Made by a program: the position numbers and the translations under genes
The notes under the pieces: model-generated
Seen by the model: only the letters and a program-made list of their open reading frames with translations
Told to the model about the DNA's origin: nothing
Database searches by the model: none
Shown here: one piece after another, positions 1-64,000 of the stretch
How positions within the stretch are numbered: the first letter of the stretch is position 1
Layout: the number at the start of each line of letters is the position of its first letter
NCBI RefSeq assembly: GCF_947568905.1
Contig: NC_079164.1
Location: 83,948,001 to 84,012,000, forward strand
Length of the DNA stretch: 64,000 nt
Direction of reading: 5' to 3'
Origin: Ostrea edulis
Lineage: Eukaryota

Positions 1-293
1 GAGTAAAATACAGAGTTATCTGTTGGTTTCCTTTTTTACAAAAGAAAATAGGATTGCAATTTACACGATTTATATATCATATGTGAAAGGTTAAAAATAC
101 ATTTCTCTATTAATGTGTAACACATTTCAAACATAGAAATATGAAACATTTTTATCAACAAATCGCTCTCTAAACAATTTTGAATTACTGGTAACAATAT
201 GGATAATACAAATTTAAATACAGATACTTTATCAGCATGCTTTACTGTACTTTAGGATTAACTCTGAACAATCCTATAAATCTGGATGCCTAC

Positions 294-3200
294 CTGTCCT
301 CCCTCACTCTTGTCCCATCCAGCAACAATGATCCCTGCTGACAAATTGTCTCGGTTGTTGTAGCACAATTCTCTAAATATGTTGGCTGCAATTTTCACTT
401 TGGGCTGCTCTCCGGAATCCATTCTGTCAAAATACAAAAGAGAATTTAACAAGAGATTGATGAACAATATTAATACATACACACTTGTAACCATTATCAG
501 ATACATGTGTACATTGAAAATTATAACTCCTGCATAAAGTTCAATTAGTATTCTCGCCCAGAGTCTTCGAACTTGTTTAAATTACTTGAGGTAAAATTCA
601 CATTGCATTCATGTCATCAAAACCTTATCTTATTGTGTACAAGTTTCAAATGTAGCATAACTACAAGGTTAAGCCACTAAAAAAACTCATTTTTTGTTTA
701 AATGACCTAAGACGAGATCATGAAATGTACAAAACACATAAATAAACATCTAAGCAATATATTCCTTATCCATTTAAAAAAAAAATTGTACCCAATCTGG
801 TTATTCCAAAGGATCAAAGCCAAAGTATGTATCACAAGTTTCCAATCCTGAACACAGTCTTTGACATGGTTGTTTACCAATAAATTATAATTATCAAAAC
901 TTTGATAATCTTTGTACAGATCCAACAAGCATGAATTGGATTTTAGACAGATTTATGCTTAGTTAATTTTGTTTAATCCTAAATATACTGTGCTGTAGAT
1001 CTTCATACACCTTGACTCTTATGTTGTCTACTGATTTATCTGTTACGTTTTGTAAAGTATCATCTGCATATTAACACAAGAATGCTCCAGAGCTTGTGGA
1101 TAATCATTAACACACAATAAACAATGGGTCTAAAATAGAGGTGTGTGTAATTCCGGAATTCCAGTAGTTACATGCTTTGTCATATTTGTGGATTGTTTAT
1201 CACAACTATACACAACAACTTTATCCACAAAATTCCTAAAGAAAAAATGACAAATAATATTTAATAACTACATAAATTTTGGGGTTTTGATCAAAGTCAG
1301 AGACCCTGAAATCTACATGTATATATTTTGTTACCTTCACTTACTGCAATGTGCGAATTTCATGAATCATTGACAATGGATAACACATAACAATATAAGG
1401 GAGCTAACTGTAACAGGCAAACAATCTAAACAGTATTTACAATTGTGTACCAATACATGCACATGGATTTAGATAGTCAACAAGTGCGGTCTGACTATTT
1501 ATGTTGAGAAAATTTCTGAAACTGGGCATCCTCAGAGAAACAACCCCCTCCCATAAATTCTGGGGGAAATCAATTGACCCATGGAGGTGAACTCAGCGAG
1601 TTCAGGTTACAACCCTTACAAAACAAAATCCTTCTCCAGTTATGAACAGGTGTTAAATTTTACATACTGGTATCTTGAAATTAAAACCACAAGCTCACTT
1701 TCTAGCTCTTTTGAAAAACTTTTAAACTATTAGGATAACAGGGTTGAAAATTAATAAACACCCACTCTCACCATTAGCAGTGATCTGTTAATGTTTATCA
1801 TAAAGGTACACATAAAATTCTGCTTTTCATTTTAAAGAACACCAGAAAAAAAGTTTAAAAACATTTCATAATTAGAAATCTTTGAAGTCCATGCATGGGC
1901 GATAACTTCGTTGAAAATATGTCACTCGACATGAAACTCAAACTTGATCTGTAAGTCATCAATATACAGAGATACACTAAATATTATCTCATTTAATATC
2001 TACACACACAGCGAAAAAATTCCAGAACTAACTACAATGGACTTACAAACGGATAAAGGTAACACTACCTGTCCTGACCATTTCAAAAGTGAAACATGGA
2101 ATCACTTTAAGTATATTCTACTATGTTGAATACTTACTTTTGGAAATTAAGATGGTAATTCACAATATCTGCTACAGCCTGTGTATCAGCAGCTGATCCT
2201 GACCGACAGCAATAGATCATATCTGTAACTTTTGTGAGTTTGTCTGTCACTCTATTAGCTATGTAGGCACTGAAACATTAAATATAAAATCAAATTAAAA
2301 AACAGATATAGCAAAGTAGCCACTTATCACTGAAGAATTCTTAACGTAGTTCCACCCTCCTGTGACATCATAAGATTTCGCAAAGTCAATGATTTAACAA
2401 GATTTATGCATGACAGGAACATAGATTTTGTTGGAGTCTTTTTCAATAGTTATTGTAAAAAAAAATCTTGTTAACCATAAAATATTTCAAAGTCTAAGTT
2501 ATATATGAATAATCAATTATATGCTTTAAAATATTGAATTCAAGGGTAATGACTCTGTTTTTGTTAAATTTTTTATCAAGTCCATTATGCAATAGATTTC
2601 CTTTAATTTTCACATACATTCTGTATATTTAAAAAAAAAAAAAAAAAGTTTCATGAAATTGTTATGAAATACTGTTATATCGCTTCAACCAGATTTTGTG
2701 AAATTTTGATAATGCTGTTTAAGGAAAATTGCAATTTTCTGACGTTGATACAGGTATAGGTGTGCTAATTGATAAAACATTTATCAATACCGCAACATAC
2801 TTATTTTATCATTCTTATTTGTTACTAAGATGTATTATTTGAAGAATCAAAAATAAAATATAAGATTGAACCTATAATTCTAGAAGGGTGGAATTACCTT
2901 AAAAGAATGCTCTTTGGTATCCTGGACATGGATTTTATATAATCTATGATGAGAGTATTCAGTTTTGTGCACGATGACAAGAATTACATGTGTGATGCTG
3001 TCTTTCGGTGAAATATAAATACATGTTATCCTTTTTCTGTTATCCTTTTTCTATGGTAAAACTATTCAAGTTATATTGTTTGTACACAATTTAATTTTCA
3101 TAAAGACCAGTTCCATTTCCCTGATCTGTAATTTGACATCTTATGACATTATATTAATTTAGCATCTGCCATGTTTTATTTCCTTCAGTAGAAACTGTCC

Positions 3201-6200
3201 AGAACATTTGACATTTTTATCATAGCGAATTTGACAAAACATACATATGAATTTCTATTGTTAAGGTTTTATATGTGTCCAGCAAAATTCAAATAGTCTT
3301 ACAAAACTCGTAGCATCCATGCGGCCACCTTACTTTTCAGAGGTTCATCTAAGAAATTTTAAAGGACAAGTGACCATTTCTGAAGACAAAGAAACCTACA
3401 TGTATTTTAGGGGGCATCTTAAAGTACTGATAAAGCAATGTCACTAAAGCACTATTATTCATTTATTCACCAAAACACTACTGGTTAATAGATTTATTTT
3501 TTTTTTTACATGAATATACATTCTATGTAACAGCAGATCTCTGGGGGAATAAATTGCAATATAAAATAAAGCTATAGATCCAATCTATTATTTAAAAAAA
3601 CCTTCGATTTACAGCACAGTTTTTCTGTGAATGATCGAGGTCTTACATCACTTTATTTATGCTTCGCCATCTCTAAATTTTAATATGAAAAAATTGCTAA
3701 CATATCTTCCTACTTCATGTTTTGAGTTCATTGCAATCTCTGCACTTTATAAAACATTTCAAATGCAGTGTGTATCTTCAATATTTTTGTATGATCCTCT
3801 TAAATTTACATCAAGTGACTGTATCTCATTTCCTTTCTCAATGACCAAGTAGCATGTGAGTGGCAGGGTGGTGAGATTCTATCATCATTGAAAGCAAGTT
3901 TTTTTTTCCACTTGACTTGATGATCAAGCAGTCTAATGTGCTGGTCAAACTCTGCTAGGAGATTTGATAAATATACAAACATAAACACATATATTTAGCA
4001 TAACAATTCACATGTAGACATAAAGATATATTCAAAATTTATGTCATTTATAGTGAGCACAGAATGAATAAGCTTTGTGCTGGCTGGTACTGCAAGGTCT
4101 AGTGACTATAGTGGGCAAAAAAGTCTGAACTGAAGTTGCACATTCATCTTAGTAGAAAACGTTTTAGTCACAATCCCAGATGCAGATCTCACAAAGTCAA
4201 ATCTCCTTGATCTCTGATTATGAACTTAGTTAATAAGATTATTTCAATATTTCATCCTAGTCTAGTGATCCCTTACACAAAGCAGTGTGCCGCGATAGGT
4301 CTAATGTATAACGTCTTCATTCCGACGTCATAATACAACTGGAGCAGTGACAGATTTGAATTAGGAGTTGAAGAGTGAGTTTAGCATACAGGCACACCAC
4401 AATGAAAGTCAACCTTGCAACTTACACTATGACAAGGAAATGCATTACTACATGTACATATATGTCTATGAAAACATTTGACATCAAATGATTGTGATCG
4501 ATTTGATTACTTCTAGGTTTGAAATGGACTTCAATGTATCATTGCAACAATGAAAAAAAATAGGGGGGGGGGGGTGTCAAACATGTAAAAATTTATTTAC
4601 TATACTATACAAATGCTGAAATATTTAATTATGGTGATAAATTAAAATACATTATTGCTACATGGAGGTTATTAGATAAATTTTCAGGATAATCACTGCC
4701 TTGCTATTAAATATAAACTTTTGATGATTCTTTATTATCCTGTTGTGTGATTTTCAATAGCGTACAATTTTTTTCCACTTTTTTAAAATCAAATATCTTA
4801 ATTCCAATGGAAGAGGCTATGTCAGGGATGCATATACAGGGGATGGAAGGTACAAACCCACCATCCCTGGGCTAGGTAGAAAATAAATATATTTGCCTAT
4901 TATTAAGCACTTCCAGTTGTACAAGATTGCTACATGTAGTCAAATGCCCTCCAACACCACAAAAAAAGTTGAAGCATTAAAGTCCCATAACTCCTGTTAA
5001 ATTTGCTGAATCAAATTGGCAGCGTAATATGATTGACTACATATGGTGACTAACAATCCTACAAAATTTGAACACAGTCCGTTGAACTGTTTCCAAGGAG
5101 TTGCGTCCATAAAGTGTTCCTATAGTGTGGCATGTACAAATTCAACAAAGTTCCTTAACTCCTGTAAATTTGTCAAATCAAAATGGTGGCACAATATGAT
5201 CAACTACATATAATATATAGTAACTAACAATCCCACAAAATTTGAACATAATCTGTTGAGCGGTGTTGTAAGAATTGCTTCCACATAGTCAAGTGGGACG
5301 GACAGAGGGACACCAGTTTTTCTATGTCCCCTTCCACGATGCGGCGGGGGACAAAAATAAGAAATGTTGGTCCATAGTACTTATCAAATGAGACCCCTAA
5401 AAATGCATAGAATGGAACCCACTTCCATTGAGAAAATGTCTGGATCTGCTCGTATACATGTAGCTGGAAGTAGTAGCACTTGTTCTAACGGTAGCTCTGT
5501 CAACTTTTAAAGTATCATGGACAATGTAGAAAACACTGTAAAATTCAATGTACGTTTTCTAATTTTCTGGGTAGATGAGGATGCTCAATTTACTAGATGC
5601 CTCAGTGTATAGATTGATCACCACATCTACCCCAAAAACAAGACACCCATTCCTTAATTTAATGGCCTTAATTAATAATTGTGGTATACCCTGTCGTTGT
5701 TCTTGAATCTGCACCAATAACGACACCTCCATTGTATTCCACAGCCATAATAGTAGTCTATAAAAGAAATGAAAGAACAATGATTCTCATATTGACAATG
5801 AAACTCGCAAAAAAGATGCTACGACTAAAGTACTTTATTCAAACTTGAGCCGGGTCATATCAACATACAAACCCTTTCAACAGGTTGGGAACACTTCCTC
5901 TATAGCGAGATATTCTTGCATAAACGCGATTATCCCTCTTTAGCGAGAAAGTAAACATTACCATAAACAGGTGTTTTGGTCTCTTTATTGAAAATAATGG
6001 CAAATTCCGTGCAATGCTGAATAAGTGCGGCACACATTTGGCAAGATGCGATTTGTCTCTATAAAATTTATAACACAGTCAAGAAATTTCATATCAATGT
6101 TGCTGCGTAAGAGGGAAAGAGGCTGAAATCCAATGCACATAGTGAGTATTTTTGTTTTGATTAATATATTTGCAGAATAATCAGACATTTTAGCACTTTA

Positions 6201-6526
6201 TCTTCTTTTCGCGTGAAACACGAAGAAATGTACTACAGTACACGCCTACTACACGGGTGTTTTTCCTCAGTTGTACAGGATATATTTACTCTCGCTAGAG
6301 AGGGATAATCGCGTTTTTGCGAGAATATCTATCATCTCGCTATAAGGAAAGTGTTCCCAACCTGTTCATTACACTAGTCTAGACTCTTGTCATGTCACAA
6401 GTCAACCATCATCAAATTGAATACCGCTATCAAAAAAATATATCAATTAATCATTTAACAACTTCTAACCCCAGTTTCATGTTCGGCACGAAGCCAATCT
6501 GGTGTATATGACATAGTGTTCATCAT
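294..6526 (-). CDS. PSMB6: Proteasome subunit beta type-6 (beta1), exons 1-4; 3' exons lie beyond the window start
   Basis: Exons 6470-6526 ([19 protein letters not shown]), 5690-5757 ([23 protein letters not shown], catalytic Thr1 after propeptide), 2138-2269 ([40 protein letters not shown]) and 294-423 ([29 protein letters not shown]). All GT-AG and phase-compatible. Confidence 0.95.
2345..2898. mobile_element. Non-autonomous DNA transposon (MITE) with TTAA target duplication, Kolobok/piggyBac-like
   Basis: About 20-bp imperfect TIRs (cgtagttccaccctcct / agaagggtggaattacc) flanked by TTAA on both sides. A second copy lies in opposite orientation at 38401-38949. Confidence 0.7.
4950..5356 (+). 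mobile_element. Pearl/HINE (Helentron-like) non-autonomous element with internal tandem repeats
   Basis: Two related internal units, then GGAC-type microsatellite and terminal hairpin (tgtcccc...gggggaca) before an A-run. The same family occurs reversed at 36203-36600. Confidence 0.6.
5881..6364. mobile_element. MITE with about 75-bp TIRs in PSMB6 intron 1
   Basis: caggttgggaacacttcc...tagcgagaaagtaaa at the left end is the reverse complement of tttactctcgctag...gtgttcccaacctg at the right end. Confidence 0.75.
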
Positions 6527-6674
6527 ATTCTTTCAACTTCCAAACCCAAGACCTCGACCAGAGACTCTTTTTCTTTTTTCGCTAGTCACGAACGTGCGTT
6601 TGTATCTCTTAGATGAAAAGAGTTATAACAAAGGGGAATTACTCGTGATTAGTATAAATCGTAAAATTGGTTTT

Positions 6675-7067
6675 CAGGGGCGTAGCCAAGGTACTTTTGA
6701 TGTGGACGCCCGAGTAGGCAGGGGGTTGGGGGCCGCCTTAAGGCCCTCAATGGGTCCAGGACAAAACCCTGGTAAGGGCCCAGGGGGCGAAGCCCCCGGA
6801 AACTAGTTAATTTTAGACGATTTCGATGTGTAGATCTATATTCGACTCCCCTGAACGCATTTTTCGTACACTTTATAAAATTTGTTACGCAGCCATATTC
6901 GAGGTCTGTTCTGTTTTTGTACGAAATGCGGACAAACACTTGTAAAATCTCAAAAATGAGAAAGGACCTGTCCAATATCGTTGTATATGACGAACCCACT
7001 ACAAACAATTTTAGAACAAATATAATTGTCATAAATATTGCCCTTCACTACCTTTTGATATTTCTAA

Positions 7068-7112
<45 letters not shown>

Positions 7113-7162
7113 AAATGATGTGGACGTTTGTACGTACAAACGTACGCCTGGCTACGCGCCTG
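6675..7162. mobile_element. MITE upstream of PSMB6, containing a (CT)n tract
   Basis: 14-bp TIR CAGGGGCGTAGCCA / TGGCTACGCGCCTG (1 mismatch), GC-rich ggggcgaagccccc core, (CT)n at about 7074-7108. Confidence 0.7.
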
Positions 7163-7711
7163 TTTACCATAGTTTGGGATTTCTCAATACGTTCCAAGAC
7201 AATATATTTTGTGGAATATCAGTTTTGTCTGAAATGATCCAATAACGTAGACTTAGCCATTTTTGGTACGGATTTGTCTTGGTATGTTTTAATGCTATGC
7301 GTTAAGTAATACATATTGTATGATACGTTTTATACTATAGTTCTAGTATATCAGACTGGACCCACAAGGGGCAATAACATAAAAGAACATTATGATTAGA
7401 GACACACATGTACAATGTAATACATTTATAACAAAGCGTTGTTGGCATAATACCGTTATCTGCACCGCATATCTTTAATATACAGTTTATTCCGTAATTT
7501 AGGTTCATTATATATATATAATCCAAATAGAAAGAGTTGATATCATACAGTCAAAATAATTCAATAAAAAAGCAGGAAAATATACAGTTTCAAAATATAT
7601 TTAAATCACTAGCGCTTTCTGGATTTTAACATCCATCCTCAGGTGAATACAAATTAATAATGAATATGATTTAAATATATTTTGGAACTATATTTTCCTG
7701 CCTTTTTATTG

Positions 7712-7715
<4 letters not shown>

Positions 7716-7761
<46 letters not shown>
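7716..7761. repeat. (TA)n microsatellite
   Basis: Uninterrupted TA dinucleotide run. Confidence 0.95.
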
Positions 7762-7765
<4 letters not shown>

Positions 7766-7947
7766 GTTTTAAAACTTGTATCTGATAAAACTGCGAGTAT
7801 GGAGTTACCTTAAAGAAGTTTGAAATACACACCATTAAATCACAACAAAATTAAAAGTGGATTTCACCCTCCACTTTGCCAGAACTACATAACAGTTTTG
7901 AAAGTTCAGAGGGGGTACTCTGGTATCTGTCCGATTCAATATGTAGC

Positions 7948-8333
7948 CAGGTATTTTTAGGGTCTATAGGGGACCGAAACAAGGCCCAATTCCCAATGCT
8001 AAAAAACAGGTATTTTCCCCAATAGTTGCTTTGAAATTCCCAAACAATGAAAACAAAACAAGCATGGTAGCCTAATTCTTCACGGGCCCACAGATTACAG
8101 TTTTTGCTTCAAAATTGCTAAGTAAACCTAATTTTCTGACCTCTACTTATTTGAATGAGGTAAACTTTGACCAAAGTGAAAGTCAGAAGGAGTCCAGTTA
8201 TACCTTAATGCACTCTGGATTGGTTTTTCCCCTGCTTCTTTGTTTGAAACATTTTTCCTAATTCAAGCAAATGTCGCTATTTTTCCCAATTGGAAAGGCC
8301 CAGGCCCTTGAAATCAATACCTTAAAAAAACTG
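7948..8333. mobile_element. MITE with short TIRs and 5-bp flanking direct repeat
   Basis: caggtatttttagg ... ccttaaaaaaactg, flanked by GTAGC on both sides. Internal ttcccaat motifs are shared with the element at 29463-29865. Confidence 0.55.
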
Positions 8334-8525
8334 GTAGCTTGTATGATCTAATATTCTGAATTTCGTCAAGCTTCTTCTCTAATCAAAATTACTTATCAAA
8401 TTTGAATAATTTCGAATCAAAAGTTTGTTATACCAAAGACGGTGGTAATTTTTTTTTTTTTTTTTTTTTACCAATGAAGAACTTTGGACTTTTGAACGAA
8501 AAACCAGTCTGTTCTGCACGAGGTA

Positions 8526-10766
8526 CAGTGGCGGATCCAGGATTTCCAAGCACCTGGCCATGATTCACTAACAAATGAACATATTATTCACGGAGGTAAA
8601 ATTCTTACTCTCTGTCTTCTGAAAATGTTCAATGCAGTCATAGCCTGCGGTAATATTCCCCATGAATGAAAGCGCGGTTTAATAGTTCCATTATACAAAG
8701 GTGATGACAAATCGAAAGCCGCATGCAACAGTTATAGGCCTATATCTCTTTTGCCCTGCTTTTTTAAAATACTTGAGAAAATAATTCTCTCTCGTATCTC
8801 AAATTCAACTCTTGTATCAAAACATTTCCCAAATGCTCAACAACAAGGTTTTCAAAAATATCTAGGTTGTTTAACCGCATCGTTTAATTTACAAGAGACA
8901 ATTTTTCATAATATAGAACAAGGCAACGATGTCTATGTTAGCTTTTTGGATAGCAGTAAGGTTTTTGATACTGTTTGTAGGGATGACCTCATGTTAAAGC
9001 TTTACAAACTTGGAATAAAAGGTAAAACCTGGTCACTGATTAATAACTGTCACCAAGGAACATCTAGCTCTATTGTTGTAAATCAAACTCAATCTAGATG
9101 GTTCTCTGTTGATCAAGGTGTAAGACAAGGTGGTGTTTTGTCTACATTTTTATAACTTGTTTATATTAACGATCTTGTTGATGAATTAGAGCTAAGTAGT
9201 CCTAATACAGGTGTCCTTAATGTTATGAGCAGCTGTCCATCATTGGCAGATGATATATCTTGTATTGGATTATCCCCAATGGCCCTCCAAAATTTGTTAG
9301 ATATTACATACGCATATTGGAATAAGTGGCGATTTTCCTTCATTAATGCGTCAAAATTGTGCGTGGTGAAATTCCGTGGTAAGAAGAGTAAAATGGATAA
9401 CAACTTTCTTTGGCATCTGTGACAAGCATCGATTCCATGTGAAGAATCCTATAACCACCTAGGTATTGTGATTCATCAGAAATTCAAACTTTCTCAAAGA
9501 ATAGGCAGAGCCTGCGAAAAGGGCAGAAAATCCTTTTTTGCACTATCTGACATAGGATCCCATTTTCTCAACCCAATGACTGTATCTCATTTATATAAAA
9601 CAATCGTTATAGCTACAGTACTTTATGGATGCAAACTCTGGAATAATATGACCTTTCAGACCGCCAAAACCTTTGTATTTTTCAACATTTTGTGTGCAAA
9701 AAATCTCTGAATTTACCAAAATTATGCAGATCCGATATATGTGAGTCACTTTTTGATGTATTGCCCATCAGCGCAGAAGTAGATACAAGAAAACTACTGT
9801 TCTTAGGAAGGCTCTGTCGAATGGACATAAACACTCTACCAAAGAAAATATTCTTGGCCAGATTATTTTCTTACTGGCAAAAGCTTTCAGAAGTCCAATA
9901 TGGTTTTATTCCAGACATCATTCAAACCTTACAAACATACAATCTTACCAATTATACAAGTACATGGCTTGACAACGGATTCTTCCCCGAAAAGGTATCC
10001 TGGAAAAGGATATCCAGAAATACTGTATCATTGTATCACAAACTGCCACAATTTGGAAATTAGGTAACATTGAACTTTGCAAATTCATAAGCGAAATATA
10101 CACAGGTATGCATGTAAATGGCCTTGTTCATTTGTGTCATTTATGTGGTTTAATTCGTTCACGGATGTTTTCTGTCATTCGTCTTGTTTGTGTCCAAGTA
10201 CCGCCAGCATACGAGAACAGTGGTGGAACGCCATCGTTAATAACTTCAGTGTCGAACTGTGTGCAGAACACTGTGTGGGCTCTCGGAATTTGAATGGTAC
10301 CTTGTTCTTCTTGGTGGCCAAATATCTACACCTTAAACTCAGATGGATGCCATATCATTCCATCTGATGAACTTTAAATTGGTGCGCAGCACTTCAGCCC
10401 TATACTACAGATGCTCACTGCAGTAATTATATTATATCTATATTAAATATGCCTTGGTTTTAAAAGGGGCAGCTGCTACCATATGTACTCATCTATTGAG
10501 GTGTACAACTAAGAATATCCTATTCTTTTCTTTTTTCTTTTTTGGTTATATGTGTACATAGTGAGTTTTGTGTTGGGGGGGTGTTCCCCCCCCCTTTTTT
10601 TTTTCTTTGTATGTATTTGTAATTATATTGATGTAAATGTATTTTCTTTATAATCTGCTAAGGAAGGAAATAAAGTATGAATGATTGAAAGCTATATATG
10701 CTAGTAATGCCTTGTAAAATTTGTGGCGAAAGGGGAGGGGGGGGGGGGGCTCTAAATCCGCCACTG
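8526..10766. mobile_element. MITE (CAGTGGCGGAT termini) split by a LINE insertion
   Basis: TIR cagtggcggat at 8526 and atccgccactg ending at 10766. Confidence 0.65.
8548..10690 (+). pseudogene. 5'-truncated, decayed non-LTR retrotransposon (LINE ORF2 reverse transcriptase)
   Basis: KAPGHD..., YRPISLLPCFFKILEK, QQGFQK, FLDSSKVFDTV, QGVRQGGVLS and LADD (RT catalytic motif), broken by stops and frameshifts across ORFs 8751-10063. 3' end AATAAA plus (TGAA)n-like tail. Confidence 0.92.
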
Positions 10767-11618
10767 ATGTACCAGAATGCACCGCTTCGTGTCGCGTCAC
10801 TCTTGTTCTTTATTTTTATCTAAATTTCTAATTTATTAATTACCTACGGCGAATCTGATAGACTGAAAAATTGGGCTATTAGAAAAAAATATGAAGTGAC
10901 GTCACATTGTGTAAATAATAATAAAAATGTAAAATGAAATTTAAACTCTGTAAATTTATCATATCATAATACAACCCAAGACACCAACATGCGTATCAAA
11001 ATGCCTTAATCAGTTGTTATTTATGATTATCTTTTGTTTTACCGTGTTCTCACAAACACACCCAATGACATAATTTCTCGATCATATGAAAGTATGTGAA
11101 ATTTCAACCAAAAATTCTTACAAAATGTATAAATTCCAAATACTGTAGAAATGACAGCTAGACTATGGATTTCCAATATCCAGTAAATTACTCTCATTGT
11201 TTTAAATTGGTCGATCTACTGAACAATCCATTTGAAATATCCTGTGCAAACGGGCGATCTCCTGCACAATCGTTTGATTAATTATCAAATTTCTTGAAAA
11301 CAAGTGACAAAGGGTGATGTAAGAACATTTTATTTACAATTTTATTTAGAGTAAGATTGAGACTGGTTTTTTTGTTTTTTTGTTTTTTTTGTTTTTGTTT
11401 TACAAGGGTTTAAAACAAAGCATTTATTGACTGGGTCTCGGACAATGTGTGTTTTGTTGGACCCTCGGACCAAAATGTTGCCTACCGCCTCGGGTATTTT
11501 GGACCTCAAATCCAACAAAACACGTGTTGCCCTCGACGTCAGTCAAAATATATGATATCAAAAAAGTCGTGAGCTCGTTAATACACGCTAAATCCACGGA
11601 TCCTGATTCCGTTTTTAG

Positions 11619-12470
11619 TTCACCTGAGCTATAAGCTCAAGTGAGTTTTTCTGATCAACTGTTGTACGGCGTACAACTGTCCATTGATCTGTAAATTAAC
11701 TTTACACATTTTCGACTTCTTTTCAAGAATCACACACCAATTTCAACCACGCATACTTGCCATAAAGTACACTTCGGTAAAGGGAGTCAAAAGTCAACAT
11801 GAAATGGTCACACCCTTTTCGATGGGGGGGGGGGGGTCATTAAGGAAATAGTGAAAATATGGTGGCATATCAATCTAATTGAAATTCGGTCCTTTGATCC
11901 GCTACACAAAAGCGACATACATGTACGTGAGCGGATCAAAGGATCTAATTTTAATTAGATTGGGTGGCACTTTAAAGAATCTTCTTTTCAAGAATTACTG
12001 GACCAGAAAAGACAAGACTTCCTTAAGGATCTGAGATTCAGAATTGTTCGAATCATGGCCCCGGGGGTAGATCTGTGGGTATGTACAATAGGGATCGAAG
12101 TTTTACATGGGATATATAGGAGAAATATTTCAAAATCTTCTTTTTAAGAACAGCAGGGTCATGATTAGTCATATTGACTTTTAATACAAGTATCCTAAGG
12201 TAGTGCAGATTCAAGTTTGTACAAATCATGCATGACCGGGGGCGGGGGGCAATGCAGGATCAACGTGTGTGTGTGAATTGTGAAAATCTTCTCAAGACTA
12301 GCAGGGTCATGATTTAGCCATGTGAATGTGCAACCATTAAATTCTCAGTGCTGATTTCAGTTAATTCAAATCATAGCCCCTGGGGGGTAGGGTGGGATGA
12401 CAATAACACAATTAATACAGGACAACATATTAGGAAATTTTATATAAACATCTTCTCAATGATTTTCTCA
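11619..12470 (-). mobile_element. HINE/Helentron-like satellite-carrying element, degraded
   Basis: Starts with T-run plus agttcacctgagct..agctcaagtgag hairpin end, followed by repeated atcttct...aaga / aaatcatg units. Confidence 0.5.
11871..11962. mobile_element. Short fold-back MITE inserted in the preceding element
   Basis: About 32-bp inverted arms (caatctaattgaaattcggtcctttgatccgct / agcggatcaaaggatctaattttaattagattg), flanked by ggtggca-containing direct repeats. Confidence 0.6.
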
Positions 12471-12500
12471 TCATAACTACGCGAGCATCTTCAGGTACTA

Positions 12501-12600
12501 CCACAGGGGCTAAGCCCATTTTGGGCCCGAACTCTGTGATACCATAAATATATTTATGGTATCACAGAGTTCAGGCCCAAAACGGGCTTAGCCCCTGTGG
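12501..12600. mobile_element. 100-bp spacer-less palindrome with 6-bp target-site duplication
   Basis: Arms 12501-12550 and 12551-12600 match at 48/50. GTACTA is directly repeated at 12495-12500 and 12601-12606. Confidence 0.85.
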
Positions 12601-13232
12601 GTACTACAGACCATATTTCTATTCTGACACTACCACTACCCCCTCCCCCCTTCCCTTAGGATTTTGCGGAAGACATCATTGTGAAGTCAACTTCTTCACC
12701 GACTGACCCCCTTCCACATTTGTAAAATGATGTTACGTGTCTATTTGATAGATGATTGGGTCATATGTTGTTTCAATCTGATTAAAATCAACTCCTCGAT
12801 CCGCTCCTTTATTTATTGTAAAATAACCAGCTCTTGGGGAATGATTTCGTTCAAACTGATATACAGAGGATATGACGACAGGCCTTAATTGATATTGAGC
12901 AAAAATAAATTGATGGAAAAAAACTTGAAACATGAAATTAACGCTTAATATATTGAGTGCTATGCACATTTTCATGCCTCATTTATTTCCAATATTTCAA
13001 ACATCATTTTCATTCCATGAATAACTATAATTTGTAAACATAAATCGCATTAGTTAATCTTTCCATTCGCATGTGTTGCCGGCGGGGAGTAAGGTATTTA
13101 CGCTACAGAGACAGACACTAATTTTCTGTTACAACAACTTAAGTTGCCATAGAAACTTTCCGTAGGCACAAATAACTTTCAATAGGGGGAAAAGAAAGTT
13201 ATAGTGGATATTGCCAAGAAATCGTAAACAAG

Positions 13233-13950
13233 ATGTCGGGTGACCAGATTGTTCCTATAGGTCTGCGGAGATTTGATACAAGCCAGCCATGGGGATTTAA
13301 ACTTCAGGGAGGATCAGATGTGGGATGTCCTATTCATGTCGCGGAGGTAAGACATCTCACCTGTAAATAAAATCGACATTGTGGTGATGTTAGCGTACCT
13401 GAAAAGATGTCCATATCGTGACTCATGTCTGATCATTTCTGACAAATTCACCGGAAGGACATGTACGTAAACGTTGTAATATCTATATACACACATATAT
13501 ATGTAAGTATATGCTTGTATCAAAGACTCTGAAAAGAACCAAGATTAATTTCTTCTTTTTTTTTAAAAGAAAGATTCATGATTTGTTTCCATTTAACTTT
13601 AGAGTTGTATTCAGCCCGATTCGTAAGTAGAATTGCTAAAAAACAACAACCAACCAAACAATAGGCTAGACCTAAATGATAGGTACGTACATTGATCCAT
13701 ATTTCATATTGTTTACAACTCACGCTGAAGATCAAATTTCAAGCCTTATACGTCAAGCATTTCTTTTCAGTTGGAGTTGTCCTTCTTTTCATGTATCGCT
13801 GAAAATCATAACGGCGGATCCAGTGGGGGTCAGAGATTCTGGAAATATACCCAACTAAATTAAAACTATGAAAATAGTACTTTATAGCATTGAAATTTAA
13901 CGTGAACCGTGCCCGTCTTACAAACATTCTGAGACTATTGATGGGACGTG

Positions 13951-13986
<36 letters not shown>

Positions 13987-26416: not shown

Positions 26417-28241
26417 TAACAATTAATCATTAATAGTTCAGATCTAGACATTTATGTTACAATAACTATATTTTCAGCAACAGATGCAAGTATAAACCAA
26501 TGATACATGTACACAAATGCATTTTATGATATTACATAGATAGAGCACAGTTTTTCAACACTTATGATTATTTGCACATTTACCTTAATGTTGTGCATGT
26601 TTTGTCATTAAATATAATGCCTGTGCCCTGTTCTGGAAGAGTTCTACATTTTATCTTTTTTATTGTGACTCCCTTGGACACTGGAACCATTAATTCCTTG
26701 AAGACAGCCAAGCGATATATATACACACGTTGTTTGATGACTTCTACTGCATTTCTGTAGAATGGAATCTCCTGAATGTTATGCACTCTGTAAAAGGAAT
26801 CAATTTACCATAAAAATCGATCTCTTAGTTTTCCCTGACATATAAATTCATTTAATTTGAATGCTTATCCCTTTAACTATAAAATGTCTATCATGCAGCC
26901 ATTACTTCAGACAATAATTACCTGACCTCTTCCTCTCTAGCTCGCAAATGATAATTCAATGAGTAAGAGAAGTGTTTTGTGTCAATTACAGCTTTTCTGA
27001 AATGAAAACAATACATGATACAAGTTTAGTTCTTGTATTATCTTGCATATCGACAGTCACCACTGTAAAGCTGTGTACTCACTTATCATACAGAACAAAT
27101 TGCAGGATATTAGATATGCCATGGACTCCTGCATCAGTGCGGCTTGTTGATCTCAGGGAAAAATTATTCCCAAACTGTTGTTTCAGAAAATCCTGTAAAA
27201 AGAAAACACAAGAACTCTTTTTAAAAGTCATGTTCCATAACAAATACAGACTGGAATGAATGATCACCACAGCACTAAAGTTTTACGAAAGTACAGACTA
27301 GCTGTACGCTTTAGATCTCTCATACAGTAATTATTTAGATTTTTTCTATTGGTCCATTAACAGTTCCAGTCAAAAGACTATTTCTACCTACGTAGCTATT
27401 AATAGCTACCTAGGTATTTAAACCTACTTATAGTACCTTACTTCTACTTACTTTTCCCTGTTTTTAAAAATATAAACAAATAATAATTAAGGTGCATCTT
27501 TTAAACAAGTCAGTCGTTTTATGTATCATGTTGTGCATGTGGATGGCAAATTTCGGAGTGTACATTGGGGAAATGCATGAAAAATCGCCCCAAAAACCTT
27601 TAATGTAAAAATGCATGAAGGTAAACTTTAAAATTAATACAGATTTGTAAGAATTAAATTCTAGACTTCTTGGGTGTAGTAATTAATTGATGCAAATTTG
27701 AAAGGTTAGAAAGTAATAATTTTTTTGTCCAATATTTTTGTGGTAATTCAATCGTCAGTGTAAGTGAATCAAGAAATTTGGTACACACCATATTGCGCTG
27801 TTCTTGGGTTTGGCCATGAAATGCAAGTAAAGGAAAATGTAGGTAAAAATAGCTACCTGGAGTAGGTTTAAATACCTAGGTAGCTATAAGTTGCTGCGTA
27901 GGTAGGTTTATAGTCTTTGGACTGGACCTGCTTATTGGATATGTAATTTCTAACTCACCGACACAGCCAATTCTACTGTTTTCAAATTTTGATTGATAGA
28001 AACTCCTCTGAAATACATTAGATTTAATTGTTTATGTTGGTTAAGATTGCGTTTAAGCTTTTAAGTCATAAATTGCAAACTGCAAACACGTGGGGTTCTT
28101 TTTTTTTTTTTTTACATTGTATTTTTTTCCATTTGAGATCTTATGAAGAAAATGAAATCCCCCAAGTTTGTAGAGATACCTGTATTTTGTGCCATCATAT
28201 GACAATCGAATGAAATATCGCCTTGCGACCTCTCTGATCAT
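25372..28241 (-). CDS. PUSL1: tRNA pseudouridine synthase-like 1 (TruA family), about 400 aa, 8 coding exons
   Basis: Exons 28180-28241, 27959-28007, 27083-27192, 26922-26996, 26584-26787, 26072-26327, 25769-25955 and 25372-25631 (1203 nt, all phases compatible). Motifs RYFIRLSYDGT, SRTDAGVH (catalytic Asp), YIYRL and KQIRRMVG. Confidence 0.9.
26368..26411. repeat. (GA)n microsatellite near a PUSL1 acceptor
   Basis: Direct reading. Confidence 0.9.
27361..27930. mobile_element. MITE with about 70-bp TIRs in PUSL1 intron 2
   Basis: cagttccagtcaaaagactat...tagctacctaggtatttaaacctact mirrors agtaggtttaaatacctaggtagcta...tagtctttggactggacctg. Confidence 0.75.
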
Positions 28242-28643
28242 ATCAAAGCCATGCTCTGTCACCTTTTCTTCTTTTCGGGCTCGGCTTGGATGTCGTAAAG
28301 TGAAAGTAGGTATAAGCGTTATGTATAAAATGTAAATATTGCCTCCGAAGTTTTGTATCATGTTTTGATATTTTTCAATGATCATAATTTGACTGACCCT
28401 GGCCTTAGTTTGCACTATACTAGCCTTGTTAATAGTTTTGGATAAAAAAAAAAATTATGAATTTAAGATCGGGCTCGCTGGACTAAAAATTTTGAATGGA
28501 AACAGGCGCCACGTTCAAAACAATAAATGAGTAATTTGAGTAAATGAGTAACTTAAGCCAGGGTTAAGCTAGATTTAACTTGAGTGACAACAGAACATAT
28601 ATTGAGAACTACAGAGAAGTCATTACAAAGGAAATTTTAATTC
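28242..28643. promoter_or_regulatory. Putative bidirectional promoter PUSL1/SPDL1 with CHR-like elements
   Basis: tttgaat...ggcgcc...ttcaaa at about 28491-28520. TTTGAA is the CHR consensus of G2/M promoters and is present on both strands. The SPDL1 first exon is tentative. Confidence 0.4.
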
Positions 28644-31600
28644 ATGATGGATGAAACAGAGGTTAGATGTCTGATGTGCTTACCAATGTTTGTTCACAGG
28701 AGTTTGAAATTTTATCAATAAAGCCGATAAAATCCATTTGATTATACTTATAGCTCATGGCTTGGTCAAACAAGTGAATTCTATTGACTCTATTGATAAA
28801 ATTTCAAACTCCTGTGGTTTGTTGAATTTGTTTGTAAAGTAATAGACTGAGTTCACACAATTTAGAAATTACTGTTGAAAGAGGAAGACATATTGGGGTT
28901 GAGCATAATAATAGAATTTGTAAACTGTGTGTAACAGGAAGGGAGAAAATGCAACGAACCAGACCGGGATTCGAACCCGGGCCCCCTGAATCTCTAGTCA
29001 GGTGCTCTACCACCGGCGATCGAACCCGGCTACATGTGCAATAGTAATAACATAGAAAATGAAACTCACTTCCTGTGGTTGTGCAAATGTTATGAACAAG
29101 AAAGAAAATCCCTATACAATAAATTATCAATGTTACATAACTTCGATTATAAGCTGATCAATGATGACAATATTAGGTAAAAATTATTATTGAATTCCAA
29201 GTCCTATAGTGTATTGAAATGTCTGTCTAAATTTATTGAAGATGTGTCTAATAAAAGAAATTTCCTTCAAGCAACTGATTCCAATATATCTACATAATTT
29301 ATTATGAGAAAATCCTAATTCTATGACTATTCTTAAATATGTACTATTATGACTCCATATACTATTCCTATATACAAGGTATACCTATTATGGTCCCTTT
29401 ATCTCATGTACACCTTATATGCAGTGTAATATATCATAATATGATTTTGTCTGGTGCCATATCAGTGATTTTTGAAGACCCATTTTAGGTCCGAATATCG
29501 GCCCTTTCCCCTTCCAAAAATTCCCAATTTAACTTGCACTTTTCCCAATAATAAAAACTGGCTAAAAACATACTCGTTAAAAAATAAGTTCAATGTGAAT
29601 AGTTTATGTATGGCATGACAAAGATGCATCAATTCTAGATGATTTAGAAAGAATGGTCGAAAATTTTAAGAGCGTAAAGAGAAGAAATTTAAATATGTAA
29701 AATAAAAGCAGAATGACATCAATTTGTGTTTAATTTCTTGTATGATATGATATATTTAGCGTATTTACAATAATGACTAGATTTTCCCAATTTGATCAAA
29801 ATGTTGACTATTTTTCCCAATTCGAAAGCCACAGGACCCTTTTGAAAAATGTTGAAAATTCACTGCATATTCATGCATTCAAATCACTGATTATATTTTG
29901 AATATTATTGTTTCTATGATATAATCTATAATAACTGCCTTTGCCAGTAATTGTTATTGTGCTTGTGCAAATAAAATCATTGTCATTAATCTAAGCGAGA
30001 TTCGTTGAGGCTGGATATTTCGACGATGAATCTCGATGAGATGTAAACATGATCAATAGCTCAGTATCATTCTTAAACTTAGCAGATGAGTACCATGCAA
30101 GCATGACACATGTCATTAGTCAGTAAACCAGTTCTTGTCACATATATTATACATGTATTTCTAATGATGGATATGTTACGACAGTTAGGTATCTAAAAGG
30201 CTTTTTAAAATATCTAAGCTCTAGTGGTACAATAAGATACTGACCCAGAAGCATACTAAGTACTCCACTTGCACGGAACGGTACAAAACGATCCTTGCAT
30301 GGAAACTGAACAGTCTGCACTGAATGGTAGCATTTGGGCCAGGGGTCTAACTCTGACACAGATAAAAAAAAAATACCCACTCACTTCAAATGTCTAAAAA
30401 AAAAATCAGAAACTAGGTGCGGTATGCATAATTTGCTGGTCTCCTTCCAAAGATTAATGTACTTGCTTGCCAAATTTCAAACCACAGGTTCTTTTAAGAA
30501 ATATTATACAGATATACATCATTGTACTCTCGATTTCACCTGCTTATCTTTACTAGGACATTTACCGGTCCAGGTCACTGGGTGGTTTCTTGCCTATGAC
30601 AGCAGCAAAATCTCACATCAAAATTACGAAATGTAATATGCTTTATGAAGTATGCTGGAATGAAGCATTGCATTTCATGTCCTCGTGTATTTTCAGAAAT
30701 GAAATTATTTCTTTCAAAGATGATTATCTTTAAAATCTTATTAGTTTTACTTTTGTTTGAAAATGAGGAACATTATTTTGTCTCAAAACAATATAGTAAT
30801 CAAATCTCACCCATAATGAGCAAGATCTCACCCTTTGTCTCATTGGATTGATCACATGTTTGGCAATGGGTGTCTTTTGAGTGTACGACTTGTGTGGTGT
30901 AGTAGTATCATATATTGATAATATATATATCAATTCATATATTAAATATCTGTGACAAGTACCTGTCATTAGGGATGTTAGTACATGTACAGTACATTGA
31001 GTACACCGCACTTTCGAAAATTCAAGCATCGTACATATAATTTATTACCAATTTACACTATATGTGTCATATTTGTACCACCCCAAATATTTTAAGTACA
31101 TTACATAAATCTTGAACTTGGGAGGTTTTCTTTTAAAATATGATGTTTTTTTATCACTTGAACATGTTGAAAATGAAACTCCTCAACCTCTCTTCATTCA
31201 CTCCCAAAAGTTCTATATTTCATGAATTTTTGACTACAAATACTAGTAAATTGTGCATAGAAGTCTATTAAGGTAGCGCAGTGGTTAAAGCATTGGGTTG
31301 GTGAATCGCCGATCTCGAGTTCAAATCCCTGAGAGTCTTTTATTCATATGTGTTGAAATAATTTTTTTGTATTTATCCAGATTTGTATATTGTTTGCCTT
31401 TTTGGCATAGGTACTTATTGTATATCATCATATCTTTTATAATTAAATCAATTCGTACTGATTTGAGAAACTATTTCTTGGTGTAGTGAGCCACCTTAAA
31501 AAAGGTTAGGGTTTAATTTATATTAAGATTAAAGATGTCTGAATTCAGAGTGTTGCAGTTGTGTCTCTTTATTTACAGGACTTAAGACAGGAAGTATATT

Positions 31601-34600
31601 CTTTAAAAAATAAGTTGGCAACAGCTACTAGCCAAGAGGCCTGGTACAATGAAGAGATTGCTCAACTTCAGACGATGAGGAAACAAGACTCAGATATACA
31701 GGAAATGTTGAAAGAGGAAGTCATCAGGTTACAAAGAAAGGTGAGTTTTGATACAGATAAAATTTAATGTTGTTGTGATGAAAGTTTCAGTGCACTGGAA
31801 AACTTTTACCCCAGTGGGCAGCTTCTAAACTGAGCAAATTTGAATTTACTCATTACCCTAATGTAGTAAATGGTTTAGAGGAAATTTTAAAGGGAAACAA
31901 AATTGTTTTTCAGTATGCCCAAGCAAAAATAACAGGGGTAGGTGTGTGTGTGAGTTGGGGAGGGGGTGTTTTCCTTGATATACAGTAATAGGCTACTTTA
32001 AAAACCACAGCTGAAGTTACAGTATACTGCTAATTTGAAATTTGAGTTATATGTAATGGCCTTCAGTAAGGGTCACTGACACTCTAAACCTTGAGAAAAA
32101 AGGGAAAGTTGTCAGATCAGCTTGTTTAGAAATGTCTGTTGTTTAACAGGTACAAAGTGTAAAGTTTTCCTTGAAATCACATGTACACGCTAAAATACAC
32201 AAAAAAAAAATGTACTTCCAACATGTCCAAATACTGTGTACCCGGTCAGACTCTGATTTATTATTTAAACTAAACATGCTAAAGCAAGCAAATTTTGACT
32301 AACAAAAAAACCCACTATGCATATAGTTGACTCAATGACTGCAAGTTGACAAAAATAATGAATATTATGATGTTAAATAGTGTTGAATAATCGGGAAAAT
32401 TTCATAATCGATAATCGGTCAAAATCGGAAGAACTAGATCGATCAATGATCGATATAATCGGTATTTACATATAGTTAATAAATGTTTATTATTTTTGGG
32501 TTATTTCCTTTTAGTTTTATGGATATGTGCAACATACACACATCTATTAGCTTATTTACGAGGAATGAAATGGGTTTTTTTTTTTAAGCCATGACATCCA
32601 GATTGGCTTTAGTTTAGTTTTAAGAAACCTTAAAGTTTTCAGACGTCCGACTTTGGTTTCCATGGGTAGGGATATATATCAAGTTATCAACTAATCCGAG
32701 ATTCCTCCTACTCTTACCCCGCTTTTATATCGTGACATGTGTGGGAGAGAGTCAGAGCGGACTCTATAATGAAAAGTGGGAATTCAGCGACACCAGCTAA
32801 TGTCGCTGCATTACCTACGTAATATAAAAGCGGGGATAAGAGTCGGGGGAATCTCGAATTATTTATCAACTTCATTATTATTGAGTTGATTTCAATATCC
32901 AGGACGACGACGATGATGATATCTAAAGCCTTCCTTTTCAATGTGTTGATTGATATATACATAGTTGATTTGTTTATAATGGGCTTGTGTTTGGGCGACA
33001 ATCGATTATGAAAAATGGAATCGATAATCGGAATCGACGAGACAAAAACGATAGACAATCGTTTCATCACTAATATTAAGTATGATAAGCTTGAAATTTT
33101 CAGATTAAAAACACATGTAACTGTTTGTGGGATTGTTTGGAGGGCATGGTGCTGTAAATGGGCCAGCTAATATTATTATACCCCCCGCAACAAGGTGGGG
33201 GGGGGGGGGGGTATACTGGAATCGGGTTGTCTGTCTGTCCGTCCGTCCGTCTGTAGACGCAATGGTTTCCGGGCACTAAAGCATTATCCTTTCCACCTAC
33301 CGTCACCATATCATATATATGGACTACCCATGGGATGAAGATGTTCCCTATCGATTTTGGGGTCAAAAGGTCAAAGGTCACGCGCACTGGACATCGAAGT
33401 AGCAATATGGTTTCCATTTAAATTCTTTAACGGCTTTTTCATCGCATGGAGATGCTGTGTTCCTAGATAATTCATTTCTCCCTACAAACGAGAATACCCA
33501 AGGTTTGTCATGCCATTTGTTTTTTACACTCAGAAAAGAGGTAGTTTATACCTATTACCAACACCCTTTGGGAGATTGGGGTAAGCGGGGGGTATTCTTA
33601 GTGATCATTGCTCACAGTACCTCTTGTTATAAATGAAATCTGATAGTGCACAGTAAGTAGGACTATATGATTCAAAGGTTATTATGATAATTCCTGTGTG
33701 TGATATACATTCAATAATCAACTCCAGATAGGGAATTTGGAAGAAGATATTGATCAGCGCAAGTCAACAGAGTCTAACTTGAAATCCCAGATTCAGTCTC
33801 TTGAGAAGTTAGCAGAGAGCAACAAAACTATAAATGAAACCTTGTCTCACAGCATAATGACGGAGGATAACTCACAGCTGATGAATGAACTGGGTTCTCT
33901 GCAGACTGAAAACGTAAGGACCGAATATTTATTACTTAAAAAACGGGTGGGAAAATCCACAATTACCAAACAGCTTTATGTGATATGTATCAATTGAACT
34001 GTAAGTACTGCCATTTTTTTATTGAATTTTTTATATAGTCAACATGCTTGAAATTGACATGTATGCCCAAAATTAACTCTTGATGGCAGCCACAGCAGAT
34101 TTAGATATGTAAATTTTAATAATTTGATGCTGCAAGTGATTTAAAACTTTAAACACAGAATAAGCGCCATGCAGTAACACTAAATCCGACAGGTAGTAAT
34201 AGACATCTGTCAACAATATCATAGTATTTGTGTTTTAGACAATAAATGATACCTGTAATTGTGTAATCTTTGTAGACCCAGCTAAAAGGTGAAATCATTG
34301 AAATTAGGCATGAACTACAAAGTGCAGCAATTGAACTGGAGAATGCGAAACAAAAGCTGGTACACAAGGACCGAGAGTTGGAGGAACTTCAGTGCCAAAT
34401 AACCACCTATGTCAACACTATAGAAGTATGCCTGGCATTTCTATTGTAGTGGTTTTATTGTTGATTTCTTTCTATCATTATAGTTTTGAAGTTTCAAAAA
34501 CCTAAATTTCTGGAAATATTTTTTTTTTCCTTTTAGAAATGTAGGACAGAAAACATTGAACTGAATACACAGATCGATGTTTTACAAATGGAATCTCAAA

Positions 34601-37600
34601 GCCAATCTTGCAAAGGAAATTCTTTATTTTCAGAGGTACTGTATTTTATTTTATTTTAAATAAAGAAAGAAATAATACCCTTGCATGTATTTGATTGACT
34701 GTGTCTGAAATTAGCTTGATTCTGAATTTAAAGTTTATATGTAAACCAGGTTGAGGATAGAAGGATAAAAGCCGAGAAGTTGGTGAAAAAATACCAACTC
34801 TCCAGTCAGCAACTGAATCAACAGAATCATAAATTGAAGGTAAATGTAACTCTTAATAGTAGAGAAAGACTTGTTCATTGATGATTAATATGCACATGAA
34901 ATTAGACATGAAAATTTGCTTCCTTGTTTGGAAAGTACTGTAGACCAGTCTATCATGGGCTTTGTAAGTTTTTCAAATTTACACACATAAATGATGTGAA
35001 ATTTGTCGGTAGTATCTTCCTTTTCTAAAATTCTAACTATTCTTGGTGCAATTTTTTTCTTTTATTTAGATCATTTTATATTTCAAAGAAAGTCCTCTTC
35101 TTTTGCCTCATCAAGTATTGTGGTGCTTTCAACACTTCTTAAAATGCAGAGGGGAGAGAATAAGGGTTTTTGAGAAGTCATCATGGACAAAAATGTTGAT
35201 CATTATACATGTATAGTAACCCAGATCAGTTCTGACATATGCCATAATATTCCAAGTTCCCATCTTTGCTTACTGAAGATGAAGGCCATAAAGTTCATGA
35301 AAATGATTTTTTCTTTGGGGGGGGGGGGGCAAAATTGGCAAATTTGAAGTATGGATGGCTTCAGAAAATATATGTGCCTATCGGCTATCTCTCAAACTTG
35401 CATAATTTATACATCTGTTTTTAGCTTTGGCATAAATCTGGTACATACACAAACATTTGCTCTGTTTATTCTACAACAAAATGTATGAAATTAAAAAAAA
35501 AAAATGCCATATTTTACTGAAAACCTTAATTTGTTCAAATTTGAGACAACTTTGTGACTTAAGACACCTACATGCATGATCGTGAATATATATTTTTACT
35601 AAGACTTCATCTTGATGTAAGTTTTACTGTACTAGGTTTCATGGTTTTAAGTCTATTTTGAAATTTAAGTGAAAATGGAGGCTACATGGGGTCCTTATTC
35701 TACCTTATATGAATTGTTAATTCTTGATAAATTCCAAATTTTGCAGAAAAGTTGATGGGAGACAATTACCAATATTAGCAAGGTCTTGGGATTGGAAAGC
35801 CTGGCTGTAGTTTATGTTTAGTTCCCAATATTTTTGGATTTTATTGTGTTTCACATTTTTCAGATATCAATATTTTGTTCTGTTACTGATAGATTTGATT
35901 TTTTTTAAAGTGTAACATTTCATTTATAGATGCAGCTCTTTACTTGTATGGGCCTCAATAAAGAGAGATCTGATGATGACCGCATTGAGAAACTTCAGAG
36001 TGAAGTGTATCAACTTCAAGAACAGAACAAACAACTCCTGGAACAAATTCACAGTTCTCCCAAATCAGAGGTAGCACCCACTTAATAAGGATGGATTTCA
36101 ATTTCAAAACGTATCAGTACTTATTTTGGCAGAGTTTTGATTCACAATATTTTGTGCTAACCTTGTTAATTAATATCAAATATTAATTAATTAATAATAC
36201 ATATTTTTGTTCCCCCTGCAACGCGGAAGGGGGCATAGAAATACCTGTGTCTGTGCGTCCCACTTGACTTTGTGGACACATCTCCTCTGAAACCACTCAA
36301 CAGATTTTGTTCAAATTTTTTAGGATTGTTAGTCACAATATGTAGTTGATGATATTGTGCCGCTAATGTAATTGGACAAATTTTACAGGAGTTATGGGAC
36401 TTTGTTGAATTTGTACATTCTACAATATATAAGAGGTTGTGGACGCAACTCCTCAGAAACCACTGAACAGATTTTGTAGGATTGTTAGACACAATATTTA
36501 GTTGATCATTTTCCACCGCAATTTTGACACAACAAATGTTACAGGAATTATGGGACTTTCGTGCTTCAACTTTTTTTGGCGATGTTGTGGGACATATAGC
36601 TCCATGTAGCAATATTGTACTATCTTTTCATGCAGAATTAGACCACACAAGTGTGTTTATCATAATGAATATTGTTTCTATTTGTTTTATAGTGATTTTA
36701 ATTTCTGTAAACAAGGTTTTGAATCTTTTCAGGCAGTGCTTACTGGAGATGTTGAGGGTATATTGAAAGAAGGAGCGGTCAGTTCTGGAGAGGAGTATGT
36801 GAAATACCTACTTAGCATTATCAAAGCAAACAAGTGAGTGCTGGTATACTTGACGCTGATTACAATTGCTTGTTACAAAACAACGGTGATATTGTATGTG
36901 TTGAAATACAAAGATAAGATCGCTTATTTATGATAATGATCAGAAATTGTAATTCCCGCAGCATTTGTAAATATAGATAGTGTATAGTGGTATAATAAGT
37001 TGTACATGCTGACAATCTGTGATCTTTGTAGTGATGAAGTATCAAAACTTAAAAATGAAGTCAAGGCACAAAAGCTGCTCCTGTTAGCTGAGAAAGACAC
37101 AGTTTTGTCCCTGGAAAGGAAGCATTATGACATTGATACTCAGAGGGAAAAAACAAGGGCTTTGTATGTAAAAGAAAAAATGAAGGTGGAAGAACTCAGA
37201 GCAAAATATGAACCTGGTAAGTTTATTGTAGTATAACTGTAAAAAGTCTCTTTACACATGTGATAAACATGAAATTATCGGGGCTGATGAATTTTTTTGC
37301 TGTAAGATTTATTCAGAGTGTAAAACCCCTTTCACACATTCACGGATGAGATGCTGGATTATCCCGGATTGTTGATCTGTGATGATCTGTGACAATCCGC
37401 CATCACCATGTACAATTGTGCATGCATTTGGCGTAGTCCTGGACAATTCGACTTGGCTAAGCCAAACCGTGAAAAAAATGATACTTGTTTAATTTTTACC
37501 CCGGATCGTCCCGGAAGAAAATCCTCCATATTGATCCATGTAGGTACTGTGTACCACTGTGTATCAACTGAGATGTCCATGTATCAACCAAGAAGTCCGT

Positions 37601-40576
37601 GTAGCCACCTTAGTAACCGTGTAAAGCCCGGGATCAGCCAAGTACAAAATTTTTCTGCTGAAGAACATGGATGTCTACGGTCTGTACACGGATTGTTCCC
37701 AGTAACTACACGGACAGACACGATAAATGCAGGGAAGACAGACCATGATAATCCGTGTATCTCTGTGATACAACTGTGGATGGACCGGCAGAAACCGTGA
37801 TCTTCCATATGCTCTGTGATCATGCTGGCACCGATCGGGATTTTTCCCCGGGACATACGGGTAGCTACCATGCTTATCCATAGAGAAACCAGTGTTTTCC
37901 GTGTCTGCATTGTGATAAGACCGTGTTGACACCGGCATTACGTCGGATCACCTCAAATGACTAGAATTTTGCATCCGGTGTTGACCAGCTCCTGATCCGT
38001 GAATGTGAAAGGGGCTTTATTGATGCAATTTGCACATGTGCAGAAATTTTCAGCAAAATATATAAATGCAATGAGTTTGCAATTTTATTGCCACATTTAT
38101 AAACCAAAATGCTGTGATGCCTAAATTTTAACCTCGTATGTAAATTAACGCCATCAAACTCAGTTGCTATGTGTAGACAAATGTAACTATGACGTCATAG
38201 TCATACGTCACAATATGAAACGCGAGCTTTTAAATGCATCTAAGATATTATATACATGTACATCTAAGGTATTCTACCACTATCTATTCCATGTATATGT
38301 TTATGTATTAGAGTGAATAAGATGTCAATGATACCAAAACTGAATCTGTGGTGAAAATCTAAAGAATGCTTTATACAGGGATTCGGTTCTAGCCTTTTAA
38401 GGTAATTCCATCCCACTAGAATTATAGGTTCAATCTTATATTTGATTGTTAATTCTTCAAATAAAATATCTTGGTAACAAATAAAAATGATAAAATAAGT
38501 ATGTTGCAGTATTGATAATTTTTTTATCAATTAGCACCCATATACTTGTTATCAACGTCAGAAAATGCAATTTTCCTTAAACAGCATTATCAAAATTTCA
38601 CAAAAACTGGTTAAAATGATATGAAAGTACATGTATTCATAACAATTTCATGAAACTGTTTCTTTAAAAAAATATACAAACTGTTTGTGAAAAATAAAGA
38701 AAATCTATCAGATAATGGAATTGATAAATGATTTTATTGAAAACAGCTATTGCCCTTGGATTCAATATTTTGAAACATATAATTGATTTTTCATATATAA
38801 CGTAGACTTTTGAAATATTTTATGGTTAACAAGATTTTTTACAATTACTATTGAAAAGACTCTAACAAAATTTATGTTCCTGTCAACATAAATCTGATTC
38901 AATCATTGACTTTGTGAAATCTATGACATCACAGGAGGTTGGAATTACATTAACTTCAGGCACAGCGAAGAAATGCAGCAATTTGATGCAATTCTTGTGC
39001 TGATCCACGTCCGAGTCTTCTTATCGGTAACGGAAAAAGATGAGCGTGTGATCCGATTGGGGCATATACATACATTTCTTGTTTGTAAAACACATTTGAT
39101 TAAATATTCCTGGTAAATGTTTTGCCCTCAATAATTATTTCCTCCACACTTTCTTAATCTTCTTCAAACTACCATAAATCCCTTTGAGATAAAAAAAAAC
39201 TGACATGAAAATCTAAGAAACTATGGAAAGATCATGGGACATTTAATTAATAAGAATGTAAGGAAAGTATAATTGTTATATTTAGAGAGTACACATAACA
39301 TGATCCATTTTTTGTTGTACATATATCATCAAGTTACATGAAGTTGTATTGGTAATTTTTCTGTGCATTTAATAAACATGTAACTTGCACATTATCTTTG
39401 TTGTGGCACTAATCCACAAACTTTTCTTATTATCCTCATGTGTTATTAAAATTTTAAGAAATTTAAAAATAAAAAGATTTGCATTGTACTAGTGGTGTTC
39501 TTATCATCGATTATAATCGAAAATCAGTCGATTGTTGGCAAATTCTAAGTGCTCGATTAGGAAAATTTTATTCCAAATAAGCGTTTTTAGATTTTGTTTT
39601 CTCAAGGACTGTAGGATTTGAAGAATATTCCCGCTGTGACCTATCTATTAACTTAAAAGTTTTGTTTATTGTAATGGCGACGCACATGAAAGCGAAAGTA
39701 TTCATACCCGGGAAAATCGTATTGACTTTTATAAATGTAATTAAAGGATATTAAGATAGTAAATGAATAACAAACACAAACAGAAAATATTCATTTACAC
39801 AATCTCTGCAATAAATTATATTGGTTGTTTCAACCAATATAAATGTAGAAAATATTTTTTCAGTAGTTAAATGACTTGCATTATAGAATTTCTCTATGTC
39901 CAATTATCTCACCGATTCCCATCACTACATTGTAGATACTTTCACTTTATAGGAACTATCTTCCTTGTAGTATACTAGTATAGTATTACATGTATATGTA
40001 GTAAATTCAATGAAATACTTGCATCTATCATCAATCTGAAGATTGTTTTCAGGTACATAACCAATTATATTTTGATTCAACAAGTTCTCAATATTAAACA
40101 CAGTTAAATTCAATATATTATTAACTGTGACAGATTGATTATTTGTTGCAGAGAAAATGAAGAATGAGACTGGTACAAAAAGGGGCAAGCTAGAAAAGTT
40201 AACTTCAGGGACTGAAAACTCCATAAAGGAAGCAAAATGTGAGAAAAAAAGAAAAGAGAGTTCCAGAGCAGTGAAAGAACTTTACATGGATGAGAGTACA
40301 GCCAACACTGAGAATATAGAACCAGAGTTAGACACAACAGAGAAGAAAACAGAAAGTGAAATAGAATACAAAAAAACGAAATCGGTTTCTCTGAGTGATG
40401 AAATTAAGATGTTAGATACTGAGGGTAGGGAAGAAATTGGTTCGTTGTCAGAGAAAGATCATTTTCAAAGGTCAGGTTCGTATGACAAACCAGCAAAAAG
40501 TAAAGGTCGTAGGGTCACCAATATTGTCAAAGCTGAGATACCAGATTCCAAAGTGAATGAATGTTCACCGCAGTGA
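28644..40576 (+). CDS. SPDL1: Spindly (dynein-dynactin kinetochore adaptor)
   Basis: Exons 31579-31740, 33728-33913, 34276-34425, 34537-34635, 34750-34839, 35930-36070, 36733-36833, 37032-37216 and 40152-40576 are phase-compatible. Coiled coil, Spindly motif KGNSLFSE|VEDRR, ELRAKYEPE, C-terminal CaaX CSPQ. First coding exon 28644-28661 (MMDETE) is tentative. Confidence 0.88.
28840..29280 (+). pseudogene. 3' fragment of a LINE ORF2 (C-terminal Cys/His region)
   Basis: LSSHNLEITVERGRH..RICKLC / NSNNIENETHFL..CKCYE, interrupted by a SINE. Confidence 0.65.
28930..29034 (-). mobile_element. Short tRNA-derived SINE inserted in the LINE fragment
   Basis: GGTAGAGC A-box and GGTTCGAATCCC B-box on the minus strand, 8-nt anticodon-like loop, non-tRNA 3' tail ending TGTTACA. 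Confidence 0.75.
29463..29865. mobile_element. MITE (CAGTGA termini)
   Basis: TIR cagtgattttt / aaaattcactg; internal ttcccaatt motifs as in 7948-8333. Confidence 0.55.
31272..31335 (+). mobile_element. Degenerate tRNA-like SINE head
   Basis: ggtagcgcagtggttaaagc A-box and gagttcaaatccc B-box; acceptor stem does not pair. Confidence 0.45.
32378..33072. mobile_element. hAT-like MITE
   Basis: Termini TAGTGTTGAA / TTTCATCACTA, subterminal AATCG repeats, degenerate 8-bp flanks (atgttaaa / atattaag). Confidence 0.6.
32692..32861. mobile_element. Mutator-like MITE nested in the hAT-like MITE
   Basis: About 40-bp TIRs; 9-bp flanks gttatcaac / tttatcaac. Confidence 0.65.
33172..33629 (-). mobile_element. 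Pearl/HINE-like element
   Basis: ttattatacccccc..gggggtata hairpin end, (GTCT/GTCC)n microsatellite, ggtcaaaggtca core. Confidence 0.7.
36203..36600 (-). mobile_element. Pearl/HINE-like element, same family as 4950-5356
   Basis: Reverse-complement similarity (aattttacaggagttatgggacttt), terminal hairpin and T-run. Confidence 0.65.
37324..38016. mobile_element. PIF/Harbinger-like MITE
   Basis: About 22-bp TIRs (cccctttcac..attcacggat), TAA/TTA flanks, GC-richer interior. Source of the spurious ORFs at 37359-37938. Confidence 0.65.
38401..38949. mobile_element. TTAA-flanked MITE, second copy of 2345-2898
   Basis: Reverse-complement similarity along its length; TTAA at 38397-38400 and 38950-38953. 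Confidence 0.7.
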
Positions 40577-41187
40577 TACTGTGTTATGCTAATGATTGTT
40601 GTGTAAAAACCATTTCAAGAAATGTTAATGTGGTCTATGTTGATCTAGAATGGATTATCCCTAGTGGAAAAAACATTGAGTGATGATGATGAATCTTTTA
40701 TTTAATTAATCTTTGCAAGTCTGTCTGATTGAAAGGTGAATTAGACAAGACTTCCAAAGATGAATTTAATTGGATGATGCATTTAGTAATACACTACTTT
40801 ACAAAGTTAAAGAGAATATAGTAAATTTCCCATGTGTGTGTGTGTGAAACATTTCTGAGGATATCATTAAGTTTTTCATCTCATACCTGTTACAGGAAGG
40901 ACAGGTTTGGAAGGGAAATTGCCATGCAGTTGATAACCTTAGTAGTCAAAACATCATATTACATCAAAGTTATAGCCAGTAACCAAATGCCATATACAGA
41001 CCGGTCTTTTACATTCTACGTAGATGATGGGAGGGCAAAAAGGTCATAGATCAAGGTCATTGTAGTCAGTAAGCGACTGTAAGATAAAAAACTCAAGAGA
41101 TGTTGCCTTTTGATTTCTAGGTTCGTTAATCAATATCGTAATTTAGTATCCAAGGTAATAACAGTGCCGATAGGGTACCTCATGAAA

Positions 41188-41398
41188 TACTGTAAACGTA
41201 TTATATTTGGTGTGTACGATATTTGGCGGAAATCGTTTTTTCAACAAGTTAGCATAGATTTGATTTAGCGCATTCCTGAATTACTTTAAACATCTAGATT
41301 TACGGATGGCACTTAGCGATGTACTTGATTTAGCGGAAGCTGCGTTCCGCCAAAGGCGCTAAATAGAATACACAGCCAAATGTAATACATTTACAGTA
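41188..41398. mobile_element. TA-flanked MITE (Tc1/mariner type)
   Basis: TA-CTGTAAACGTATTA ... TAATACATTTACAG-TA. Confidence 0.65.
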
Positions 41399-41867
41399 TG
41401 TGCACATGTCATTCTCTGCTCCTCATGTATATAAAGACCAAAATTTTCAATGTATAGTTGCTTTATATATGCATGTGTGTATACTGGGGGAGGGGGGGGG
41501 GGTATAAGTTTGGTTTCTATGATGTCAGGTATATATGTATTAGACGTGTATCAATATGGCATTAGTTATATTGATCGTAGGTCTGTATGATCTGCATATT
41601 GTCAGTATGATGTTGATATTATAACTTGTATATATCAATAATCTGGAATGATTGTCAGTCTGACATAAGTTTAAAGGTGTTTTAACCCTCATTATTTTAG
41701 TAATTTTCATTTGTTATTTTTATACAGTTAATGAACGAGTTCATACACTAGGTCTTGTGATTTTCAACTTGAAAATAAAACTAAATGTACCACTATGACA
41801 AAATAAACAGTTCAACAAAAAACTCAACAATGTTAAGTTATTAAAATGATGAAAATTGTAGTGTGAT

Positions 41868-43265
41868 ACACATTCACGTTTGTATCATGGTGAGGTAGTA
41901 TGTTCTCTGGACCCACATTCACGTTTGTATCATAGTGAGGTAGCTATGTTCTCTGGACCCACATTCACGTTTGTATCATGATGAGGTAGCTATACTCTCT
42001 GGACCCACATTCACGTTTGTATCATGGTGAGGTAGCTATGCTCTCTGGACCCACATTCACGTTTGTATCATGGTGAGGTAGCTATGCTCTCTGGATCCAC
42101 ATTCACGTTTGTATCATAGTGAGGTAGCTATACTCTCTGGATCCACATTCACGTTTGTATCATAGTGAGGTAGCTATGTTCTCTGGACCCACATTCACGT
42201 TTGTATCATGATGAGGTAGCTATACTCTCTGGACCCACATTCACGTTTGTATCATGGTGAGGTAGCTATGCTCTCTGGACCCACATTCACGTTTGTATCA
42301 TGGTGAGGTAGCTATGCTCTCTGGATCCACATTCACGTTTGTATCATAGTGAGGTAGCTATACTCTCTGGATCCACATTCACGTTTGTATCATAGTGAGG
42401 TTGCTATGCTCTTTGGATCCACATTCACGTTTGTATCATAGTGAGCTAGATATCTTCTCTGGACCCACATTCACGTTTGTATCATGGTGAGGTAGCTATG
42501 CTCTCTGGATCCACATTCACGTTTGTATCATGGTGAGGTAGCTATACTCTCTGGACCCATATTCACGTTTGTATCATGGTGAGGTAGCTATGCTCTCTGG
42601 ACCCATATTCACGTTTGTATCATAGTGAGGTAGCTATACTCTCTGGACCTACATTCACGTTTGTATCATGGTGAGGTAGTTATATTATCTGGACCAACAT
42701 TCACATCTCTATCATGGTGAGGTAGCTATGCTCTCTGGACCCACATTCACGTCTGTATCATGGTGAGGTAGCTATGCTCTCTGGACCCATATTCACGTTT
42801 GTATCATAGTGAGGTAGCTATGCTCTCTGGACCCACATTCACGTTTGTATCATGGTGAGGTAGCTATGCTCTCTGGACCCACATTCACGTTTGTATCATG
42901 GTGAGGTAGCTATACTCTCTGGACCCACATTCACGTTTGTATCGTGGTGAGGTAGCTATGCTCTCTGGACCCACATTCACGTTTGTATCATGTTGAGGTA
43001 GATATGTTCTCTGGACCCACATTCACGTTTGTATCATGGTGAGGTAGCTATGCTCTCTGGACCCACATTCACGTTTGTATCATGGTGAGGTAGCTATGCT
43101 CTCTGGACCCACATTCACGTTTGTATCATGTTGAGGTAGATATGTTCTCTGGACCCACATTCACGTTTGTATCATGGTGAGGTAGCTATACTCTCTGAAC
43201 CCACATTCACGTTTGTATCATAGTGAGGTAGCTATACTCTCTGGACCCACATTCACGTTTGAATC
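41868..43265 (+). repeat. Homogeneous 46-bp minisatellite, about 30 copies, with higher-order blocks
   Basis: Unit ggacccacattcacgtttgtatcatggtgaggtagctatgctctct. Confidence 0.95.
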
Positions 43266-44584
43266 ACATGTTTTTGAATATGAATGAAAAGTTTACAATA
43301 TGAATAACAATTTATTGAATAAAAATAACATGTTTTTGAATATGAATGATAAAATTATCGAATATGAATAACAACTTTTCGAATATGAATGATATGCTTT
43401 AGAATATAAATTACAAATATGAATAACAAGATTAGTATAATAGTGCAACGTTTTACACGCCATACTGACAATGGTTGTTTTTTTTTCTCTGTAGTTTTAC
43501 GTACAGTATATCGAAGACGTATATAACGCACAAATGTCTCCGAGTGAACCTGACAAAATTTTGCACTCTTAAAAAGTGAAATTTGTCAGCAACTTGCCTT
43601 GTGTCGTTCAAATTGTGCATAACCTTAATAGAAGCACATCTAGTTGGAACTGGTGGTTCTTACTTTTTCTCACTACCAGAAGACGTACGTTTATAATGAT
43701 TTTCTCTCAGCGTTGTTGACTAGTCCGTTAGAATTTATTATCAGCGAGCTGAACACAGCTTGTCAAGAATGCCAAAAATAAATTTTATGTTTTTGTCTCC
43801 TTTTAAGTCCAGTCAAAACAATGTAAATAGCAGAAAGACAAACACGCGTGATGTTATTAGGTACATCGGTAATTGTAAATTTCTAGAAATGAGGGGGATA
43901 ACGAATTGTTTGCGAAGATTAAATGCAAAGGTCATTTATTTTTTTCTGCTCAGTTGAATTATAAAATGAAAATTAACCACGCAACCAGGGAAATCCTCAC
44001 ATTAAGGGACTTCTTGTTCAAATAGTATCATATACAGATTGGTATCTAGAAAAATTATCAGGGTGAATATACTTAACCTGGGCTTAAACCCTTGGGATTG
44101 TTCCTGTGTCTACATTACAATGTTCTATACATACAACCTTAGGTCAAAGCTCAAAAGAATCAATTTTAAAATGTAGGATTGGTCCAAGCTTGCAAGTTTT
44201 TTTCTTTTTCCTGACTACCGGTACCTGTTGAAAAATGGTTCAAATTTCAACGACTATGGGCTAGATTTTCAACGTTAATTGCGCTGCCCAAGTCGTTTTC
44301 AACGGTGTCAAAATTTTACGCTACAATGGCACAACCCTCCAAAGCAGTGTCACGGCCTTTTATTTTGCTAACTTTTTCAAAACAAAATGTTTTAATTAGG
44401 TGATTTGAATACAAATTCCATAAAAGTCTCATGAATCCTGAAAATTATACATTCACAAAGCATTTTTGTCAATATTTGAATGAGTGTTTATAAAAAATAA
44501 GAAATTTCGTGCCTTTCGTCAGCGTACGCTGAGTACATGTATACCAAGACCGATATGTCTTTACTTGAGAAATAAATTCCATTT

Positions 44585-44696
44585 TTGAAAATACATGAGG
44601 ACATGAATTGCGATGCTTCACACCAGCGTACTTTCACGAAGGGCACTTCATAAAAAGTGTCGGAATGAAGCATTGCAGTTCATCGTGTATTTTCAA
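44585..44696. mobile_element. Short fold-back MITE; longer relative at 56373-56929
   Basis: ttgaaaatacatgagg..tgaattgcgatgcttca and tgaagcattgcagttcatcgtgtattttcaa are inverted. Confidence 0.6.
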
Positions 44697-46092
44697 ACAC
44701 ATTCTACGTTCATATTGAAAACGCATTTAGAGGTTTTCAGCATCTTAGATGCAACGATGAAATTCCACAAGCTCTACGCATCATGCTGAATTAAACTATC
44801 TACACACTTGTCCAAATAGTTTAACAAACATCACCGATACAATCAGATGGTGTTAAACTCAAAACCTTTTAACCCTTTCTCGCTCAAGTATTTGCCCATC
44901 AAGTGGCTTGGAAAGCCACTGTGCGTAAACTGATGTTCGATCGAATGTTGAGTCTCAGACCAAGTTTCCCCAGGTGATACATGTATTTCACATCATTTAT
45001 CGATCATCTTCAATACTTATAAGTTATCACAAAATCTTGGCTCTGGGGATCAGTTGGTCACATCTTGAGCTTGCTTGCAGAGGAGGAATAGCCGCGCACT
45101 GACCTCTAACCGCCAGATAAAGGACAATCATATATATGTGCCTACATTTCTTCAGGACAATTTTAAAAATATTTAGGCTCTCTATCGATAGGTAGAACAA
45201 ATGTTGAACATACCTGTACAGACTAGATAAGATTTTCGGTGCATATTTAGCATTGGCATCTGATAACATGTGTAAAATTCGGCGTGGTAGGAACAACCGC
45301 TTTGTAAAACATTGTTTTCCAATCATTAAAACCATTTCAAACAGAAATAGACAACTATAAAAATAAAACACACTGCAAAACAAAGTTCGTGAAGGATTTT
45401 GAATTATTTGTTTACTTTTAGAGGCTATTGAGAATTTGTTTCCTCAATTTCTGAATGTTTTAAAACTAGCATTTTCAAGAAATTGATTACACTGAAATAC
45501 ACTAGATTAAATGGTCACTTCATAAAGATGCAGAAGGGCCATTGCATCGGTTCTAGTTGCATGAAAATGATGTGTCTGGTAACGGAATGGATGAAGTCCA
45601 ACAAAACGGTTTTACAATAGACAAATGTCTCGAAATTCGAAATGTCCATGTATACAACAAAACACGTCAGCAATTTTGGCCAATGAAAAGACCTATTTCC
45701 ACCAACTAGTATACATCACAAAAATATCCATGGTTTCGGATTATGTTATTCAAATAAAACATTCAATTAATGTTCTTATTTACTGGTCGAACGAATGGAA
45801 AAAAGTAAATTTTTGTTGCGGACCGGAAAATCTTAGTTAAACGATGCCCAAGAACAAGGTAGCCTGCAATAAAGCGTTTAAAATGTCACCTCGAGACCAA
45901 GGTATCACGTAGTAACACGCGTTCTTCATTTGTCAATTACTCATTACATCCATTTTGTGTTTTCTGGAAATGTTCGAATGTTGTTCTTGTAAATCGTACA
46001 CGTACCGGAGCGCTCTTTACCACTACAACCATATTTACCAAACTATATAAACCCCCAAATTCATACATAAAATTATCCTTGTATTTGTTGCC

Positions 46093-46206
46093 ATGGAAAC
46101 TTGGGTCCAGTATATGGTACAGGCAGTAGCCATAGTGGCTATCCTTCTGGATGCCGTGTATGGTCAATCCAGCGATGATCCAGCCTCCTGGGATGAATGG
46201 AACTAA
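46093..46206 (+). CDS. Small secreted peptide precursor A (37 aa): METWVQYMVQAVAIVAILLDAVYG-QSSDDPASWDEWN
   Basis: TATATAAA 46044-51, gccATG context, hydrophobic signal-like N-terminus ending VYG, AATAAA near 46385. Aligns with precursor B. Confidence 0.65.
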   Translation: METWVQYMVQAVAIVAILLDAVYGQSSDDPASWDEWN

Positions 46207-46701
46207 AGGTCAAGGTTTATTGTGGGCACAAAGGTGGGGGTGATTTTTAAAGTTGAAGATCGTAAATTCCAGCGATAGAGTTACTAACAATGGTAATGGC
46301 GGTGCAGGTTTGCTTTCCTTACTGTGCATTTCTAAAAATATATCAAGTTATCGTTCAACAAGTTTGATACTCACGAGGCATTTTAATAAAACATTTCTAA
46401 GAAATCCGAATTCACCGTGAGCGGTAACCCTATATTTGGGCGATTTATCGACAGCCAGACATAAAGACCGTGAAACAACAAAACATGCAACATAAAAGGA
46501 ACTTCCTAAACTATGACACAAACTGTTTCCGCGTTATTTCAAATATTCTTGTTTAACAACTTCCCAAAACATCCTACGTAGTACGTTTTTTACGTTGTTT
46601 TGAACCGTGTGAGACTATATAAGCTAAACTCCGACTGTTGGTCTTCACTCAACGTTCAAACGCAGAGTCCTCCACTTCAAGTAGTAACTATAGCAACAAA
46701 G

Positions 46702-46851
46702 ATGGAGTCAGTCCGCCAATATATCTACCAGGCCGCTACCTTTGCCATGGTGGTCATGCTTCAAGCGGCGTTTGCCCAGTACCAAGATGACAACAACGGT
46801 GGCGATTTCTTGTACGGTCCATACCGCTACATCAACAGATATGGTTACTAA
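46702..46851 (+). CDS. Small secreted peptide precursor B (49 aa): MESVRQYIYQAATFAMVVMLQAAFA-QYQDDNNGGDFLYGPYRYINRYGY
   Basis: TATATAA 46616-22, aagATGg context, signal-like segment ending AFA, Tyr/Gly/Asp-rich mature part. Paralogous to A. Confidence 0.7.
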   Translation: MESVRQYIYQAATFAMVVMLQAAFAQYQDDNNGGDFLYGPYRYINRYGY

Positions 46852-47502
46852 GGTAAACGCGTTTCGAAACTTTGGTATGACGTCACTATTTCTCACCGCT
46901 GTCTCCTAAATACATTTTGCTAAATTACATTGGAGGATATTTTCTCTCTCTCTAAATTTTTGTTGTTTAAAAGTTAAATCCAAAATTAAGTTTTAAAATT
47001 TATTTCTTATAATTTGAATAGCAAGAGGGAAAAAAATCAATACGGTTGACAATATTATTTATAAAAGACTAGCGATACTCCTAGCAAACGACAATTTTCC
47101 TTATGACTGTTCTGGGTTTTTAATCGCATTATTTAAGGGCCAGGTCTTGTTCATGCACCGGATATCAATCATAAATCCACAATTTCCTTTTGATCTAGTT
47201 TATTTAACAGAAAAGGTACCAAACTCATACCAGAAACACGCGTTTAAAATCAGAATTGTCGCGTTTTTTGACGAAAAACATGGAAAAAAACCCAACACAA
47301 CAAATTTGCTTTCTTTTGAAATTTATGAAAAACTATTCAATTTACACACCGCAGATTTGTAAAGTAGAACGGACATTTCCTGGAAATCATTCTTTCATCA
47401 AAATTTCCATATAAAAACTCGTCAGTATCGTGAATGTTTGCACAGTGCCAAAGATACATATACTAAAGTGTGCGCAAGAGATTTTGGTGATAGTGAAACG
47501 CC

Positions 47503-47854
47503 ATGTTCAGACCCCTGCTCATATTTGCTCTGTGCCTGGCTTTTGTGGTTTTAACATCAGGCTTATCATTAGACGAGGGAGCTTACTACATGGGGAGGAA
47601 TGAAAACGGTCGGCATTTCGTTCTCTAGTTAGAATAGTTCATACAAATTATCTGTCGATTAATTTCTAAAAGACGGAGCATTGAATTTTATTTTTTAGAC
47701 TTTATAATAACGTTTACTATGTTGTAACAATTACTTCAATATATTTCTAAAAGTATTGAACTCTACCATGTCTTTAGTGTAGCTTGTTTTATTTTCAGGA
47801 TATGACGATTGTTATTGGGCCGGTGACGAATGGACATGTGGTAATGGATACTAG
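47503..47854 (+). CDS. Small secreted peptide precursor C (53 aa if spliced): MFRPLLIFALCLAFVVLTSG-LSLDEGAYYMGRNENGYDDCYWAGDEWTCGNGY
   Basis: TATAAAA 47410-16, gccATG, classic signal peptide. Exon 47503-47608 (donor AACG|gtcggc) joins exon 47799-47854 (acceptor tttattttcag) in phase 1. AATAAA near 47968. Unspliced it would be 41 aa ending at 47628. Confidence 0.65.
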
Positions 47855-48655
47855 TCAACAAATTAGAACCATCTCATCTTGTAGTACCAAATTCCGGACA
47901 TCAATCAGAAAATACATGTTGGCAACCAAATATTTTGTTGTATGCATTCAAATTGTATCTCGTGGTCAATAAACAATCGTTGCTTCCTATCACTTGTATT
48001 TGTTTGGGTTTTGTTTTCAAGTTATTCTATTGAATAATCGAACGGACAGGAGACAAGTTATTTCACCTTACTAGCTCCTACCCCAACATTTCATAATTTG
48101 GAAATATGATTGGGGTCGTGATATATGATATTGGTAAAAGTTTTCGATTAAACTCGAGATGTCTCGAAAAATGGTATTCATTTGCCGTTTAATGGATATC
48201 AAGTTGAGTTTACATGTATTGACATTATACTCTAGCTGTTCCTGACTGCTAAGTAAAGTAGGAGATGCTTGGGTTTTCTAAAAGTATATTACTTTGCTAC
48301 AAGGAATGTGCACATTCTGTATACACATGGAGTCACAAAGTTTTTACGTGGAATTCAAAAAGATGAAATTTCGTTTCTAAATGGAATAGATTTTCATGGA
48401 GAGGTAAAATCATGCCCATAAAACCGCATAACCGCGAAGATGGTTGTAGCCGCTGACGCACTAATATTTCAGTACTTGTTGGTACCATTTTTTGGGAGGT
48501 ATCTTTTTCATAGGTCCAATCTTGTTAAAAAAACCTAAAAGCTAATTAAATTCATATTTTAATATGTTATAAAAATATCTCAAAGAAACTGCAACATTGT
48601 TCATAAGCACATCAGTCATGTACAGTATATACAAAATGTACCGTAGTGAATGATC

Positions 48656-51600
48656 TTAAAAAGCGTCTACATTTTTATGCGAAATTTTGGCCCTTTTTAA
48701 GAGAGATCTGAACGCTCTGGGCACACTGCAGTGGACTGAGAAACTCCTGCCATCTAGAAATTCTGGAATCATGATGAATTTGGCGTGGATGTACATTGGC
48801 AGGTTGCGAGTCTTGCTCTGTCTGATTCCAAGTCGTCTGACTACGTCACTAGGGAGAATCTGCGGATGTAAAACACAGGGTTTAAGAGACAATTATCAAT
48901 GGTATGTGGTATTACCTCTTTTCTTGAGTTTTTTGTTGGTCAATCATGTACTTGTGCTTTACAGGCCGTTGTATGTATCGTGTAACTAATAAATGTATTT
49001 GTTTTCTAACTTTATATATATTTCTTTCTAATAAAACTATCTTGGGATTGCCAATTTGTCATAATGAAAAAGTTCGAAACTTTATTAAATATTAGTATGA
49101 AAATTATTTTGAAATTTGTCAGAGAACAAAATTCGGACCATATAGTTTCAAATATTACGTAACAGATGTTTAAATAGTACCTGTATTTTTCAATTTGGGG
49201 TTCAAAATGCATTGTACTATTATTCGATAATAATAAACTAGTCACCTGCGGTTTGATTTCACTCAGGTAGGAATATTTGTGGTCTCCCAACACCGGGGTT
49301 TTCAGCACATGAAGGAGATGTGTTCGTATCTGATGTTTCACACCTATTAAAACATGTATACAGAAACTATTTCATATGTTTTGTGGGATATTCTGAAAGT
49401 AAAGTGCTGGGAAAATATTTACTGTAATAGAAACAATAAAAAGACAAATATCCCTCACATTCAAGTAAATTAAACATGCATGGTCTATGAAAACATTGGG
49501 AGAAATATACTGTACATTCACTACATGTACCTATACATACATAGCTTACAACAACAAATAGGACCACGGGTCATAACGCCCGCCAGACTTTCAGCCAGGT
49601 TTCTTACCGAAGTGCTTTAATCGGCATCGCAAAATGTCAACCATTGTAGTAAGCATGATTGATTGATTGTATATTGTTTAACGTCCCTCTCGAGAATTTT
49701 TCACTCACATGGAGACGTCACCACTGCCGGTGAAGAGCTGCAAAATTTAGGCACAGGGAGGGATCTTGATCGTGCCAAACCTGCTGTGACACGTGACCTC
49801 GGTTTTTATGGTCTCATCAGAAGGACCACCCCATTTAGTTGTCTCATACGACAAGCAAGGGGTACTGAGGACCTATTCTAACCCAGATCCTCACAATTAT
49901 GAGAGTTCGTGTATATTACTAGTGAATTTCACACACTGCAGATTTGTTGATGTTGAAAAGAAAATATAAGAAACTTTTCTACAACCTACTGGGGATGGTT
50001 GTCGGGATTTTCTCCGGCTTACACAGTTATGACCTCCTTATATAAACAAAACCAGATAGAGGACTCCTATTGGAAATAAGTTCTAAAGAGTTTTTACAGG
50101 TTACATGTATCCCAGCTAGCATTTACTATCTAAGCCGAATAAAGATTTATTTTACTCGGAGAACATGCATATTTCATTGTAAAGTATCTGGGTCTTACTG
50201 TTGTGTGTCACGCGAATTAAACCCCGGATATTTTTGCTTGAAAATACAATGGAGTCTACAGTCGCACTACACAGTGATGCTTCAGATAGGTAAACCATAC
50301 AAAATTTCTTTGTAATGTATATATCAATATATATTATGGGTAGCAATAAAGATCTATTGGATGGTTTGTGTGAATTGCATACAAAATACATGTATATAAA
50401 AATTGTACATAATGCATTTATCACTTTTAACACACATCGGTGCACGTACGTTGTATCGAATATTTCAATGACACAAAACAATCTGCTTATTGTTTCAATG
50501 GTTTGACAGTATCCACACAATGCTACATTTATACGCTGTATTAAGCAATATAATAACAATGGAACAATGTATATATTATATTGAACTGAATTTGAACGTT
50601 CCTAAATTTCCTACAAACGGAGACAAGAGAGTGGGACAAGTAGGATCGCCAGCTTATTGGGCGGTATACATTTTCGATGGACATTATAAATTCTCCACAT
50701 CGAGGACCTATTGCTATAGTATTACCACGAACAGTTCTAGACAAAAAAGCGGTCACTTTATGGTAGACAGTGGGCATCATATTGCAGAGGCAAGCAGCCA
50801 TGCCATCACTTCGGATACTCAAGAAGTGGTACCACAAACAGACAGTCTGGTGATATTGAACATACAGAATCTGGTGAAAATTTACGACGTAGGATCCGGT
50901 AGTGACGTCGGCGAGATTCACGCGCAGTATCTCCTCGACAACGTACTGACGGGCACCAGAAAATCCTTACAGACAAATCTAGCTCGTAATGACAGAAGTG
51001 ATTGGAGGGATGGAACAAATACGTTCCAAAACTTACAGGCTAGATGTCAATATTTTGTTTTCGTAAAATACACCGCCATTTTCTTTATCATGTTTTAACA
51101 ATTCAGTAATTTAACATAAGGATTTCATTTCATTTTCAGATTTCCGCAGGCGTTGGAGAATTTAAGAGTGAAAAGGCAATCGTTGGAACCCTAGAGTGAG
51201 AAAACAATGCAATAATGCACTTATTATTTTGTTCCTATCCGGATTTATTTTATATTTTGCTTTAGCATACAAGAAAAGTTTACTTTCTACTTTTATATAA
51301 CAGGAATATTCAATGGACAAATCGAGTGGAGGAAATCGACACGAAGATTTCTTTTCTATCATCAGTGGTGAGAGAATGAAATATGTTTGTTTTCACATTT
51401 TTATTTTCTTCTTCTGATAAATGCACTTGGATTAACCTTAGGCAAACGGAAAAAAGTCAAACTCAAAGGTCATGAGATCAAAAAATTTTGGTATTAGAAG
51501 AAAGGTCTTGTCACTGGAATATCACCATCCATTCAAACGTTATGATCAAAGGTAATTTCTTAGGAACAAATAGACAAACGACTAACAAAACACTATGCTC

Positions 51601-52425
51601 CTGAATCTCCGATTACGGGAGCATAAAAAGAAGAAAAAAAGGATGGTTTAAATAGCTAGGATGATATCTACTGGGGAAAAATACAGAAGAAAATGAAAGA
51701 AGAATTTAGTGTGTGCAGTACACAGTCAAGAGAAAGTTTATGAGCATAATCATGTACATGTGAGTCTCTCTCTCTCTCTCTCTCTCTGATGTAATAATTT
51801 CTATAACAGATAACTGATTTGAGAGAGATTCAGTCACAGGGATCAAGAAGGGACGCCAACTCGGAAAGCAGCTTTAGCGATTCCGACGAAAATTCAACCG
51901 AACCCACTGACTCGGTTACCAAAAATAGAGCGTCTTTCTGGTGTGGATTTTTCTGTGGATCATCCAATTCATGTGTGAGTGCAACTTTTAGTTTTGTACG
52001 CTATATATCATTCTGAAAGTATGTGTTGAAATATTTTATCTTTAAGATTTTGTATTACTTTCAGAACAAAGTAGAATCCATTCACTGCAAAAGATCTGCT
52101 TTTCTAAAGAGGATTCGAAAGTTTCTCTGGAAGAATTAACAGGAATTTAGGTTTTTACTTTGAAATGAACACACAAATCCAATAAATCGATGTACATTTG
52201 TCTTTGCTGTGTTCAGGTATTAAACTTACATTACAAAATGTCGTTCATCATGGACAATATGCTATTCTAGTATAAATTTACATATGATAGTATTTAGCTG
52301 AAGGTATAATGTTATAAGTCTATTGTGTTGTAAACTTAAGATCATCATTGAATACTATTAGTGTTTAGTATTATATTAAAACTGTCTTATTTCAATTACT
52401 CCCTCCTATCTTTAGAAGGTTTCCC

Positions 52426-52458
<33 letters not shown>

Positions 52459-55400
52459 GGGGGGGGGGGGTCCTCCTCTGAAGAATTTTGCAGTGTAATA
52501 TAATATGCTACTTTATATGATAGCTGTAATGATTACTATATTTGTGCATACATGCTAAATATTTGCATATTTAAAGATGACTCAGATAAATGTATTCTAA
52601 TAGAAAATCGCTAAAACGCATCAAAGATGCGTATGGCCAGTTGCAGTTTGGAAAATTATGCACGTTTGCATTCACGAAATAAAAACATGAAGTAAAAACA
52701 TGCACGTATTTAATAATAGTTTATAAGTATGAAGCTTTGAATGGCCGCAATAGGTATTTAGTGTGATAATGAACTTGACCTTTGGATTTCAAAAGCAACA
52801 TGAATCTTGAATGTCATCAGGATTTGAAGTCTGATAAACATGCACCAGCAAGTACATGTATAAAAGTTAGAGGCAAGCTCAAATATACAGTATATAGTGA
52901 AAAAGAGACATTGACCGTTGACCTCAAAATAAATTTGAACCTTCCCCTTTTGGATGTGATCAAAATATGCAAGTCTGACAAAGACGCACCAAGTAGTATG
53001 AAAGTTAGAGACCGGACAAGCTCAAATCTCTGGTATTTAGTGACCTTGACCTCAAAATAAATAGGAACCTTCCTCTTTTGGATGTGATCATGTTATGTAA
53101 GTTTCACAAAGATGCCCCTAGTAGTATAAAAGTTAGAGACCGGACAAGCTCAAATCTATGGCTTTTAGTGACAAAGTGACCTTGATCTTTGACCTAAAAA
53201 AAAAGAACCTTCCTCTTTTGGATGTGATCATGTTATGTAAGTCTCACAAAGATGCACCAAAAAGTATGAAAGTTAGAGACTGGACAAGCTAATTGTGGAC
53301 GCTGCCCGCCTGCACACCCATCCTTCACCAATTTAAAAGCCGAGATTTGCTACGCAACTCGGCTAAAAAGTAAGGTACTCATTTTTAGCTTATATCAATA
53401 GGGATGATAGGCTAATTATTACAAATTCATTTTAAAAGAAGCTAACACAACCACAATTGAAGCTGACAGTAAGCAACTTCATTACTTCTAAACTTGCACC
53501 CATGTGAGAGTACATAGGAGAACAAGAGGCACACAGGCCTTATCAATCACCTGAGTATTAATCATAAGTATCAATTGTCCCAAGGGCTATGAAATCTAGA
53601 ATGTTTTTTCCTGTTTTGAATACTAATATTGATTCAATAAAAGTACATGTATAAGTCTTAAGAACACAATCTCTTTCTTTTAAATGTGCTCAAAAGTTGC
53701 CTATAGTGATGAAATACTTTACATAATATAATATATGTAACATTAACACAGTATGAGTAATTTGAACCCATCCTAAAGTCAATACCCCGGGGTTGCAAAA
53801 TTCACAAATTTAGTACATCCTTTTCAGTTTTACCTAAATATACATTTAGTTTTTACATGGTACCATATCAACAAACTTCAAGAAGTATTTAAAATGATAA
53901 AGAAAATATCAGTCTGATTAAAGTCACACCCCGTACTTATGAGTATATGTGGGGTCTGATTTTAATCACACTGAAGAAAATACAATCACTATAATAAGTT
54001 TGGCTCAACCCTGGAACCAAACCCTTACCCCAAGGATCACGATCAAGAAATTTACAATTTTAGTCAAGGACTACCTACTCCTTCTAAAGATCTATTTAGT
54101 TTCAATAGCATTAAAAAGGTATTAGCTAAATGTTTTACACCTTTACACTGTATACACCACCTTTGGCCCCTCCCTGAAGTCAGAACCTCTACCCCTGGGA
54201 TCATAAAGTTTACAATTTTGGTAAAGGTCTTCCTGATCTACATTACTATGCATTTAGTTTTTCTCACACGTGCAGTTGTAGAGAAGAAAATTTTGAAAAT
54301 TGGGTACCCTTCCCAACAATGCTGCATACAAAATTTGACAAGAGTTTGAATGGAAGATATCAAGAAGTAAACAAGAGATGTTTGTAAAACACATATGCCC
54401 CCCATGGTGCAAAATTGAAAAGGGTTATACACACACCTCATTTAATTGATGGTATTATCATCAATTCAAAATATTGAGCAGACAATATCTTCCTATGTCA
54501 AGAGTGAATTGACCATGTGACCTAAAATTCAATAGGGGTCATCTACTCCTTATGCTGTACCAGTGTACCAAGTTTGGTACGTGTCGATCAAGCAAATAAT
54601 TCTTAAAATATAGGAGACAATATATTGCTATGTCCAGTTCAACAGACCTATCCCAGGGACATGACTTGAACAAATTTGAATCTGTATTACCAGAAGATGT
54701 TTGCATAATGATAGGACTAATCATGGCCCTGCTTTTCTTTGGAAGATTTTCAAAAAACCATATCCCCATATAAAACTCTAATCCCCTATTGTAGCCCCAC
54801 TCTAACGCTGGGTGACATGATTTGGATAAATTTGAATCTTCATTATGTTAGGAAGCTTCCACATAAGTTTCATCAATTTCTAGCCCAGCAAATATTTAAA
54901 GGACACCACCCTATTTTTTGCCTTTTGTTGATTATCTCCCCTTGGAAGAGAAGAGGACCCTTCATTTGCAACTGGAATCCCCTTCATCAAAGAATACTCT
55001 GTGCTATGCGCTCAATGGTTCTGGACATGACGATGAAATTGTGAAAAGTTTACAACACCGATGACACCGAAGACAACACTAACAGACAACAGACAAATTT
55101 TTCTAATTTTTTGACAACTCTTACCTGTTTCAGGCCGAACTTCCAACAGAGCACAACTGTTACTTTTGGCAACAAGTCTGTAATGAGTTATAGCTGGCAT
55201 CATCTTCTTTTTCGATTTGTGCATAACATGTTTTGTCTCGGAGTCATAGATAGGGATGCAAGTCATCTGTAACCAAACCATACTGAATCTATCAGAGTGC
55301 ACAACACAAGATAAAATGATAATACATGTATCATTTTCTGTAATTAACACTCAAGTCATCTGTAACCAAACCATACTGAATCTATCAGAGTGCACAACAC

Positions 55401-58400
55401 ATCATAAAATGGTAATACTTATACAATTTTCTGTAATAAACACTCAAGAAACAAAGTATATTTTCATTTTGTGTACAGAAATTATCATTAAATTTGATGC
55501 TAAATACTTATTTATTCCTGTTTATGCATTTGTTTACATACATGTTATTTCATATCTCTCTACATGTATATCTATTCAAAGGATTCTCAAGATACTGAGC
55601 AAACACTATCTATGGCCAAAGTAGTTTAGTAGTTTGACCATTGACCTTGTGACCTCAAAATCAATAGGAGTCATCTATTCTTTACCTAGAACCTGTGTAC
55701 CGAGTTTGATATCTGTCAAGAAAAGGGTTCTCAAGATATTGTACACACAATATCTTACTATGTCCAGTTTGACCCTAAACCTTTGACCTTGTCACCTAAA
55801 TCTAAATATGGGTCATCTAATTCTTAGGAGGAACTAGTGTACCTAGTTTGATGTTTTTCAAGCAAAGAGTTCTCGATATGTTGAGTGGACAATATCTTAC
55901 TTGTCTAGTTGGACGTTTGACATTAAAACTGATAAGGTTCATCTACTCCATAAGTAGAACCAGTTTACCAAATTCACTGTTAGTTAAGCAAAGGGTTCTC
56001 AAGATATTGAAAAGATAATATCTTACAATGTTCAGTTTGACTATTGACCTTTGACCTTATAATCAATAAAGGTCATCTACTCTCTAGGAACAACCACTGT
56101 ACCAAGTTTGGTAACTGTCAAGCATTTAGGATACTTTAGATACCAAGTGAACAATACTTGGTCTCTAGACTGACCAACCTTTGACCATGTGACCTGAAAA
56201 TCAATCGGGGTTCATCTATTTTCTTGGGGCAACAACTGTACCAAGTTTGGTAACTGTCAAGCAAGGGGTTCTTTATTGAAAAGACAAGACTGCATCTACA
56301 GACCGATCAACAGGTGCAAAACAGCATGCTCCCTCTTTTTCAAAGGGGGGAAGGGCACAAAAATAGATTTCATTTTTAAAAATACATGAGGGTATGAACT
56401 GCGATGCTTTACGTCGATATAATTCATGAAGCGTGTTAATTAAATAATAAAATGCTTTCTTTGTTATTTTATCAGGTGATGAAGATAGCTAGCATTGCAG
56501 AAAAATTCATAACCCGCATAGGGTTATAAAAAAATTTCTGCAATGATTGCTACCTTCATCACTCAATAAAACAACAATGAAAGACATTTTATTGTTTTAA
56601 TATATTTTCACGTATTTTTTAAAAATATAAACTAGATCTAAGTACTGATATATCATATCATGGACCATTTCGTTACTTTTAAACAGAACAGCCAATGCAA
56701 CTTTTTACTTTGACAATGCTCCATATTTTGTAATCATTATGCAGGAAGGTGGTACTAAAAACTGGATCTAACTAGTTTGCAACAAACATGTATTCATTTT
56801 CTATGATGAATGCAATGTCAATTTCAACAGAAATATAAGAGAAAAGATTCAGTGAATGTAAATAATGCTTCATAAAAAGTATGCCATTGTGAAGCCTTGC
56901 AGTTCATACCCTCATGTGTTTTTCAAAAATAAAATTTATTTCTTAAAGGGACTGATTCACAATTTCACCCCAAATTTTGAGTTTATTATTTGTTGTGTAA
57001 ACAAAGATTTGGGTATATTATTGATTACAAAGTTTTCAAAATAAATAGATATCGAATTAAGTTTATCATGTTTACCACATGTCAAGTATTCTTTAGCTAA
57101 AATGTGTCATTTAATATCTTCATTCTACATTATATCAAAATGCTTTTTAAAAATTACAACATTAATATTTCACTGGTTGTTTGTCAACATAAAAGACTTG
57201 AGTCTTTGTTTACATAACACATAGTTTAAGGCTAAAATATTGCTTTTATCCTTGCATTCAGAAGGTCCAAAGAACTGCAAACGATAGTATTCTTTCACCA
57301 TCTACCTTCTTAATTTTTAAAAGTTATAATTTTAAAATTATTTTTAATGTCAATATAGATATTTATATGAATTTTCATAAAAGTGAATTTATGACAAAAC
57401 AAAGAGAGATAACTCTATAATTTGGGTTAAAATCACATATTTCACTAGAAATCAATGGAAAATATTTTAAAATTCCTTTTCACAGGTGTTATAAATTGTC
57501 ATTTAGCAAATTTACACATAAACATTTGTTGTTTTGGGGGGGAGGGGGGGGGGGCATATGTTTACAGACCAAACATGTCAAAAATGCTCTTTCTTTGATC
57601 AACTGTAAATGAGGTTAAACTATGAAAAATTAAGATGAATCATTTCTTACTCAATAATGTAAAGTAATTTAACAATTTAAATGGTTATCTATTTATATCA
57701 ATATGTATTTTAAAATATATTACATTTTAAAGCCTGATTTCAAGGAACAGATTTTTTTTTATCCCCTAATAAAAAGGAATTGTAATTACTTTGCATTAAA
57801 AAAAATCTCATTAGCAAAACTGTAAAGCTTTTTAAAAAGTTAATAATGTAGGCAGGAATCCAGAGTTAACGTGCATAGTTATATGCAACATTAAATGAAT
57901 TATATGGTAATTGTTTTTAAAACATAAAAAAAAAAAGTGAACCATACCCTTTGAATGGATAAAAAATATAAATACAAAGTGACTGGGGAATTGTTGCACT
58001 GCATAAATTGCATACAAACTTACCCGTTTTTTCCTGTCTTTTCCAACCTCTCCCTCACCAATAGGTACATCAATAATGCCTATCAAAACACAAAATTTTC
58101 AAATGTTCTAGAACTACCAAAATTCTTTGAAATGAGAGCAGTGCTGAAATTAAACTGATGAAATATTTACCTTCCTTGATAGATGGGATTCCCTTTGTAA
58201 TGACTAAGTATGTCTTCTTCACTTCTCGGTTCTTGAATGCTTTTCTCAGTTTATTAGCCATTTCTTCAGTTCTATAATTCATGGTAATAAATGAATATGC
58301 TATATAAATGTCCTTCTTGAAGTACATATTTCAAACACTTATAGAATCAGAAAACTAGCAGCGACAAGGGTAAACTATATACAAAATTCAATTGAGCAGA

Positions 58401-61400
58401 AAGCACCTTGCTATCAGAGAATTGTCTATAAATAAAATGAATTTCAATGTGCAATACAATGACATACAAGAATTTGAAGCAATTCATGTCTTTCTGATAT
58501 GTTATGAGATATTGTTCATAGTAAATTTCAGACTTCGTCATCATCCCCTATAAAAAGATACGATATATGATTGCTAAACATTAAGAAGTCTACTGTACAA
58601 TGATTGACCACACTAACTTGCCAAACAGCATGATTCCCGTCGTTTCCTTGTCCAGTCTATGAACCAGGTGGAGATTTTCACAGTGGATCCTAGCTGCCAG
58701 CTTTGGTAAGAGGTCTGCAATATTCAGTCTTACACCTTCTCCTCCTGTTTGTTTCCAAAAGAAATAAAATTTCTTAAATTCCTAATTCAACTGCACCAAG
58801 ACTAAAGAGGAAAAGTTACATACTAAAATTTCAGTTTTCAAAATATTATTTCCTCATTGCTTCTCTAACCTTGTGATGGTATCCCATAAATCTTGTTAAT
58901 TGCAAGAATATCATCTGAAATCAGTTTTATATATTCTATTAATAAACATGCAATTTAGAGCTCATCTGCAGAAAGTCTTAACAAATGAATAAAAAATGTA
59001 CACAAAATAACATCCCCAACAAAATTAAGCTAGCTTACTACCTACCCAAATCTTTGATAAAGAGTATTACTAAAGAAAGATTTTTAAAAAGTAACTTTAC
59101 AGCACATGCATACATATAATATCTACTGCCTATTTCAAGTTAAGAGCTACTACATGTACTGAATATCTCCACACATATTGCTGATATTTCCTCTGAGTGA
59201 ACTCTAAGAATAGACTCTAAAATAATAGATGATAAACTCTAAAGAAGCAAAATCTAGAGTACGAGTTTTCTAATGAATCAGAGATTCAGGGTGGGGCTTA
59301 ATGTGAGAGTGACAGCTCAAACAGAGCTCCACCCTGTATTCTCAGTGACTTGTGACATGGCCCTGGCAAATATTCTGTATTTTGATACAGTCCCTCACTG
59401 AATCAAGCAATCACATTGGAGCCATTTCGATTTCCTGCAAGTTGACAGAAAGCATGGAAAACTCGAAGGCAATTTACAGATTTAGCATTGAGCTAGTTAA
59501 ACGGGAATACAAGAATGTTTCAATATTGACATTTGTTCTTTGCTCTGTGACGATTTTTTAAATCAATGAAATAGACGACATTATCAAAACAAAAGGTGAC
59601 AAACAGCACCTTCTGAAGTCAAATGACAATGGTTTATTCTCGTAAACTGACATAATATACAGTGTAGAGATAAATTACACGTAATATGAAGAAGAAAATG
59701 CTTTTGGATATACATGTAGCATTCTGACCAATGACAAAAAATTGAAACTACCATTAGTAAACACTGTCTTATCATTATCAAGACAAAGAGTCTGTAAAAG
59801 CAGAAGTATTACTGATGCAGTGTGTCCTACAAAAGTGAAAGTAACTTATAATATTTTACTAATCATGCTGATTGTACTTTCAATTTTGGTATTGTGAAAT
59901 GAGCACATTCATTTTTCAGAATAAAATGATTAAAAGCATTGTCAGGAAGACAAATTCAAAAGCATTTTGCATCTTAAAAATGTGTTAAGTTTGCCATCAT
60001 TTATTTTGTTTTATGCCGGCTAGTAAAATTAAACTTTGAATTTTAGAAAATAGGAATTATTTTTTTCGATTTAATCCTCGTCATTTTATATAGGATGCAG
60101 GTAATTAACAAAACCTGTGCTGCATCACAGTTATTTTATTGATACAGAACACTTTGTCCTCATTTGCATATTACCAATTATATATTAAAATCATCCAAGT
60201 TGTATCTCAAAACAAAATCACAAAATCATCGATCAACGCATGAAAGCAAGAACTCCCAAATATGGTATCAACAATATGATTTCACAATCAATACCTACCT
60301 CTATTGTAAATAATACTCTCCACCAATTCATCTAAAACTTCGTCTTCTGTCAGCTTTTCCACTCGTCTGTGTAGATACTTGCTTAAATCAACAGTAGATT
60401 CTCTGTCAATTCTTGACACTATAAATAAAACAATATGAATGACTTTACACAGTCAGGTAAAAAGTGTCTGTATGCAGATACATATAAAGGTAATCTGGAA
60501 GAATATTTTCCCCTACAAGTGTTTGTTCTTTAAATCGGAATAAGGAAAACATTTTTTGATATCTTGTTTAGTAATGATCATGTTTTCAGTACTTTTGAAA
60601 CTTTGGTCAATTGCGTTAACTCATTTTCTTGCACCTCCCACATGACCCTATTAGTACATTGTTCAGCTGTCTATATATTGAAAAAAGAAAATCATATCTA
60701 AAGAACTTTTAAAAACTGTTAACTTTAGTGGGATATATATCTCTGTATCAATTTAATAACCACACACCTTGATCATCTCTCTGAAGATCTTGAAAAAACT
60801 GGTATGCAGCATTTTCTACCATCAACGCATTTGGGGCCATCTCTGATACTGGCATAGATGATTCTCTCTGAGAGGTAACTTCTCCAGCCATTTCATTCTC
60901 ATAGACAGGCATTACATTGTCTATTTGTTTCTCTTCATAACAATTTAGCATACTATCCAATGGGTTCTCCCATGAACTTTTATCCATTACAAGTTCCATT
61001 TTACTTCCATGCTTTTCTGTGTTTAAGGCTTTTTGTTGCAACTTTGCATCATGATAGATTGTTTCTTCTTTTGATAACTTTTGTATGTCTTTATTGGTGC
61101 AACTTTTTTCCGTATTTGTGTTTTCTGTTAACAAATCCTCTGTCTTCATTGAATTCCTGTTTTTCTCTGTCCCTAACAAAATATACTCTGATGTTGAACT
61201 ACAACTCTTTCAAAAATTCAAACTAGATTTCAATCTCCAGTTTTAATACTTCTACCTCTCTTAAAAAAAAGTTTCATATTTTTCAGATTTAAACTTTATT
61301 TACTATTCTCATTACTTGTAGATACATGTATTTGTAGTCTTACCCCTATCAGACAATATTTCCCTCTTCTTCACAGTATTACTTTCGTTCACCTGCATGA

Positions 61401-62199
61401 TTTTAGGTTCATGAACTTGATGTATCTTATTTGGCACTGGTCTTTGGTGAGTAGCATTTGCCACGCTGTTGATGATGTCTGATGATGTTTCATCAGAGAT
61501 TTCCTCTGTCACCTCCTCTGGTTGAATTAACAATTGCCGACATGCACTGGGTGTAAAATGGCTTTGTGCTTGATGCAGCAATACTTGACTTTTATTTGTC
61601 TTCATAGCATCATCTATAGTTTCTCTGTTTGGTTTACTACCACTAGAACCCTCTTTACTTATCTGACCTTCGCTTGTCTTTTCAGAATTGGGTTTAGCTG
61701 TCCTTGCATTTTCGTTTTTTTCACCATCATATACTCTGGATTGTTTTATTAGTAAGTGTGAAATAGGCTGAGGAGATGCTTTCCAGTCTACATTCTTACG
61801 ATACTGGCTCAAAGTGCTAGCTATTGAGCCCAATTTGGGCTGCAAAGTCGAAAAGTCTTCCTTCACTGGAATATATCCCTTTCTTACCCCATCTATTTTA
61901 ATACTTCCAAAATTTGCCTCTTCAACTTTACCATCATAAGCATGAGGTTTTTTATATTTTCCTATACCGTACATTTGCGACAATTCTTCTTTTGACAGTA
62001 CATTTTGAATTTCCTCTGTCTTCTCTTCTGAATGCTCCGATACAGTGACACCGAGATAATCACCACTATCACACTTAGATTCAATTAAATTCCCAGGAGT
62101 CTTTGAGTCCTTTTCAATTTTTGTAGAAGAATATTGAAATACTGATCTGTAAATTCTGCTGTTGCAACCTCTTAACACGACTGAGTGTCTAGTAAACAT
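48656..62199 (-). CDS. RPUSD4: Mitochondrial RluA-family RNA pseudouridine synthase RPUSD4-like, about 717 aa, 10 coding exons
   Basis: Exons 61344-62199, 60768-61172, 60299-60418, 58870-58914, 58618-58744, 58171-58271, 58024-58079, 55125-55266, 49246-49343 and 48656-48859 (2154 nt, phases compatible). Motifs AINKIYGIP, HRLDKETTG (catalytic Asp), KKTYLVIT and TGVKHQIRTHL..PVLGDHKYS. Arg/Ser-rich transit-peptide-like start. Confidence 0.88.
49656..49894 (-). mobile_element. Molluscan SINE-like repeat
   Basis: Reverse complement of the 20161-20470 family, with (GATT)n tail. Confidence 0.85.
50490..52139 (+). CDS. Unknown multi-exon gene (possibly disabled) nested antisense in a RPUSD4 intron
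   Basis: Long ORF exon to 51038, then 51140-51195, 51304-51367, 51810-51974 and 52065-52139 (stop) join in frame through four junctions. AATAAA near 52181. The first donor is GC (CAG|gctaga) and the 5' end is unresolved. Confidence 0.55.
52428..52470. repeat. (GT)n microsatellite followed by a G-run
   Basis: Direct reading. Confidence 0.9.
52770..56365 (+). mobile_element. Cluster of Pearl/HINE-like satellite-carrying elements in RPUSD4 introns
   Basis: Segments about 52770-53369 (terminal agccgag..ctcggct hairpin), 53521-54369, 54370-55110 and 55600-56365 (terminal hairpin plus A-run), all with gaccttgacc..aaaatcaatagg-type units. The RPUSD4 exon 55125-55266 lies between segments. Confidence 0.6.
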
Positions 62200-62680
62200 T
62201 GCGTTTCATGACATTCAACAGCTGTTCAACAACTAACTAAACCACTAGAACTTATCACCTTCAACATATTGTAATTCCTAAATAGCACAAAGATTGGCTA
62301 AATATCAAAATAAACCGTTTGAACCTCTAGAAATGAAAAATTCCTGCGAGTTTGTCGGTGCTTTTTTTTTCTTTCTTTTCTGTCAACGACATGTCTACTC
62401 TATGGAGGCTGCCATATTGAAAATCTTGTTAACTCGATCGGGAAGGTATAATTTTATTTTTCAAATCTAAACAGTTAAAAATAAAAATAATCCCCTCTAA
62501 AAGATAGAAAATGACAATGAGATGATTATGAAATTTTTTATAACAAGATTATGATGATCAGAACCGTGGATGTCTAACAAGTTTACACTATACCGAATGA
62601 ATAAAGTACGAATTAATAATAAAATCTACTTTCACTTTGGACGCTTGTGTGCATTCGTGTGTATACATTTGAATGACAAT
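62200..62680. promoter_or_regulatory. Putative bidirectional promoter RPUSD4/FANCL
   Basis: Only about 480 bp between divergent start codons; YY1-like gctgccatattg near 62409. Confidence 0.55.
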
Positions 62681-63802
62681 ATGGAGGAAAACAGACGAAA
62701 TATGTTGTTGAAGTTCCCGTGCTTAGTTCCAAAAAACCTTGACTTTACTGAGTATGATGGATACATTCAAGTTTTGGATCAGGAATATAGAATGAACATC
62801 AAATTACCAAAAGATGGAAGACTACGAGATGCGAAATTAACATGTGATTGGAAATTAGAACAGATTTTGAAAAAGTATGAAAAAATTGTAACACAGAGAT
62901 TAGCTCAATGTGGAAATCTTCCAGCTTTCTTGGAGGAGCTGAGAAGTATTGCAGAGAGGCAACTTAGTTCCCAAGATCAATGTAAATCAACAGCATTTAG
63001 TAGCAATTGTGCACAACTGATATCAGAACTAGAAAATATTGGATGGGAAAAAGTGGTTTCTGTTGATGCAGATTTTCAATCATTCCAAATCAAGTACACA
63101 GATGCAAAGCAGAGACAGCATATAATGAAAATCAAGCTCCATCCTCAAAATTCAAGGCATGCTCCTACGATTGCAGTAGATCTTCCTGCCGAGTTTGATG
63201 TTGTTTGGACACCCTCTTCTACACTTCTAGATGTATTCAATCAGTTTGTTCATAATGTTGATCTTTATCAAGAATTATGGAATAATTTGGATGAATTGGA
63301 CCAGAAAACATGGATTCTAGAACCAGATAATCCCACGTTTGCTGCCACTAATAGAAGAATTGCCTTAAGTGCGAGCGCATCTGTACAAGTAACTGTAGAT
63401 CCCAAACATCCGCATAGCTTACCAGAAATCAAATTCCTGGGGTCAGATAAGGCAACCAATCCTTTGCGGGAAAACATGACAACTAATCTGGCTTTGTGGA
63501 ATGAAAATGATAGCCTCCTTAAAAATGTATCCACTGTATTAGATGTTACATTTCCTTCTCCTTCAGACTCCAGGAAGGAGGATTTTAGTGCAGATTGTGG
63601 AATATGTTACTCCTACAGGCTAGGAATGGAAATTCCTGAGGAGGTGTGTAATGATTCTCGTTGTGGCCAGCCCTTCCATCAGACCTGTTTGATTGAGTGG
63701 TTACGAGGACTTCCTGCATGTAGACAGAGCTTTAACACTATATTTGGGGAGTGTCCATATTGTGGAACTCCCATTACTGTAAAAATGTTGATTAAGAAAT
63801 GA
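62681..63802 (+). CDS. FANCL: E3 ubiquitin-protein ligase FANCL, single uninterrupted ORF of about 373 aa
   Basis: ELF/DRWD-like regions (ELENIGWEKV, LDELDQKTWILEP..PTFAATNRRIAL) and C-terminal RING-variant CGICYSY..C..CGQPFHQTCLIEWL..GECPYC. Likely start is Met 62681 (MEENRRNML) inside ORF 62570-63802. Confidence 0.93.
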   Translation: MEENRRNMLLKFPCLVPKNLDFTEYDGYIQVLDQEYRMNIKLPKDGRLRDAKLTCDWKLEQILKKYEKIVTQRLAQCGNLPAFLEELRSIAERQLSSQDQCKSTAFSSNCAQLISELENIGWEKVVSVDADFQSFQIKYTDAKQRQHIMKIKLHPQNSRHAPTIAVDLPAEFDVVWTPSSTLLDVFNQFVHNVDLYQELWNNLDELDQKTWILEPDNPTFAATNRRIALSASASVQVTVDPKHPHSLPEIKFLGSDKATNPLRENMTTNLALWNENDSLLKNVSTVLDVTFPSPSDSRKEDFSADCGICYSYRLGMEIPEEVCNDSRCGQPFHQTCLIEWLRGLPACRQSFNTIFGECPYCGTPITVKMLIKK

Positions 63803-63856
63803 GATGTTTGGAAAATGAATTAAAGGTTTGAAGATTTAACATTTAAAGAGAGAGAA

Positions 63857-64000
63857 TTGATTGGATATTGTTTAACGTCCCTCTTGAGAATATTTCACTC
63901 ATATATGGAGACGTCACCATTGCCAGTGAAGGGCTGCAAAATTTCGGCCTAATCTCGGCGCTTATAGCCATTGAGCAGGGAGGGATCTTTATCGTGCCAC
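63857..64000 (-). mobile_element. Molluscan SINE-like repeat, cut by the window end
   Basis: Matches 49656-49790. Confidence 0.85.

What the first reader, a model, noticed from the sequence alone, without database searches (positions are those of the whole stretch)
46044..47973. Tandem cluster of three tiny secreted-peptide genes (acidic, Tyr/Trp-rich)
Seen: within 2 kb, three same-strand ATGs (46093, 46702, 47503) each follow a TATA box and open with a 20-25-aa hydrophobic signal-like segment. The short mature parts are QSSDDPASWDEWN, QYQDDNNGGDFLYGPYRYINRYGY and LSLDEGAYYMGRNENGYDDCYWAGDEWTCGNGY. None is called as such in the ORF track: A and C are under its length cut-off and B is buried in a longer ORF. 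Known: bivalve shell-matrix, periostracum and adhesive proteins are often short, secreted and Asp/Gly/Tyr-rich (Tyr can become DOPA), and N-terminal Gln is often cyclised to pyroglutamate in secreted peptides. Inference: this is a co-regulated secreted-peptide locus for biomineralisation, adhesion, defence or chemical signalling that standard annotation would miss.
Basis: partly seen in the sequence, partly recalled or inferred. Interest (0 to 1): 0.85.

Follow-up and report, generated by a model that had tools for sequence, protein, structure and literature searches.

The report
Oyster three-promoter secreted micro-peptide locus
Three tiny, unannotated oyster genes for secretion-type peptides are real and conserved across oyster genera, and at least two of them are alternative first exons that share one last exon, but what the peptides do is still unknown.

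Summary
ATGs at 46093, 46702 and 47503 each lie 49-93 nt after a TATA box and open with a signal-like segment. A crude filter finds only one other such ORF in the 64-kb window.

All three ORFs are intact at the syntenic place (after Spindly, before a convergent RPUSD4-like exon) in at least four other oyster lineages, including Magallana gigas. TATA boxes, stop positions, the phase-1 intron of C and the poly(A) signal are all kept.

B shows a clear coding signature: dN/dS 0.03 against M. gigas, with 1/4/21 differences by codon position. A and C evolve faster, and within M. gigas diversity is lower in exons and promoters than in introns.

New here: the stops of A and B are followed at once by an invariant GT donor. 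One Logan contig joins B's exon exactly to C's exon 2 and ends after the shared AATAAA. So B and C are alternative first exons with one last exon. That exon is coding only for C. A probably does the same but is untested.

No match in Pfam, NCBIfam, Rfam, PDB or papers, and no relatives outside oysters. Function is inferred only: small acidic, aromatic-rich secreted peptides.

First readers of this scan noted the same stretch before. Other alternative-first-exon genes were reported elsewhere in this genome.

The parts
45773..46092 (+). Conserved proximal promoter and 5'UTR of A, with TATA box at 46044-46050
   Evidence: Aligns to M. gigas contigs at 66-67% over a distance where synonymous sites are saturated. 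It is 82.7% identical to the closer relative L014, against 51-61% in spacers. The TATATAA is present in all four taxa scanned (window, L005, L014, L016) and is also visible upstream of A in L017.
46093..46206 (+). First exon A coding sequence (37 aa): predicted signal 1-24, mature QSSDDPASWDEWN, stop TAA at 46204-46206
   Evidence: The ORF is intact in 5 oyster lineages, with in-frame length change only. dN/dS is 0.08-0.45 over long distances and about 1 in one close pair.
46209..46210 (+). GT donor 2 nt after the A stop (TAAAG|GT)
   Evidence: TAAAGGT is invariant in all lineages. The donor reads GTAA in four lineages and the weaker GTCA in the window. Its use is inferred, not shown.
46455..46701 (+). 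Conserved promoter and 5'UTR of B, with TATA box at 46616-46622
   Evidence: blastn blocks against M. gigas. 85.5% identical to L014. The 5'UTR block TCTTCACTCAACGTTC is conserved.
46702..46851 (+). First exon B coding sequence (49 aa): predicted signal 1-25, 24-aa Tyr/Gly-rich mature peptide
   Evidence: dN/dS 0.03 against M. gigas, with codon-position differences 1/4/21. 78-88% amino-acid identity to the window's B in the other oyster lineages.
46853..47798 (+). Intron removed from B transcripts (donor TAAG|GTAAAC, acceptor TTTTCAG|G). It contains the promoter and first exon of C.
   Evidence: The orthologous junction is seen in the spliced M. gigas-type contig L018, where L005 4909 is joined to L005 5976. 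There is no AATAAA or ATTAAA between the B stop and C in the window (read).
47213..47502 (+). Conserved promoter and 5'UTR of C, with TATA box at 47410-47416
   Evidence: blastn block 47213-47380 against M. gigas. 79.3% identical to L014. TATAAAA is present in all four taxa scanned (window, L005, L014, L016).
47503..47608 (+). First exon C: signal peptide plus the start of the mature peptide; phase-1 donor at 47609
   Evidence: Frame, phase and GT donor are kept in five lineages (the window, M. gigas, L016, L024/L026 and L025). The intron right after the donor is full of indels within M. gigas.
47799..47854 (+). Coding part of the shared last exon. It encodes the disulfide-loop peptide C-Y-W-[AT]-G-D-E-W-[TK]-C-G-x-G-x for C transcripts, with stop TAG at 47852-47854. 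It is 3'UTR for B transcripts.
   Evidence: 83.8% nucleotide identity to M. gigas, the best-conserved block. Zero segregating sites among 14 M. gigas contigs. Both Cys and both Trp are invariant. It is joined to B's exon in L018.
47855..47992 (+). Shared 3'UTR with poly(A) signal AATAAA at 47968-47973; cleavage site about 47990 by analogy
   Evidence: GGTCAATAAACAATC lies 94-116 nt after the stop in every lineage. Transcript contig L018 ends about 19 nt after it and then turns into A's.

Best explanation
The stretch 45.8-48.0 kb is one compact, oyster-specific transcription unit. It has three TATA-box promoters, each driving its own first exon (A, B, C), and each first exon starts with its own ATG and secretory signal peptide. 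Exon C reads through a phase-1 intron into a short last exon that encodes a Trp/Tyr-rich disulfide loop. Exons A and B end their reading frames 1-2 nt before their splice donors. For them the same last exon serves only as 3'UTR and poly(A) site. This is shown for B by one spliced transcript contig and inferred for A. The products are three different 13-33-residue peptides that are acidic and rich in aromatic, Gly and Asn residues. They are predicted to enter the ER, lose the signal peptide (mostly exposing an N-terminal Gln that can cyclise) and be secreted without further dibasic processing or amidation. B is under strong purifying selection, which suggests a fixed molecular partner. A and C evolve fast in sequence but keep their frame, stop, splice sites and promoters. 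Function is inferred only. My order of likelihood is extracellular signalling peptide, then extracellular-matrix or shell-associated Tyr-rich peptide, then immune effector.
For: Synteny and intact ORFs, TATA boxes, stops, donors, intron phase and poly(A) signal in M. gigas and three further oyster lineages. Coding signature: B has dN/dS 0.03 with 21 of 26 differences at third positions; pooled dN/dS is 0.18 at dS of about 1; other pairs are. Within M. gigas, diversity is 0.000-0.0095 in coding exons and 0.007-0.012 in promoters, against 0.019-0.039 in introns and spacers. Spliced contig L018 joins B's exon exactly at AAG|GT...AG| to C's exon 2 and ends after AATAAA. Signal-like N-termini have 9-14-residue hydrophobic cores and small residues at -3/-1 in all orthologues. 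Neighbours: Spindly lies upstream on the same strand, and an RPUSD4-like exon lies downstream on the opposite strand, so the unit is not part of the downstream gene.
Against: There is no transcript for A or for the C exon1-exon2 junction. The spliced C proteins of three species are not in the protein collection, though that collection also lacks plain genomic ORFs of this size, so the absence is weak evidence. Only one transcript contig was found; it is chimeric at its 5' end and its library type is unknown. SignalP could not be run, and no peptide has been observed. The A/B leader is unusually well conserved for a signal peptide and lacks a clear positive N-region. The window's A donor is the weaker GTCAAG, and an AATAAA lies 180 nt after the A stop, so A may end on its own. 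In one close pair, A and C exon 1 give dN/dS of about 1-1.9 on very few changes.
Confidence: 0.68

Rival explanations
1. A and B are not cleaved secreted peptides. They are single-pass membrane micropeptides whose conserved N-terminal helix is a signal anchor, with a short acidic tail outside the membrane.
For: The leader is as conserved as, or more conserved than, the tail. B's residues 1-25 are almost invariant in 5 lineages, and A's leader is more conserved than its tail. M1, E2, Q6, Q10 and A11 are invariant between the paralogues A and B, and D20/Q21 falls on the same helical face. The N-region has no net positive charge.
Against: The uninterrupted hydrophobic core is only 9-10 residues, bounded by Gln and Asp/Gln. 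That length fits signal peptides and is too short for a membrane span. Small residues at -3/-1 are kept in every orthologue, even where neighbours change (AFA, AIA, VYG).
Confidence: 0.12
2. These are three independent tandem genes, each with its own 3' end. The B-to-exon-2 junction would then be a rare read-through splice.
For: Each has its own conserved TATA promoter. An AATAAA lies about 180 nt after the A stop in the window, and near the same place in some M. gigas contigs.
Against: The window has no AATAAA or ATTAAA between the B stop and C. The donor right after the stop is invariant in all lineages for both A and B, while sequence just beyond it decays. The only transcript found uses it. 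The A-side AATAAA is polymorphic (AATACA) in M. gigas contigs L009 and L020.
Confidence: 0.1
3. The conserved blocks are regulatory DNA or a non-coding RNA, and the short ORFs are not translated.
For: Promoter blocks are more conserved than the A and C coding parts in the O. edulis-L014 pair. No peptide evidence exists. A and C give dN/dS near or above 1 in one close pair.
Against: B shows the third-position pattern 1/4/21. Length changes are in frame only, and stops are fixed before the donors in 5 lineages. The Cys and Trp of the loop are invariant, with synonymous changes around them. There is no Rfam match.
Confidence: 0.07

Closest known systems
Variable-first-exon loci (clustered protocadherins, UGT1A; from my own knowledge)
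   Same: Several first exons, each behind its own promoter, are spliced to one common downstream exon. Downstream promoters sit inside the introns of upstream isoforms.
   Different: In those loci the constant exons are coding for every isoform and the variable exons are paralogous domains. Here the shared exon is coding for only one isoform and is pure 3'UTR for at least one other. The first exon C is also unrelated to A and B.
Minimal 'signal plus peptide' precursors such as Drosophila sex peptide (two-exon gene, Trp-rich, C-terminal disulfide loop; from memory, a lead only)
   Same: A precursor of about 50-55 residues with no pro-region or dibasic sites. The mature peptide is aromatic-rich and ends in a single disulfide loop (C).
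   Different: There is no sequence similarity. Loop size and charge differ, and the taxon is unrelated. Reproductive expression has not been tested here.
Gly/Tyr-rich bivalve shell-matrix proteins (Prismalin-14, shematrins, KRMPs; from my own knowledge)
   Same: Mature B combines an Asp-rich start with a Tyr/Gly/Arg-rich tail (28-30% aromatic). It is secreted and lineage-specific.
   Different: B is only 23-25 residues, has no repeats and shows no detectable homology. Those families come from pearl oysters and are 10-40 kDa. No shell proteome evidence exists.
Nematode NLP/CNC Gly/Tyr-rich antimicrobial peptide clusters
   Same: Clustered tiny secreted Gly/Tyr-rich peptides. The language-model neighbours of B include a nematode-specific peptide family and cuticle proteins, but at non-significant scores (0.65-0.79).
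   Different: Those peptides are cationic. A, B and C are net acidic, at -1 to -6. There is no homology.
Bivalve neuropeptide precursors
   Same: A signal peptide, a predicted N-terminal pyroGlu, and a single disulfide loop in C.
   Different: There are no dibasic cleavage sites, no C-terminal Gly amidation signal and no repeated peptide copies. The peptide strings appear in no paper.

Membership tests
Cleavable-signal secretory precursor | N-terminal hydrophobic core of about 7-15 residues | tested here: met
   Cores are 9 residues (A), 10 (B) and 14-20 (C), with mean Kyte-Doolittle hydropathy over the best 9-residue stretch of 2.4-3.5, in O. edulis and M. gigas.
Cleavable-signal secretory precursor | Small uncharged residues at -3 and -1 of a cleavage site soon after the core | tested here: met
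   VYG|Q or VYG|H for A, AFA|Q or AIA|F for B, and TSG|L or AAG|F for C, in all orthologues.
Cleavable-signal secretory precursor | Positive call by a trained predictor (SignalP/Phobius) or experimental secretion | not testable with these tools
   No such predictor is available here.
Neuropeptide/prohormone precursor | Mono- or dibasic convertase sites flanking the peptide, often with a C-terminal Gly for amidation | tested here: not met
   There is no KR, RR or KK in any orthologue, and the peptides end in Y, F, N, S or Q directly before the stop.
Cationic antimicrobial peptide | Net positive charge of the mature peptide | tested here: not met
   Net charge is -1 to -6 for all mature forms.
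Shell-matrix protein | Presence in a shell proteome, or mantle-specific expression | not testable with these tools
   No expression or proteome data are reachable. The peptide strings are absent from searchable papers.
Variable-first-exon transcription unit | Different first exons with their own promoters joined to the same downstream exon in mature RNA | tested here: inconclusive
   Met for B by transcript contig L018. Met for C only by conserved phase, GT/AG sites and reading frame. For A only the invariant donor is seen.
Any curated protein or RNA family (Pfam, NCBIfam, Rfam, PDB sequences) | Significant profile match | tested here: not met
   Zero families in Pfam, NCBIfam and Rfam, and only chance-level PDB hits.

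The most novel reading that the evidence does not exclude
One oyster-specific locus makes three unrelated secreted peptides purely by promoter choice. A last exon serves as coding sequence for one product and as 3'UTR for the others. The peptides form an undescribed extracellular signalling system (hormone- or pheromone-like, for example in reproduction, settlement or mantle control), with B as the conserved ligand and A and C as fast-evolving partners.
Probability: 0.25. Interest if true: 0.78.

Novelty: new variant of a known kind. Interest (0 to 1): 0.6.

Why it matters
Oysters are major aquaculture and reef-building animals, yet their peptide signals and small matrix components are poorly catalogued, because gene finders drop ORFs under about 50-100 codons. 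This locus gives three concrete, conserved, synthesisable peptides of 13-33 residues. They can be searched for in existing RNA-seq and mass-spectrometry data and tested in bioassays. It also shows an unusual gene layout: the stop codon lies against the splice donor, and a shared last exon is coding in one isoform only. Annotation pipelines would mislabel such transcripts as lncRNA or fuse them to a neighbour, as the UniRef M. gigas model does.

Tried and rejected
- **Within-species test:** same-species Logan contigs L001-L003 are 99.6-99.9% identical to the window, too similar for a polymorphism test.
- **Exact look-ups:** I looked up the spliced C proteins of O. edulis, M. gigas (two alleles) and L016. 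I also looked up a hypothetical B-loop fusion made through the upstream G|GTTAC donor. None is in the collection. This is uninformative, because the 41-aa genomic read-through ORF of C is missing too.
- **Word-based search with C:** no candidates.
- **Exhaustive profile search:** the A/B alignment was run against 1.84 billion representatives and found only oyster clusters.
- **Further contigs for the A orthologues** (P0005, P0006, P0015): all genomic.
- **P0014 and P0003:** not retrievable as loci.
- **P0017:** this 292-aa NCBI protein is listed in the P0012 cluster but is unrelated by eye; I treated it as clustering noise.
- **Family and literature searches:** Pfam, NCBIfam, Rfam, PDB, the ESM-Atlas look-alike search, and paper searches for the peptide strings, the run accessions and oyster micropeptides gave nothing usable.
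- **Shared promoter motifs:** among A, B and C only short words recur, such as CTGGAAAT near -125 in A and C. I did not judge this significant.
- **Repeats:** repeat and transposon origin is rejected. There are no other copies in the window and only chance-size repeats.
Full report
**What is in the window**

- A is 46093-46206 (37 aa).
- B is 46702-46851 (49 aa). It is hidden inside a TTG-started 83-aa ORF in the mechanical ORF list.
- C is exon 1 47503-47608 plus exon 2 47799-47854 (53 aa), separated by a 190-nt phase-1 GT/AG intron. AATAAA is at 47968-47973.
- TATA boxes lie 49, 86 and 93 nt upstream of the three ATGs.

A crude signal-peptide filter asked for a hydrophobic 9-mer plus small residues at -3/-1. 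It passes 32 of the 513 ATG ORFs of at least 30 aa in the window. Only 5 of those also have a TATA box at -35 to -110, and 4 of the 5 are A (two in-frame starts), B and C. The cluster is therefore well beyond chance.

A and B are paralogues in their first 30 residues: ME..(x3)..Q[YF]xxQA ... Q xx DD, with E about 1e-4 in a pairwise search. C is unrelated to them. There is no repeat or transposon signature and there are no other copies in the window.

**Which genome**

Earlier notes of this scan call the genome flat oyster, Ostrea edulis. I did not verify that independently. Exact copies of A and B occur only on 2-5-kb genomic Logan contigs that are 99.6-99.9% identical to the window.

**Conservation**

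A search with B found 86-88% identical peptides. Their contigs L004-L013 are syntenic with the window. Spindly exons lie upstream, and conserved blocks fall on each of the three promoter-plus-exon units, on C's exon 2 and on a downstream exon.

This second species is Magallana gigas. A UniRef entry of that species ends with exactly the A tail found on these contigs.

Three further lineages were recovered:
- L014/L015, about 78% identical to the window.
- L016, about 88% identical to M. gigas.
- L017 and L024-L033, plus a sister form, L025.

The following are kept in every lineage where the contig reaches:
- the TATA boxes;
- the ATGs;
- the A and B stop codons, each followed at once by a GT donor (TAAAG|GT and TAAG|GTAA);
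- the phase-1 donor and the acceptor of C;
- the TAG stop;
- the block GGTCAATAAACAATC 94-116 nt after that stop.

**Coding signature**

Against M. gigas, B has 1, 4 and 21 differences at codon positions 1, 2 and 3, giving dN/dS 0.03 at a saturated dS. A gives 0.28 and C gives 0.35. Other pairs give 0-0.4 for B, 0.08-1.0 for A and 0.3-1.9 for C exon 1. The high values rest on 6-7 changes in one close pair. Length changes are in frame.

Among 14 M. gigas contigs, nucleotide diversity is 0.005-0.0095 in the A, B and C exon-1 coding parts and zero in C's exon 2. It is 0.007-0.012 in the promoters and 0.019-0.039 in introns and spacers. The contigs were chosen by exact B or A protein, which biases non-synonymous counts for that gene only.

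In the O. edulis-L014 pair the promoters (79-86% identity) are as conserved as B (85%). They are more conserved than A and C exon 1 (74-75%), while spacers fall to 51-61%.

In short, B is a strongly constrained peptide. A and C keep their structure and regulation but change sequence quickly. In C the constrained part is the loop C-Y-W-[AT]-G-D-E-W-[TK]-C-G-x-G-x.

**Gene structure**

The invariant donor right after the A and B stops suggested splicing, as did the absence of any AATAAA or ATTAAA between B and C in the window.

One variant of B in the collection (P0008) sits on contig L018. There, B's exon (L005 4772-4909) is joined directly to L005 5974-6146, which is C's exon 2 plus 3'UTR. The join is at the canonical AAG|GT...AG| borders. 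The contig ends about 19 nt after AATAAA, where it departs from the genome into A's.

Upstream, the same contig carries an intron-less 653-aa EF-hand ORF in antisense and replaces B's first codons. It is therefore a chimeric cDNA assembly. A chimera cannot, however, explain an exact intron removal.

B and C are thus alternative first exons of one unit. In the window the B intron is predicted to be 46853-47798. Because the stop lies 1 nt before the junction, nonsense-mediated decay should not be triggered; this is an inference from the general 50-55-nt rule.

For A I have only the invariant donor. The window's own A donor is the weaker GTCAAG. An AATAAA lies 180 nt after the A stop, but the matching site is polymorphic in M. 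gigas. A's 3' end is therefore open.

The UniRef model joins Spindly exon 1 (window 31573-31746) to an AG inside the A exon. This hints at RNA evidence over A, but it may be an annotation artefact.

The downstream conserved exon (48656-48892) reads on the minus strand, so the unit is not a 5' part of that gene.

**Likely working**

What is shown is conserved promoters, conserved coding sequences and one spliced, polyadenylated B transcript. The rest is inferred.

The short hydrophobic cores (9-10 residues in A and B) and the conserved -3/-1 residues fit cleaved signals better than membrane anchors.

Cleavage would leave peptides with these properties:
- 13-16 residues (A), 23-25 (B) and 33-34 (C);
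- net charge -1 to -6;
- 12-30% Tyr/Trp/Phe;
- no convertase or amidation signals.

N-terminal Gln is predicted in four of five lineages for A, and in all but L014 for B.

TATA-driven promoters and lineage restriction fit tissue-specific secreted products. I rank the functions as follows:
- signalling peptide, about 35%;
- Tyr-rich matrix or shell-associated peptide, about 30%;
- immune effector, about 15%;
- uncleaved membrane micropeptide, about 12%;
- not translated, about 7%.

None of these was testable here.

**Comparison with known systems**

There is no match in Pfam, NCBIfam, Rfam or PDB sequences. No paper contains the peptide strings. An exhaustive profile search of 1.84 billion representative proteins found no relatives beyond oyster clusters. 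That library rests on ORF calls from short contigs, so absence elsewhere is weak evidence. Language-model neighbours of B are small secreted cuticle-like proteins, at scores that shuffled sequences also reach.

The layout resembles variable-first-exon loci. It differs in that the shared exon is non-coding for at least one isoform. Earlier follow-ups of this scan reported alternative first exons in a tubulin gene and a neuroligin gene of the same genome. First readers had already noted A/B paralogy and the two-exon gene C on this same stretch.

**Verdict**

This is an undescribed, oyster-restricted peptide locus with an unusual architecture. It is real and worth bench follow-up, but its function is open.

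Noticed in passing
L018:3-1961 (minus strand), Logan SRR21047125: The transcript contig that proves B splicing is chimeric. Its first 2 kb carry an intron-less 653-aa multi-EF-hand ORF (EF-hand_7, EFCAB10_C) in antisense, fused at B's codons 5-8.
   Followed up: partly
window 31573-31746 (+) and 46120-46206: UniRef A0A8W8K5B2_MAGGI (86 aa) joins Spindly exon 1 to an AG acceptor inside the A exon, in A's reading frame. It is either a real read-through isoform or a gene-builder artefact caused by RNA coverage over A.
   Followed up: partly
window 46840-46854; M. gigas L005 about 4897-4911: B's exon holds a second, weak phase-1 donor (G|GTTAC) 9 nt before the one that is used. Splicing from it to the shared exon would fuse B in frame to the disulfide-loop peptide. 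In O. edulis the fusion would even keep the same Gly-Tyr. No such product was found in the collection.
   Followed up: partly
window 62570-63802 (+): An uninterrupted 410-aa ORF has all four FANCL domains (FANCL_d1, d2, d3 and FANCL_C/RING). It looks like an intron-less FANCL gene.
   Followed up: partly
window 16792-17589, 16287-16407 and 17665-17875: A 154-nt satellite (5.2 copies) is flanked on both sides by 21-nt tandem arrays with the unit GTCGTGCGAACGAGATAATAA.
   Followed up: no
window 20967-21590: A 48-nt tandem repeat (13 copies) gives long open frames on both strands (HEHHTCTKAPCNTALN-type repeats). It is probably a minisatellite and not a gene.
   Followed up: no
window 19036-19656 (+) and 8751-9155 (+): Transposon remnants: a Tc3-type transposase HTH domain and a reverse-transcriptase fragment.
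   Followed up: partly
protein cluster of P0012: A 292-aa NCBI protein (P0017) is listed as a member of the 90%-identity cluster of the 37-aa A orthologue, although it shows no visible similarity. It is probably a clustering error in the collection.
   Followed up: no

What the first reader, a model, noticed from the sequence alone, without database searches (positions are those of the whole stretch)
46093..46851. Precursors A and B are paralogs with conserved leader and unrelated mature peptides
Seen: METWVQYMVQAVAI-VAILLDAVYGQSSDD aligns with MESVRQYIYQAATFAMVVMLQAAFAQYQDD (ME, QY, QA, L, A, Q and DD shared), after which the sequences diverge completely. Known: a conserved signal with a hypervariable mature region typifies toxin, antimicrobial and pheromone families. 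Inference: a duplicated, rapidly diversifying peptide family with predicted pyroglutamyl N-termini (Q-x-x-D-D).
Basis: partly seen in the sequence, partly recalled or inferred. Interest (0 to 1): 0.7.

Follow-up and report, generated by a model that had tools for sequence, protein, structure and literature searches.

The report
Two overlooked oyster secreted-peptide genes
Two neighbouring tiny genes in an oyster-type genome share a related leader sequence, both have counterparts in other sequence sets, and one is made into a spliced RNA; they are predicted to release short acidic, aromatic peptides that likely work in shell or other extracellular matrix, and they look like an old, stable pair rather than a fast-changing toxin or defence family.

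Summary
The alignment is real. ORF A (46093-46206, 37 aa) and ORF B (46702-46851, 49 aa) share 11 of 29 aligned residues; 1 of 20,000 shuffles scored as high, and profile-profile E = 9.6e-6. Both have the same TATA 8-mer, a good start context and a predicted signal peptide. B is spliced in 5 of 5 RNA-type runs laid and polyadenylated in 2. Both genes have homologues in public collections, and an A-type tail is joined to the same upstream neighbour exon in a Magallana gigas gene model. The 'rapidly diversifying family' reading mostly fails. Four genome-wide motif scans and a 464-kb profile scan found only these two copies. B's mature peptide is as conserved as its leader (60/71 vs 64/75). No coding variants appeared in the runs laid. 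One B homologue lacks the N-terminal Gln. Only A's mature part is moderately fast (6/13 identical). The peptides are anionic, have no cysteine and carry no amidation or dibasic signal. They most resemble, by composition only, pearl-oyster shell peptides (LICP, prismin, Prismalin-14). That function is inferred and untested; tissue is unknown. Verdict: a real, unnamed, probably unannotated two-gene family of moderate interest.

The parts
46043..46050 (+). TATA box of gene A (CTATATAA), about 50 nt upstream of the ATG
   Evidence: the same element reads through in the upstream extension of A homologues P0014/P0017, in a different frame from the ATG in the window, so conserved non-coding sequence
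46093..46206 (+). ORF A, 37-aa precursor, start context GCC-ATG-G
   Evidence: 37-aa homologues P0009-P0011 at 59-62% identity and an M. gigas tail in P0016
46093..46164 (+). Predicted signal peptide of A (24 aa, cleavage after V-Y-G)
   Evidence: 9-residue hydropathy peak 3.38 and (-3,-1) rule applied in script; no SignalP available; inferred
46165..46203 (+). Predicted mature peptide A: 13 aa, net charge -4, two Trp, no Cys, about 1.5 kDa
   Evidence: Q1, S2, D4, D5 and W9 kept in all A-type homologues
46385..46390 (+). AATAAA, candidate polyadenylation signal of A
   Evidence: sequence only; use not shown
46615..46622 (+). TATA box of gene B (CTATATAA, same 8-mer as A)
46662..46852 (+). Exon 1 of B, holding the whole CDS (5' end at or before 46662)
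   Evidence: contigs of RNA-type runs X1, X2, X3, X6, X7 with no other letters in the listed pieces
46702..46851 (+). ORF B, 49-aa precursor, first ATG of the transcript, context AAG-ATG-G
   Evidence: homologues P0002, P0003, P0013 at 78-88% identity
46702..46776 (+). Predicted signal peptide of B (25 aa, A-F-A cleavage site)
   Evidence: inferred
46777..46848 (+). Predicted mature peptide B: 24 aa, acidic N-terminal half, Tyr/Gly/Arg C-terminal half (6 Tyr, 4 Gly), net -1, no Cys, about 2.95 kDa
46853..47798 (+). 946-nt GT-AG intron of B, starting 1 nt after the stop codon
   Evidence: joint in 5 of 5 RNA-type runs laid and in 0 of 3 presumed DNA runs
47799..47992 (+). Exon 2 of B (3' UTR), AATAAA at 47968, poly(A) added at 47992
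   Evidence: poly(A) loose end in X1 and X2, both of one study

Best explanation
A and B are two neighbouring small genes with related leaders, likely from one old tandem duplication, whose products are predicted to be cut by signal peptidase into short acidic, aromatic peptides that likely act in the oyster's extracellular mineral or matrix. Shown: the two ORFs, their leader similarity, the shared TATA element, homologues of each with the mature part kept, and spliced, polyadenylated RNA for B. Inferred mechanism: (1) each gene is transcribed from its own TATA promoter; (2) the 24-25-residue leader directs secretion and is removed with no propeptide step; (3) the exposed Gln is usually cyclised to pyroglutamate, which protects the N-terminus; (4) the shared D-D plus a further Asp/Glu binds Ca2+ or a calcium-carbonate face; (5) the tails give different jobs: A (13 aa, Trp/Tyr) as an LICP-like crystal-surface peptide, and B (24 aa, Tyr/Gly/Arg tail) as a linker to chitin or to the tanned matrix, like a miniature Prismalin-14 or KRMP GY region. 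The split between the two tails is old and each is now kept by selection, B strongly and A more loosely. My odds are about 0.9 for the gene anatomy and paralogy and about 0.45 for the matrix function.
For: Paralogy. Motif L-x-A-x-[YF]-[GA]-Q-x-x-D-D occurs 2 times in 895 Mb, at A and B, control 0 (the pattern was built from A and B). Coding status of A: equal-length homologues with 17/24 leader and 6/13 (10/13 similar) mature identity; an indel upstream of the ATG but none in the CDS; M. gigas model P0016 joins the A-type tail to the homologue of window exon 31543-31764 (46/58 identical), which points to synteny. Expression of B. Chemistry: net -1 to -4, 0 Cys, 0 dibasic sites, no C-terminal Gly in all 7 mature peptides examined. 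Literature analogies: LICP is a 10-residue pGlu peptide whose acidic and Tyr residues bind aragonite (PMC13080008, passages); prismin 1/2 are about 4 kDa with acidic C-termini (PMC9808598, passage); the Prismalin-14 GY region binds chitin, and pGlu after the signal recurs in shell proteins (PMC3821031, passages); the KRMP-3 Gly/Tyr region binds chitin (PMC4498902, abstract).
Against: Nothing here ties either gene to mantle or shell: the tissue of the RNA runs is not given and no proteomics was available. Similarity to LICP is not above shuffles (459 to 2,879 of 5,000 reached the score in 10 tests). No Pfam family and no meaningful PDB match (1 hit, E 3.8). The case for function rests on composition, and acidic aromatic peptides also serve as hormones, cues or inhibitors (recalled). 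The Gln at +1 is missing in P0013. Transcription of A is not shown. The species of all homologues except P0016 are unknown, so the age of the duplication is inferred, not dated. The signal peptides come from a simple rule, not SignalP.
Confidence: 0.45

Rival explanations
1. Signalling peptides (hormone, paracrine factor, or spawning or settlement cue): one pGlu peptide straight after the signal, possibly Tyr-sulfated at the D-Y and Y-Q-D-D sites, acting on receptors.
For: Short, linear, N-terminally blocked if pGlu forms, and B is strongly conserved (83-88% mature identity), as receptor ligands tend to be. Oyster shell matrix proteins have been reported as settlement cues (PMC9456362, search listing only).
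Against: No dibasic sites, no amidation Gly and no associated peptide in 7 of 7 mature peptides; A and B tails share nothing beyond D-D; loss of Gln in P0013; no Pfam hit.
Confidence: 0.2
2. One reading: a fast-diversifying defence family (antimicrobial or toxin-like) with a conserved signal and hypervariable mature peptide, like mussel myticalins or CRP-I.
For: Shared leader with unrelated tails; A's mature part is faster than a neighbouring exon (p = 0.03); small secreted, Cys-free form as in myticalins.
Against: Two copies only, against at least 67 loci for MgCRP-I (PMC4558851, passage). Anionic, whereas myticalins are cationic with a C-terminal propeptide and vary between individuals (PMC5577615, abstract). 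No Cys. B leader and mature equally conserved. No coding differences in the 8 runs laid (contigs drop rare variants and one DNA run may be the assembly's source). Leader identity between A and B is only 8/24.
Confidence: 0.12
3. Uncleaved single-pass membrane micropeptides with a short acidic luminal tail that regulate a membrane pump or channel (sarcolamban/sarcolipin type, recalled).
For: The leader is unusually conserved for a signal peptide (19-23 of 25 among B homologues), and B has a long uncharged stretch.
Against: Best 19-residue hydropathy is only 1.3-1.8, with Gln and Asp inside the segment, and a (-3,-1) site at the same place in 7 of 7 proteins.
Confidence: 0.08
4. A is not an independent gene: it is a silent relic, or an alternative last exon of the upstream coiled-coil gene as the M. 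gigas model A0A8W8K5B2 draws it.
For: P0016 joins the upstream exon to A's leader at a C-A-G inside codon 10.
Against: Start Met, the residues before that site, ORF length and the TATA element are conserved in other homologues. The supposed acceptor has no pyrimidine tract in the window. The upstream gene appears to have further exon-like frames at 33704-40576.
Confidence: 0.1

Closest known systems
LICP, ligament intracrystalline peptide of Pinctada fucata (PMC13080008, passages read)
   Same: Very short secreted peptide with N-terminal pGlu, about three acidic residues and two or more aromatic residues, no Cys. This is the design of mature A.
   Different: Sequence similarity is not above shuffles. 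A is 13 aa and Trp-based. The LICP precursor and leader could not be compared (2015 paper not seen). No evidence that A is in ligament or mineral.
Prismalin-14 and KRMP Gly/Tyr regions (PMC3821031 and PMC13080008 passages; PMC4498902 abstract; PMC3191542 passages)
   Same: Signal followed by Gln (pGlu in Prismalin-14) and a Gly/Tyr-rich tail linked to chitin binding or quinone tanning. This is the design of mature B.
   Different: B is only 24 aa, has no Cys/Lys domain (KRMP) and no repeats. The original Prismalin-14 paper was not held, so no sequence test was made.
Prismin 1/2 of Pinctada fucata (PMC9808598, passage)
   Same: A two-member family of about 4-kDa shell polypeptides with an acidic end.
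   Different: The acidic end is C-terminal in prismins and N-terminal here. Prismin sequences were not seen.
Myticalins and MgCRP-I of Mytilus (PMC5577615 abstract; PMC4558851 passages)
   Same: Small secreted bivalve precursors with leader similarity and divergent mature parts.
   Different: Those are multigene, cationic, propeptide-bearing and variable between individuals; CRP-I has six Cys and positive selection. A and B are two copies, anionic, without propeptide or Cys, and B is conserved.

Membership tests
Hypervariable toxin/AMP superfamily (myticalin or MgCRP-I type) | Many paralogues per genome | tested here: not met
   2 copies. Four motif scans gave 3, 2, 9 and 7 hits, of which only A and B have a leader-type ORF. 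No third copy in 464 kb. Copies that lost all four motifs would be missed.
Hypervariable toxin/AMP superfamily (myticalin or MgCRP-I type) | Mature region much more variable than the signal among homologues | tested here: inconclusive
   Not met for B (60/71 vs 64/75, p = 1.0). A shows a trend only (6/13 vs 17/24, p = 0.17).
Hypervariable toxin/AMP superfamily (myticalin or MgCRP-I type) | Cationic mature peptide, propeptide with dibasic site, or Cys framework | tested here: not met
   Net -1 to -4, 0 Cys, 0 dibasic sites in 7 of 7 mature peptides.
Hypervariable toxin/AMP superfamily (myticalin or MgCRP-I type) | Sequence variation between individuals | tested here: inconclusive
   No coding difference in the 8 runs laid; the only two differences near the genes, at 46259 and 47228, are non-coding. 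A was covered by 3 presumed DNA runs only, contigs drop rare variants, and one run may be the assembly's source.
Hypervariable toxin/AMP superfamily (myticalin or MgCRP-I type) | Positive selection on mature codons | not testable with these tools
   No DNA of the homologues could be obtained; the metagenome scan gave one chance bacterial match.
LICP | Sequence homology of the mature peptide | tested here: not met
   Not above shuffles in 10 of 10 tests.
LICP | N-terminal pGlu with acidic and aromatic residues in a peptide under 15 aa | tested here: inconclusive
   Composition met for A. pGlu is predicted from the cleavage rule only.
LICP | Located inside ligament aragonite and binds its surface | not testable with these tools
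   Needs MS and binding assays.
Prismalin-14 / prismin / KRMP shell matrix proteins | Sequence homology to family members | not tested
None appeared among the 9 hits of the profile word search or the 2 hits of the representative search.
Prismalin-14 / prismin / KRMP shell matrix proteins | Gly/Tyr-rich region | tested here: met
   B-type mature peptides have 5-7 Tyr and 4-5 Gly in 23-25 residues; the region is short.
Prismalin-14 / prismin / KRMP shell matrix proteins | Mantle expression and presence in shell | not testable with these tools
   The tissue of the runs is not given.
Classical neuropeptide precursor | Dibasic cleavage sites, amidation Gly or associated peptide (criteria recalled) | tested here: not met
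   None in 7 of 7.

The most novel reading that the evidence does not exclude
A and B are oyster-specific shell peptides that have been invisible because ORFs under 50 codons are missing from reference proteomes: a duplicated promoter-leader-D-D cassette that carries two different tails, one to steer crystal faces (A) and one to tie mineral to chitin or tanned matrix (B). They would be the first true-oyster counterparts of LICP and prismin, and candidates for control of foliated calcite, chalk or ligament aragonite.
Probability: 0.25. Interest if true: 0.6.

Novelty: new member of a known kind. Interest (0 to 1): 0.36.

Why it matters
Neither peptide has a name, a Pfam family or a correct reference record in what was searched. 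B-type clusters come only from Logan, ENA and JGI gene calls, and the one UniRef record with an A-type tail is probably a chimeric model. Six diagnostic 7-9-residue strings gave 0 papers in the library, and a search for oyster micropeptides gave nothing relevant; subscription journals and supplements were not covered. If they are shell or ligament peptides, they give two cheap, synthesisable molecules (13 and 24 residues) for testing how true oysters control their mineral, and they show a blind spot in shell proteomics. If not, they are still two conserved secreted micropeptides to add to oyster annotation. The finding does not support a new hypervariable toxin or immune family.

Tried and rejected
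RNA cover of A: none in 5 of 5 RNA-type runs laid. Those runs were found through B's words and are contigs, so this shows neither silence nor a different tissue. The extra motif hits (1, 7 and 5) have stops or no hydrophobic leader and were rejected as chance. ORF C (47503-47628), signal-like with a TATAAAA at 47410: no similarity to A or B (2,119 and 10,181 of 20,000 shuffles), inside B's intron, not in the protein collection; rejected as a family member. Metagenome scan with P0013: 1 locus, L044, a bacterial chance match. P0012 (292 aa, NCBI) sits in the P0009 cluster but is unrelated; left out. P0005 was left out of the alignments (altered N-terminus), and P0014/P0017 are upstream-extended calls of the same A homologue. 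LICP homology was not above chance. Pfam: nothing for A or B types. PDB: one hit at E 3.8. ESM Atlas gave no result. Earlier scan findings: none. Structure prediction was not run because 13-24-residue linear peptides give no usable model.

Full report
Observation. The window holds two short + strand ORFs 609 nt apart: A at 46093-46206 (37 aa) and B at 46702-46851 (49 aa). It was reached by 1 of 20,000 full shuffles and 8 of 20,000 segment-wise shuffles; leaders alone, 39 of 20,000; mature parts alone, 12,343 of 20,000. Among 4,823 ATG-started frames in 464 kb, only A, B and their internal ATGs scored 40 or more against either leader. Profiles built separately for the two types align at E 9.6e-6. 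Cross-scoring beat all 3,000 shuffles for 3 of 5 targets, with 4 of 3,000 for A and 116 of 3,000 for P0013. Paralogy is therefore well supported, but the leaders are only 8 of 24 identical.

Host and setting. The genome is 894.8 Mb in 52 contigs. A window exon at 31543-31764 is 46/58 identical to a Magallana gigas protein (Ostreidae), so the host is inferred to be an oyster; I did not identify it further. Neighbours are a coiled-coil gene upstream, and a pseudouridine-synthase-domain gene (minus strand) and FANCL downstream.

Gene anatomy. Both ORFs have the 8-mer CTATATAA upstream (46043, 46615), a purine at -3 and G at +4, and an AATAAA downstream (46385, 47968). Of 11 runs listed, 8 were laid. 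All 5 RNA-type runs (3 studies; for 3 of them RNA is the tool's guess) carry a contig that joins B exon 1 to 47799 across a 946-nt GT-AG intron beginning 1 nt after the stop. Two runs of one study end in poly(A) at 47992. The 3 presumed DNA runs show no such joint. B's ORF starts at the first ATG of that RNA. Transcription of A was not shown.

Homologues. B has three further 90% clusters: P0002, P0003 (200 contigs) and P0013, at 78-88% identity. A has 37-aa homologues P0009-P0011 at 59-62%, found by an HMMER pass over 1.84 billion representatives that gave 2 hits in all, plus P0014, P0015, P0017 and the tail of M. gigas UniRef A0A8W8K5B2. That M. gigas model joins the upstream coiled-coil exon to A's leader. 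This points to conserved synteny and is probably a prediction error: the joint falls at a C-A-G with no pyrimidine tract in the window, while the Met, the first nine residues and the TATA element are conserved elsewhere. Upstream of A's ATG the homologous sequence is out of frame, whereas the CDS has no indel, as expected for a real ORF. Only P0016 carries a species name, so the number of species is unknown. No correct named record was returned for either type.

Is it rapidly diversifying? For B, leader identity to three homologues is 22/25, 23/25 and 19/25, and mature identity is 20/24, 21/24 and 19/23; pooled p = 1.0 (the pairs share one reference). For A it is 16-17/24 versus 6/13 (10/13 similar), p = 0.17. 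Against M. gigas, A's mature part (6/13) is less conserved than the neighbouring exon (46/58), p = 0.03. So A is moderately fast and B is not. Copy number: four genome-wide motif scans gave 3, 2, 9 and 7 hits; only A and B have a leader-type ORF. A profile scan of 464 kb found no third copy. The motifs were built from A and B, so copies that lost them would be missed. No coding difference appeared in the runs laid; the two differences near the genes are non-coding, with the caveats that contigs drop rare variants and one DNA run may be the assembly's source. By contrast MgCRP-I has at least 67 loci with positive selection (PMC4558851, passages), and myticalins are cationic, carry a propeptide and vary between individuals (PMC5577615, abstract).

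Predicted products. A (-3,-1) signal-peptidase site (rule recalled) falls at the same place in 7 of 7 proteins, after a moderately hydrophobic core whose best 19-residue mean is 1.3-1.8; weaker alternative sites exist. Mature A is 13 aa with net -4 (-3 in homologues) and 2-3 aromatic residues. Mature B is 23-25 aa with net -1 to -2, an acidic first half and a Tyr/Gly/Arg second half. None has Cys, a dibasic site or a C-terminal Gly. Gln at +1 would allow pyroglutamate, but P0013 would start with Phe, so D-D is the more constant element.

Mechanism (inferred). The closest designs I could document are pearl-oyster shell peptides. LICP is 10 residues with pGlu, and its carboxyl and Tyr side chains lie on aragonite (PMC13080008, passages). 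Prismins are about 4 kDa with an acidic end (PMC9808598, passage). Prismalin-14 and KRMP-3 have Gly/Tyr regions that bind chitin (PMC3821031, passages; PMC4498902, abstract), and such regions are also linked to quinone tanning (PMC3191542, passages). PMC7591529 (passages) only lists these proteins. I therefore propose secretion, N-terminal blocking, Ca2+/mineral binding through the acidic start, and tail-specific roles: crystal face for A, matrix link for B. This is analogy, not membership: LICP similarity is at chance in 10 of 10 tests; the Prismalin-14 paper was not held; the LICP 2015 and prismin 2010 papers and all supplements were not seen, and they could show whether the leaders are related. 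Nothing here gives a tissue. Odds: matrix 0.45, signalling 0.2, defence 0.12, A not independent 0.1, membrane micropeptide 0.08.

Novelty. No Pfam family, no meaningful PDB match, 0 papers for six diagnostic strings, nothing relevant for oyster micropeptides and no earlier finding. It is a new, unnamed two-gene family of a known kind, small secreted acidic peptides. It is real and testable, but it is not the hypervariable family proposed. Interest 0.36.

Noticed in passing
window 31543-31764 (+) and P0016 (UniRef A0A8W8K5B2): The M. gigas model joins the homologue of this coiled-coil exon to the A-type leader tail and mature peptide. Probably a chimeric gene model, but useful as a synteny marker.
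   Followed up: partly
window 46204-46216 and 46849-46860: Both stop codons are followed within 1-2 nt by AAG/GT. In B it is the used donor. In A a weaker look-alike could be a relic of the duplication, or let A splice to a downstream exon; no such joint was seen.
   Followed up: partly
window 46787-46852 plus 47799 onward (+): The spliced B RNA also holds a longer overlapping frame of 79 codons from the fourth ATG. It could mislead annotation; its conservation was not tested.
   Followed up: no
window 47503-47628 (+): A 41-aa ORF with a signal-like N-terminus and TATAAAA at 47410, inside B's intron. Unrelated to A or B and not in the protein collection; probably chance.
   Followed up: partly
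window 48614-49345 (-) and 58073-58330 (-): A spliced minus-strand transcript whose covered part reaches about 620 nt from B's poly(A) site; it may be the 3' end of the pseudouridine-synthase-domain gene (PF00849, E 2e-5, below cut-off).
   Followed up: partly
window 62558-63802 (+): FANCL encoded in one 414-codon open frame with all four Pfam domains, apparently intronless and lying beside or within the minus-strand gene; possibly a retrocopy.
   Followed up: no
window 261-506 (-): Proteasome subunit exon (PF00227).
   Followed up: no
window 41761-43394 and 20916-21686: Tandem arrays of 46-nt and 48-nt units; a dispersed repeat at about 49656-49894 is very abundant in RNA-type contigs.
   Followed up: no
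P0012: An unrelated 292-aa NCBI protein is filed in the 37-aa P0009 cluster, which looks like a clustering error in the collection.
   Followed up: no
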